A program made the position numbers and the translations under genes. Positions 1-48,568 of a stretch of DNA of 48,568 nt are shown piece after piece; position 1 is the stretch's first letter; each line of letters begins with the position of its first letter. The notes beneath the pieces were generated by a model. It was not told the origin of the DNA and did no database searches. It worked only from the letters and a program-made list of their open reading frames with translations. Source of the stretch: an uncultured Methylomonas sp. (GTDB taxonomy: Bacteria; Pseudomonadota; Gammaproteobacteria; Methylococcales; Methylomonadaceae); contig CAZGYJ010000001.1 of the NCBI GenBank assembly GCA_964530345.1, forward strand, positions 1 to 48,568. The letters run 5' to 3'.

Positions 1-218
1 CTTCTACCTTTAAGATATTACATCCGATTAATTTCAAATCAAAATTACAACTATTGGAAACCTGAAATTATTGAAAAACTTAACTGCCTTTCAATTTCTT
101 TTTTCTAAAGTAAATGCCAAATCTGTATTAAATGGAGCAAGATAATGCTGTTACTGAACATCAACAAGCACAAGCCCCTCTCAACTCGCCCTCAGCATCT
201 GAAAACTCCATTTGATCA

Positions 219-1280
219 TTGTTGCCTAATACTATGAATATTTCAGTTGCAATTGTGGGCCTGGGCCGTGTGGGTCGATCTGTACTACGCACCAATTTTC
301 TGCAAAAAGACAATGGTAGATTCACCATTAAGGCGGTGTGTGATGTTATGCCAATCTCCCAGGTAGCCTATTTGATTGGTCACGACAGCACTTATGGAAA
401 ACCACCTTTCAGTGTCGATTGCGACAATGAAAACCTAATCATAGCTGGAAATAAAATTCGTTATATTCAAGTTGATCGGCGCAAAAGTCATCAAGAAAAT
501 AATGGCCTTAATGGACTCAAAGATTTAAAAATAGACGTCCTCATCAATGCAACTGGTACCGCGCAAATAGAAGATTTACGCAATCTAATCGATAAACAAA
601 TTACCAAAAAAATCCTCTGTAGCTGGAATATTGCCGGTGGTGATATAAGCCTGGTGTTTGGAGTGAATGAGCAACAATATGATACCAACCAACATCACAT
701 CATCTCTGCTAGTACCTGTACTGGCAATGCAATGACTCCATTGGCCTATATTCTCGAAAAACACATCGGCATAGATTATGCCAGAATAATCACCATTCAT
801 CCGACACTATCCGACCAACATTTACTGGACGGCTATCACAACCAAGCCCATCTTGGCCGAACTACAGCGGCTTCTATTATCCCTACCAAAACTAATGTTG
901 CCGATTCAACAGCTTTAGTTTTACCTGCTCTGAAAGGAAAACTCGATTCCTTTTCTTATCGGGTTCCCACAGAAATAGTTTCGGCCATGGATGTTTCTGT
1001 CTCTTTATCGAGAGAAACCTCAGTTGAAGAAATTTCCGATCTTTTAAATCAATACGCAAACAACCAGTTTTCCGAAATTCTATATTGTGATTATGGACAA
1101 TGGGGACACGAAAAAGTCAGTATTGATTTTATTGGCACACAATTTTCAACCATCGTATTAATGAATCACTTATCACTTACCAGCCAGCGGCATCTAGGTA
1201 TTTCGCTAATGCATGACAATGAAAGAGGTTATTGTTGCCGGGCACTCGATATTTTGAGTGTTTTAAGCCAAAGTTTTTAG
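219..1280 (+). CDS. Divergent glyceraldehyde-3-phosphate dehydrogenase-family (GAPDH/E4PDH-like) oxidoreductase
   Basis: 353-aa ORF. N-terminal Rossmann motif VGLGRVGR. GAPDH-like blocks SASTCTGNAMTP (canonical SNASCTTNCLAP), TIHPTLSDQ, RTTAASIIPTKT, YRVPT. The ORF track starts at TTG 219; ATG 234 (MNISV...) is an equally plausible start. Confidence 0.7.
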   Translation: MLPNTMNISVAIVGLGRVGRSVLRTNFLQKDNGRFTIKAVCDVMPISQVAYLIGHDSTYGKPPFSVDCDNENLIIAGNKIRYIQVDRRKSHQENNGLNGLKDLKIDVLINATGTAQIEDLRNLIDKQITKKILCSWNIAGGDISLVFGVNEQQYDTNQHHIISASTCTGNAMTPLAYILEKHIGIDYARIITIHPTLSDQHLLDGYHNQAHLGRTTAASIIPTKTNVADSTALVLPALKGKLDSFSYRVPTEIVSAMDVSVSLSRETSVEEISDLLNQYANNQFSEILYCDYGQWGHEKVSIDFIGTQFSTIVLMNHLSLTSQRHLGISLMHDNERGYCCRALDILSVLSQSF

Positions 1281-1345
1281 CTTTTTTAACTACCCGCAAA
1301 AATTGCGATTGAATTAAATCCTCATTCAAGGGTATATTCGTGTAG

Positions 1346-2074
1346 GTGAAAAAAAGTCGAAAACCTCAACGCCAGAAGCATCAAAACAGCTTCACCACAA
1401 AAATCAAACGCTTTATATTTTCCCTGATACTTGTCGCGGTTTTATGTTCCCTATCTTTGGTACTCATCTTTCGTTATCTACCGCCTCCGACTTCTGCATT
1501 CATGATGCACCAACATTTTATTGATTTTCAAAATGACAAAGGTTTTGTTCGCATTCACTATCACTGGGTTGATAAAGAAAAAATTTCGCCTTATATTTTT
1601 GCTGCAGTGATTGCTTCAGAAGATCAACGCTTTTACCAACACTCCGGATTTGATTTCAATGCCATCGCATCTGCTCTGGAAGAACGCCTGAATGGTCACC
1701 GACTAAGAGGCGCCAGTACTATCAGCCAACAAGTTGCAAAAAACTTATTTCTTTCACCTTCACGCAGTTTATGGCGCAAAGCCGCAGAAGTTTGGTTTAC
1801 ATTACTGATTGAATCAGTTTGGGATAAACAAAGAATTTTAGAGGTCTATGTGAATATAGCTGAGTTTGGCGATCATATTTTCGGTATCGAATCTGCTAGC
1901 CGCCATTTTTTTGACATCCCGGCAAAGCGTCTTTCAGCATCTCGAGCTGCATTACTTGCAGCAACCCTGCCCAATCCGAAAAAATTCAGGGCGAATCATC
2001 CATCAAATTATGTGCAAAAAAAACAGCAGTGGATTTTGCAACAAATGAAAAATCTGGGATATTTAAAACCATAA
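1346..2074 (+). CDS. mtgA: Monofunctional biosynthetic peptidoglycan transglycosylase
   Basis: 242 aa with an N-terminal membrane anchor. GT51 motifs ASEDQRFYQHSGFD and RGASTISQQVAKNLFL. GTG start. Confidence 0.9.
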   Translation: MKKSRKPQRQKHQNSFTTKIKRFIFSLILVAVLCSLSLVLIFRYLPPPTSAFMMHQHFIDFQNDKGFVRIHYHWVDKEKISPYIFAAVIASEDQRFYQHSGFDFNAIASALEERLNGHRLRGASTISQQVAKNLFLSPSRSLWRKAAEVWFTLLIESVWDKQRILEVYVNIAEFGDHIFGIESASRHFFDIPAKRLSASRAALLAATLPNPKKFRANHPSNYVQKKQQWILQQMKNLGYLKP

Positions 2075-2109
2075 CTCCGAAGAATTTGATTTGGCTCAAT
2101 TTCGACTTT

Positions 2110-2586
2110 TCAAATCATCGTTAATAAAAACAGCTCATAACCGATTAACATCACATAAAAACCGGTAATACCCGCTAACATATACTTCATTGGTAAAATC
2201 CTTAACACATGAAAATTAATGTGCACCAATGCAAATAATAAGCAAACGACGGTAATAATAAATTTTCCAACCAAAAATACCGATATATCAATATCCAGCA
2301 AAGCAGACATAAAGGGGTTTACCTCAATTCCGCCACGCTCAAGAATATTCAACGTTAGAAATGCGTCCAGAAGACTCAATAGTGTGATAGCAATAACGTT
2401 GCAGCCAACCCACTTTTCGTAGTGATCCGTATAAAATCCTTGTTTTGCTTCAATTTGCCTTCTGGCATTCATCCGCCGACCATTGTGCAAGGAAAACAAT
2501 AAGGATTTAAAATGTCGCTGACGGCGATCCGGCTGCCTGCGTTGCTCAAATAACTGACCATAAGGATGAAAAGCATTTTGTTTCAT
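2110..2586 (-). CDS. Small membrane protein, DUF5658-like, with an Arg-rich N-terminus
   Basis: 158 aa. Arg-rich cytoplasmic N-terminus followed by 3-4 hydrophobic helices (LDAFLTLNILERGGIEVNPFMSALL). Family assignment is from memory only. Confidence 0.5.
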   Translation of the reverse strand: MKQNAFHPYGQLFEQRRQPDRRQRHFKSLLFSLHNGRRMNARRQIEAKQGFYTDHYEKWVGCNVIAITLLSLLDAFLTLNILERGGIEVNPFMSALLDIDISVFLVGKFIITVVCLLFALVHINFHVLRILPMKYMLAGITGFYVMLIGYELFLLTMI

Positions 2587-2720
2587 AACGTCTCTTTATA
2601 TTATTTTCCAACGCATAAATCAAAGTCCAGAATAATACAATAATCGACTAAAAGTAAATTGTTCTCCCGTACAATAGATTTCGATTTTTCTACCTTTCAG
2701 TCATACAACATTAAGAAATC

Positions 2721-5159
2721 ATGCCTGTATCGAATCGTGCCTTTTTAATTGCCTTAATATTATTTTTTGCCTCTGGGTTAACGGCTCTTATTTATGAAAT
2801 ATTATGGCTAAAAGAACTTAGATTATTATTTGGCGCAAGTAGTTATGCCGTTGCGACAACTTTGGCTGCATTTTTTCTCGGCTTAGGTTTTGGCGGAGAA
2901 TACTGGGGCAAAAAAACTTCTGCTCATACTAAGCCACTGCTACTTTATGGATTGCTGGAACTAGGCGTTGCTTTCAGCGCCTTGGGTTACTTTCTAATAC
3001 TAGATCTGTACAGTGCAATATATTCGCCACTGTTTAGTGAATTTGGTAACAACAGAACATTATTTACCCTTATAAAATTCAGCATGGCCCTATTTCTACT
3101 TTTCCCTCCTGCCTTCTTCATGGGCGGAACTTTACCGACAATTAGCCAATATGTAGTTAAAAATAATTCAAAACTGGGGCAAAATGTCTCACTACTTTAT
3201 GCCGTTAATACCTTTGGCGCAGTATTTGGCACCTGTCTGGCCGGCTTTTTCTTACCGAAACTTTTAGGTTTTAACAACAGTTACTGGCTTGCCATTAGTA
3301 TTTCCATGTTGATTGCAATCATCGCAATAACCATTTCATTCAGGACAAAATCATCCGCCAAAAAAACAATCAAAGCCCAGTTAAAACCTATCGACACCAG
3401 ATTGCAAATGATTGCTTTTATTTCTGGTTTTTTAACTCTGGCTCTGCAAGTCTTATGGAACCGCATGTTTGCTCAGGTGTTACAAAACTCTGTCTATACC
3501 TTTGCCTTGATTCTAGTCGTATTTCTTTTCTGCCTAGCACTGGGTAGCTTGTTTGCAAACCGTCTAATGCGCTACTGCCAAAATCAGCAAATGCTTTTAT
3601 TCTTGATGCTGTTTTTTGGTGCATTGCTGGTTCTGATTAGCCCTTTTGCTTTTGTTTACTGGACTGATAATCTGCATTATCTGGGAGCCAATAAAGGCTG
3701 GCTGGGTTACTTGATTGAGATAGCTTCAGTTGCGCTTGTCATTGTTGGCATTCCATTATTATTTCTGGGGACAGTGTTTCCGTTATTAATCAAACTAGGA
3801 GAAAGCTCCTATGCTTCTCGAGGCATATTGATAGGTAGACTTGCCGCCATTAACACACTTGGAGCAATAATCGGATCGTTACTAACTGGCTTTGTTTTTC
3901 TTGAGTATATTGGACTTTGGGGAAGTATTCGATTGATGGCAGTAGTTTATTTTTTGACTGCCTGGTTAAGTTTAGGCCAAAGCCCATACCAACAACAGCC
4001 CGGATGGATTTATTTCCCCGCTCTCGGCATTTTAATGTCTGTCTCAATAATGGATACCAGCAAAATTCCGGTCGTTAAAATCGATCCCGTTGTTGAAAAT
4101 GAAAGCCTACTGGAATACTGGGAAGGTAGCGCAGGAACTGTCGCAGTAATTCGCAAAGGTAATCAGTTAAAAATCAAACTCAATAATCATTACACCCTTG
4201 GCGGCACTGGTTCTTTCCAGCTTGAACAAAGAGAAGCTATCTTGCCAATTTCTATTCATCCTAAACCAAAATCTGTTTACCACATTGGTTTGGGGACAGG
4301 AATTTCTGCTGGCGGAGCTCTAACTCTACCGATTGACAAGCTCGTCGTAACCGAAATTAATGCTGACGTGATTACTGCCTCTGAAAAATATTTTGGTGAG
4401 TTTTTGAACGGTTTGTTTTTTGATCCCCGCGTACAGATCATCGAAGAGGATGGACGAAACTATCTGCGTGGCACGCATGAGCATTTCGATGTCATTATCA
4501 GCGACCTTTTTGTTCCTTGGAAAGCTGGGGTTGGCAGTCTATATTCCATAGAACACTATCAGATAATTTTGGACCGGCTTAATGAGCAAGGGCTTTTTAT
4601 GCAGTGGTTACCCGCCTATCAAATTACTGAGCAGGAATTTAACGTTATTGCCAACACTTTACTGAATGTTTTTCCTCAAGTAACCGTCTGGCGAGGTGAT
4701 TCTTCCCCTCTAAAACCCATTATTGGCTTACTAGCCCACAAAGAACCAGGACAGCTATCAACCCAGGCTAAAATTGCCAGGAATTTTCAGGAAAGGCCGC
4801 CCTTACTCAGTTATTTTGTTGGCGAACTGGACTCTCTTCGGCCAACCTTCAAACAATATCCTATAAATACCGACGATAAACCTTTCATTGAGTTCAGTAC
4901 ACCTATTAGCCAACGACGAGTAAAAGATTCTGAAAATCAATGGTTCACAGGAGAAAAACTAATTAATGCTTTACGCCAGATTGCCTCACAAAAAAATCAT
5001 TTCTTGGACAAACTCGACATAGACAAAAAACAAATTCCGGAAGCAGGCCTACATTTACATGCTGCTCAGACTTTTAGATACCAAGGTAAACTGAAGCAAT
5101 GGAAGCAGGAAATGGCGCTTTACAAGAAAAAAATAAAAGTTATAAATCAAACCCCTTAG
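2721..5159 (+). CDS. Fused polytopic membrane (MFS-like) / spermidine synthase-like aminopropyltransferase-fold protein
   Basis: 812 aa. About 450 aa of repeated hydrophobic helices, then a class I methyltransferase/spermidine-synthase-like domain (HIGLGTGISAGGAL, VVTEINADVI, EEDGRNYL, FDVIISDLFVPW). Confidence 0.75.
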   Translation: MPVSNRAFLIALILFFASGLTALIYEILWLKELRLLFGASSYAVATTLAAFFLGLGFGGEYWGKKTSAHTKPLLLYGLLELGVAFSALGYFLILDLYSAIYSPLFSEFGNNRTLFTLIKFSMALFLLFPPAFFMGGTLPTISQYVVKNNSKLGQNVSLLYAVNTFGAVFGTCLAGFFLPKLLGFNNSYWLAISISMLIAIIAITISFRTKSSAKKTIKAQLKPIDTRLQMIAFISGFLTLALQVLWNRMFAQVLQNSVYTFALILVVFLFCLALGSLFANRLMRYCQNQQMLLFLMLFFGALLVLISPFAFVYWTDNLHYLGANKGWLGYLIEIASVALVIVGIPLLFLGTVFPLLIKLGESSYASRGILIGRLAAINTLGAIIGSLLTGFVFLEYIGLWGSIRLMAVVYFLTAWLSLGQSPYQQQPGWIYFPALGILMSVSIMDTSKIPVVKIDPVVENESLLEYWEGSAGTVAVIRKGNQLKIKLNNHYTLGGTGSFQLEQREAILPISIHPKPKSVYHIGLGTGISAGGALTLPIDKLVVTEINADVITASEKYFGEFLNGLFFDPRVQIIEEDGRNYLRGTHEHFDVIISDLFVPWKAGVGSLYSIEHYQIILDRLNEQGLFMQWLPAYQITEQEFNVIANTLLNVFPQVTVWRGDSSPLKPIIGLLAHKEPGQLSTQAKIARNFQERPPLLSYFVGELDSLRPTFKQYPINTDDKPFIEFSTPISQRRVKDSENQWFTGEKLINALRQIASQKNHFLDKLDIDKKQIPEAGLHLHAAQTFRYQGKLKQWKQEMALYKKKIKVINQTP

Positions 5160-5178
5160 CTTTTTAAGGAGCGAGCAC

Positions 5179-5224
5179 GGAATAAGCTACTGATATTAAA
5201 ACTATAAATACGCTGAATAGCTAC
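5179..5224. repeat. Solo half-copy of the MITE/REP-like element found at 45430-45594
   Basis: ggaataagctactgatattaaaactataaatacgctgaatagctac matches 45549-45594 with 4 mismatches in 46 nt. It lies in a convergent intergenic gap between the stops at 5159 and 5281. Confidence 0.8.
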
Positions 5225-5280
5225 GTTTCTTTTCATGCCTTTCTTTCTTAATCAACCCAAAGTACTCCTAGAAAATAAAA

Positions 5281-7506
5281 CTATCTCTTCTTCAATATTT
5301 CTTTAAGTGGACAAGGTTTATGTATTCCATAGCCTTGCGCATAGTTAACGCCAATTTCTTTCAACATTGATAGAATTTCATCATTTTCAACAAACTCTGC
5401 AATAGTTGACAGCCCCATCACCTGACCGATTTGATTGATTGACTCAACAAAAGCTTTATCTATAGGATCATGGGCAATATCTTTTACAAATTGGCCATCA
5501 ATTTTCAAATAATCTATCGGAAATGATTTTAAATAGGCAAAAGATGATAAACCACTACCAAAATCGTCTAATGCAATTTTGCAACCCTTCTCACGCAGGG
5601 TTGATAAAAAATGAGTAGCATCGACAAGATTAGAAATAGCCGCAGTTTCAGTTACTTCAAAACAAAGCTGGCATGAAGGAAAAGGAAAATTATCGAGGCG
5701 TTGAACAATATGCTGCAGTAAACCATTGTCCGCCAAACTGGTTCCAGATAAATTTATCGAAAAAGAAGCATTTTCCAAAAAAGTCTTGCTATTTGATTTT
5801 TCGAGTAAATTTTCGCACAATTTATCAAAAACCCACCGATCAAGGCTAGCCATTAAATTAAACCTCTCCGCAGCAGGCAGAAACGCTCCTGGAGGAATAA
5901 TTTCGCCTTCCGAGCCAAGCATTCTAACTAACACTTCAAAGTGTGGTGTAGATGTCGAAGCTTGTACTTCCTGAATGCGTTGAGCGAAAAGTATAAATCG
6001 ATCTTCATCGAGAGCGGCTTGAATTCTAGAGATCCATCGCATTTCTTTTTGATGAGCAGAGGACTGTGATGCATCTCTTTCATGGAAATGAACCCTGTTC
6101 CTGCCTTGCTCTTTAGCAACATAACAAGCTGAATCTGCAGCACTCAAGACATCCGCCGCTTTTAATTCTGTACCATCAATCTTTGCGACACCGATACTCA
6201 CGCCAATTTTGAAAGTCTGGTTCTGCCAGCCAAAACGAAAATCCTGCACTGCATTTCTGAGCTTATCAGCAATACGAAAAGCATTTTCTTCGTTACAATT
6301 TTCTAGCAGCACACCAAATTCGTCGCCTCCTAATCTGGCCAACATATCTGTCTGACGAATCTGCTGCTTCAAGATAATGCTGATTTGTCTCAGCAATTCA
6401 TCGCCTGCGTCATGACCACAGGTATCGTTGACAACTTTGAATTGATCCAAATCCAAATACAGCAAATGATGGCAACTCAGTTCGATTTTTACCTGCTTTT
6501 GCAATTGTTGCATTCTGGCTTCGAAAGACCTACGATTGGCTAGCCCAGTCAAAGGATCATGCAAAGCCTGCCAGTTAAGCTCGGCAGCTAATGCCCTGGT
6601 CTGACTTACATCTCTAAAAACTAGAACGGCCCCTAATAGTGCACCGTCCGGATCAAAAATCGGAGCCACGGAATCGGTAACTGAAAATTCTTTACCATCG
6701 GAACTGACCAATATGTGATCCCGATCATTGCTGATAACATCAAGCTGCTCGAGACATTGAGTCACTGTACATTTAACCGGTTGGTGATTTTTCTCATCAA
6801 TCAGCCTGAAAATATCGCAAACTTTTTTGCCTTTAACATCTTCTTCGATTGATGCGGTCATAATTTCTGCAACGGGATTCATGGTCATAATATTGCCATG
6901 TAGATCTGTTGTAATAACTGCATCGGCAATTGAGTCCAGTGTGACTTGTGCCCGTTCTTTTTCCTGAGCAAGCTTTGCAGCAAGTTTACTGATTTTTCGA
7001 GTTTGTTCCTGGAGTTGTTTTTCCCTATTGACTGCGGCAGAAACATCATTAATTTGAATCAAACAATAACGATCATTATCCAATTCGATGGCTTTAGACG
7101 CTGCCTGATTTTGAACTGAACAATACCGGCCACTTGAAAATAAATCCAACGGTTTGACAATAATTGATTGTTGGATGTTTTGATTCGTAGTATTTTTTAA
7201 AGGAAACGGGTTTTTATTAAGCGAGTGGGATAAAACAGACGTCATTCCCTGAGCAAGTGCTGAAATAATACTGTGTTGCAATCTTCCATTTTGCAGATCA
7301 GGAAATATCTCCAGTAAATTTTTCCCCACTGCTTTGTCAATTTGTATTCCACTATATTGACTCACCCAGGAATTCCAGGTCACAATATTCTGGTCGCTAT
7401 CGACAATAATGGTGCCCACATCAATTTCCAGAAAAACCTGCTCAAATAAAGAAACAAAATCTGGTTGTTCAATATGAAGATCGATTACTTTAGAAGAACT
7501 CAGCAT
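5281..7506 (-). CDS. PAS-PAS-GGDEF-EAL c-di-GMP turnover protein (diguanylate cyclase/phosphodiesterase)
   Basis: 741 aa. Intact GGDEF (RLGGDEFGVLL) with an upstream RxxD I-site (RQTD). EAL-domain motifs EVTETAAI, DDFGSGLSSFAYL, KIDGQFV, AEFVEN, QGYGIHKP. Confidence 0.9.
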   Translation of the reverse strand: MLSSSKVIDLHIEQPDFVSLFEQVFLEIDVGTIIVDSDQNIVTWNSWVSQYSGIQIDKAVGKNLLEIFPDLQNGRLQHSIISALAQGMTSVLSHSLNKNPFPLKNTTNQNIQQSIIVKPLDLFSSGRYCSVQNQAASKAIELDNDRYCLIQINDVSAAVNREKQLQEQTRKISKLAAKLAQEKERAQVTLDSIADAVITTDLHGNIMTMNPVAEIMTASIEEDVKGKKVCDIFRLIDEKNHQPVKCTVTQCLEQLDVISNDRDHILVSSDGKEFSVTDSVAPIFDPDGALLGAVLVFRDVSQTRALAAELNWQALHDPLTGLANRRSFEARMQQLQKQVKIELSCHHLLYLDLDQFKVVNDTCGHDAGDELLRQISIILKQQIRQTDMLARLGGDEFGVLLENCNEENAFRIADKLRNAVQDFRFGWQNQTFKIGVSIGVAKIDGTELKAADVLSAADSACYVAKEQGRNRVHFHERDASQSSAHQKEMRWISRIQAALDEDRFILFAQRIQEVQASTSTPHFEVLVRMLGSEGEIIPPGAFLPAAERFNLMASLDRWVFDKLCENLLEKSNSKTFLENASFSINLSGTSLADNGLLQHIVQRLDNFPFPSCQLCFEVTETAAISNLVDATHFLSTLREKGCKIALDDFGSGLSSFAYLKSFPIDYLKIDGQFVKDIAHDPIDKAFVESINQIGQVMGLSTIAEFVENDEILSMLKEIGVNYAQGYGIHKPCPLKEILKKR

Positions 7507-7514
7507 AACGAATA

Positions 7515-8141
7515 CTAATTGACCCCTAAAAATGCATTGATTTGCTGCTTTAAAACATCAATGGAGGTCATGTCCATCAAAAAAGTAACATACCCCCTGA
7601 TTTTCTTCCGCTCAATTGAAAAATCCATATTCAAAAGCAACACTACTTCATGGTTAGAATTTACTTTATTATCTAATACGAATATTTCATCGATTGGCCC
7701 TTTTACAAACCCTGGAATATCTCCACGGACCTGTTGATTTATCATATCTGCAATACTACACAGACAAGCATTGAGAATAATATTGCCAATTTCACGCATG
7801 GCATCTTGTTCCATTTCCGTTAAATCGTCTAATCCCACCTCGTCGCCAACAACGGCACGAACCAGTTCCAGACTATGCTTTTCTGGAAATAACAATAATG
7901 CCTCACCGGAAAAAGTCCCTTCAAAATTCTGATGCACCCCACTAAGATTGGTTTTAGCTTTTCCAGCAATGCTATTTGCTGCATCGGACCGAGTCACAAA
8001 TTCAACGCCAGGAACACTTATTTTTACCTCATCGCTGACCATCTCACTCAATGACGCTGCTGCGCTTCCCATGCCAACATTAATGATCTCTGTTACAGCA
8101 TCAATAAATAAATCATCTAAAATTGGTTGTTTATCCGACAT
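7515..8141 (-). CDS. CheC-like chemotaxis phosphatase family protein
   Basis: 208 aa. Two CheC-type E-x2-N repeats (TEIINVGMGSAAASLSEMV and REIGNIILNACL). Overlaps the upstream receiver gene by 11 nt. Confidence 0.75.
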   Translation of the reverse strand: MSDKQPILDDLFIDAVTEIINVGMGSAAASLSEMVSDEVKISVPGVEFVTRSDAANSIAGKAKTNLSGVHQNFEGTFSGEALLLFPEKHSLELVRAVVGDEVGLDDLTEMEQDAMREIGNIILNACLCSIADMINQQVRGDIPGFVKGPIDEIFVLDNKVNSNHEVVLLLNMDFSIERKKIRGYVTFLMDMTSIDVLKQQINAFLGVN

Positions 8142-8484
8142 ATTTGGTAATTTTTGCTTCGGTAATAGGCTTGGGAATAAAATTAATGTGTAAATCTCTA
8201 GCGAGCTGCTGAATACTTTCTTGGATATTTGCAGTTAAAAATGCAATTTTTGCTGATGGAAACAAAGGCCGAAGCTGCTTTGCCGCTTCTCCACCATCCA
8301 TAACTGGCATATTAAAATCCAAAAGAATCAGTTCTAGATCCTGTCCTTGTGCACATTCTACGGCTTGACGGCCATTCTCAGCCTCAAGAACTAACCAATC
8401 TGGGTGGGCAGAATTTATAATTTTTTTCAAGATCATTCTAGACATCCTGCTATCATCTGCGATCAAACATGTCTTTTGCGCCAT
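8131..8484 (-). CDS. Single-domain response regulator (CheY-like receiver)
   Basis: 117 aa. Acidic pocket ADDS, phospho-acceptor in LLDFNMPVMDG, conserved T (FLTAN) and K (IPKPI). Confidence 0.9.
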   Translation of the reverse strand: MAQKTCLIADDSRMSRMILKKIINSAHPDWLVLEAENGRQAVECAQGQDLELILLDFNMPVMDGGEAAKQLRPLFPSAKIAFLTANIQESIQQLARDLHINFIPKPITEAKITKYVG

Positions 8485-8532
8485 ATCTAGAGCCTGCTAT
8501 TTGCTGCTTTTATAATAAATGTAGCAGAGAAT

Positions 8533-10830
8533 CTATTTATTGTTCCAATATTTACCGTGTTTATCACGCCATGTTTCCATTTTCATTGATCTTCTACTGA
8601 AGTTGATTGAAATTGCTCCGGTTTTTGCAACATTAACCAATTGAATCCCTCTAAGCCTGTATCGTTCTAATATCTCTTTGTGAGGAAAACCAAACCGATT
8701 TAGGTAACCAACTGGAAACAAAACAATTTTTGGTTTAACTTGGTCAAGAAAAGCAATGCTTGATGAACTCTTACTGCCATGATGAGGCGCAACCAGCACA
8801 TCAGCCTGTAACTTCTTCCCGTAAGTAGTAACCAACCAATTCTCAGCTGGCTTTTCAATATCACCCGTCAATAAAAACTTTCCAGTTGTTGTTGTCACTA
8901 ATAGCACGCAGGAATTGTCATTTTCACTGTCAAAAATATTTCCCTTAGGTGACATAATCGCAAATTCAATCCCATCCCAGACCCATTGTTGACCTGCAGT
9001 ACAAATAGTCGGCTTATATTCAATTAGTTTTTCTGGAACGCTAGTAATAATTTTTTTTACCTGAATACCTTCTATCAAAGATTTCGATCCTCCAATGTGA
9101 TCATTATCACCATGACTAATGACCAAGGTATCGACCTTGTTTATTTGATTGAATCGTAAAAATGGTATTAATACATTGTTTCCACTATCATAATACTGCG
9201 AATATTTAGCTCCAGCATCAAAAATCAAGCTATGATTCGCGGTTTGAATGACTGCTGATAACCCTTGACCAACATCTAGCAAAGTCAATTTTGCTTCACC
9301 TGGTTTTATCTGTTCGGTAACCGGAAAAACCAATGGCAAAATCAGACATCCTCCAAGCCATCTTGCAGGTATCCCCTTTGGCGCTAAAAACCATAGTATT
9401 CCAAATATCGCCAATCCAATGGTGAACAAATCAGGCTGCGGCCTATTCACCACAGCAATTGGCAAATCTGAAAAAAAAACTAACGCATTCCATAGCTGCT
9501 GGAAAACATAATCGATCAGCTTTAACAAACCCTGCAACCAAGTTAAACTAAAGAACAATCCAATACCCGCCAATAAACATAAAGGCACAATCATCAAACC
9601 AACAATAGGAACAGCGATCAGATTTGCGATTGGAGCAACCACTGAGGTCTGTTGAAAAAACAATATTAAGAATGGTGCTAAGCCTATTGCGGTGACAAAA
9701 TGAATGCTAACTGCACTTTTCCAATATCCGGGTCTTCTCAGCCTTCCACCCAAGACGAAAATAATCATTGCAACAGCGGAAAATGAAAGCCAAAATCCTG
9801 CATTCAAAACAGCCAACGGATCAAAAATAAGCACAAACAGAATCGCTACCGCCAGAGTATGATACGAGCGGGTCTGCTTGTCGGCAAAAATGGCAAGCAT
9901 TACCATACTCAACATAATCAAAGCCCTTTGTGTAGGCACAGAAAAACCGGCTAAAGATGAATATAAAATCGCAACAATGATAGCCGCCAGGGCGGCAATT
10001 TTTGCAGGCAGCCATCTTAAAATACCTGTTCGCAACCATATCTTGATCACTAAAAAAAATACAATCCCCGCTATCATCCCGATATGCAATCCGGAAATTG
10101 CCATCAAATGTACAGTTCCGGTTTTACGTAAAACCTTCCATTGGGCCTGACTGATTGATGACTTATCTCCGATAATCAGCGCTTTTATTAATCCAAAAAA
10201 TTTAATAGTGTCCGAGTGATTTTGTAACCGTCTTGCAATTCTTTCCCGCCAGGTATCAATTCCTTGCCACCCAGCCCTTTCAGCTATCAACAATGGCTCA
10301 GGTTTATTCCTGACATAGCCTGTTGCACCGATATTCTTAACAAACAACCATTGCTCATAATCAAACCCACCTGGATTCATATTGCCATGCGGAGGTTTTA
10401 GCCTGACGGTAAGTCGCCAAACCTGACCTACTTTTAAGGTTGTTTTTGGGTAATACCAGGAAAGTCTTATTTTGTCAGGGACGCCATTTTTTGGCTCATG
10501 CAACAAAAAATTAAACCGAACCTTGCGTTCATCAATTTGCGGCAGATCTATTACCCGCCCGTGAATCTGTATATCTTTTCCGGCCAGTTCTTCAGGAAGT
10601 TGCGTGGATAAATGATCAAAGGCAATAAAAAATGTCCAGCTAAAACCTATTAAAAGACAAGCGAACAACCACCATTTCTTCAAAAGTGAAAAAATAGTTA
10701 GTGAAATCAGCAGAAAAATCCAACGAGAATCCGGCAAATATTCAATTTGCTGGAAAATCAAAATGCCGGCAATAAATAATAATACCGAAACGATCATCCG
10801 AACCAGGGCAAGAAAAATACGACAGGCCAA
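8533..10830 (-). CDS. comEC: DNA internalization-related competence protein ComEC/Rec2
   Basis: 765 aa. Polytopic competence domain plus a C-terminal metallo-beta-lactamase domain (VISHGDNDHIGG, APHHGS). TTG start in the ORF track. The lolCD / DUF2062 / comEC order matches other gammaproteobacteria, as I recall it. Confidence 0.9.
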   Translation of the reverse strand: MACRIFLALVRMIVSVLLFIAGILIFQQIEYLPDSRWIFLLISLTIFSLLKKWWLFACLLIGFSWTFFIAFDHLSTQLPEELAGKDIQIHGRVIDLPQIDERKVRFNFLLHEPKNGVPDKIRLSWYYPKTTLKVGQVWRLTVRLKPPHGNMNPGGFDYEQWLFVKNIGATGYVRNKPEPLLIAERAGWQGIDTWRERIARRLQNHSDTIKFFGLIKALIIGDKSSISQAQWKVLRKTGTVHLMAISGLHIGMIAGIVFFLVIKIWLRTGILRWLPAKIAALAAIIVAILYSSLAGFSVPTQRALIMLSMVMLAIFADKQTRSYHTLAVAILFVLIFDPLAVLNAGFWLSFSAVAMIIFVLGGRLRRPGYWKSAVSIHFVTAIGLAPFLILFFQQTSVVAPIANLIAVPIVGLMIVPLCLLAGIGLFFSLTWLQGLLKLIDYVFQQLWNALVFFSDLPIAVVNRPQPDLFTIGLAIFGILWFLAPKGIPARWLGGCLILPLVFPVTEQIKPGEAKLTLLDVGQGLSAVIQTANHSLIFDAGAKYSQYYDSGNNVLIPFLRFNQINKVDTLVISHGDNDHIGGSKSLIEGIQVKKIITSVPEKLIEYKPTICTAGQQWVWDGIEFAIMSPKGNIFDSENDNSCVLLVTTTTGKFLLTGDIEKPAENWLVTTYGKKLQADVLVAPHHGSKSSSSIAFLDQVKPKIVLFPVGYLNRFGFPHKEILERYRLRGIQLVNVAKTGAISINFSRRSMKMETWRDKHGKYWNNK

Positions 10831-10907
10831 ACACTACTCAACATGAGTATAATACTAGAGTACCCTAGCGGTTAAATTCGACTTTTTTTAATTTGAAATG
10901 ATCAAAC

Positions 10908-11429
10908 ATGGCAAAAAAAATAATCCAGCAATTCATGCCTGACCAGAATGCAATTAAAGATCACAAACATTTGCAGTTTCTTGGGGAACAGTTGCACGAA
11001 CCCAATTTATGGCATTTGAATCGTCATTCAGTGGCTAAAGCTTTTGCCGTAGGTTTATTTGTCGCTTGGTTACCAATACCGGGACAGATGATAGTAGCCG
11101 CGTTGGCCGCGTTATATTTCCGGGCAAATTTGGCTATCTCTGTTGCTTTGGTATGGATAACCAATCCCCTGACATGGGTACCGCTATTTTATTTTGCTTA
11201 TCGGGTAGGATTAGTCGTAACCGGACTTACACCCCCAGCACAAAACTTTGATTTTACCTATGGAAATGTTATTGTTCATCTGGATGCTTTATGGGCACCA
11301 TTATTTTTTGGCAGCCTGCTATTAAGCACTCTCTGCGCCATTGCTGGTTATTTTGGTATTCAATATTTCTGGCGCTGGTATGTCACCAAAAAATGGCAGC
11401 ATCGAAGAAAATTAAGAAAAGAACAATAG
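10908..11429 (+). CDS. DUF2062-like membrane protein
   Basis: 173 aa with 3 hydrophobic helices, in the conserved position between lolD and comEC. Confidence 0.6.
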   Translation: MAKKIIQQFMPDQNAIKDHKHLQFLGEQLHEPNLWHLNRHSVAKAFAVGLFVAWLPIPGQMIVAALAALYFRANLAISVALVWITNPLTWVPLFYFAYRVGLVVTGLTPPAQNFDFTYGNVIVHLDALWAPLFFGSLLLSTLCAIAGYFGIQYFWRWYVTKKWQHRRKLRKEQ

Positions 11430-11466
11430 CAGTGGTACTGGTGAAAAAATAAAGAAAGAGCTATCT

Positions 11467-12144
11467 CTAAACAATTACCCCATCTTCCATATGTAATACG
11501 GTATCCATCCTTTCAGCCAACTCAGGATCGTGAGTGACCACCAAAAAACTTACCCCCAATTCCCTGTTTAACTCTAACATCAACTGATAAACATGCTCGG
11601 CAGTTTTACTATCCAGATTACCAGTAGGCTCATCAGCAAGTACGCATTTTGGCTTATTAATCAGGGCTCTGGCTACGGCTGCTCGCTGCCTTTCACCACC
11701 TGAAAGCTCACCCGGTTTATGTTCAATTCGATGCCCGAGACCGACTCTTTCTAAAAGAGTCTTGGCTTGCAGACTGGCATTTTTTACTGAAACACCTCCA
11801 ATCAGCAAGGGCATTGCCACATTTTCCAAAACGGTAAATTCACCTAATAGATGGTGAAATTGATAAATAAACCCTAATGACCGGTTCCTTAATTTGCTCA
11901 ACTTGCTCGAGCTGACTTGTTGTAAATTAATACCGTCCAGAATCACTTTTCCGGAAGTAGGTTTGTCCAAACCACCCAACAAATGCAGTAAAGTGCTCTT
12001 TCCTGAACCAGAGGCTCCCATAATTGCAACACGTTCGCCGATTTTAATATCCAGATTAACACCCTTTAATACTTCGACATCCAATTCACCTTGTTGAAAA
12101 CGTTTTTTCAATTGATGACACTGAATAATACTACAGCTATTCAT
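11467..12144 (-). CDS. lolD: Lipoprotein-releasing ABC transporter ATP-binding protein
   Basis: 225 aa. Walker [10 protein letters not shown], signature LSGGERQR, Walker [12 protein letters not shown]. 8-nt overlap with the upstream permease gene. Confidence 0.9.
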
Positions 12145-13384
12145 AACGAAGTACTTCCGCGGGGTTTACTTTTGAGGCTTGCCAGGCAGGATAAATGGTC
12201 GCTAATAGCGACAAAACAAATGCTATGCCTGCAACCGTATATACATCAGACCAAATTAATTTTGATGGTAGCTCGCTAATTGAATAAACATCTGGCGCCA
12301 TAAACTTTACCTCAAAAAACTGCTCAATGGCTGGAACTATCGTTTCAACATTTAAAGCCAGTAACACACCAAAGATCACACCCATTATCGTGCCGAATAA
12401 TCCTATAATAGTTCCCAGTACCATAAAAATCCCCATCACTGATGACGCGGTTAATCCTTGGGTTTTTAAGATGGCGATATCACCATGTTTATCCGTTACC
12501 ACCATCACCAGGGTAGAAACAATATTAAAAGCGGCAACCGCTACAATTAGCAGCAGAATAATAAACATGACTTTTTTCTCAGTTTGTATCGCTTTGTAGA
12601 AATTACTGTGTGCTTTGGTCCAATCACTAACCTGATATTTGCTGTAATATCGGTTAGCAAGTTCCTGTGTGATCCTGGGCGCATTAAATAAGTCATCCAG
12701 CTTCAACCTGAGGCCAGAAACATGATCGCCCAACTGAAAAAGTTTAGCTGCATCTTTGATGTTAATTAATGCCATGTTACGGTCATATTCATACATGCCA
12801 ATTTGAAACACGCCGACAACAGTAAACCGACGTAACCGAGGTAAAATACCAGCAGGTGTGGAATTTATTTGTGGGCTAATGACAGTAATTTTGTCGCCGG
12901 GAATCACGCCCAAATAATTTGCCAACTCTCCGCCTAATATTATTCTGTATTTTCCCGGCTCCAATAACTCTAATTTCCCAGCCTTCATTTTGCTCCCTAC
13001 TTCAGAAACCTGGGATTCCATTGCTGGGTCAATTCCTCTTAACAATGTTCCGCTAACTCTGCGATCAGCATTAATCATAACCTGCCCACGGACAAAAGGA
13101 GCGGCTCCCTCAACATGCGGAAATTCTAAAACTTCCTGCTGTAAATTCTTCCAATCTTTCAAGCGTCCATTAAAGCCGGTAATAGTCGTATGCGATGTCA
13201 TGCCCAGAATACGCTCTCTGAGTTCAGCTTCAAATCCGTTCATCACTGACAATACGGTAATTAACGCCGTCACACCAAGAGCAATTCCAAGAATAGATGT
13301 TAGCGTAATAAAAGAAATAAACTGGGTTCTACGTTTTGCACGCGTGTACCTCAGTCCAATAAATAAAACAAGGGGTTTAAACAT
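12137..13384 (-). CDS. lolC: Lipoprotein-releasing system transmembrane subunit (LolC/LolE family; the only copy adjacent to lolD)
   Basis: 415 aa. MacB/FtsX topology (TM1, large periplasmic domain, three C-terminal TMs). Typical LolC/E N-terminus [12 protein letters not shown]. Confidence 0.9.
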
Positions 13385-13403
13385 GAAAAAGTAACCGGAA
13401 AAG

Positions 13404-13823
13404 CTAAGAAGATGATTTACAGGACGAACAAAGTCCGTAAAGGCAAAGACTGTGATCGGTTAATTCATAACCATGTTCTTTGGCTATTTCCTTTTGCCTT
13501 TTTTCTATCCCAGCATCCGTAAATTCATCAACTCGTCCACATTTTACGCAAACGATATGGTCGTGGTGGTCACCACGATTGAGTTCAAAAACTGAATTAC
13601 CTCCCTCAAAATGATGACGCGTTACCAAGCCCGCTGCTTCAAATTGAGTTAACACACGGTAAACTGTAGCCAGACCAATTTCTTCCTTTTCACTTAACAG
13701 AATTTTATAAACTTGCTCGGCAGTTAAGTGCCTGACTTCTTCCTGTTTCTCTAAAATTTCCAGAATTTTAATCCTTGGTAAAGTTACCTTCAGTCCAGCA
13801 TTTCTTAAATCTTGTGTTTCCAA
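13404..13823 (-). CDS. fur: Ferric uptake regulator
   Basis: 139 aa. GLKVTLPRIKILEIL, ATVYRVLTQFEAAGLV, HHDHIVCVKCGRVDEF, C-terminal CSSC. TTG start preceded by GAGGAA. Confidence 0.92.
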   Translation of the reverse strand: METQDLRNAGLKVTLPRIKILEILEKQEEVRHLTAEQVYKILLSEKEEIGLATVYRVLTQFEAAGLVTRHHFEGGNSVFELNRGDHHDHIVCVKCGRVDEFTDAGIEKRQKEIAKEHGYELTDHSLCLYGLCSSCKSSS

Positions 13824-14067
13824 TTCAATTTCCTCAAAATCCTTCCAGACCTAGCGCTCAAAGCCTGAATCGCACAACACTATCTTCAAGCCAAAAACAG
13901 AATTATTTTTGTCATTTTCCATACGACAGGCAAAATCTTAATTGATTTTCAATTTGATAAGATTCTATTGTAACTTTTTTTCTTGTTACTTATCACATCA
14001 GTTTTTTAGAATTATCTAAGAACTTCAGGTATTATTTCTACTTTGTATTATTTTTGCTTGTTTATAC

Positions 14068-14808
14068 ATGAGAAAATTCACTCAATCATTACTTTTGTTA
14101 ATCGTCATTCCTTTAATTTCATGCTCAACGACAACATACCATATCCCTGGCGTATACCGGATCGATATTCAGCAAGGTAATATTTTCGATCAAAATATGA
14201 TTGATCAACTTCGCCCTAATATGACAAAACGTCAAGTATTATATGTAATGGGCTCACCCATGCTGATCGACATTTTTCATAAAAACCGATGGGACTACAT
14301 TTACTTAGAACAACTTGGAGGAAAGCCACACAAACAACAAAAGTTATCACTTTTATTTGATAAAGATTTACTTGTTGGTGTACAAGGAGATTATAAACCC
14401 AGCGCACTCCCTGTCGCTAAAGTTAATACAGAAACCACCATTGAAGTACCTAAACGTCAGGAAAAGAAAACAGTATTTGGTGAAATTGTAAAATTTTTCA
14501 GTTTTAAAAATGATCAGCCGACCACCCATACTGAAAATAAACCTGACATTGAAAAACAAACAACACCGGAAATTCCTGAACCAGATAGCAAAGAATCTGA
14601 GCCTTCTGCTGAAGAATCAGAATCAAACTTGGTACCAACTGATACTAGTATTAATGAGCCAACTTTAGCCAATCATGCCTCAACTGATGCGGATGATAAA
14701 GCTATCAATCTTGGCCAAAAAATTGAAAAACAAACAAAACCTACTTCAAACAAAACTGATGAATTAAGTAAGCCTCCCGCCCTTGAAACGACATCTGAGC
14801 TGCATTAA
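14068..14808 (+). CDS. bamE: Outer membrane protein assembly factor BamE (SmpA/OmlA) with a long low-complexity C-terminal extension
   Basis: 246 aa. Lipobox LISC. BamE core (IQQGNIFDQNMIDQLRPNMTKRQVLYVMGSPML). The last ~120 aa are rich in E/T/P/K/S. Divergent from fur, a conserved fur/omlA arrangement. Confidence 0.8.
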   Translation: MRKFTQSLLLLIVIPLISCSTTTYHIPGVYRIDIQQGNIFDQNMIDQLRPNMTKRQVLYVMGSPMLIDIFHKNRWDYIYLEQLGGKPHKQQKLSLLFDKDLLVGVQGDYKPSALPVAKVNTETTIEVPKRQEKKTVFGEIVKFFSFKNDQPTTHTENKPDIEKQTTPEIPEPDSKESEPSAEESESNLVPTDTSINEPTLANHASTDADDKAINLGQKIEKQTKPTSNKTDELSKPPALETTSELH

Positions 14809-14832
14809 CTTAAGCCTCAAATTCATGTTAAT

Positions 14833-15687
14833 TCATTTCATTAAATAAATCGCCTGCTCCAAGGCTTCATTAAATTTCTTTGGCGCTTCCTGTGGAATAA
14901 AATGCCCAACGTCAGAAACGAAAACAATTTTATCTCTGATAATTGGCATATTTTTATGTAATGCGTTGATATGCACAAATGGAATTGGTAGGTTTTCATG
15001 GATCTGCTGATAATCATCAGCCATCCATTCCAGCAAATGGACAAATGCACTAATGCCAACCTGCTCAGGGCCAGATGCCATATCAGATGCAATTTCATTT
15101 ACAAGCGCTGGATTCTCATTCTCAGGAAACATACTAGACACCAGCTTATAAGTTTGCTCTTTGAAATTTTCCTTAAATGGTGCAACGACCTCTTGAATTT
15201 CATCTTTCTCAGGCCATTGAAATCCCGTTGCAAATGAATCAACAGCAATCACACCAATTATTTTACCAGGCAAATGATTGGCCGCCTCTAATGCCACGGG
15301 ACCGCCCATAGAGTGGCCAACCAAAATTACTTTTTCTAGATGTAGTTTATTTATAACAACTGCCACATCATCAGCAAATTTACCGATTGTATAATCCCTT
15401 CTTTCCAAACCTGATTGCCCGTGTCCAGCCAAATCTATCGTAACCACCCGGTATTTGGATTTAAAATAATCAACCTGTTTCTGCCAATAACTACTATCAC
15501 ACATCCAGCAATGAATAAACACCAGTGCTGTATCACCTTGCCCAACATCAGAATAATGAATTCTAACTGTGTCTTTTGACTGAACAAAAGATCCAAGCTG
15601 TTTTACATTTAAACTAGTACAACTAGCCAATCCCAAAAAAATCGAAACAAGCAAAAGTTCTAGTATTTTATTTATTTTTCCGTTCAC
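14833..15687 (-). CDS. Alpha/beta-fold hydrolase, probable lipoprotein
   Basis: 284 aa. Lipobox LGLASC, oxyanion motif FIHCW, nucleophile elbow GHSMGG, C-terminal DVGHF. GTG start. Confidence 0.8.
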   Translation of the reverse strand: MNGKINKILELLLVSIFLGLASCTSLNVKQLGSFVQSKDTVRIHYSDVGQGDTALVFIHCWMCDSSYWQKQVDYFKSKYRVVTIDLAGHGQSGLERRDYTIGKFADDVAVVINKLHLEKVILVGHSMGGPVALEAANHLPGKIIGVIAVDSFATGFQWPEKDEIQEVVAPFKENFKEQTYKLVSSMFPENENPALVNEIASDMASGPEQVGISAFVHLLEWMADDYQQIHENLPIPFVHINALHKNMPIIRDKIVFVSDVGHFIPQEAPKKFNEALEQAIYLMK

Positions 15688-16163
15688 TTTGTTTAATTTC
15701 TGTTTATCTTGGCCATATTATAAACTTAACGGCCAATTAAAGCATTGATATTTATACTTCAAAACAAACAAAGAAGGGGAAAGCAATTATGCCGCCTAAA
15801 GGCGTAGGACTTACGGACCTCAATCGGAAACTTTTAATTTTTTGAGGCTAATGTTCTTTTGGAAATTATATCCATTCATCTTTTAAGTGCGCCTGCATTT
15901 TTTCTGTAGCAATTAGCTTTTCTTTATTGGTCTCAGTTTGTGGATATTTTTTTACTGATAATATACTGAATGTAGTGAGGTATTTTTGACAGTGAACATC
16001 ATAATTCGTTGAAATAACTTTCAATTAATTATTTAATTCCTTTTGAATCAACTATGGCAATCCCCTTTCGTATTTATCATCATGAAGGAGGCTAGATTAG
16101 TTCGCCTCCTATAATCAATCTTAAATTGTTTCTACCAAGTTAGTAAATTGTCTTCGATTCAAT

Positions 16164-16541
16164 TTATTTCTTTTTTTTGGTTTTCTTTACTTTTTTCTTT
16201 TTATTTTTCTTTTTTATCTCTTGCTTTTTTTTATCTTTTTTATCTGCTTTAATTTTTTTTGTTTTTTTCTTCTTAGTATTTACTGCGCTTCCGCCTTTAA
16301 AACGTATATCGCTTCTATTTTTTTGTATTGTTTTTTTCCCAATCCCTTTTACATTTCCCAGATCTTCAATGTTTTTAAATGCACCGTGTTTGTTTCTATA
16401 TTTTACTATTGCATTCGCCTTTTTTATTCCAATTCCTTTTAAATTTGATGCAATTGTTTTAGCATCTGCAGAATTCACGTTCACTGGCTCTGCATATACA
16501 TTAAATGACAATGTAGTTAGCAATAAAATCAAATATCTCAT
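16164..16541 (-). CDS. ComEA-family helix-hairpin-helix DNA-binding protein with a poly-lysine tail
   Basis: 125 aa. Signal peptide (NVYA|EP). Two HhH motifs (LKGIGIKKANAIV, VKGIGKKTIQKN). The last ~40 residues are almost entirely K. Confidence 0.8.
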   Translation of the reverse strand: MRYLILLLTTLSFNVYAEPVNVNSADAKTIASNLKGIGIKKANAIVKYRNKHGAFKNIEDLGNVKGIGKKTIQKNRSDIRFKGGSAVNTKKKKTKKIKADKKDKKKQEIKKKNKKKKVKKTKKKK

Positions 16542-16638
16542 TAAATTCCTCTTAGTTAATTAAACAATCACATAAAACTTGTAATTCAACATCAAGTATA
16601 GTCCAGATATTCTGTTATACGTACCTTTAAAGCCACAT

Positions 16639-16672
16639 AAAAAAACCCCTGCCACCTAAAAGGCGACAGGGG
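16639..16672 (-). terminator. Rho-independent terminator of pmoCAB
   Basis: Minus strand reads cccctgtcgcc-tttta-ggtggcagggg followed by ttttttt. The stem is 11 bp including 2 G-U pairs. It lies ~45 nt after the pmoB stop. Confidence 0.85.
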
Positions 16673-16718
16673 CTTCATCCCTTAAATTGCTATGTAGTAA
16701 TTCTACACAATAATTTAT

Positions 16719-17966
16719 TTAGATAAATACAGGGATTAATGGTGCATCAACAGTTACCATTTGACGGTTACCGCTTTCATCAAAGAAAAACAGCAATCCA
16801 GCAAAACGACTATCTGGGTCATATACCAAGTCAGCTAAACGATATACTTCCCAAGCTGCGTCAGAACAAGTCACTTCAATAGTTCTTGTTTCACCTGGAG
16901 CAATTGGGCTGTTATCGCTTTGAGTCATACCGTTTTCTGCTAACAGATCATCTGGATAACCAGAATCATCTTCATAGACATCAGCGTCTAAGAAACGAAC
17001 AGATGCTGTATTGAACTCACCCAAACGTACTGGTGAATCACCATTGTTTGTGATTGTCAATGTCATCTGCATCGCACGACCTGGAACACGATAAGATGCG
17101 TCTTCAACTTTAACAGCGACAGTTGGCTCAGGCATTTCAATCCATTTGATACCACGAATCAAACCTGCTTGCAACGGAGTTGTTACAGGATATTTCTCGT
17201 TAGTTGCACTCATTGACATTGCAACGATTGCAATTGTGCCAACCATAAAGCCTATACCTACTTTTTTATCAGTTGGTGTAATCAAAGAATCGGCTTTACC
17301 TGACTCAACAGCAAGGTGACGTACGATGAATTGTGGTTTTTTGACCCAATAACCCAACCATGCCAAGCCAAACAAATACCAGAAACCATGCCAGAAATAG
17401 ATTGTATCTACCAAAGCATAAGTTTCTAAGTCAATTGTTTCGCCAGTCAACGTTGTTATAGGGTTAACAAAAGATCCCATAGACCCGTGAATGGTTACCC
17501 ATTTACCAGGACCGATGATTGGACCACCACCTTGTACATTCATCATAGCGTGAACATGCCAGTCTCCTGGACGACGTGCTTTTAGTAAAACCTTAAATTC
17601 ATAAGTTTTACCCAGCTCCAATGAGATTGAACGTGGCACCAATTGACCACCAACCCAAGAACCTGCACGAATAAATACAGGGCCTGGAATACCGATGTTC
17701 AAAAATGATACTTCTGGCTTATCAACAGTTTCTGGCCATCCAGCAAATACGTGGAACTTACCATCAAGAGTCATAGTCTCATTAACGTTCAGCTCATCTT
17801 TAGACCAATGCAGATCGTACCAGTGAATAGTACGCATTCGCATGAAAGCTGCCTGAGATTTTTCACCATGAGCAGAAGCTGTTGGCGTATAAAACATTGC
17901 CGCTGACAGTGATAATAGCAATGCTACAAAGGATAACTTTGCAACCTTGTCTTTTATTATTTTCAT
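16719..17966 (-). CDS. pmoB: Particulate methane monooxygenase subunit B
   Basis: 415 aa. Signal peptide ending ASA, then an N-terminal HGEKS (His-brace His). Two cupredoxin-like halves separated by two TM helices. GGAGG RBS. Confidence 0.97.
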   Translation of the reverse strand: MKIIKDKVAKLSFVALLLSLSAAMFYTPTASAHGEKSQAAFMRMRTIHWYDLHWSKDELNVNETMTLDGKFHVFAGWPETVDKPEVSFLNIGIPGPVFIRAGSWVGGQLVPRSISLELGKTYEFKVLLKARRPGDWHVHAMMNVQGGGPIIGPGKWVTIHGSMGSFVNPITTLTGETIDLETYALVDTIYFWHGFWYLFGLAWLGYWVKKPQFIVRHLAVESGKADSLITPTDKKVGIGFMVGTIAIVAMSMSATNEKYPVTTPLQAGLIRGIKWIEMPEPTVAVKVEDASYRVPGRAMQMTLTITNNGDSPVRLGEFNTASVRFLDADVYEDDSGYPDDLLAENGMTQSDNSPIAPGETRTIEVTCSDAAWEVYRLADLVYDPDSRFAGLLFFFDESGNRQMVTVDAPLIPVFI

Positions 17967-18062
17967 ATATCCTCCTCTTTAATAGAGAATCAATAGTTTT
18001 ATGTAAGGATTCCAGTAAAACTTAATGTTTCACTAATATTTCCAGTGTTCTTGATAAAAATC

Positions 18063-18806
18063 TTATATTGATTGAACAAATTTGGTGCTTGCGAACCATT
18101 GTCCAAAGAAATGCCATAAGAAGTAAATCAAGATACTTACGAAAGCAGAGAAGAACGCTGATACTGGAGCAACGTCTTTACCAAAGGTTCTTAATGTACC
18201 TTTTTCTACCATTCTGATGTACTCAGGAGTACCAGTTCTAACATAGTGGTAACCTTGTAAATCAGCCAAAGTAAACATCATACCGTTATATTCTACTGGT
18301 ACGTGTAAAGGCGCAATAACAGGCCAGTTACCAGGGTAGAACAATAAACCGTATGCCATACCACCAAGTACCGCAGTCAACACCATGCTACCAGATAGCA
18401 TCAAAATTACGTCCAAGACAACAGCGCCAGGAATTAAGTTTGATGGGAAACAAATGTTTACTGGGAAGTATGTCCAACCCCAGAAGTTCAAGTATCTGTT
18501 TACCCACTCGCCTAATAACAGACCGAGTACACAGACAACAGCACCATAAGGCAGACGATAACGCCACCAAAGACATGCTTGAACTGCAGCAGGGAAAGTA
18601 ATTGATACGATAGGTGCTACTGTTACCCAAAGACGTCTATCTTTCCAGTCAGACCAGAAATCCCAGTCACCGCCGGTTAACATGTAGTGAATGTGATAAC
18701 CACCTAAAACTACAAAAAATAGTGTAAAAAGAATCATCCAGTCAAACGTACGAGCAACCTTTACGGCTTCCGCACGTGATCTTACAGCTGATTGAGATGC
18801 GCTCAT
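18063..18806 (-). CDS. pmoA: Particulate methane monooxygenase subunit A
   Basis: 247 aa with typical type I PmoA sequence (GDWDFWSDWKDRRLWVTV, NYLNFWGWTYFPVN-like block, EYIRMVEKGTLRTFG). GGAGG RBS. Confidence 0.97.
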   Translation of the reverse strand: MSASQSAVRSRAEAVKVARTFDWMILFTLFFVVLGGYHIHYMLTGGDWDFWSDWKDRRLWVTVAPIVSITFPAAVQACLWWRYRLPYGAVVCVLGLLLGEWVNRYLNFWGWTYFPVNICFPSNLIPGAVVLDVILMLSGSMVLTAVLGGMAYGLLFYPGNWPVIAPLHVPVEYNGMMFTLADLQGYHYVRTGTPEYIRMVEKGTLRTFGKDVAPVSAFFSAFVSILIYFLWHFFGQWFASTKFVQSI

Positions 18807-18846
18807 TAGCTTACCTCCTAAAATTAAAATTATATTTTTTTATATT

Positions 18847-18892
18847 TCTCCCTTAGCGGTTACCCAGAAAACTCTGAGTAACCGCAAGGAGA
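18847..18892 (-). other. Imperfect long stem-loop in the pmoC-pmoA intergenic spacer
   Basis: gcggttac (18856-18863) pairs with gtaaccgc (18878-18885). An inner 4-bp extension and an outer tctcc/ggaga extension flank it. Confidence 0.5.
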
Positions 18893-18922
18893 TAGTACTT
18901 ACAACTTAGAAGCTTTTCAGCT

Positions 18923-19675
18923 TTATGCTAAGTCTTTTTTCAGCAATTTTGCAATAGCTTGTACTTCGATATTTACAACACCTAATACACCCAAAGCAGC
19001 CCATCCGAAGAATACGAAGCCATAGTGTAGAGGCGCAACAAATAACTCTTCCATGAACCAGAAAGTGTGTCCCCACTCATTCAAACCAACATTTGGAAGA
19101 ATCATGAAAGGACCAATTACTGATACCAAATACTGAAGAGGCAAGCCATTTTGGTATGTAGGCAATCTTGTTTTTGCATACAAGAAAGAAGCAACACCAG
19201 TAATGATGTAAATTGGATAGCTCAAATAGAACTCGATGATATGACTTGGAGTGAAATCAGTATCACGAACAATAGTTTGATGCCATGTTCCATCTTGCTC
19301 AGTGAAGTAGCTGGCACCGTAGTAAATTGCGATACCATACATTACCAACCATACCCAATGAGTAAAATGTCTTCTCAACTCTTCTCTTGGAGTAATTGAC
19401 ATAACCTTACGGTCACGTGTTTTCCAGATATATCCCCAAAGTATTGAAGCTGTCATCACTTCAAGTACGATTTCGATATAGAGAAAGTTCATCCAATACA
19501 CTTCGAATTCTGGTGCGAATGAATCCAGGCCAGCAGACCAGCCATAGACACCTTCATACCAACGAACCCAGCCGTAGAACAGAATATATAACGCTGCTCC
19601 GGCAAACATATTTTTCTTATTTAATAGCGGTGCTTCCGCAGCATCAGCTTTAACTGACTCAGTTGTAGCAGCCAT
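18923..19675 (-). CDS. pmoC: Particulate methane monooxygenase subunit C
   Basis: 250 aa with typical PmoC sequence (WYEGVYGWSAGLDSFAPEFEVYWMN, LNEWGHTFWFMEELFVAPLHYGFV). GGAGG RBS. Confidence 0.97.
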   Translation of the reverse strand: MAATTESVKADAAEAPLLNKKNMFAGAALYILFYGWVRWYEGVYGWSAGLDSFAPEFEVYWMNFLYIEIVLEVMTASILWGYIWKTRDRKVMSITPREELRRHFTHWVWLVMYGIAIYYGASYFTEQDGTWHQTIVRDTDFTPSHIIEFYLSYPIYIITGVASFLYAKTRLPTYQNGLPLQYLVSVIGPFMILPNVGLNEWGHTFWFMEELFVAPLHYGFVFFGWAALGVLGVVNIEVQAIAKLLKKDLA

Positions 19676-19805
19676 TTCTACCTCCTAATTAAAGTTTTTC
19701 AAAATCTAGCTGAATTAATTCAGCCAAACAGTTTAAACATATCCATATTGCCACCATCAGCAATAAACCGCTTCAGGCAAACGCCACCTCCTTTTGGCTG
19801 CTTTC

Positions 19806-19833
19806 AGTCTACCACCTCAATCCATCTTGTCAA
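19806..19833 (-). promoter_or_regulatory. Candidate sigma70 promoter for pmoCAB
   Basis: Minus strand: TTGACA (19833-19828), 16-nt spacer, TAGACT (19811-19806). It would give a ~120-nt leader containing the 16-nt palindrome gctgaattaattcagc (19709-19724). Pattern match only. Confidence 0.3.
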
Positions 19834-19957
19834 GATTAATGATGCCTTCATTTTCAATATGTCTCATTTTTTTGCGTCCAAGTTAGCAAATGGCTCTTTA
19901 CGACCCTATCTTAATTGATATACTACTCGACGATTTAACAAAAATTTACCTACCAGA

Positions 19958-20395
19958 ATGAAGAAATACCCCATACTCTTATTGATTATATTTTTAGGCG
20001 CATTGCTTTTGTTTCAAAGCAAGGTTGTTGTCCCTTTAGTTAAAGAAATCGCTGCTTCTGATTTCTTTTTGACCGATACTGAAACCAAGGCAAATCCGCA
20101 ATCAATCGACACCCAAATGACTGAATATGCTTTCATTCATTGTAATGAGTTTATCCAAAACGAACTCGATTCAGAATACACAACCACCTTTTCATCCGCA
20201 CCAATTAACGCGTGGGATATTGGAGGCTATCAATATGTTATTAATGCTGAAATTGAGATCTCCAGCGATACCAGTGCGCCTATTTTAAAAAAATACGTCT
20301 GCCGTATTAAATATGATAATGGTAGTGATATGGAAGGCATCATGAACAGTGACAACTGGTCTGTTTATGGTCTTTCCGGCCTGGATGAATATTAG
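19958..20395 (+). CDS. Hypothetical exported/membrane-anchored protein, first gene of the metal ABC cluster
   Basis: 145 aa. N-terminal hydrophobic anchor MKKYPILLLIIFLGALLLF. No motif recognised. Confidence 0.55.
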   Translation: MKKYPILLLIIFLGALLLFQSKVVVPLVKEIAASDFFLTDTETKANPQSIDTQMTEYAFIHCNEFIQNELDSEYTTTFSSAPINAWDIGGYQYVINAEIEISSDTSAPILKKYVCRIKYDNGSDMEGIMNSDNWSVYGLSGLDEY

Positions 20396-20439
20396 TTTAT
20401 ACTCTTTAAATTTATTTTCCTGATCCACTGAAATGATCT

Positions 20440-21114
20440 ATGGTTAAAATTGAATCTTTAGTATTTTCATACGGCAATAACAGCTTTCGGCTCACGGTAC
20501 CGTCACTTTCAATTCAACCCCAAGAAAAACTTGCTATTATTGGCCCTAGCGGTTCAGGAAAAACTTCATTACTTAAGCTGATTTCCGGCATTTTGTTACC
20601 ACAACAAGGCCAAATTTCAATTAACAATATTTCTGTCAATTCGCTGCCTGATGCCAGGCGCCGTGATTTTCGCATCACTAATATTGGGTTTATTTTTCAA
20701 GACTTTGAATTACTTGATTATCTTGATACCTTTGATAATATTTTGCACCCATATCGAATCAGCAATGCTCTGAAATTGACAAGTGAAACTCGCAACAGGG
20801 TAAATGCCTTAGCTCATGAACTGGGCATCAAAAATAAACTCAAACAAATGAGCGGCACTTTGTCACAAGGTGAACAACAAAGAACTGCGATTTGTAGGGC
20901 ATTACTCCCCAAACCGAAAATTATTTTGGCTGACGAAGCAACCGGAAACCTCGACCCTACCAACAAAACAAAAATTCTTGAGGCCCTTTTTCGTAGTACT
21001 GAGAAAAATAATGCCACTTTAATTGCAGTTACACACGATCATGAACTACTAAGTCATTTCGATCGCGTCATCGACTTCAAAGATTATTGCACTCCAGAGA
21101 CAGAAAATGATTGA
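20440..21114 (+). CDS. ABC transporter ATP-binding protein (MacB/LolD/FtsE-like)
   Basis: 224 aa. Walker A GPSGSGKTS, signature LSQGEQQR, Walker B ILADEATGNLD. Confidence 0.9.
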   Translation: MVKIESLVFSYGNNSFRLTVPSLSIQPQEKLAIIGPSGSGKTSLLKLISGILLPQQGQISINNISVNSLPDARRRDFRITNIGFIFQDFELLDYLDTFDNILHPYRISNALKLTSETRNRVNALAHELGIKNKLKQMSGTLSQGEQQRTAICRALLPKPKIILADEATGNLDPTNKTKILEALFRSTEKNNATLIAVTHDHELLSHFDRVIDFKDYCTPETEND

Positions 21115-22288
21115 TAGTCTGTACCTTGCTTGGCGTTACATCAGTTTTAATCGGATCAAAACCGCAACGCTTATCGCCTGCATCAGCCTGATTACTTTTC
21201 TGCCGTTCGCCCTTAAAGCATTACTCACAGCTAGCGAACAGCAACTAATGTCCAGAGCAGACACGACACCACTACTTGTCGGCGCCAAAGGCAATGCTTT
21301 GGATTTAGTCATGAATTCCTTGTATTTCTCAAAAGAAATTCCTGGCTTTATTAACATGAATGAGGTTAATAAAATCGCCACTTCCAACCTTGCGAACCCT
21401 ATACCTTTATATATACGCTTTCATGCCAAAGAATACCCGATAGTTGGGACAACTATCGATTATTTCGAATTTCGAAAACTACAGCTAAGCTCAGGAAGAT
21501 ATTTTGCATTATTAGGGGAATGCGTCATTGGCGCTGATGTCGCCAATCTTTTGCGGCTAAAAGAAGGAGACAACCTACTCTCATCACCAGAAAATTTATT
21601 TGATCTGGCAGGCACCTACCCATTGAAGATGAGCATCACAGGCGTTTTAAAAAAAACCAATTCCGCTGATGATAAAGCAATTTTTGTCGACTTAAAAACT
21701 GCATGGGTAATTCAGGGCCTTGGCCATGGCCACCAGGACATAAAAACTCTTAAAGACCCAAGCAGTATTTTAAAACGCTCAAAAAACACAGTCACTACAT
21801 CAGAAAAAATCAAACAATTCACTGAAATCAATAAAGACAACCTTGCATCATTTCATTTCCACGGTGACCCTTCCAAGTATCCGTTGACAGCCATAATTGC
21901 CGCCCCGCTCGACACCAAATCAGCAACTTTATTACGCGGCCGGTTCTTATCTGAACAAGAAAATATTCAAATCGTAAGACCAAAAGAAGTTATTGAAGAT
22001 TTACTCGCCAATATTTTCAAAATTAAAAATTTTTTTGATGCGGTTGTTTTAATCGTTGCAATAGCCATGATTCTGGCTGTTTTCCTTGTTTTCAGTTTGT
22101 CATTACGGCTACGCCAAAAAGAGATAAACACTATTTTTCACTTGGGTTGCAGCCGCGGAACCATCGCACAACTCATCGCTGCAGAAATTTTTATTATTAC
22201 TGTATTCAGTGGCTTGATTTGCTGGCTAGCGTTATTCATACTAGGTCATTTCCAGGAAGAAATTGTTTATAAACTTTTTATTTCTTAA
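21107..22288 (+). CDS. ABC transporter permease, FtsX/MacB-type
   Basis: 393 aa. TM1, a ~250-aa periplasmic domain, then three C-terminal TMs. 8-nt overlap with the ATPase gene. Confidence 0.85.
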   Translation: MIDSLYLAWRYISFNRIKTATLIACISLITFLPFALKALLTASEQQLMSRADTTPLLVGAKGNALDLVMNSLYFSKEIPGFINMNEVNKIATSNLANPIPLYIRFHAKEYPIVGTTIDYFEFRKLQLSSGRYFALLGECVIGADVANLLRLKEGDNLLSSPENLFDLAGTYPLKMSITGVLKKTNSADDKAIFVDLKTAWVIQGLGHGHQDIKTLKDPSSILKRSKNTVTTSEKIKQFTEINKDNLASFHFHGDPSKYPLTAIIAAPLDTKSATLLRGRFLSEQENIQIVRPKEVIEDLLANIFKIKNFFDAVVLIVAIAMILAVFLVFSLSLRLRQKEINTIFHLGCSRGTIAQLIAAEIFIITVFSGLICWLALFILGHFQEEIVYKLFIS

Positions 22289-22308
22289 ATTTAACAAGGG
22301 TTTTCATA

Positions 22309-23223
22309 ATGAACCAACCATTAACAAATTTTTTTCGACTTATTTTTTTATTTGTTGGCGTTTTTTTTATGCACAATGGCTTAGTAAAAGCAGCCGAACA
22401 AACTCCTTTAAATGTTTATGTCGTAAATTATCCATTAAAATATTTTGCCCAAGCGATTGCCGGCCAACATGTGACTGTTACTCTACCCATGCCCGCCGAT
22501 ATTGACCCAGCGTTTTGGCTACCGGAACCGGAAGACATTATAAAAATTCAAAAAGCCGACTTAATCTTACTTAATGGAGCGAATTACGCCAAATGGCTTC
22601 CAAAAGTTTCTCTCCCCATCTTCAAACTGGTTGACACTTCCTCAGCATTCAAAGATGACTATATCGTCATCAAATCTGCAATTACGCATCAACACGGCAC
22701 TAGCGGAAAACACTCCCATGCCGGCACTGCCTTTACAACCTGGCTGGACTTTTCTCAAGCCGCAAAACAAGCCGAGTCTGTTTATAAAGCATTGCTGAAA
22801 AAGCGCCCCAAGCTGAAATCAGAGTTTGAAAAAAACTTTAATTCATTGCAAGGAGCCTTACTTGACCTTGACGCTGATATGACTCAAATTGGCACGCATC
22901 TGAAGCAAAGACCTCTTTTGGCCTCACACCCTGTATTTAAATACTTAAAAAGACGATACAAACTAAATTTAAAAAGCGTACACTGGGAACCTAATGAAAC
23001 ACCCAGTGAAACTCAATGGGCTAATTTGCAGGCAATTTTAGAAAAACATCCCGCCAAATTAATGCTTTGGGAAGCACAGCCAGCACCAGATACAATTTCG
23101 AGACTAGAAGAACTTGGAATCAAAAGTATTGTTTTCAGCCCCAGCGCCAACCAGCCAAAAACAGGTGATTTTATGAGCATAATGCGCGAAAATGTCGAGC
23201 GACTGAATAATAACGCTAAATAA
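22309..23223 (+). CDS. Periplasmic metal-binding protein, ZnuA/TroA (cluster A-I) family
   Basis: 304 aa. Signal peptide. Typical ADLILLNGANYAKWL block. His-rich loop ITHQHGTSGKHSHAGT. C-terminal lobe with LMLWEAQP. Confidence 0.8.
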   Translation: MNQPLTNFFRLIFLFVGVFFMHNGLVKAAEQTPLNVYVVNYPLKYFAQAIAGQHVTVTLPMPADIDPAFWLPEPEDIIKIQKADLILLNGANYAKWLPKVSLPIFKLVDTSSAFKDDYIVIKSAITHQHGTSGKHSHAGTAFTTWLDFSQAAKQAESVYKALLKKRPKLKSEFEKNFNSLQGALLDLDADMTQIGTHLKQRPLLASHPVFKYLKRRYKLNLKSVHWEPNETPSETQWANLQAILEKHPAKLMLWEAQPAPDTISRLEELGIKSIVFSPSANQPKTGDFMSIMRENVERLNNNAK

Positions 23224-23310
23224 TTGCAAACCCGCTTATAAAAATTTGCCAAATAACAACTTTCCCTGGGTTTGCATCAACACCAATAAAATTAAAGAGG
23301 AGGAAAACCC

Positions 23311-23838
23311 ATGAGATTTTATAAGCTATCCTGGCCAATAGTCTTGTTTTGCTTTTTTTCTACTGTTTCGCATGCTGAGCACCTACCTGTCGGCATGGAA
23401 ATTTTAGCCAACTGCCACAATTTTTTTTCCAAGGGCAAGATTAAAAGACTCCATAAGGAGAAATATGTCATTAACTTTGATAAGGATGCCAGACCCGTAC
23501 TATGCACGCCCTTTGCCTGGGACAGCATGTTTCTGGTTCCTTATAAACCAGTATCTGAATACACCAATCCAAATGGCAAAATCTTCAAAAAAGGCGACCT
23601 TTTAAAAATAGAATTCAAAGCCACACCCAGAGGAGCCTTTTTTAGTCGCAAATTTACAATTACTGCTGCAATAAAAGAAATTAACGAAAACGGCACAGCT
23701 CAGCTTGAAATAAAGGAAGGCGACATTAAAGCGCAACAACTTTTTACCCGATGGGTAGGGACAAATTATGTACTACTTGATTTATCTGACGATCTGACAG
23801 CTGATAAACTTACTATCTTGAATATTGAGAAGCTATAA
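23311..23838 (+). CDS. Hypothetical secreted protein
   Basis: 175 aa. Signal peptide (VSHA|EH). Strong RBS GAGGAGG. No motif recognised. Confidence 0.6.
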   Translation: MRFYKLSWPIVLFCFFSTVSHAEHLPVGMEILANCHNFFSKGKIKRLHKEKYVINFDKDARPVLCTPFAWDSMFLVPYKPVSEYTNPNGKIFKKGDLLKIEFKATPRGAFFSRKFTITAAIKEINENGTAQLEIKEGDIKAQQLFTRWVGTNYVLLDLSDDLTADKLTILNIEKL

Positions 23839-23848
23839 AATTTGAAAA

Positions 23849-23890
23849 AAATCAAAATGAGCTTCTTCGGGGAGAAGCTCATTTTGATTT
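23849..23890. terminator. Bidirectional rho-independent terminator between convergent operons
   Basis: 18-bp perfect stem aaatcaaaatgagcttct / agaagctcattttgattt with a 6-nt loop. On the minus strand it is followed by a T7 run. Confidence 0.75.
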
Positions 23891-23959
23891 CCATGAACTC
23901 TGAAAATACAGCCTGCAATTCAGCAGCAATCCACACCACGAAAAAACTTATACTCTCTA

Positions 23960-25654
23960 TCAGGCTCCCTCCCCGTCAACCCGCTGCTGACCTATAGGCT
24001 CTATTGCGACAATTTTCCAATACCCGCCCATCGGTAAAACTTTAATTCTGGCATGATATTTATTTTCACGTCGATGCTGATGTCCCCAATGAATAACTTC
24101 TCCTATAACCAACCATTCACAATCAATAAGATTACCATCTCCAAACAATGGCGAAATATCATTCAAACTTTGTATTTCGATACGTTTAACATCTGATATC
24201 GCACCATCTGCAACAAGAAACGACTGACGATTTTGCAAATAAAGCATTTCCTGCAAATCACCACTAACACTATAAGCCAATTGGTCATAGGCAGCATCTT
24301 CCTGTGGAGCCTCAAAAGCTTGATAGACATTCCATAATAACTGCTTTAATACTGTTTTTGCCCGCTGTTCGTCCAGTCTAGACCCTGCGCCAAAAACCGA
24401 CCAACCATAATTTAACGACAAATAACCCATCATTAAACCAACGAATAAAATCACTGGAAGCATGACTTTATGAAAACGTTGCCCAGAAGACCTATAACCA
24501 AACACACCAAGAATCAACAGCCCAACAACTATAACCAACCAAAGATATTTCAAACTCTGGCCCGCTTGTTCAACGGGTACCGGCATGGACTGAGGCTTGG
24601 CCTCAGGCATTGGCAAATCAATATCAGACAGCATATTATCCCACTCAAAAACAGGATATTTTGGCGTCACATAACTATCAAACAGCCCGGCAGGGTCGTA
24701 AGCCCTGATGGCAACACGCTGAATCTGGTCATTAAAAAGTTGCCAATGCCATTGTAGTTTTTCGGGTATTGCCTTAATTTGATGAATAATACTCACACCA
24801 ATTAGTGTAGCAGCTTGATTCTGAGCTTTTTGTGGTTTATAAGCCTGAATATCTGCTGCACCCATCTGTATATAATCAACCCGCCCCAAGACCGGGGTTA
24901 GTTTCTTAGAATCAGCACTAAGATGATTTTGTGTCAATAAAAACTGGCCAATTTTTTTTTTGACAACAGGGAATTCATCAGGATAAATCATTACCTTATC
25001 TCGTAAACCCAAATCCATCCAACCAGCCATTTCCTTAACCCTGACGACAATCTCACTTTTGACTTGTCTCGGCTCAATATAAAGAAAAGCCATGACCGGA
25101 TCACTGTGCCCTCGCTTCAGCTTAGGATTTTTAAAATGACTATACCAGGGATCCTGCCAATCCAAGATCAACGTCTCTTTGCTGGTTAATACGCCATGAT
25201 CAATTACTGGCAACCCCTGGTGTGCAACAGTTATTAGATATTTCTCTCCGGCTTTTTCAATAGCTTTAAAGTCAGGGATAATCTCAAGCTGTTCTGGTTG
25301 TTTTGAAAAACGAAAAAAAACGATTCGTGAACCTTCAGCCACATCAGATTTCAATTCAGAAGTCAGCTCACTATCAGCCTTAATGTGGATAGCTTTTTTC
25401 ACAAAGGCATCTACTAACCCAGTTTTATCAGAACCAGAAGTTTCAGCCTGTAACTTGGCAACCGCTTTTTCAGCCAGATCAACAGTGACCTCAACCCCGT
25501 CATCAACCACATTAATCGCAATTCTGGTCGATACATCTTCAATCGTTATTCCTGAATTCCAGTCTGCCGAAACAATATTGGTAATAAAACTGGCAACAAC
25601 AAAAATCCAGAGCCATAACTGGCGGTTCGCGCCAGACCCAATGGTTATTGACAT
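23960..25654 (-). CDS. Hypothetical envelope protein (two periplasmic domains separated by a TM hairpin)
   Basis: 564 aa. N-terminal signal/anchor, a ~350-aa domain, two TM helices (LWLVIVVGLLILGVFGY / VMLPVILFVGLMMGYLSL), then a ~150-aa C-terminal domain. Last gene of the CopC operon. Confidence 0.6.
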   Translation of the reverse strand: MSITIGSGANRQLWLWIFVVASFITNIVSADWNSGITIEDVSTRIAINVVDDGVEVTVDLAEKAVAKLQAETSGSDKTGLVDAFVKKAIHIKADSELTSELKSDVAEGSRIVFFRFSKQPEQLEIIPDFKAIEKAGEKYLITVAHQGLPVIDHGVLTSKETLILDWQDPWYSHFKNPKLKRGHSDPVMAFLYIEPRQVKSEIVVRVKEMAGWMDLGLRDKVMIYPDEFPVVKKKIGQFLLTQNHLSADSKKLTPVLGRVDYIQMGAADIQAYKPQKAQNQAATLIGVSIIHQIKAIPEKLQWHWQLFNDQIQRVAIRAYDPAGLFDSYVTPKYPVFEWDNMLSDIDLPMPEAKPQSMPVPVEQAGQSLKYLWLVIVVGLLILGVFGYRSSGQRFHKVMLPVILFVGLMMGYLSLNYGWSVFGAGSRLDEQRAKTVLKQLLWNVYQAFEAPQEDAAYDQLAYSVSGDLQEMLYLQNRQSFLVADGAISDVKRIEIQSLNDISPLFGDGNLIDCEWLVIGEVIHWGHQHRRENKYHARIKVLPMGGYWKIVAIEPIGQQRVDGEGA

Positions 25655-25672
25655 ATTTATATTTTCAGGAAG

Positions 25673-26299
25673 CTAGTTTTTGCCGAGTTGCTTGCGGTTA
25701 TGCATAAACAGAAAAAACCGGTAAAGGCCATAACCTACAACAAGAGCAAGAAGAGCAATTAAATAAGGAAGCAGCGAAGTCCATTTAAAAGGCGAACTGA
25801 CACCTACCCATAATGGTATTCTGATTTTATCGGCAAACATATCATCGCCAACGGATACAATTAATGTATATTGCCCTGGTTTTGGAAAGTTGGCCTGAAT
25901 TTGCGCAACGCCGGTGGTATATTGCTTAACAGGCTCATGGGCAATAGTCGCGCCATCTTTCATTTCACCTTCAACTTCAGGATTTGGTAGAGCCTCTACA
26001 ACCTGCATTTCAACTGGCATTTGCCTCAAATCCCGATCAATAAAATCAATCGCCAGATAAGTTAAACCATCTTTAGGTAATTCCTGGCAATAAGGCTCAA
26101 ACTTATTCCGTTTTGACCCACTGTCTTTTTTGGGTTCCTGATAGGTCGTCAAATGAACAATATAGAAATCAGTAGTAATCAAGCAAGTTAAGTTTTTTTT
26201 TGGATCATACTTGTCCTGAGCTTCTGCATGAACGTAATTTTGAGTACCCGCAAAAATAAAAAAAACCAGCAATAATTTTACAAAAAACAACTTTTTCAC
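25673..26299 (-). CDS. Hypothetical periplasmic protein with a C-terminal TM anchor
   Basis: 208 aa. Signal peptide (YVHA|EA), a ~150-aa domain that appears beta-rich, and a single C-terminal TM (LLPYLIALLALVVGYGLYRFFLF). 41 nt downstream of copC. Confidence 0.6.
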   Translation of the reverse strand: MKKLFFVKLLLVFFIFAGTQNYVHAEAQDKYDPKKNLTCLITTDFYIVHLTTYQEPKKDSGSKRNKFEPYCQELPKDGLTYLAIDFIDRDLRQMPVEMQVVEALPNPEVEGEMKDGATIAHEPVKQYTTGVAQIQANFPKPGQYTLIVSVGDDMFADKIRIPLWVGVSSPFKWTSLLPYLIALLALVVGYGLYRFFLFMHNRKQLGKN

Positions 26300-26340
26300 A
26301 GCGCTCCCTTCGGGCTATAACAATAATAATGAAAAAAACT

Positions 26341-26700
26341 TTATTCAGTCACTTCGAAAAACAATTTTCCGGTCACAATATGACCATCCTCTGATTGCAC
26401 TCGATAACGAATCCCATAACGTCCAGGTGTTAATTTTTTCAGTGTCGCACTCAAATGCGATTTATCAAACGCCTCCAGATCTCCATCCCTGTTATCCACA
26501 CGTTCCCCCTTGCTGTTTACCACGGCAAGCGCTGTATATTTCGGCCCGACGGGCGCATCAAACCAAAGGTCTACACGCGTTGGCGGAGTTTTTAGTGACT
26601 CCTCTTTTGACGGTGATGATTTTACCAGAATCGCATGAGCAAATATTGCATCAGCCCAAACCACCGCCAAAACAACTAATAAAATATTAATTTTTTTCAT
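26341..26700 (-). CDS. copC: Periplasmic copper-binding protein CopC (single Cu(II)-site type)
   Basis: 119 aa. Signal peptide cleavage is predicted to expose an N-terminal His (IFA|HAILVKSSP). Conserved D-x-H in SEDGHIVTG. No Met-rich Cu(I) loop. Confidence 0.85.
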   Translation of the reverse strand: MKKINILLVVLAVVWADAIFAHAILVKSSPSKEESLKTPPTRVDLWFDAPVGPKYTALAVVNSKGERVDNRDGDLEAFDKSHLSATLKKLTPGRYGIRYRVQSEDGHIVTGKLFFEVTE

Positions 26701-26720
26701 TACTTACAATTTCATTTAGA

Positions 26721-27980
26721 TCACAAAATTGACATCTTACCAATAGCATCGCCGTTATCAAGCCACTCGGTCCAGAAAATGCGAAAACCACTTAAGGTGC
26801 CAACAATTTTTGGATGTGAGGCATCCACCCCATCCTGTGTTAACAGTAGCTCTTTTGACCAGCTTCTTCCGCCATCGCCAGAAACTCTCATTAAGACCTG
26901 TTTTTTTTCCGAATTACCAGCAGTATAAACAATAGCAAGTTGATCATTGTCAATGGCAGCAATATCACCTGAAGCACTGGATTCATCGCCTATTCTAACA
27001 ACCGGATTCCACTTTCCCTGTTCGGCTGACTGACTATAAAATATCCCCCGGTTTGAAGCTTTACCGTTCCAGATTACAGCGTGAAGAATAGTTTTTCCTT
27101 CCATCTGGGTGGAAACAAGCCCACCCCCCTGATGAGGACAGCCAACAAATTGCCAATCGAATGGCCAAACAACATTCGGCTTTTGCCAGGATTTACCTCC
27201 ATCAAATGATGAAATCAAATTCATATCCCGGGGTTTATCCTCACGATACAGCACATGAACATTATTTTTTAAATCCACCTCGATCTCGCTCCAGCAACAG
27301 GTACAAACGCTGGTCGCTAAATTCTTATGATCTCGCCAAACAGCATTTTGCTGACTATCCAGAAAATTTGCATATCGCAATCCTTGAGTATTACCCGCTT
27401 CTTCACGATCATCCAACCATACAAAATGAAATTTGCCTTTCTGATCTGCAGTAACATCCATATAGCCCTGATCAACCTTGGCATATTTTTCACTGACCGG
27501 ACTATCAATCTTGACCCAGGTTTTACCCAAATCCCGAGACAAGGCAGCAACAATCTTTCCCGTCCACGGCTCTCCACCTTTGGTTTTCCAGACTGCCATT
27601 ACGTTATTGCCAAAAGCCGCAATCTGGAAATCATTACCGCGTCTGGCCTGTTTTACAGGTGCGATGTGTTGATTTACTATTACCGGCGCTGACCACGTTT
27701 TACCAGCATTCAAGGAATGAAGATACTTTACCAGCGGCTTTCCGGTTTTTTTGTCAAGGCCGGAATATAATGCATGAATGGTATTTTTTTCGGCATAAAC
27801 ATCTAGCGTTTGAACCGTCTTGAAACCGATTTCAGGAAAGGCTTCCGCAGCATTAGCCGGAGACAGTATCATGAGATAACAGGCAAAACATATAAAAACC
27901 AAACCAACAAAATCTGCTTGGACAAATCCATACTGGAAATTCCAAAAGTTGGGCAAAAATTTTAAAACTGCTTTTTTCAT
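26721..27980 (-). CDS. BNR/Asp-box repeat beta-propeller protein (sialidase-like fold), exported
   Basis: 419 aa. N-terminal anchor/signal. Four Asp-boxes (SLNAGKTW, SRDLGKTW, SFDGGKSW, SGDGGRSW). Confidence 0.75.
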   Translation of the reverse strand: MKKAVLKFLPNFWNFQYGFVQADFVGLVFICFACYLMILSPANAAEAFPEIGFKTVQTLDVYAEKNTIHALYSGLDKKTGKPLVKYLHSLNAGKTWSAPVIVNQHIAPVKQARRGNDFQIAAFGNNVMAVWKTKGGEPWTGKIVAALSRDLGKTWVKIDSPVSEKYAKVDQGYMDVTADQKGKFHFVWLDDREEAGNTQGLRYANFLDSQQNAVWRDHKNLATSVCTCCWSEIEVDLKNNVHVLYREDKPRDMNLISSFDGGKSWQKPNVVWPFDWQFVGCPHQGGGLVSTQMEGKTILHAVIWNGKASNRGIFYSQSAEQGKWNPVVRIGDESSASGDIAAIDNDQLAIVYTAGNSEKKQVLMRVSGDGGRSWSKELLLTQDGVDASHPKIVGTLSGFRIFWTEWLDNGDAIGKMSIL

Positions 27981-28213
27981 TTATCTGTTATTAATTTCAT
28001 AATCTTAAAAACTACTAAACACTTATCAGCTATTTCTGATGCCTTGATATTGTACCGTTTCTTGCCAAAATTCGATCCGACTTTTTCAATAAAATTCAAT
28101 TTTTCAAAAAAGCTATCCATAAGCGGCTAGACAATTGGTGTTTTCAAGCTTGAAAATTGTTCTAGACTTATCATCTATAAAGTAATGAATTAAATAGGGT
28201 AAGAATTATCATT

Positions 28214-29209
28214 ATGAATAAGCCAAAATATTTACTTTCGCTTTCGACAATACTTTTCGCCATATTATCTGCGCCCGAAATAAATGCAAAAAAACTGTAT
28301 AAATATCAGGACGAAAAAGGTATTTGGCATTTTTCGGACAAACAGCCGGAAACTGACTTAAAAGTTGAAGTACGACAAATGAAAGTGGCGAAAAAGAAAT
28401 GGGTCTGGATTGAAACGGAAGGACCAAAAACGGAGCCTGACTTTTATGTTCAAAATACTTTTTATGGACCTATTGAGCTAAAAGTTAGCCTGCATGCCCA
28501 AAACAATGTCAGAACCAGCCCTCCATTACCGGAAAGATTTATCATCTACCCTGGAAAATCAGCTAAATTATTTGAAATAAGACCTGTAAACCCCTTCCAG
28601 TCATGGGGTTATGGATTACAATACAGTTACGTCATTGGCGATCCCAAAAGCAAACATGATTTTTCGCATCTCTATTTACCTCCAATAGCTCCTGGCGCCG
28701 CATTTCAGGTAACACAGGGTTTTAACGGAAGCTTTAGCCATCATGACGAACAAAACAAATATGCTATTGATATCGCCATGCCGATTGGAACACCTATTCA
28801 TGCCGCCCGTTCCGGGGTAGTTATGAAGGTAGAAAATGATTTTTTCAAGGGCGGCACAGATAATAAAGCCTATCTGTCACGCGCCAATAGCATCAGAATT
28901 CTTCATGACGATGGTTCGATGGCAATTTATGCACATCTGGAACTGGAAAAAGCTCAGGTTTATCCCGGCCAACGTGTCCAAACTGGACAACTGATTGCCT
29001 ATTCAGGAAACACCGGCTTTACTTCGGGCCCACATTTGCACTTTTCCGTTCAGGTCAATAAGGGTATGAAACTGGCTTCCGTGCCTTTCAAGTTTGCTGA
29101 TGAAGATGGTAAAAAAGGACCTTCCATTGGAAGCTGGTTAACTGGCGTCAACCCTGCCATTATGCAAGGAGCCAGCCATGAAATTAGCGGGTTCCAAAAA
29201 CCACAATAG
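28214..29209 (+). CDS. M23-family metallopeptidase with an N-terminal DUF4124-like domain
   Basis: 331 aa. Signal peptide. KLYKYQDEKGIWHFSDKQP (DUF4124-like). M23 motifs HHDEQNKYAIDIAMPIGTPIHAARSG and GNTGFTSGPHLHFSV. Confidence 0.85.
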   Translation: MNKPKYLLSLSTILFAILSAPEINAKKLYKYQDEKGIWHFSDKQPETDLKVEVRQMKVAKKKWVWIETEGPKTEPDFYVQNTFYGPIELKVSLHAQNNVRTSPPLPERFIIYPGKSAKLFEIRPVNPFQSWGYGLQYSYVIGDPKSKHDFSHLYLPPIAPGAAFQVTQGFNGSFSHHDEQNKYAIDIAMPIGTPIHAARSGVVMKVENDFFKGGTDNKAYLSRANSIRILHDDGSMAIYAHLELEKAQVYPGQRVQTGQLIAYSGNTGFTSGPHLHFSVQVNKGMKLASVPFKFADEDGKKGPSIGSWLTGVNPAIMQGASHEISGFQKPQ

Positions 29210-29840
29210 TTTTACCACGAGCGGTTATTTTATTATCCTGCTCTTCCAGCTCTTTTAAAACTCTACCCGCCATCTCTCTTGAACAACCTACTATTCGGCC
29301 AATCTCCTGACGTGTAATACGCAACTGCATACCATCAGGATGAGTAATTGCATCAGGTTGCTTGCACAAATCAAACAACGTCCTGGTAATTCGCTGCTTG
29401 ACATCCAAGAAAGCAAGATCCTGATAATTTCTGGTTGTAATCAGCAAACGGGATGAAATCTGTTCGGCTAACAAGAAAAGTAATTCAACTGCATATTCAG
29501 ATAACTCTCTATGCAATAGCTGCTTAAAGCGCTCATAACCAATCTCAGCCAGCTGGCATTTGGTCCGTGTTTTAATGGTTACCTTACGAATTTCCTGGCC
29601 TTTAAATACACCTATTTCGCCAATAAAATCATTTTTGTTCAGATAGGCCAGTATTAATTCTCTGCCATCGTCATCTTCAGCACAAACACTGACAGAGCCT
29701 TCGACAATATAATACAATCTGTCGCCTGTATCACCTGGTCTGATAATACTGGTTTTTGCCGGATAGCTTTTAATATGACAATAATGTAAAAATTGCTGCA
29801 AGGCATTATTTTTTGCTGGGGTCTGGATGGTCAAACTCAT
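29184..29840 (-). CDS. crp: cAMP receptor protein / Vfr-type global regulator
   Basis: 218 aa. cNMP-binding domain (FIGEIGVF) and C-terminal HTH RQEIGRIVGCSREMAGRVLKELE ... GKTIVVFGTR, very close to E. coli CRP. Divergent from the OsmC-family gene, as crp/yhfA are in E. coli. Confidence 0.92.
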   Translation of the reverse strand: MSLTIQTPAKNNALQQFLHYCHIKSYPAKTSIIRPGDTGDRLYYIVEGSVSVCAEDDDGRELILAYLNKNDFIGEIGVFKGQEIRKVTIKTRTKCQLAEIGYERFKQLLHRELSEYAVELLFLLAEQISSRLLITTRNYQDLAFLDVKQRITRTLFDLCKQPDAITHPDGMQLRITRQEIGRIVGCSREMAGRVLKELEEQDNKITARGKTIVVFGTR

Positions 29841-30058
29841 AATATCTGGAATATCCTATAATCAAATTATATACTTGCAATCGGAAAGATTTAGCTGACA
29901 AAACCGACTGCATGCAGTACCAATTTCAAAAGTTTTTTCGTTCCTATTGCTCATTACGATGCAATATATTTATCTAAAAAGCAATGTAATATTTGCAAAT
30001 AGATGACTAAAGTCTAGACAATATATATTTTTTTTCAATAGCGAGGCGGGTATTAGTA

Positions 30059-30475
30059 ATGGAAGTTCAAATCAAATGGGTGGATGGCGTAATGTTTGTC
30101 GGAGAAACTGGAAGCGGGCATGCTGTTGTTATGGATGGCCCGCCAGATCATGGCGGGCGCAACATGGGAGTTCGCCCAATGGAAATGATCCTGCTTGGTT
30201 TGGGTGGCTGCTCATCTTTTGACGTCGTTCAAATCCTACAGAAAGGACGCCACAATGTAACTGACTGTGTGACCAAAATTTTAGCAGAACGGGTTGACAG
30301 TATTCCCAGCGTATTCAGCAAAATTCATCTGCATTTTGAAGTATCAGGCAAGAATCTAAAAGAAGCCGCCGTTGAGCGCGCAGTACGACTTTCTGCTGAA
30401 AAATACTGTTCGGCAGCTATTATGCTGGAAAAAGCAGTCGAAATTACCCATGATTTTGAGGTTAAAGGGATTTAA
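30059..30475 (+). CDS. OsmC family protein (YhfA-like)
   Basis: 138 aa. OsmC-type paired Cys contexts (LGLGGCSSFDV and EKYCSAAIML). Confidence 0.8.
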   Translation: MEVQIKWVDGVMFVGETGSGHAVVMDGPPDHGGRNMGVRPMEMILLGLGGCSSFDVVQILQKGRHNVTDCVTKILAERVDSIPSVFSKIHLHFEVSGKNLKEAAVERAVRLSAEKYCSAAIMLEKAVEITHDFEVKGI

Positions 30476-30481
30476 TTCAAG

Positions 30482-31258
30482 TTGAGCAAGATACAACTGC
30501 AGGGGTTTAACAACCTCACCAAATCGTTGAGTTTCAATATCTACGATATCTGCTATGCACCCGCTGCGCAACAGAAGGATTACATAGAATATATTGACGA
30601 AGCCTATAATGCCGAGCGCCTGACACAAATCCTGACAGGTGTTTCTGACATTATTGGAGCAACCATTTTGAATATAGCGCATCAAAATTATGAACCTCAA
30701 GGAGCCAGTGTCACCATGTTAATTGCTGAAGGCAAAGACATCCCGAAAAATATGGCTTCACAAACGCCCGGCCCTTTACCTGATACGGTTTTAGCTCACC
30801 TGGATAAAAGTCACATCACCGTACATACTTATCCTGAAAGCCATCCTGACAATAATATTTGCACCTTCCGCGTCGATATCGATGTTTCTACCTGCGGCCA
30901 GATTTCACCACTGAAAGCTCTCAATTATCTGATTCACAGTTTTGAGTCAGATATCGTGATTATCGATTATCGGGTCCGTGGATTTACCAGGGATGTTGAA
31001 GGAAAAAAGCACTTTATTGACCATAACATCACATCCATCCAGAATTACCTTGCAAAAGACACATTGGCAAACTATCAAATGATTGACGTTAATGTCTATC
31101 AGGAAAACATTTTTCATACCAAAATGAAACTGAACACCTTTGAGCTTGAATATCATTTATTCAATACCGAAGAAAAATTTACCATCCAGCAGAAAAATAA
31201 CATCCAGATTCAATTACAAAAAGAAATTGATGAAATTTTTTATGGTCGAAATTATTGA
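30482..31258 (+). CDS. speD: S-adenosylmethionine decarboxylase proenzyme (E. coli type)
   Basis: 258 aa, near-collinear with E. coli SpeD ([62 protein letters not shown]). TTG start. Confidence 0.93.
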
Positions 31259-31274
31259 ATATCAAAATTCTGAC

Positions 31275-31763
31275 TTAATCAGATGCCTCTTCCTGCTGGG
31301 CTTGCAGTGCCTCAACAATCGACAAATATTCTTCCATTTTTGGCCGGTAAAGAAAAACCGCCAAAGCAGAAAGCACGCAAAAAATATAAAGTGTGTTGTA
31401 ATCGTCACCTAGGACAAACATAATAAATCCAAACATTCCAATGGTCCCCGCTGATATCATGGAAACCAGAACCGTCACAAAATATCGCTGTTTCGCACTC
31501 GCTTCACCCGGCATGGTCTGATTTAAGCGAACCATGATAAAACGCATCAAATTAGTGATTGGAAAAGCAATGATAGCGAGGACATATAGAATCGTTCTTA
31601 TCCAGACCAGCCTGTCCTGACTAATCTGAAAAACCCGTATTTTCTCCCAATAATACTCACTAACAAACAAATAAGCCAACAAGGTTAATAAAATGAGCGC
31701 CATTAAAAGCCACAATAGTTTAAATACTGCTTTAGCTTGGCCTGAAGAAAAGTCCCGTATCAT
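31275..31763 (-). CDS. Hypothetical membrane protein
   Basis: 162 aa with 4 hydrophobic helices. The start overlaps the stop of the upstream CPBP gene by 1 nt (TAATG). Confidence 0.55.
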   Translation of the reverse strand: MIRDFSSGQAKAVFKLLWLLMALILLTLLAYLFVSEYYWEKIRVFQISQDRLVWIRTILYVLAIIAFPITNLMRFIMVRLNQTMPGEASAKQRYFVTVLVSMISAGTIGMFGFIMFVLGDDYNTLYIFCVLSALAVFLYRPKMEEYLSIVEALQAQQEEASD

Positions 31764-32383
31764 TATTTTTCCTGATTATCTTGCAGATTTTTCTCAGCAA
31801 GTTCGCGCCGGTAAGTTTGGACAATCACCAAGAACGCCAAAAAATCATACAATCCATGAATAATAATTGGGGTTAACAAATTTCTGTCACCACCATAATC
31901 CATAGAAAGCCCTAAAAACATACCCACTAATGCGGCAAGCACTGCATACATTGGCGTTACCGCATGCACTAAGCCGAAAATAACATTGCTGGCAATCAGC
32001 CCGCCCGTCATGCCCCATGATGATTCCAACCACGGCTGAATTGTGCCACGAAACAATACCTCTTCTGTAATTCCAGCTATCGCCGCAAGAATAAACAAAT
32101 CAGTCCAATGCAAACGCACCATATTTGGCGCCAGAGTATCAAGCAATGCCCGCTTGACCTCTTGAAAAGAATCAATTTGAATCTGATATAGCGCCATAAA
32201 AAAAACAAATAAAGGGATAGTCCCAACGATGCCATAGAAAATAGCCATCTCGGAAAAAAACAGGTTGGCGAAAGGGTTGATACCAACAAACCATCCGATT
32301 ATAAAAGCTATAACCAGCAAAGAGCCTTCAAAATAACAGGCCACCCTGAAAAAATTTTGCTCATTGATTGGTGAATTATCCAT
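31763..32383 (-). CDS. CPBP-family intramembrane glutamic endopeptidase (CAAX protease-like)
   Basis: 206 aa. Motifs EEVLFRG, FGLVH, HGLYDF. Confidence 0.85.
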   Translation of the reverse strand: MDNSPINEQNFFRVACYFEGSLLVIAFIIGWFVGINPFANLFFSEMAIFYGIVGTIPLFVFFMALYQIQIDSFQEVKRALLDTLAPNMVRLHWTDLFILAAIAGITEEVLFRGTIQPWLESSWGMTGGLIASNVIFGLVHAVTPMYAVLAALVGMFLGLSMDYGGDRNLLTPIIIHGLYDFLAFLVIVQTYRRELAEKNLQDNQEK

Positions 32384-32473
32384 GCACTACGCCATTAATG
32401 GTTGAAAAATTGAGGATATAGTTTACCGAAAACCGAGTAAAATAGCCGAAATTTACAAACTGCAGATACAAGT

Positions 32474-32731
32474 ATGTTGTGCTTCATTTATAAAAGCTCA
32501 AAAAAACCAGAACTTTATTTATATGTTCCAGAAAAAGACAATTTTTCTAATGTTGACGAATTACTCTTTACGGCATTCGGTACACCGGAATTTGTTATGG
32601 AACTGGAACTAACGCCAAACAGAAAACTCGCCAGAGCCGATACCGAAAAGGTAATGACCAACCTGAAAAACAAAGGGTATTTTGTGCAGATGCCACCCGT
32701 CACATTCAATGCGCCCAAAAAAATCCAATAA
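32474..32731 (+). CDS. YcgL domain-containing protein
   Basis: 85 aa. CFIYKSSKKPELYLYV ... GYFVQMPP is typical of the YcgL family. Confidence 0.75.
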   Translation: MLCFIYKSSKKPELYLYVPEKDNFSNVDELLFTAFGTPEFVMELELTPNRKLARADTEKVMTNLKNKGYFVQMPPVTFNAPKKIQ

Positions 32732-32740
32732 TTCCAGAAT

Positions 32741-33307
32741 TTATGCCTTTGGCAACGTCACTCCTCGCTGCCCCTGATATTTCCCGCCTCGATCTCCATA
32801 GGAAACCTCACACACTTCGTCACTGCCAAAAAACAGCATTTGCGCCACGCCCTCATTAGCATAAATTTTTGCCGGTAGCGGTGTAGTATTGGAAAACTCG
32901 AGAGTGACATGCCCCTGCCATTCCGGTTCTAACGGCGTGACATTGACAATAATACCGCACCGGGCATAGGTTGATTTGCCCAGACAGATTGTCAACACAT
33001 CGCGGGGAATACGAAAATACTCGACTGTACGCGCCAGCGCAAAGGAGTTGGGAGGAATAATGCAAACATCCGATTTCACATCAACAAAACTTTCATCAGC
33101 AAAATCCTTGGGGTCTACAATAGCAGAATTGATGTTGGTGAAAATCTTGAATTCATCCGAACAACGAACATCATACCCATAACTGGACGTACCGTAGGAA
33201 ATTACCCGACCTTGTTCTGACTCTCTAACCTGATGCGAAACAAAAGGCTCGATCAAACCTTTTTGTTGCGCCATACGGCGAATCCACTTGTCTGACTTAA
33301 TGCTCAT
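32741..33307 (-). CDS. dcd: dCTP deaminase
   Basis: 188 aa. [13 protein letters not shown]..., [31 protein letters not shown]. Confidence 0.93.
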
Positions 33308-33358
33308 TATTAAAAATATACCTGATGCTAATTTGAATGAAGCTTTTTACCACAAACA

Positions 33359-34450
33359 TCAGGTGTTTTGCACAACAATATTTGGAAATTTATGGCTATA
33401 ATCTTTCGCTTGTAATGCCAGTTTTCCTGACATTTTTCGTGCGATTGATTGATAAATCTCAGCTATTCGCCCTTCCGGATCTGAAACTACAGACGGCCTT
33501 CCAGAGTCTGCTTGCTGACGAATGGTAATATCCAAGGGCAAAGCACCCAATAAATCCACCTTGTTTTTCTGCGCCATCATGACTCCACCACCTTCGCCGA
33601 AGATGGGTTCTTCATATCCGCATTTGCTACAAATATGAACACTCATATTTTCAATAATCCCCAGAACTGGAATATTTACTTTTTCAAACATGGCTAAACC
33701 TCGCTGCGCATCTAAAAGCGCAATATCCTGCGGCGTTGTCACTATAACTGCACCGCTGACTGGAATCTGCTGCGATAACGACAACTGTATATCGCCCGTC
33801 CCCGGCGGCAAATCGACAATCAAATAATCCAGGTCTTGCCAATGAGTCTCCTGCAATAATTGTTGTAAAGCATTTGTCACCATCGGCCCTCTCCAAATCA
33901 TTGGCTGACCCGGGTCAATTAAATAGCCAATTGAAATTGTTTGGATGCCATAAGCCACTTTGGGATTCATGGTCTTACCATCATCACTGGATGGATGTCC
34001 GGTTAAACCCAGCATGGTCGGGATACTTGGACCATAAATATCAGCATCCAAAATTCCAACATTAGCGCCTTCTACTGCCAATGCCAGAGCCAAATTGACT
34101 GCCGTTGTTGATTTTCCAACACCACCTTTTCCCGATGCCACTGCGATAATATTTTTGACATTGGGAATTGGCTTCAAAGATTGCTGCACACTGTGGGAAA
34201 TAATATTGATTTCAGCATCAACACTGACTTCGCCAATATCAGGCAATGCTTGTAAATGGCTTTTTGCTTGTCCCGCCAATTCTTCGATACTGCTTTTTGC
34301 TGGATAACCAATTTCCAGCTTAATGTTGACATCAGCACCATCAATATCTATTGCTTTGACAAAATTAGCGCTGACCAAATCAGTTTCTATATTTGGATCA
34401 ATTATCGCCTTTAGGCAATTTTCCACATCAGCTTTATTTAGAATGGTCAT
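33359..34450 (-). CDS. apbC: Iron-sulfur cluster carrier protein ApbC/Mrp
   Basis: 363 aa. N-terminal DUF59-like domain, deviant Walker A SGKGGVGKST, CxxC (CSKCG). Divergent from metG, the classic mrp/metG arrangement. Confidence 0.92.
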   Translation of the reverse strand: MTILNKADVENCLKAIIDPNIETDLVSANFVKAIDIDGADVNIKLEIGYPAKSSIEELAGQAKSHLQALPDIGEVSVDAEINIISHSVQQSLKPIPNVKNIIAVASGKGGVGKSTTAVNLALALAVEGANVGILDADIYGPSIPTMLGLTGHPSSDDGKTMNPKVAYGIQTISIGYLIDPGQPMIWRGPMVTNALQQLLQETHWQDLDYLIVDLPPGTGDIQLSLSQQIPVSGAVIVTTPQDIALLDAQRGLAMFEKVNIPVLGIIENMSVHICSKCGYEEPIFGEGGGVMMAQKNKVDLLGALPLDITIRQQADSGRPSVVSDPEGRIAEIYQSIARKMSGKLALQAKDYSHKFPNIVVQNT

Positions 34451-34686
34451 TTAACTGGATTTAAAAAACATACATTATGAAGATCCATAGTATAACACTT
34501 GGTATCTATGACTCTTCCACTTTTGCTATCGTTTTAACACTATCCTGAATCCGTGATGAACCAAGAGCTTGCCCTTTGTGCCGTAGTGCAGTCACGGATT
34601 AAAGACTATTATAAGCTCCTGAATTTGGAACAGATTTATGGCATAATAAAAGGCTTGTTTGTAATCCATTAGAAACCAACCGCACC

Positions 34687-36702
34687 ATGTCTGACAGAAA
34701 AATTCTGGTTACCAGCGCCCTACCCTATGCAAACGGCCCAATCCATCTAGGACACCTTGTTGAATATATTCAAACCGATATCTGGTCCCGTTTCCAGAAA
34801 CAAAAAGGCCATGAATGCTATTTTGTATGTGCTGATGATACGCACGGCACCCCGATCATGTTACGAGCTGATGCCGAAGGCATCACACCAGAGGAGTTAA
34901 TTGCACGCGTCCAAAAAGAACATCTGGCGGATTTCTCTGATTTTGGTATCATTTTTGACAACTACCACAGCACCCATTCACAGGAAAACAAAGAATTATC
35001 TGCATTAATTTATCAACGCCTGAAAGAGGCCGGCCATATTGATTCTGCTGAAATCAGTCAGGCTTATGATCCAGTCAAAAAAATGTTTCTCCCAGATCGC
35101 TTTATTAAAGGGCTGTGCCCCAAATGTAAAGCTCCCGATCAATATGGGGACAGCTGCGAAGTATGCGGAGCCACTTATTCACCCACTGAATTAATCAATG
35201 CTGTCTCGGTCATTTCTGGCGAAAAACCCATAGAAAAAAAATCCTTGCATTATTTTTTCAAACTGGCTGATTTTACAGAAATGTTAAAAGAGTGGACGGC
35301 AGCCGACCACTTGCAACCAGAAGTGACCAACAAATTATCGGAATGGCTGGAGCATGGCTTGCAAAAATGGGATATATCCCGCGATGCCCCTTATTTCGGC
35401 TTCGAAATTCCTGACGCCCCCGGTAAATATTTTTATGTTTGGCTAGACGCTCCAATCGGTTACATGGCTAGCTTTAAAAACCTATGCGACAAAACCAGTC
35501 TGAATTTTGATGAATTTTGGGGCAAAGACAGTACTGCAGAGCTGTATCATTTTATCGGCAAGGATATCATCTACTTCCATGCGCTATTTTGGCCTGCCAT
35601 GTTAAGTGGTGCAGATTTCAGAACCCCAAGCGCAATTTTTGCCCACGGTTTTTTAACCGTCAATGGCGAAAAAATGTCCAAGTCGCGCGGCACCTTTATC
35701 AAAGCCAGAACTTACCTGGAACATCTGAATCCAGAATATTTACGTTACTATTTTGCTGCAAAACTGAATGCGGGCATTGATGATATTGACTTAAGCTTCG
35801 ATGATTTTACCCAGCGCGTCAACTCGGATCTGATTGGCAAGGTCGTCAACATTGCCAGCCGCTGCAGTGGCTTTATCAAAAAACGCTTTTCCGGAAAACT
35901 GTCCGCCACCTGCTCTGAGCCTGAGCTGTTTCAGGAATTTATCGCTGCAAATCAGCAAATTGCTTCACTTTATGAGCAACGTGAATTTGGTAAAGCCATG
36001 CGCGAAATTATGGCTTTAGCAGACAAGGCAAATCAATATATTGATGAGAAAAAACCCTGGCTGATTGCCAAGGAAGAGGACAAAGATACCGAGTTACACG
36101 AAGTGTGCTCAATGGGCATTAATCTGTTTCGCCTTTTAATTACTTACCTCAAACCGGTTTTGCCAACACTAAGCCGTAACGCTGAAAATTTTTTAAATAT
36201 TGACGACCAACTTTGGCCTAAGGAACAGACAACACCACTTCTCGACCATTCTATTAACCCTTTCAAACCGTTGATGACCCGGGTTGAAAAAGAAAAAATT
36301 GATGCCGTTGTCGAAGCTTCCAAAGAAGACCTGAGCAAAGACCAAACTACCATCAAAAAATTTGAACCTATTGCCGAGACAATTGAATTCGATGATTTTG
36401 CCAAAATCGACCTGCGCATAGCCAAAATCATCAAAGCTGAACACGTCGAAGGTGCAGATAAACTATTACAGCTCACTGTCGATATTGGTGACGAAACCCG
36501 TAATATCTTTGCAGGTATCAAATCAGCTTACGCACCGGAGGATTTAGAAGGAAGATTGACTGTCGTCGTCGCCAATCTGAAACCAAGAAAAATGCGCTTT
36601 GGCATTTCTGAAGGTATGGTACTGGCTGCCGGCCCAGGCGGCAAAGATTTATGGATTCTAAGCCCGGATGAAGGCGCCAAAGCAGGCATGAAAGTAAAAT
36701 AA
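34687..36702 (+). CDS. metG: Methionine--tRNA ligase
   Basis: 671 aa. HIGH-type PIHLGHLV, zinc knuckles [23 protein letters not shown], and a C-terminal tRNA-binding (Trbp111-like) domain. Confidence 0.97.
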
Positions 36703-36707
36703 ATCCA

Positions 36708-37658
36708 ATGGTTGAACAGCAATTTGTTTTTAATCAGATTCATATTGAAGCGGCACGAAATGCTTCTGATGACTTCAATTTATTTCATGACAAACGTAAA
36801 TGGTTGCAAATCACTCATAACCCTTTTAAAGGCCCAATCGTTCTGGGTTTTCAGCTTAATGCGCTGATTGAATACCAAATACGGTTGTATCGTGAAGCCA
36901 ATCATGAAGATAAAATCATAGAAGAAAATCGGCTCCGTTACAGCAATTATCAAATCACATTTGTCAATGCAGTCAGACCTGACAATCCAATCCAGCTACA
37001 AATCAAAAAAACCCTGATTAAAACCATTCCCGATTTAACCTTGACTAATCGCGTCATGATTAAGTCAATAGATAAAACGGTTCTAATAGGTTATAAAAAA
37101 GAAACGCCAAAGCCATTATTCCTGACTGATATTGATTTATCCAAGTTACCAGATTTACAAGAATTTTCCGATCGCAGCATGATTCCTGACACGCCCTATT
37201 TTCTGAAAAAGAAATACATGAATAACGGCAATGCCAAGAATTTTTTGTCGGGGTCGCTTGCCGAACAATCTGATTATTTTGATGAAATTGACGGTCTGGT
37301 TCAATACCCGGAAAGCTTTCCTTGCAGTCTGACATCAGGAGCTTTAATGGAAAAAGCACTGCTTGAACAACATGATTTCAAACGTAACCCAATGGTTTAT
37401 ACCTCTCACGAACTTTCTATTGACCGTGAATTATTGCGAGAACTTAAAAGTCATGACCAGTTAATGATTCTGGTTCATCAACATCCCGAATCTGGCACAG
37501 ACACTTTAAACAAAACAGGAATAAAACTAAGGGTTTACGACTGTTTTGGATTAATAAAAGATCAGCAAGTGCTGTTCAGGGCAAAAATGCGCCTGGCACC
37601 CCTTGAAGAAATTCTGAATAATCTAAATCAAAAAAATAATTTTCATCAATCCAGATGA
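36708..37658 (+). CDS. Hypothetical protein (possible hot-dog-like N-terminus)
   Basis: 316 aa. Starts 5 nt after the metG stop. Its stop overlaps the next start (ATGA). The N-terminal SDDFNLFHD resembles the MaoC-type GDxNPxH motif; this is weak. Confidence 0.5.
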   Translation: MVEQQFVFNQIHIEAARNASDDFNLFHDKRKWLQITHNPFKGPIVLGFQLNALIEYQIRLYREANHEDKIIEENRLRYSNYQITFVNAVRPDNPIQLQIKKTLIKTIPDLTLTNRVMIKSIDKTVLIGYKKETPKPLFLTDIDLSKLPDLQEFSDRSMIPDTPYFLKKKYMNNGNAKNFLSGSLAEQSDYFDEIDGLVQYPESFPCSLTSGALMEKALLEQHDFKRNPMVYTSHELSIDRELLRELKSHDQLMILVHQHPESGTDTLNKTGIKLRVYDCFGLIKDQQVLFRAKMRLAPLEEILNNLNQKNNFHQSR

Positions 37659-38242
37659 CTTCACTGACCGACCAAATTGATGTGATTTTACCGCAAACAC
37701 AATGCCAAAAATGCACATTTGCTGCTTGTCGCCCTTATGCCGAGGCCATTGCAGCAGGCAATGCAGATATCAACCAATGTCCACCAGGCGGCCAAAAAGG
37801 CGTAGAATCTTTAGCTAAGCTGCTTGGGGTAAAAGCTAAACCTCTGAATCCAGACTATGGTGAACAAAAACCACCTCAGATTGCCGTTATCATCGAAGAA
37901 AATTGCATTGGCTGCGTAAAGTGTATTAATGCCTGTCCGGTCGACGCCATTATTGGCGCAGCCAAACAAATGCATACAGTCATAAGTTCTGAATGCACCG
38001 GATGTGAGCTTTGCATTTCTCCCTGCCCGGTGGACTGCATTGTTTTACAACCTGTAGCAGAAGAAAATCATTATAATCCCGACAAAGCCAGATCACGTTT
38101 TCAGGCTAAATTACAGCGTCAGGAACTTGAAAAACAACAAAAAGCAGAACGAGCCAAGCAAAAAAAAGCACAACTGGCAAAGCTAATTTCCGCAAAAAAT
38201 CGAAAAAAAAATGAATCAGGCAAAACGGAAAGAGATTTTTGA
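37655..38242 (+). CDS. RnfB/RsxB-related ferredoxin lacking the membrane anchor, with a Lys-rich tail
   Basis: 195 aa. N-terminal Cys cluster CQKCTFAACRPY...CPPGG. Two 4Fe-4S motifs, CIGCVKCINACP and CTGCELCISPCP. No other rnf genes in the window. Confidence 0.8.
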   Translation: MTSLTDQIDVILPQTQCQKCTFAACRPYAEAIAAGNADINQCPPGGQKGVESLAKLLGVKAKPLNPDYGEQKPPQIAVIIEENCIGCVKCINACPVDAIIGAAKQMHTVISSECTGCELCISPCPVDCIVLQPVAEENHYNPDKARSRFQAKLQRQELEKQQKAERAKQKKAQLAKLISAKNRKKNESGKTERDF

Positions 38243-38846
38243 CCGGCTGGCCAAGGCCATTCCAGAACCCAAAACCGAACTTAAATACACGACCCCTTTT
38301 GAACTGCTGATCGCCGTGGTTTTGTCTGCCCAAGCCACCGATAAATCCGTCAACAAAGCGACTGATAAATTATTCACTGTCGCAAACACCCCAGAATCGA
38401 TCCTGGAACTGGGTGAAGAAAAGTTAAAATCCTATGTTAAAACCATTGGTCTTTATAACAGCAAAGCAGCAAATATTATTAAACTTTGTAAACTGCTGGT
38501 AGAAAAACACCATAGCCAGGTTCCACAATCTCGCGAAGAACTGGAAGCTTTACCCGGGGTAGGCAGAAAAACAGCCAATGTAGTATTAAACACCGCCTTT
38601 GGCCACAACACCATTGCCGTTGACACCCATATTTTCAGAGTTTCCAATCGCACCGGACTAGCACGTGGCAAAACCGTTCTGGAAGTTGAAAAAAAACTTG
38701 ATAAATACGTTCCAAAAGAGCATAAACAGGATGCCCATCACTTATTAATTTTGCATGGTAGATACACGTGCATAGCCAGAAAGCCAAGATGTCAAAGCTG
38801 TGTCATTGAAGACTTATGTGAATATAAAGACAAAATTCTTGAATAA
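38211..38846 (+). CDS. nth: Endonuclease III
   Basis: 211 aa. The N-terminus parallels E. coli Nth (FELLIAVVLSAQATD). HhH LPGVGRKTANVVL. C-x6-C-x2-C-x5-C cluster. 32-nt overlap with the upstream gene. Confidence 0.95.
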   Translation: MNQAKRKEIFDRLAKAIPEPKTELKYTTPFELLIAVVLSAQATDKSVNKATDKLFTVANTPESILELGEEKLKSYVKTIGLYNSKAANIIKLCKLLVEKHHSQVPQSREELEALPGVGRKTANVVLNTAFGHNTIAVDTHIFRVSNRTGLARGKTVLEVEKKLDKYVPKEHKQDAHHLLILHGRYTCIARKPRCQSCVIEDLCEYKDKILE

Positions 38847-38872
38847 CCCTATTCATTCAATGGATAAAGCAT

Positions 38873-38901
38873 TTGCAAATATACTCGCATGAGTTTATAA
38901 A
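38873..38901 (+). promoter_or_regulatory. Candidate sigma70 promoter of the RiPP precursor gene
   Basis: TTGCAA (38873-38878), 17-nt spacer, TATAAA (38896-38901), ~140 nt upstream of the ATG. Pattern match only. Confidence 0.35.
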
Positions 38902-39042
38902 GTTATAAATGGGAACTTAAAAAGGAAGCTTAATGTCAGATTTTCGGGTTTGTTTTCGGTAAAATCTATCTTATAAAAGCGGAATACGTCCTGTGACTAA
39001 ATCATTTAACAACATACACAACAAAAACCTTGAGGAGATCTC

Positions 39043-39789
39043 ATGAAAAAAATAAGTAAAACACCTTTAGCCGCCGCCATGGGCACTGCTGTCGTTTCCA
39101 CATTATCAGCTTCTGCAGTAAATGCTGAAGCCAATCCTTTTGGTCTCTCAGAATTATCTGAAGGTTACATGCAAACGGCAGAATACATCCCCTATAAAGG
39201 GGCTAAAAAAAGCAGCGCTAGCAGCAAAAAAGAAATGAGCTGCGGCGCTGGCATGGGAAAAAAGGAAGGTTCGTGCGGTGAAGGAAAGTGTGGAAACAAG
39301 GTCGATGCTAAAAAAATGGCAGAAGGAAAATGTGCAGCAGGGATGAAAAAATCAACGGCAAAAGCCAAAGAAGGTAAATGCGGAGAAGGCAAATGTTCCA
39401 GCATGATGGATGGCAATAAAATGAAAAAAGGCATGGAAATGTCTTGTGGCGCCATGATGAAAGGCAAGGAAGGAAAGTGTGGCATGATGGGTGGCGGCAT
39501 GAAGATGAAAGAAGGCAAGTGCGGCGAAGGAAAATGCGGCGACATGATGAAAGACGGTAAAATGAAAAAAGGTATGGAAAAATCTTGTGGCGCAATGATG
39601 AAAGGTAAGGAAGGTGAATGCGGCGCCATGAAACAAACCACCACAAAAGCAAAAGAAGGTAAATGTGGCGAGGGAAAATGTGGTGATATGATGGATGGCA
39701 ATAAAATGAAGAAAGGCATGGAAAAATCCTGTGGTGCCATGATGAAAGGCAAGGAAGGAAAATGTGGTAACAAGGTGAAATCTAAATAA
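39043..39789 (+). CDS. hvfA: HvfA-family-like RiPP metallophore precursor: Sec-exported Gly/Lys/Cys/Met low-complexity protein with EGKCG repeats
   Basis: 248 aa. GGAGA RBS. Signal peptide ...SASAVNA|EA. Conserved-looking NPFGLSELSEGYM block. 16 Cys (residues 67, 78, 83, 97, 113, 118, 135, 146, 160, 165, 182, 193, 208, 213, 230, 241). Fourteen Cys are followed by Gly and 8 sit in exact EGKCG. Immediately upstream of the DUF692 and DUF2063 genes. Confidence 0.85.
   Translation: MKKISKTPLAAAMGTAVVSTLSASAVNAEANPFGLSELSEGYMQTAEYIPYKGAKKSSASSKKEMSCGAGMGKKEGSCGEGKCGNKVDAKKMAEGKCAAGMKKSTAKAKEGKCGEGKCSSMMDGNKMKKGMEMSCGAMMKGKEGKCGMMGGGMKMKEGKCGEGKCGDMMKDGKMKKGMEKSCGAMMKGKEGECGAMKQTTTKAKEGKCGEGKCGDMMDGNKMKKGMEKSCGAMMKGKEGKCGNKVKSK
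39367..39786 (+). repeat. Three tandem ~47-aa (about 140-nt) coding repeats inside the precursor gene
   Basis: Units start at residues K109, K156 and K204. Each reads KEGKCGEGKC(G/S)-(D/S)MM-x-DG-x-KMKKGME(K/M)SCGAMMKGKEG(K/E)CG. Confidence 0.85.
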
Positions 39790-39794
39790 CAAAA

Positions 39795-39973
39795 CTGCCA
39801 GGCACAGCATCACTACCATTAAGTTAAGAGTATTTGCAATTTTGTAGGTCAGGTTAGCGGTAGCGTAACCCGACAAAATCTAGAAAATGTTGGGTTACGC
39901 TACCGCTAACCTGACCTACACTTTGTCTTAACTTCGTGGCAGTGAGACACAGCATGCATTCGCTGTGGCCTGG
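39795..39973. repeat. REPIN/MITE-like palindromic element between the precursor and maturase genes
   Basis: The core is a perfect 29-bp inverted repeat: tgtaggtcaggttagcggtagcgtaaccc (39843-39871) against gggttacgctaccgctaacctgacctaca (39892-39920). It extends to 32 bp with one G-U pair and has GTAG...CTAC ends. Outer imperfect arms are 39811-39829 / 39926-39944 (16 of 19 positions). An 8-nt direct repeat cacagcat lies at 39803-39810 and 39948-39955. Confidence 0.85.
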
Positions 39974-40009
39974 TAACATCTACTTTTTATACTTTTTAAA
40001 GGCGCCAGT

Positions 40010-40861
40010 ATGAATATCAAAAAAAATCCGATTAATGGTTCAGGATTGGGTTTACGCCGAAGCTTTCTCGATGAAATAGTGATGCAACCGCCCGAAGCGG
40101 TCGATTTTTACGAAGTTGCGCCGGAAAACTGGATCAATATTGGCGGTAAAATGGGCAAACAGTTTCGCGCCATGACCGAACGCTTTCCATTTATTGCTCA
40201 CGGCCTTTCACTTTCCATAGGCAGCCCGGACCCACTTGATGAAGAATTTCTAAGATCTGTTAAATCCTTTTTGGCTGAGCATCAAATACTGCTTTACAGC
40301 GAGCATCTCAGCTATTGCAGCTATGATGGTCATTTATATGACTTGATGCCCATTCCCTTTACCAGCGAGGCGATTACTTATGTTGCAGAACGCATCCGCC
40401 GGGTACAGGACATTCTGGAACAAAAAATAGCGATAGAAAATGTTTCCTATTACGCAGCGCCCGGCCAGGAAATGAATGAAATTGACTTTTTCAATGCGGT
40501 CGTCACTGAATCAGACTGCGACATTTTAATTGATATCAATAATATCTATGTTAACAGCATCAACCATGGATACGATGCCGAAGCCTTTTTAAAAGCCATT
40601 CCCGCACAACAAATCGCATACGCCCACATTGCCGGGCATTATGTTGAAGCTGAAGATTTTCTGGTAGACACCCACGGCGCAGAAGTCATTGATCCCGTTT
40701 GGAAATTATTAGGTAAAGCCTATGAGCTTTATGGAATCTTCCCAACATTACTGGAAAGAGATTTTAATATACCAGAAATGACGGAATTGGTACGGGAAGT
40801 CAAAACCATCAAGGCTGTACAGCAGTCCTGGAAAAATCAGCATGAAATAAAATCCGCTTGA
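40010..40861 (+). CDS. hvfB: DUF692 / multinuclear non-heme iron oxidase (MNIO, MbnB/HvfB/BufB family) RiPP maturase
   Basis: 283 aa. Family blocks GLGLRR, EVAPENW, HGLSLSIGS, SEHLSYCS, ENVSYY, DINNIYVNSINHG, HIAGH, VDTHG, LERDFNIP. Confidence 0.9.
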   Translation: MNIKKNPINGSGLGLRRSFLDEIVMQPPEAVDFYEVAPENWINIGGKMGKQFRAMTERFPFIAHGLSLSIGSPDPLDEEFLRSVKSFLAEHQILLYSEHLSYCSYDGHLYDLMPIPFTSEAITYVAERIRRVQDILEQKIAIENVSYYAAPGQEMNEIDFFNAVVTESDCDILIDINNIYVNSINHGYDAEAFLKAIPAQQIAYAHIAGHYVEAEDFLVDTHGAEVIDPVWKLLGKAYELYGIFPTLLERDFNIPEMTELVREVKTIKAVQQSWKNQHEIKSA

Positions 40862-40878
40862 TTTATTGATTATTTTTA

Positions 40879-41625
40879 ATGAACTTCCAACACAAACAAC
40901 ACGAATTCACATCTTTTATCCGCAACCCTGACACGCATCCTGCGCCACCCGATGTAAAACCGGATCGTATGGCGATGTACAGATCATTACTCTTCAACAA
41001 TATTGAAAGCTTTTTAGCCAGTAATTTTCCAGTCCTGAAAAAAATTATTCCCGAACAACACTGGATAGATATGGCGCAGGACTTTTTCAGCCAACACAGC
41101 AACAAATCACCTTATTTTGCTGAAATTGCCGAAGAATTTTTACAGTATCTCCAGGATGAAAGAAAACCTAACCCAAATGATCCACCTTTCATGCTTGAAC
41201 TTGCACATTATGAGTGGGTGGAAATGGCTGCAACAATTGCTACGGAACAACTGCCCGACAACTCCCCTGATGTAGAAAAACTGAATGAGAGCAGCCGTTT
41301 AAAACTGTCGCCTTTAGCATGGTCTTTAGCTTACCAATTTCCCGTGCATAAACTTTCCCCACAATACCAACCAGATTCAATACCAGAAATCCCGACCTTT
41401 TTGACTGTATTCAGGGATCGGGATGATGAAGTCAGATTTTTGGAAATACCGCCAATCACCTATCAAATGCTGGTGTTTGTCGAAGAAAACAAGGGCTTGA
41501 CTGTATCTGACTGTATCGCAAAATTGAACGCTACATTTACTGGAATCAATACTGACATAATTAAATCAGGAACAATCAAGACCATAGAGGAATTAGCCGA
41601 TAAAGATATTATATTTTTTGACTAG
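40879..41625 (+). CDS. hvfC: DUF2063-domain RiPP maturation partner (HvfC/BufC-like)
   Basis: 248 aa. N-terminal DUF2063-like pattern (QHEFTSFIRNPD...MAMYRSLLFNNIESFLASNFPVLKKII...W). Starts 17 nt after the MNIO stop. Confidence 0.8.
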   Translation: MNFQHKQHEFTSFIRNPDTHPAPPDVKPDRMAMYRSLLFNNIESFLASNFPVLKKIIPEQHWIDMAQDFFSQHSNKSPYFAEIAEEFLQYLQDERKPNPNDPPFMLELAHYEWVEMAATIATEQLPDNSPDVEKLNESSRLKLSPLAWSLAYQFPVHKLSPQYQPDSIPEIPTFLTVFRDRDDEVRFLEIPPITYQMLVFVEENKGLTVSDCIAKLNATFTGINTDIIKSGTIKTIEELADKDIIFFD

Positions 41626-41933
41626 TTATTTCTGCTCCGTGGAATATACACACCATTTTCCCGCCTGGTAAAAAACTGTTCAATTAAAGGATGACGTACC
41701 GGAGTTACAATATCACTCAGTTCCAGATTCTGCTCAGCAACATAAGTTTGATGAGTGCCATTGTCAACCAGAACATGGTACCAGGGCTGGTTTTTTGGAG
41801 GCCGACTTAAAGCCACCTGCTGATACCATTCATCACTACCGAGATATTTAAAATCCACGTCAAAAATCACTCCACGATAATTAAACAAAACATGATGAAT
41901 AATTTCCCCTATTGCGAATTTGGCTTGTTGCAT
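41622..41933 (-). CDS. hspQ: Heat shock protein HspQ (hemimethylated DNA-binding YccV family)
   Basis: 103 aa. KFAIGEIIHHVLFNYRGVIFDVD ... PWYHVLVDNGTHQTYVAEQNL parallels E. coli HspQ. 4-nt convergent overlap with the DUF2063 gene. Confidence 0.85.
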   Translation of the reverse strand: MQQAKFAIGEIIHHVLFNYRGVIFDVDFKYLGSDEWYQQVALSRPPKNQPWYHVLVDNGTHQTYVAEQNLELSDIVTPVRHPLIEQFFTRRENGVYIPRSRNN

Positions 41934-42038
41934 CTGCTTCCCTCCCCAGGAAGATACTTTTACCTATAGAAGACCAGCTAAGTATGATTTTTGCAAACTT
42001 GAACCTTCTTAAGTTAAACCATAAGGCTAATCATACAC

Positions 42039-43136
42039 ATGCGTACCGGTTATAGCCAATTACCATTACATGGCGGCAAAGCGCCTCGATGGCTGTTTCA
42101 AAGGATGACGCGCCTGGCAAGAGAGATCATTTGCCACTTGGTTGCAGAATATGGTGCCGAAGGCGCATTAAAACGATTGGCTGATCCATTCTGGTTTCAG
42201 GCATTTGGCTGCATTTTAGGCTTCGACTGGCATTCCAGCGGTATAACCACAACCACTTGCGGCGCAGTTAAAGAAGGCATTAAAGAGCTATCACACGAAC
42301 TGGGGTTTTTTGCGGCCGGAGGCAAAGGCGCAGTTTCAAGAAAAACCCCTGAGGAAATCGTTATGCATTGCGAAAAAACCGGCTATGATGCGGAAAAACT
42401 GGTAAAAGCCAGTCGTCTATCTGCCAAAGTTGACAGTTCCGCAATACAAGATGGTTTTCAAATTTATCATCATGCTTTCTTTTTTACTCGCTCTGGCAGA
42501 TGGTGCGTTGTTCAGCAAGGTATGAATGAAGATAGCGGCATGGCCAGACGATATCACTGGCTAGGTGATGATAATACCGATTTTGTGAATGAACCACATA
42601 CCGCAATCTGTTGCGATCATCGTGGCAAAGCATTAAATTTCGTTGCACGGGAAAGCAAAATTTCAAGATCCAGGGTAACAGAAATTGCTTCACAGCCCAA
42701 TCCGGAAATAGAAAAAACTATGTTCCACCGTCCAGAACTGATCATGCCACGTCGCCATTGGGTTCGAAGTGAAGATATCAATCCCAAATATCTTAAAAAG
42801 ATTTTACTTAAAACCTACGAACAAGCTCCTGCCGACTTTGAAAAATTATTGGCCATCCAGGGAGTAGGGCCAAAAACATTACGGGCATTGGCATTAACAG
42901 CAGAATTAATTTATGGCACTAAAACCAGCGTCCGTGATCCTGCCCGCTTTTCGTTTGCACATGGAGGCAAAGACGGCACACCTTATCCGGTAGACAGAAA
43001 AAATTATGAGACGACCATCGAAGTCCTTCATTCCGCTTTAAATCGAGCAAAACTGGATCAAAGCGACAAACGCGACGCCCTTAAAAGACTATCAAAATTT
43101 GCCGGGCATCCCCCGCCTACTGGGAATAAAAATTAG
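42039..43136 (+). CDS. DUF763 domain-containing protein
   Basis: 365 aa. N-terminal LPLHGGKAPRWLFQRM...DPFWFQAFGCILGFDWHSSG is typical of DUF763 as I remember it. An HhH-like GVGPKTLRALAL lies near the C-terminus. Confidence 0.65.
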   Translation: MRTGYSQLPLHGGKAPRWLFQRMTRLAREIICHLVAEYGAEGALKRLADPFWFQAFGCILGFDWHSSGITTTTCGAVKEGIKELSHELGFFAAGGKGAVSRKTPEEIVMHCEKTGYDAEKLVKASRLSAKVDSSAIQDGFQIYHHAFFFTRSGRWCVVQQGMNEDSGMARRYHWLGDDNTDFVNEPHTAICCDHRGKALNFVARESKISRSRVTEIASQPNPEIEKTMFHRPELIMPRRHWVRSEDINPKYLKKILLKTYEQAPADFEKLLAIQGVGPKTLRALALTAELIYGTKTSVRDPARFSFAHGGKDGTPYPVDRKNYETTIEVLHSALNRAKLDQSDKRDALKRLSKFAGHPPPTGNKN

Positions 43137-43214
43137 AACCAAAACCGGGTAAACTTACGTCTGAAAAATATCAACAAACCTAACAATGCCCGGTTTTAAA
43201 ACTAAGGAACGTGC

Positions 43215-44030
43215 ATGAAAAGATATATTGCTTTACTGTCCAGATTGATAAAAATACAAATGGGATTGTATTTTTCAGCCGCTATTATTGGCGCCATCGT
43301 CGGGGTTTTAATTTTTTATCCAATATACGACTTTGTCTTTTACCATGAGCATGGCGTTAAAAACCTGACTGTTTTTGAATACATCTCGGGTCGTCTCGTC
43401 GAATCATTGCAAGGAAAAACTCCGACAAAAACAAGTTTTTTTGCAAAAGTCGGAATGGTTTTTGGAATAATCTTGGCATGGATTTACGGTAAATTGCATA
43501 AAAAATTAGCGCAAATAGAGCAATTAACCATAGAATTACAACGAGATTTAAAATCGTCCATCCAGCAGGGCGAAGGCCCTTTGTTGGAATTCAAATCATC
43601 ATTCCGCTGGGACTACCAAAATACCTGTACCAATAAAAATATTGAAACAGCTGTTATTAAAACAATTGCTGGCTTCATGAATAGCTATACCGGAGGAACA
43701 TTATTGATTGGAGTTGCAGATAACGGCGAAATTTTAGGCCTCGAAAATGATTTTAAAACTTTAAGAAGAAAAGATACTGATGGCTATGAACAACTATTGA
43801 TGACATCAATTGCCACCAGTTTAGGTGCACGTTTTTGCCAAAATATACATATTTTATTCCATCTTGTTGATACTCGGTATGTCTGCCGAATAATCGTCAA
43901 TCCATCCGCATTTCCTGTATTTTTCAAACAAAACAAAGAAGCCAAGTTTTTTTTACGTACTGGAGGAGGCACAAGAGACCTCAATATTGAAGATGCTACC
44001 GAATATATTTCACAAAGATGGGCGCGCTAA
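43215..44030 (+). CDS. Membrane-anchored AlbA_2 (Schlafen-like, putative DNA/RNA-binding) domain protein
   Basis: 271 aa. Two N-terminal TM helices, then GEGPLLEFKSSFRWD ... GGTLLIGVADNGEILGLENDF, which is typical of AlbA_2. Confidence 0.65.
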   Translation: MKRYIALLSRLIKIQMGLYFSAAIIGAIVGVLIFYPIYDFVFYHEHGVKNLTVFEYISGRLVESLQGKTPTKTSFFAKVGMVFGIILAWIYGKLHKKLAQIEQLTIELQRDLKSSIQQGEGPLLEFKSSFRWDYQNTCTNKNIETAVIKTIAGFMNSYTGGTLLIGVADNGEILGLENDFKTLRRKDTDGYEQLLMTSIATSLGARFCQNIHILFHLVDTRYVCRIIVNPSAFPVFFKQNKEAKFFLRTGGGTRDLNIEDATEYISQRWAR

Positions 44031-44149
44031 TTTTAATGAATATAGGAAAAGTCACATTGAAATTTAGTAACACCTGAATCCGTGACTTTACAGCAAAATA
44101 AACGGCAAGAACTAATAGCAAACATCAAAAATATCCTGGAGTTACAACG

Positions 44150-45268
44150 ATGAAAACTCATTCGCTTATGCGATTGTCGGCCTATTGTCTAATTATTGTT
44201 TTGAGTCCTTTGTTAGCCGCTTGGCTGACTGAAAAACCCATCAGTAGCTACATGGTCTTCCCGCCCATCCCTCAAGCAAGCAAGCCCCAACCATTTTCCT
44301 GGGTCGCATTTCTACTCATCACTCTACTTGTCATCGCAAGTCTCAGCCCCTTTGTGGTGAAAATTGTTAGCTCTAAAATTTCTCAAGCAACAGGTCAAAG
44401 GAAAATACGGAGTTTTCCACTTTGGGGTTGGTTCGGGTTGCTTTTTTTGATTATCTTTTGGATTATCGCATGGACTCGTTTTCCGATGTTTGAATCAATC
44501 CAGAGATTCACTTTTGCCCCGCTATGGCTTGGTTATATCCTGGTAATAAATGCTCTAAGCTTTCGTAGAACCGGTCATTGCTGCTTAATAGACCGAACTG
44601 CTTATTTTGTTTGGTTATTCCCCTTAAGTGCTGTTTTTTGGTGGAGTTTTGAATACCTCAATCGCTTCGTTTCAAACTGGTATTACATTGGCGTTAGCGA
44701 TCTTAGCCCATGGGAATATTTTTTCCATTGTACGCTGCCCTTTTCAACCGTGTTGCCTGCTGTCCTTTCAACAGGCGAACTATTAAATACTTTTCCACGC
44801 ATTGATAGCGGACTGGACAAATTTCCAAAATTCCACATTTCTAAACCTCAGTTTTGGGCATGGTTCCTAATAGGTATAAGTGTGGTTACTCTAATGGGAC
44901 TTGCTATTTGGCCGCAGTATTTATTTTTTTTAGTGTGGGTAATCCCAATCCTATTAATTTCTGGTTTGCATTTATTAACCAAACAGCCGCCCTTGCTAAA
45001 GGAAATAACTGCTGGAAATTGGCAACGAATCTGGAGACTCGCTTTCGCTGGCCTCATTTGTGGTTTTTTTTGGGAAATGTGGAATATCAATAGCCTGGCT
45101 CACTGGGAATATAACGTACCGTATGTTCAACATTTCATGCTGTTTAAAATGCCGATTATTGGTTATGCTGGATATCTACCCTTTGGTATTGTCTGTGGAG
45201 TATTTACCGATTTCATTATGACGGCAAATATTTCTCACCCTCCAGAATCACCAAGCAATCTTTCGTAA
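44150..45268 (+). CDS. Hypothetical polytopic membrane protein
   Basis: 372 aa with about 9-10 hydrophobic segments and rich in Trp/Phe. No family recognised. Confidence 0.55.
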   Translation: MKTHSLMRLSAYCLIIVLSPLLAAWLTEKPISSYMVFPPIPQASKPQPFSWVAFLLITLLVIASLSPFVVKIVSSKISQATGQRKIRSFPLWGWFGLLFLIIFWIIAWTRFPMFESIQRFTFAPLWLGYILVINALSFRRTGHCCLIDRTAYFVWLFPLSAVFWWSFEYLNRFVSNWYYIGVSDLSPWEYFFHCTLPFSTVLPAVLSTGELLNTFPRIDSGLDKFPKFHISKPQFWAWFLIGISVVTLMGLAIWPQYLFFLVWVIPILLISGLHLLTKQPPLLKEITAGNWQRIWRLAFAGLICGFFWEMWNINSLAHWEYNVPYVQHFMLFKMPIIGYAGYLPFGIVCGVFTDFIMTANISHPPESPSNLS

Positions 45269-45429
45269 CACTAACAATATTATTCTGATCAGTGATTCAG
45301 GGGGGTGCCTTGCAAGACAACCGAACCTTTTTTCCGTTAACTCTACTTCCAAACCGACCTAAAGTCGTTCAAAATTGCTGTCAGTTGTCTATTGGCAGAA
45401 CACAAAACTGGAATTTACTAAATAAAATG

Positions 45430-45594
45430 GTAACTATTCAGCGTATTTAATTTAACTAAAATTTTTAAATATCAGTAGCTTATGGAAGAAGTGTATGTGT
45501 CATGGATGACACAATCAAGCCTACACGGACGTATTTACGGCGTCTTCTGGAATAAGTTACTGATATTGAAACTATAAATACGCTGAGTAGTTAC
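45430..45594. repeat. MITE/REP-like hairpin element (~165 bp) with terminal inverted repeats
   Basis: Left end gtaactattcagcgtattta (45430-45449) is the inverted copy of taaatacgctgagtagttac (45575-45594) with 1 mismatch in 20. Inner arms atatcagtagcttat / ataagttactgatat. Central palindrome gtgtcat-gg-atgacac (45497-45512). No coding capacity. Confidence 0.8.
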
Positions 45595-45766
45595 AAATAA
45601 AATAATGACTCCGTATTCCACGTAAATGAAAATAACCGGGGAGTGGTAAATCTTTTTCAGATTCAGAGAACTTTAATAACCAAATTTTGCCCATATATTG
45701 TAAATGGAAGGATTAACAAATCCATCTTTTTATTATCAAAGTTAATTTTATGAAGGGAGGGATATT

Positions 45767-46210
45767 ATGAAACTAACATGGATACTGGTCGCAGATAAAA
45801 GTCGTGCTAGGATTCTAAACGCAGAAACCGCCTCAAGAATTAAGGAAATAATTGATCTCACTCATCCCGAAGGTCGTCTGCATGAGCAGGAATTGACTAC
45901 TGATTTACCAGGTAAGGATGCAAATAAAGGGGCGCCTGGAAAACATGCTTTCCAAGATAAAATTGAACCGAAACAGCAAGAAGCAATTGACTTTGCTAAA
46001 CGTATTGCAAAATATATCGATGAGGCTCAAAATGAAAAGAAATTTGAACAATTGATGATTGTAGCTGAACCGTCATTTTTAGGAATTCTCCGCAAACAGT
46101 TTACTGATGAAGTTAAAGAGCGGATTAGTTTTGAGCTTGACAAAAATATCACTACACATAGTATCGAAGATATCCGCAAACACCTGCCATTACCTTTTTC
46201 AAAATTTTAG
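45767..46210 (+). CDS. Host attachment protein (Hap) family protein
   Basis: 147 aa. N-terminal WILVADKSRARIL and overall pattern. GGAGGG RBS. Confidence 0.65.
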   Translation: MKLTWILVADKSRARILNAETASRIKEIIDLTHPEGRLHEQELTTDLPGKDANKGAPGKHAFQDKIEPKQQEAIDFAKRIAKYIDEAQNEKKFEQLMIVAEPSFLGILRKQFTDEVKERISFELDKNITTHSIEDIRKHLPLPFSKF

Positions 46211-46262
46211 TGTTTAAAAACGTGATTAAGCGAAGCCAAGTAATATTGAGGGGGTTCAAATA

Positions 46263-46913
46263 ATGACAACACGACAAGCTATTTTGATTAATTTAGGTTT
46301 TACGCTGTTTTGGTTTGCTGCACCAAATTGGTCGCAAAACTCTAAGCAGGATTTATTAGCAAAAAACATGACTGATATTTCCGGTAAGACATTTCAAACA
46401 TTAAACAAAGCAATAAATGCAGGAGGAGATAGTCCAATGTCCATGAATTTAAAATCATCCGCATTTGAACATAATGGAGAAATTCCTGAGCGACACACAT
46501 GCGAAGGTAAAGATATTTCACCGGCATTATCCTGGTCTGATTTTCCAAAAAACACCAAGAGTTTTGCTCTAATTGTTGATGATCCCGATGCTCCTGATCC
46601 AGCCGCTCCCAAAATGACTTGGGTACATTGGATTTTATACAACATCCCCTCTGATGCAAAAGAGTTACCTGAAGCGGTAGCAGATAATGATTTGCCAACA
46701 GGAACCAGACCGGGACTTAATGATTGGAAAAAAATCGGTTACGGCGGCCCTTGTCCTCCCATTGGACGTCATCGTTATTTCTTTAAACTGTATGCACTTG
46801 ATACCGTATTGCCCGACTTGAACCAACCGACAAAGCCCGAACTGGAGAAGGCGATGCGTGGACATATTATTGGTCAAAGCGAACTCATCGGGACATATCA
46901 AAAACACAAATAA
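46263..46913 (+). CDS. YbhB/YbcL-family phosphatidylethanolamine-binding (Raf kinase inhibitor-like) protein, exported
   Basis: 216 aa. Signal peptide. IVDDPDAPD, WVHWILYNIP, GYGGPCPPIGRHRYFFKLYALD. Confidence 0.85.
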   Translation: MTTRQAILINLGFTLFWFAAPNWSQNSKQDLLAKNMTDISGKTFQTLNKAINAGGDSPMSMNLKSSAFEHNGEIPERHTCEGKDISPALSWSDFPKNTKSFALIVDDPDAPDPAAPKMTWVHWILYNIPSDAKELPEAVADNDLPTGTRPGLNDWKKIGYGGPCPPIGRHRYFFKLYALDTVLPDLNQPTKPELEKAMRGHIIGQSELIGTYQKHK

Positions 46914-46966
46914 CTTTTGGCAAATATTTTTCTACAGCATGAGTATACAATCATCCTACCCAACCG

Positions 46967-47983
46967 ATGGATAAAAAGAGTCTGCTTGACAAGCAGCATA
47001 ACCATACTGAAGCATCACTATCTGACAAACAACGGCACATAGTAACCGAGGCTGTCAACGCTGGCATTGATCGCTACATTGCGTCAAGAAAAGCCAAGGT
47101 ACCTGCATTTGTAGATCAATATTTTTCATTTAAAGGCGCTGTACAACTGCATCGAAACGCACTCGGAAGAGATCTTGTCAAAGCGCCTCTGAATCTGTTC
47201 TGGGTACTCCCTTTGACAATAAGCAAAATTGCATCCCATCTGTCAGAGAAAATTGGCTTAAAGAGGATAGCAATAATCTTAAAACGATTGCCACCGGGCT
47301 GGGAAACTGATGTCCAGAAAAAAATTAACTGGCTAATTTACACCGAACTTTTGGAACTCCCCTATCGACAAGAAAATTGTGAATCAAAAAAGGATGCCCT
47401 ACTCGAAGAAATTTTACGCGACCCTGCTCTCAATAAAATATTGGCTGATTATCTGGATAAGATAAGGCAGAAATCCACTGATCCTAATTTTCGTCAAACG
47501 CTGGAAGGCAACCTTCAGGAATATGCAACCAGCCGAATTGCCGTTTCTGAGTTGGCAAATAGCTTGATCACATTATCAACCAACCTAGCCGCTTTCCATA
47601 AAGCCGCACCTGGCGCACTTACTAGTGGCAGTGCCCTTGCAGGAGTCATTGCAGAAAAAATCGCCATTTCCCAATTTTGGCTAGGACCTACTTTAGGCGC
47701 TTGGTACTACAGCATTTTCCCGGCAACTGCTTCAACTGGCCTGGTCGTTGCGGCCACCGGATCTATTTTGGCCGGCTTGGCTTTACTCAGCACTTTAACG
47801 GGCGTCATTACTGATCCTTTGCAAGCGAAACTGGGATTGCACCAAAAACGACTCTATAAATTTCTAGATGCGCTGCATGCAAAACTTAAAGGATCAAAAA
47901 CAACCAACTACCGGCTTAAAGAGCAATATATTGCCAGAGTGTTTGATATTCTAGATTTATTGACAGCAGCCTTACGTCGTTAA
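46967..47983 (+). CDS. Hypothetical protein with a hydrophobic C-terminal half
   Basis: 338 aa. Soluble N-terminal half, then Ala/Gly/Leu-rich hydrophobic segments. No motif recognised with confidence. Confidence 0.5.
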   Translation: MDKKSLLDKQHNHTEASLSDKQRHIVTEAVNAGIDRYIASRKAKVPAFVDQYFSFKGAVQLHRNALGRDLVKAPLNLFWVLPLTISKIASHLSEKIGLKRIAIILKRLPPGWETDVQKKINWLIYTELLELPYRQENCESKKDALLEEILRDPALNKILADYLDKIRQKSTDPNFRQTLEGNLQEYATSRIAVSELANSLITLSTNLAAFHKAAPGALTSGSALAGVIAEKIAISQFWLGPTLGAWYYSIFPATASTGLVVAATGSILAGLALLSTLTGVITDPLQAKLGLHQKRLYKFLDALHAKLKGSKTTNYRLKEQYIARVFDILDLLTAALRR

Positions 47984-48014
47984 GGATTAAGCATTTACGA
48001 AAGGTATTGTTTTA

Positions 48015-48568
48015 TCACTGCTGTAATAAGATATTCACGACTTTGAGTTTGCCATCTAATTTAATTCCAAGACGAAGAGCGCGTGCAGATTCTGCCTCGT
48101 CTTTCCCTGGAAAAAATAAATAGCCATAGGCTAATTCACCTTTTCCTACCTTTTCATTACGCAAGGAATTGTGCCGCAAATCTCTTCTTATTTCAGAATC
48201 CAGCTTTTCGTGACGACCTCCACCACCATAAAGCGCACCAACACTTGCACCTACTGCAGCACCTTTTGCAATACCTTCACCAATATCATTGGCGAGGACA
48301 CCGATAGCAAAACCCGCCACTGCACCTGCTGCACCTAACAACACTGAGGGTTTTATCGCTCCTTTGAAAGTCTCCCCAACTTCTACACTGCTTTTGATAC
48401 GCTGATAAGCCTGTTCTGCCGTTAGTAAAGGCCAAGCCTGACCTTGCTCATCGATAAGAAAGGTTTGCCTGGGATCAACCTCTACAACACTATTACTCTG
48501 GTTATCAATAACGAGCCTAACCGGAAGTAAACCGGTACTACGAATATCAAACCCAAATACCTCTTTGG
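48015..48568 (-). CDS. Hypothetical glycine-zipper-containing protein, 5'-truncated by the window edge
   Basis: The ORF track calls 48015-48344 from an internal GTG. I translated upstream by hand and the same frame stays open to position 48568 (...KEVFGFDIRSTGLLPVRLVIDNQSN...). A Gly/Ala zipper GAAGAVAGFAIGV...GAAVGASVGALYGGGG is present. Confidence 0.55.
   Translation of the reverse strand, partial: KEVFGFDIRSTGLLPVRLVIDNQSNSVVEVDPRQTFLIDEQGQAWPLLTAEQAYQRIKSSVEVGETFKGAIKPSVLLGAAGAVAGFAIGVLANDIGEGIAKGAAVGASVGALYGGGGRHEKLDSEIRRDLRHNSLRNEKVGKGELAYGYLFFPGKDEAESARALRLGIKLDGKLKVVNILLQQ

Follow-up and report, generated by a model that had tools for sequence, protein, structure and literature searches.

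What does a copC gene do when it has no copD partner and lies close to pmoCAB? The window analysed here (48,568 nucleotides from an uncultured Methylomonas sp.) carries such a gene within an operon for which the original prediction proposed a novel, pMMO-associated role in copper handling. The operon's four genes make up half of a larger methanotroph cluster for copper starvation, which had been noticed before and which includes the neighbouring ABC transporter. They probably represent the periplasmic front half of a copper-acquisition system induced by copper starvation, with the convergent ABC unit (20440-23838) as its back half.

Two convergent units with a common terminator

The four minus-strand ORFs occupy 23960-27980, exactly as first described, with gaps of 20, 41 and 18 nt (Table 1). 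The strong terminator placed at 23849-23890 is confirmed as a hairpin of 20 bp (23847-23892) with a U run after it. Its minus-strand RNA folds with dG -26.9 kcal/mol (z = -6.45; 0 of 200 shuffles as good), although a simple terminator scan did not find it. The plus-strand RNA folds as well (dG -24.8 kcal/mol, z about -6.4), so the hairpin can serve both convergent units. On the minus strand, pmoCAB (16719-19675) lies 4.3 kb from the operon, within the 5 kb from pmoC first given. An HvfABC copper-binding RiPP system is present in the window as well.

Table 1. Features of the two convergent units, in window coordinates
Feature	Position	Strand	Size or basis
ABC ATPase, partner transporter	20440-21114	+	Pfam ABC_tran 5.8e-32
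MacB/FtsX-type permease with periplasmic domain	21107-22288	+	Pfam MacB_PCD, FtsX; co-occurs with 564-aa family
Atypical ZnuA-like cluster A-I binding protein	22309-23223	+	Pfam ZnuA 4.8e-44
175-aa exported protein, downstream of binding-protein gene in Methylococcales loci	23311-23838	+	Homologues
Bidirectional hairpin terminator, common to both units	23847-23892		Folding energy
564-aa inner-membrane protein	23960-25654	-	564 aa; family without Pfam model
PmoD/AmoD-family cupredoxin-like protein, Cx9HxnC class	25673-26299	-	208 aa; GTG start
CopC, single Cu(II)-site (C0-1) His-brace type	26341-26700	-	119 aa
Exported BNR/Asp-box beta-propeller, first gene of the operon	26721-27980	-	419 aa

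CopC, PmoD and the missing CopD

The 119-aa protein matches Pfam CopC (E=6.4e-21, 75.6 bits), and in the PDB it comes closest to the YcnJ CopC domain (9C14) and the CopC of M. trichosporium OB3b (5ICU). Its H22 lines up with mature His1 in both, D105-G-H107 is aligned too, and inspection of the mature chain finds no Met, all in keeping with the single-Cu(II), His-brace type first proposed. A Pfam scan of roughly 47 window ORFs found no CopD domain; copD is absent as claimed, both from the operon and from its surroundings within the window.

The idea that three unknown proteins take the place of copD has to be revised. One of them, the 208-aa protein, has no Pfam family and is a PmoD homologue (phmmer E=2.2e-10 to PDB 6CPD), with a signal peptide and a C-terminal TM anchor; C39, H49 and C71 are invariant, 6CPD included, and Ile stands where the CuA motif has Met. 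The 564-aa protein's ABC and ZnuA-like neighbours (20440-23223) had been left out of account, and the MacB-type ABC transporter with the ZnuA-like protein is a more plausible functional stand-in for CopD. Cx9HxnC-class PmoDs are "often found near copC" and bind copper without forming CuA, copper binding having been shown for a representative Cx9H-class protein (Fisher et al. 2018, PMC6189053).

The window shares with the CopCD and YcnJ/YcnI importers a Cu(II)-only His-brace CopC, nearest to the YcnJ CopC domain and the OB3b C0-1 CopC, and differs from them in having no CopD. In architecture its PmoD resembles YcnI, as a membrane-anchored accessory copper protein, although the two belong to different fold families and PmoD has no Pfam match to DUF1775, the family of YcnI.

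The BNR propeller and the 564-aa protein

The 419-aa protein is an exported, six-bladed propeller (AF2 pLDDT 89.1) that matches Pfam BNR_2 (E=2.6e-11; 43.8 bits, cut-off 31.4) and Pfam BNR. No FRIP motif was found in its sequence, and Foldseek returns only generic GH33 and other propeller folds for its model (TM 0.46-0.59, 10-17% identity). C226-x-C228-C229-W230 and C281-P282 are invariant in alignments of 22 and 70 sequences; H283 is invariant in the smaller and conserved in at least 90% of the larger.

Sequence searches of Pfam, NCBIfam and the PDB found no match for the 564-aa protein, whose family comprises 2612 clusters at 50% identity. The protein's AlphaFold2 model (pLDDT 79.9) reproduces the predicted architecture of two periplasmic domains joined by a TM hairpin: a signal peptide, alpha/beta domains at about 40-165 and 185-340, helices at 371-389 and 392-416, and a further periplasmic, NTF2-like domain at 429-558, in which the motif H522-W-G-H525-x-H527-x-R529 is invariant. 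The top Foldseek match is the Cu-bound Ang-1 domain 9GCE (E=8e-6); ZrgA and PA4063 (E=5e-5 to 3e-4) and NTF2-like folds also match. With the 6CPD match of PmoD, these folds speak against families of unrelated function. The likeness to ZrgA and Ang-1 stops at the fold (TM 0.54-0.64 on the target), with neither sequence nor profile signal found, and this weakens the copper-acquisition reading.

The convergent ABC unit

The permease scores above the cut-off for MacB_PCD (29.6 bits against 27) and below it for FtsX (21.8 against 25.5). The ZnuA-like protein has YcdH and AdcA as nearest PDB matches and conserves an HxHGxxGxHxH loop; two of the three canonical His ligands have become Ala and Thr, and the ligand columns read A/T/H/E in all 38 of 38 family members. 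Without these two ligands the protein may not bind metal conventionally, a point against copper acquisition. The 175-aa protein has no Pfam, NCBIfam or PDB match; homologues occur in 10 Methylococcales loci, adjoining the ZnuA-like gene wherever the fragment includes that gene. No MacA-like adaptor or TolC-like gene is seen beside the unit in the window.

Conservation of the module

Among 16 related locus records, 14 Methylococcales-type loci extend far enough upstream to show the whole operon, and every one of them keeps the order BNR-CopC-PmoD-564aa; the possibility that the operon is not conserved with copC is not borne out. At two loci (L087 and L092) all seven genes form a single colinear operon. 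In 12 of the 16 Methylococcales records, the genes next after the 564-aa gene encode a heavy-metal two-component system, with TIGR01387 and TIGR01386 each scoring above cut-off. The BNR-CopC-PmoD-like triad is also found directly behind an Ang-1-like HupE/UreJ-2 permease (L084, L085, L089) and, in L090, with a NikR-like regulator and a TonB-dependent receptor.

Outside methanotrophs, BNR, CopC and PmoD are found at none of 65 loci with a 564-aa homologue. The ABC ATPase lies directly downstream on the same strand at 43 of the 52 with enough downstream sequence, and the permease is present at 37 of those 43; the atypical ZnuA-like gene accompanies the 564-aa gene there too. At some of these loci there are also genes for FadL-like outer-membrane channels and for TetR regulators. 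The ancestral metal of the core ABC unit may not be copper, since many non-methanotrophs have the unit but neither CopC nor PmoD beside it; this, too, tells against copper acquisition.

Copper response and related systems

The cluster has an apparent counterpart in copper-responding gene cluster 3 (CRC3) of Methylococcus capsulatus (Bath), MCA2169-MCA2175, where MCA2169-MCA2174 are reported to be 2- to 67-fold induced without copper (Larsen & Karlsen 2016, PMC4831470). The CRC3 products run: hypothetical (MCA2169, 57x), CopC-like (MCA2170, 17x), AmoD-like of about 230 aa (MCA2170b, 67x), hypothetical (MCA2171, 23x), ABC ATPase (MCA2172, 8.6x), MacB_PCD/FtsX permease (MCA2173, 2.1x), ZnuA-type binding protein (MCA2174, 6.9x) and hypothetical (PMC4831470). 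CRC3 is known from transcript levels, and the window is matched to it by annotation rather than direct sequence comparison, the orthology of MCA2169 and MCA2171 resting on gene order, lengths and the annotations of the published table rather than sequence alignment. L087 and L092 show the CRC3-like colinear order with homologues of the window proteins; the window differs in that its cluster is split into two convergent units with a common terminator, beside pmoCAB.

These strongly induced equivalents argue for copper-responsiveness. What stands of the original prediction is a conserved, copper-related envelope module; its novelty does not stand, the copC-pmoD pairing and copper repression being already published (PMC6189053; PMC4831470; PMC6688271). 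A copC/pmoD pair of M. trichosporium OB3b is also copper-repressed, and pairs such as MettrDRAFT_0039-0040 resemble the window in having a lone copC beside a PmoD homologue (PMC6189053). Neither the BNR propeller nor the 564-aa protein is discussed in that paper's main text; the neighbourhood traits it lists include FtsX, TonB-receptor and two-component families, and not BNR.

ZrgABCDE of Vibrio cholerae and PA4063-PA4066 of Pseudomonas aeruginosa have a similar layout: a periplasmic metal-binding protein gene comes first, followed by a split MacB-type ABC with separate ATPase and 4-TM permease with periplasmic domain, induced by metal starvation. ZrgA and PA4063, whose fold the 564-aa protein resembles, are Zn-binding partners of this ABC, and the Ang-1 domain is Cu-bound (PMC12537917, PMC9820375). 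The window-type system differs in having a ZnuA-like protein in place of ZrgD/ZrgE/PA4066 and a link to copper rather than to Zur and zinc, and methanotrophs add the BNR-CopC-PmoD triad. The Ang-1-HupE/UreJ-2 "anglerase" permeases (PMC12537917) supply the top structural match (9GCE) and stand directly before the triad at three loci; the 564-aa protein, however, has a TM hairpin only in place of the HupE/UreJ channel, a predicted mature N-terminus of Asp-Trp instead of His, and no profile-level similarity.

A proposed copper-acquisition model and its alternatives

In the proposed system, CopC would capture Cu(II) through its N-terminal His-brace. The BNR propeller (four invariant Cys, one near-invariant His) and the membrane-anchored Cx9H PmoD may be further copper-binding, redox or hand-over stations. 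The metal would pass to the 564-aa protein, a putative ZrgA/Ang-1-like membrane adaptor that would expose metal-binding-like domains, together with an NTF2-like one rich in His, on the periplasmic surface of the inner membrane. This protein would cooperate with the MacB-type ABC transporter and the atypical ZnuA-like protein, with ATP hydrolysis acting through to the periplasmic side and there powering the transfer or uptake of metal, so that ABC unit and 564-aa protein would together fill CopD's place in CopCD systems. We infer in what order the metal is handed over, which way it is transported and which metals the 564-aa, BNR and ZnuA-like proteins are specific for; the gene content, the homologies and the conservation of linkage and motifs are observed here, and the copper repression of the M. 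capsulatus genes and the copper binding by CopC and Cx9H-class PmoDs come from the literature. Two further points count against copper acquisition: MacB-type ABC systems are not known to act as inner-membrane importers, and CopRS-type sensors usually activate resistance genes, not uptake genes.

There is also dispute over the closest analogue, described as importing zinc in V. cholerae and as exporting pyochelin-cobalt in P. aeruginosa, and this too counts against the acquisition reading. It is unlikely, in our view, that the MacB-type ABC and 564-aa adaptor expel, from the periplasm or inner membrane, a substrate such as a copper-chelating metallophore or excess metal-chelate, with CopC and PmoD only as periplasmic buffers. 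The MacB architecture is that of a mechanotransmission exporter, and PA4064-PA4065 have been assigned to pyochelin-cobalt export (PMC11481552); the FadL-like channels and TetR regulators of some non-methanotroph loci, the CopRS-type sensors adjoining the operon in many relatives and the HvfABC system in the window would also fit. Yet no MacA-like or TolC-like gene is seen next to the unit in the window, a cluster A-I binding protein and a CopC nearest to importer-linked CopCs point to inward flow, and chelator secretion under copper starvation would still be acquisition, differing mainly in mechanism.

Delivery dedicated to pMMO, in which the four proteins load copper into the enzyme in intracytoplasmic membranes and the proximity of pmoCAB reflects function, is distinctly unlikely. 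The PmoD family is almost confined to genomes with copper membrane monooxygenases, and pMMO-dependent growth needs an in-operon pmoD (PMC6189053). Against this, pmoCAB adjoins the operon in only 2 of the 16 related loci (L013, L076), so the pMMO association originally suggested is not supported; pmoCAB is absent from the other 14, among them loci with about 10 kb on both sides and a 3.27-Mb MAG contig with no pmoCAB within 10 kb. The 564-aa/ABC core is widespread in organisms without pMMO, the window PmoD lacks the Cx7MxH CuA motif that marks pmo-operon PmoDs, and the M. capsulatus equivalents peak in copper-free cells, which express sMMO and make least use of pMMO (PMC4831470). We consider it very unlikely that the metal is zinc, cobalt or nickel, with the copper link of CopC and PmoD incidental or secondary. 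The structural analogues ZrgA and PA4063 are zinc or cobalt binders under Zur control, the ZnuA-like protein is nearest to zinc-binding YcdH and AdcA, L090 has its NikR-like regulator, and the HupE/UreJ permeases are of nickel/cobalt type, lying downstream of cobalamin genes in L084 and L089. No cobalamin riboswitch was found in either of these, however, the binding protein has lost its canonical zinc site in all 38 family members, and CopC and PmoD are copper proteins. The whole M. capsulatus cluster responds to copper omission alone, and the HupE/UreJ-2 Ang-1 domain is itself designated a copper protein, showing its largest thermal shift with Cu2+.

A rearranged member of a copper-responding cluster

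Copper-responding cluster 3 (CRC3, MCA2169-MCA2175) of Methylococcus capsulatus Bath, defined by Larsen & Karlsen 2016 (PMC4831470), has the gene order and domain labels of the colinear operons in two fetched relatives, L087 and L092, and of the window too once the cluster is split into two units (here the minus-strand operon and the convergent ABC unit). The comparison covers order, sizes and InterPro labels only, so we infer that MCA2169 is orthologous to the BNR propeller protein and MCA2171 to the 564-aa one. Since the cluster had been observed before in M. capsulatus, and its core of CopC and PmoD was known as well, the window presents a new, rearranged member of it, and not the uncharacterised novelty of the original prediction. 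Larsen & Karlsen 2016 (PMC4831470) had suggested copper acquisition by the CRC3 ABC transporter as possible, and a later genome paper describes a copC-adjacent pmoD induced without copper. Our literature search found no functional study of the cluster.

CRC3 of M. capsulatus Bath: fold increases in copper-free, sMMO-producing cells (supplementary table, PMC4831470)
Gene	Annotation	Increase
MCA2169	hypothetical	57x
MCA2170	CopC-like	17x
MCA2170b	AmoD-like, newly annotated	67x
MCA2171	hypothetical	23x
MCA2172	ABC ATPase	8.6x
MCA2173	permease, MacB_PCD + FtsX InterPro entries	2.1x
MCA2174	ZnuA-type binding protein	6.9x
MCA2175	hypothetical	4.1x

Positions of the copper-related genes and their neighbors in the window
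Feature	Position	Strand	Remarks
LolCDE-like ATPase	11467-12144	minus	
LolCDE-like permease	12137-13384	minus	MacB_PCD/FtsX
Fur-family regulator	13404-13823	minus	
pmoB	16719-17966		
pmoA	18063-18806		
pmoC	18923-19675		
145-aa protein	19958-20395	plus	N-terminal hydrophobic segment, no family match
ABC unit, ATPase	20440-21114	plus	
ABC unit, permease	21107-22288	plus	MacB-type
ABC unit, ZnuA-like protein	22309-23223	plus	
175-aa exported protein	23311-23838	plus	conserved; follows the transporter genes (20440-23223)
Terminator hairpin	23847-23892	both	
Four-gene operon	23960-27980	minus	BNR, CopC, PmoD (208 aa), 564-aa protein
CopC	26341-26700	minus	Pfam CopC PF04234
BNR propeller	26721-27980	minus	Pfam BNR_2 + BNR
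HvfABC-like operon	39043-41625	plus	

The four minus-strand ORFs and their intergenic gaps of 20, 41 and 18 nt were reproduced as predicted. The operon closes with the strong terminator that had been proposed, a 20-bp hairpin with a U run behind it. In the minus-strand RNA this hairpin has a folding energy of -26.9 kcal/mol (z = -6.45, 200 shuffles); a simple terminator scan of the window did not list it. Folding on the plus strand as well (-24.8), the hairpin can also serve the convergent genes, and so can be common to the operon and the ABC unit. No CopD domain was found by Pfam scan in approximately 47 ORFs scanned across the window, in agreement with the predicted lack of copD, and neither the window nor any of five related loci has a riboswitch according to Rfam. 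The 145-aa protein, encoded 44 nt before the transporter genes, also adjoins pmoC divergently in L013 and L076, even with the ABC unit elsewhere, and thus seems linked to pmoCAB rather than to the transporter.

The BNR, CopC and PmoD proteins

The 208-aa protein, originally taken as unknown, has no matching model in Pfam or NCBIfam and is instead a homolog of PmoD: in a phmmer search of PDB sequences, residues 38-150 match Methylocystis sp. Rockwell PmoD (6CPD, E=2.2e-10). Residues C39, H49 and C71 are invariant in an alignment of 10 orthologs, two distant homologs and 6CPD. The Cx7MxHxnC motif of the CuA-forming subclass is absent; Ile replaces Met of its Cx7MxH portion, and the motif C39-x9-H49 therefore places the protein in the Cx9HxnC class. 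Its sequence begins with a signal peptide and has, at ~177-199, a hydrophobic stretch that would form a single C-terminal TM helix. A copper membrane monooxygenase accompanies it in the genome, as for PmoD/AmoD proteins, with pmoCAB in the window itself. Fisher et al. 2018 (PMC6189053) place 22% of PmoDs in the Cx9HxnC class and describe the genes as "often found near copC". They also report that one member of the class takes up copper without forming CuA, and that copper represses a pmoD/copC pair in both M. trichosporium OB3b and M. capsulatus. The CopC-PmoD core was therefore already published.

CopC was predicted to be of the single-Cu(II), His-brace type, and its residues bear this out. 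The domain scores 75.6 bits against the Pfam gathering score of 23.3, and the best PDB matches are to the CopC domain of YcnJ, a copper importer of Bacillus (9C14, E=1.3e-11), and to CopC from Methylosinus trichosporium OB3b (5ICU, E=6e-11). H22, at the predicted cleavage site, aligns with the first mature residue in both structures; D105-G-H107 aligns with both and supplies the D-x-H ligand pair; and residues 22-119 contain zero Met, which leaves no Met-rich Cu(I) site. The protein belongs to the single Cu(II)-site subtype, C0-1. It differs from the canonical CopC of CopABCD and CopCD systems in scoring below the NCBIfam equivalog cut-off (NF033814, 58.2 vs 95 bits) and in having no CopD adjacent or fused.

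By its BNR_2 and BNR domains and by Foldseek, the BNR protein is a six-bladed Asp-box propeller like those of family GH33. Its AF2 model (pLDDT 89.1) resembles GH33 sialidases and other six-bladed propellers, a generic likeness (E ~1e-10, TM ~0.5, 10-17% identity). A true sialidase is unlikely, since the sequence holds no FRIP motif ([FY]R[IV]P) and the family invariants are Cys and His. In a 22-sequence alignment C226, C228, C229, W230 and C281-P282-H283 are invariant; across 70 sequences the Cys and Pro remain so, with W230 and H283 conserved in at least 90%. This motif suggests a metal or redox site, not a glycosidase. Many orthologs have lipoprotein-like signal sequences.

The 564-aa protein and its ABC unit

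Sequence and profile searches of the PDB, Pfam and NCBIfam return nothing significant for the 564-aa protein. Its family is large, with 80 word-indexed relatives and 398 among GTDB species representatives; clustering at 50% identity gives 2612 clusters at E<=1e-3, and 909 of them reach E<=1e-30. Among the invariant residues are H145, D152, W166-x-D-P-W170 and H522-W-G-H-x-H-x-R529, and the predicted mature N-terminus, Asp-Trp, is near-invariant. In the AlphaFold2 model (pLDDT 79.9), a signal peptide and two periplasmic alpha/beta domains precede a TM hairpin (helices 371-389 and 392-416), which leads to a C-terminal helix-plus-sheet domain. Foldseek of the whole model against the PDB gives matches of three kinds: an Ang-1 domain with copper bound, from a HupE/UreJ-2 permease (9GCE, E=8e-6); ZrgA and PA4063, both of which bind zinc (E=5e-5 to 3e-4, probability 1.0, target TM 0.56-0.64, with no sequence or profile similarity); and NTF2-like domains. 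The last we assign, from predicted secondary structure, to the C-terminal domain. An hhalign comparison of the family profile with the Ang-1-like domain of the L084 HupE/UreJ-2 permease found no similarity (probability 0.1), so the tie to ZrgA and Ang-1 is at the level of fold only.

ZrgA and PA4063 are each encoded by the first gene of an operon for a split MacB-type ABC transporter. By its Pfam domains, the ABC unit is likewise split MacB-type, as in ZrgABC and PA4063-4065, with a separate ATPase (ABC_tran, 111.6 bits) and a permease with a periplasmic core (MacB_PCD, 29.6 against a cut-off of 27; FtsX, 21.8, just under 25.5). No PDB sequence matches the permease at E<=0.01, and none matches the 175-aa protein, which was considered as a possible equivalent of ZrgE/PA4066. 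The ZnuA-like protein (PF01297, 151 bits; nearest relatives zinc-binding YcdH, E=9e-22, and AdcA) lies in the fold family of the cluster A-I proteins ZnuA, AdcA and PsaA but lacks their canonical His-His-His(+Glu/Asp) site. In 38/38 members the ligand columns read Ala, Thr, His, Glu, the first two canonical His being lost while the third His and the Glu are kept, and a short HxHGxxGxHxH loop is conserved. Cluster A-I proteins partner with a ZnuB-type permease, whereas this one partners with a MacB-type permease, an unusual coupling.

Conservation across relatives

Window proteins were searched against ORFs from 79 loci fetched for comparison. The order BNR-CopC-PmoD-564aa is kept in all 14 of the Methylococcales-type loci that extend far enough upstream. 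In 11 of the 16 Methylococcales-type loci the ABC unit is found at a distance of 25 nt to 9 kb (several others are too short to judge), and all seven genes form a single colinear operon in L087 and L092. Outside methanotrophs (loci from Nitrospinota, Nitrospirae, Desulfobacterales, Thiotrichales, Chromatiales and Burkholderiales, among others), an ABC ATPase homolog follows the 564-aa homolog 3' on the same strand in 43 of 52 assessable loci; the MacB-type permease is then present in 37 of the 43, usually with the ZnuA-like protein. None of the three proteins BNR, CopC and PmoD occurs in any of the 65 non-methanotroph loci. An MBL-fold hydrolase is encoded just upstream of the 564-aa gene in 23 non-methanotroph loci (e.g. 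L044 8159-9466, L080 7223-8473), scoring above the NCBIfam "GntH guanitoxin" cut-off (421-436 vs 333 bits); a FadL-like outer-membrane protein and a TetR regulator are encoded there too in some cases.

The triad of BNR, CopC and PmoD-like proteins is complete in every additional fetched locus that has CopC. It accompanies the 564-aa/ABC unit in L087 and L092, stands directly behind a HupE/UreJ-2 permease with a mature N-terminal His (Ang-1-like) in L084, L085 and L089, occurs alone in L091, and in L090 (8548-11127) precedes genes for a NikR-like regulator (RHH_1 + NikR_C) and for a TonB-dependent receptor. More distant BNR homologs stand alone, with no CopC, in L086 and L088; the L082/L083 contig ends just past the BNR gene, so CopC is not assessable there. 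In the HupE/UreJ-2 group (L084/L085 7853-11104, L089 4856-8114) the stop and start codons of permease, BNR, CopC and PmoD-like genes overlap, the PmoD-like protein is lipoprotein-type without a TM anchor, and the group is immediately 3' of cobalamin-synthesis genes cobU-cobT-cobC-cobS-cbiB-cobD; Rfam gives no cobalamin riboswitch at these loci. The L090 context is methylotroph-like, with Fae and H4MPT-pathway genes upstream.

As to regulation, a two-component system lies directly 3' of the 564-aa gene in 12/16 Methylococcales locus records, including most of the marine relatives (e.g. L001 9946-12082). It belongs to the CopRS/CusRS family by the NCBIfam heavy-metal regulator and kinase models (TIGR01387, 317 vs 279 bits; TIGR01386, 413 vs 292.6) and is missing in the lineage of the window (window, L003, L076, L013). 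In a search across loci for a shared operator or promoter 5' of the BNR gene, no motif could be linked to copper regulation, and inspection by eye showed only promoter-like elements specific to lineages. Sigma-54-like elements occur there in Methylococcus-like relatives (TGGCAC-N5-TTGA in L082, TGGCAT-N5-TTGA in L087) and a common sigma-70-like TTGACG...TATTTA element in marine relatives; neither is clear in the window. TonB-dependent receptors near related loci have either no NCBIfam match or a sub-threshold siderophore-receptor match, and none matches a copper-receptor family.

Proposed function and alternatives

The best-supported reading, which we hold to be probable, is that the locus is a copper-starvation acquisition system. 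CopC would capture Cu(II), with the BNR protein and membrane-anchored PmoD providing additional sites for binding, redox chemistry or hand-over. The 564-aa protein would display its ZrgA/Ang-1-like and His-rich domains at the membrane, coupling to the ABC machine and the atypical ZnuA-like binding protein. That copper represses the equivalent genes, and that CopC and PmoD-class proteins bind it, comes from the literature, to which the present analysis adds homologies, motifs and conserved linkage. The sequence of hand-over steps, the way the metal travels and the metals for which the BNR, 564-aa and ZnuA-like proteins are specific are inferred.

Among the rival explanations, each of which we think unlikely, is dedicated metalation of pMMO, the service that had been proposed for the operon. 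The operon does end 4.3 kb from pmoC, within the 5 kb claimed. Only in two relatives, L076 and L013, does the fetched locus include pmoCAB, so the closeness is lineage-specific. The system could also export a chelator or metal-chelate. MacB-type transporters operate by mechanotransmission, and the nearest analogue is described as importing zinc in V. cholerae and as exporting pyochelin-cobalt in P. aeruginosa (PMC11481552 for the latter); transport direction is the main uncertainty of the acquisition reading. Finally, the metal handled may be other than copper: the relatives of the ZnuA-like protein bind zinc, as do ZrgA and PA4063, and on the other side stand the copper response of CRC3 and the copper proteins CopC and PmoD.

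Going beyond acquisition, we raise a wider idea tentatively, thinking it rather unlikely: that the triad is a portable periplasmic copper-capture cassette set on interchangeable inner-membrane engines (ZrgA/Ang-1-like 564-aa adaptor, split MacB-type ABC and ZnuA-like protein with relocated His-loop site; or Ang-1-HupE/UreJ-2 permease). Together they would supply the high-affinity route for copper import that is missing from the picture in methanotrophs without methanobactin. If so, the 564-aa/MacB-type ABC/ZnuA-like engine would be a widespread metal system previously unrecognised, and the first MacB-type ABC machine to power metal uptake via a binding protein. We found no description in the literature of the obligate tie of the 564-aa family to a MacB-type ABC and altered ZnuA-like protein across many phyla, of the BNR(CxCC...CPH)-CopC-PmoD triad as a portable cassette, or of the fold-level link of the 564-aa protein to ZrgA and Ang-1.

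The locus unites the genes that, sMMO aside, are reported as most strongly induced by copper starvation in M. capsulatus. It bears on how copper reaches and crosses the inner membrane in gammaproteobacterial methanotrophs without methanobactin, whose choice of methane monooxygenase is controlled by copper supply. The cluster acquires a testable structure: a conserved three-protein periplasmic cassette, an adaptor family of >2,600 clusters at 50% identity with no Pfam model, and a ZnuA-like protein whose canonical metal site is replaced. Should the ABC unit import copper, MacB-type transporters would have wider abilities than thought, with bearing on the import-versus-export dispute over ZrgABC/PA4063-66.

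Other systems in the window

A second MacB-type system, the LolCDE-like ABC pair adjoining the Fur-family regulator (11467-13823, minus strand), is unrelated in sequence context to the copper cluster. A second copper-related system, at 11 kb from the four-gene operon, is an HvfABC-like operon for making an oxazolone/thioamide RiPP that binds copper. Its precursor, unusually long at 248 aa, has a signal peptide and is packed with EGKCG / MSCGAMMKGKEGKCG repeats. NCBIfam scores exceed the cut-offs for KCGExKCG_twice (49 vs 19.5 bits), the HvfB MNIO maturase (438 vs 360) and HvfC (281 vs 142).
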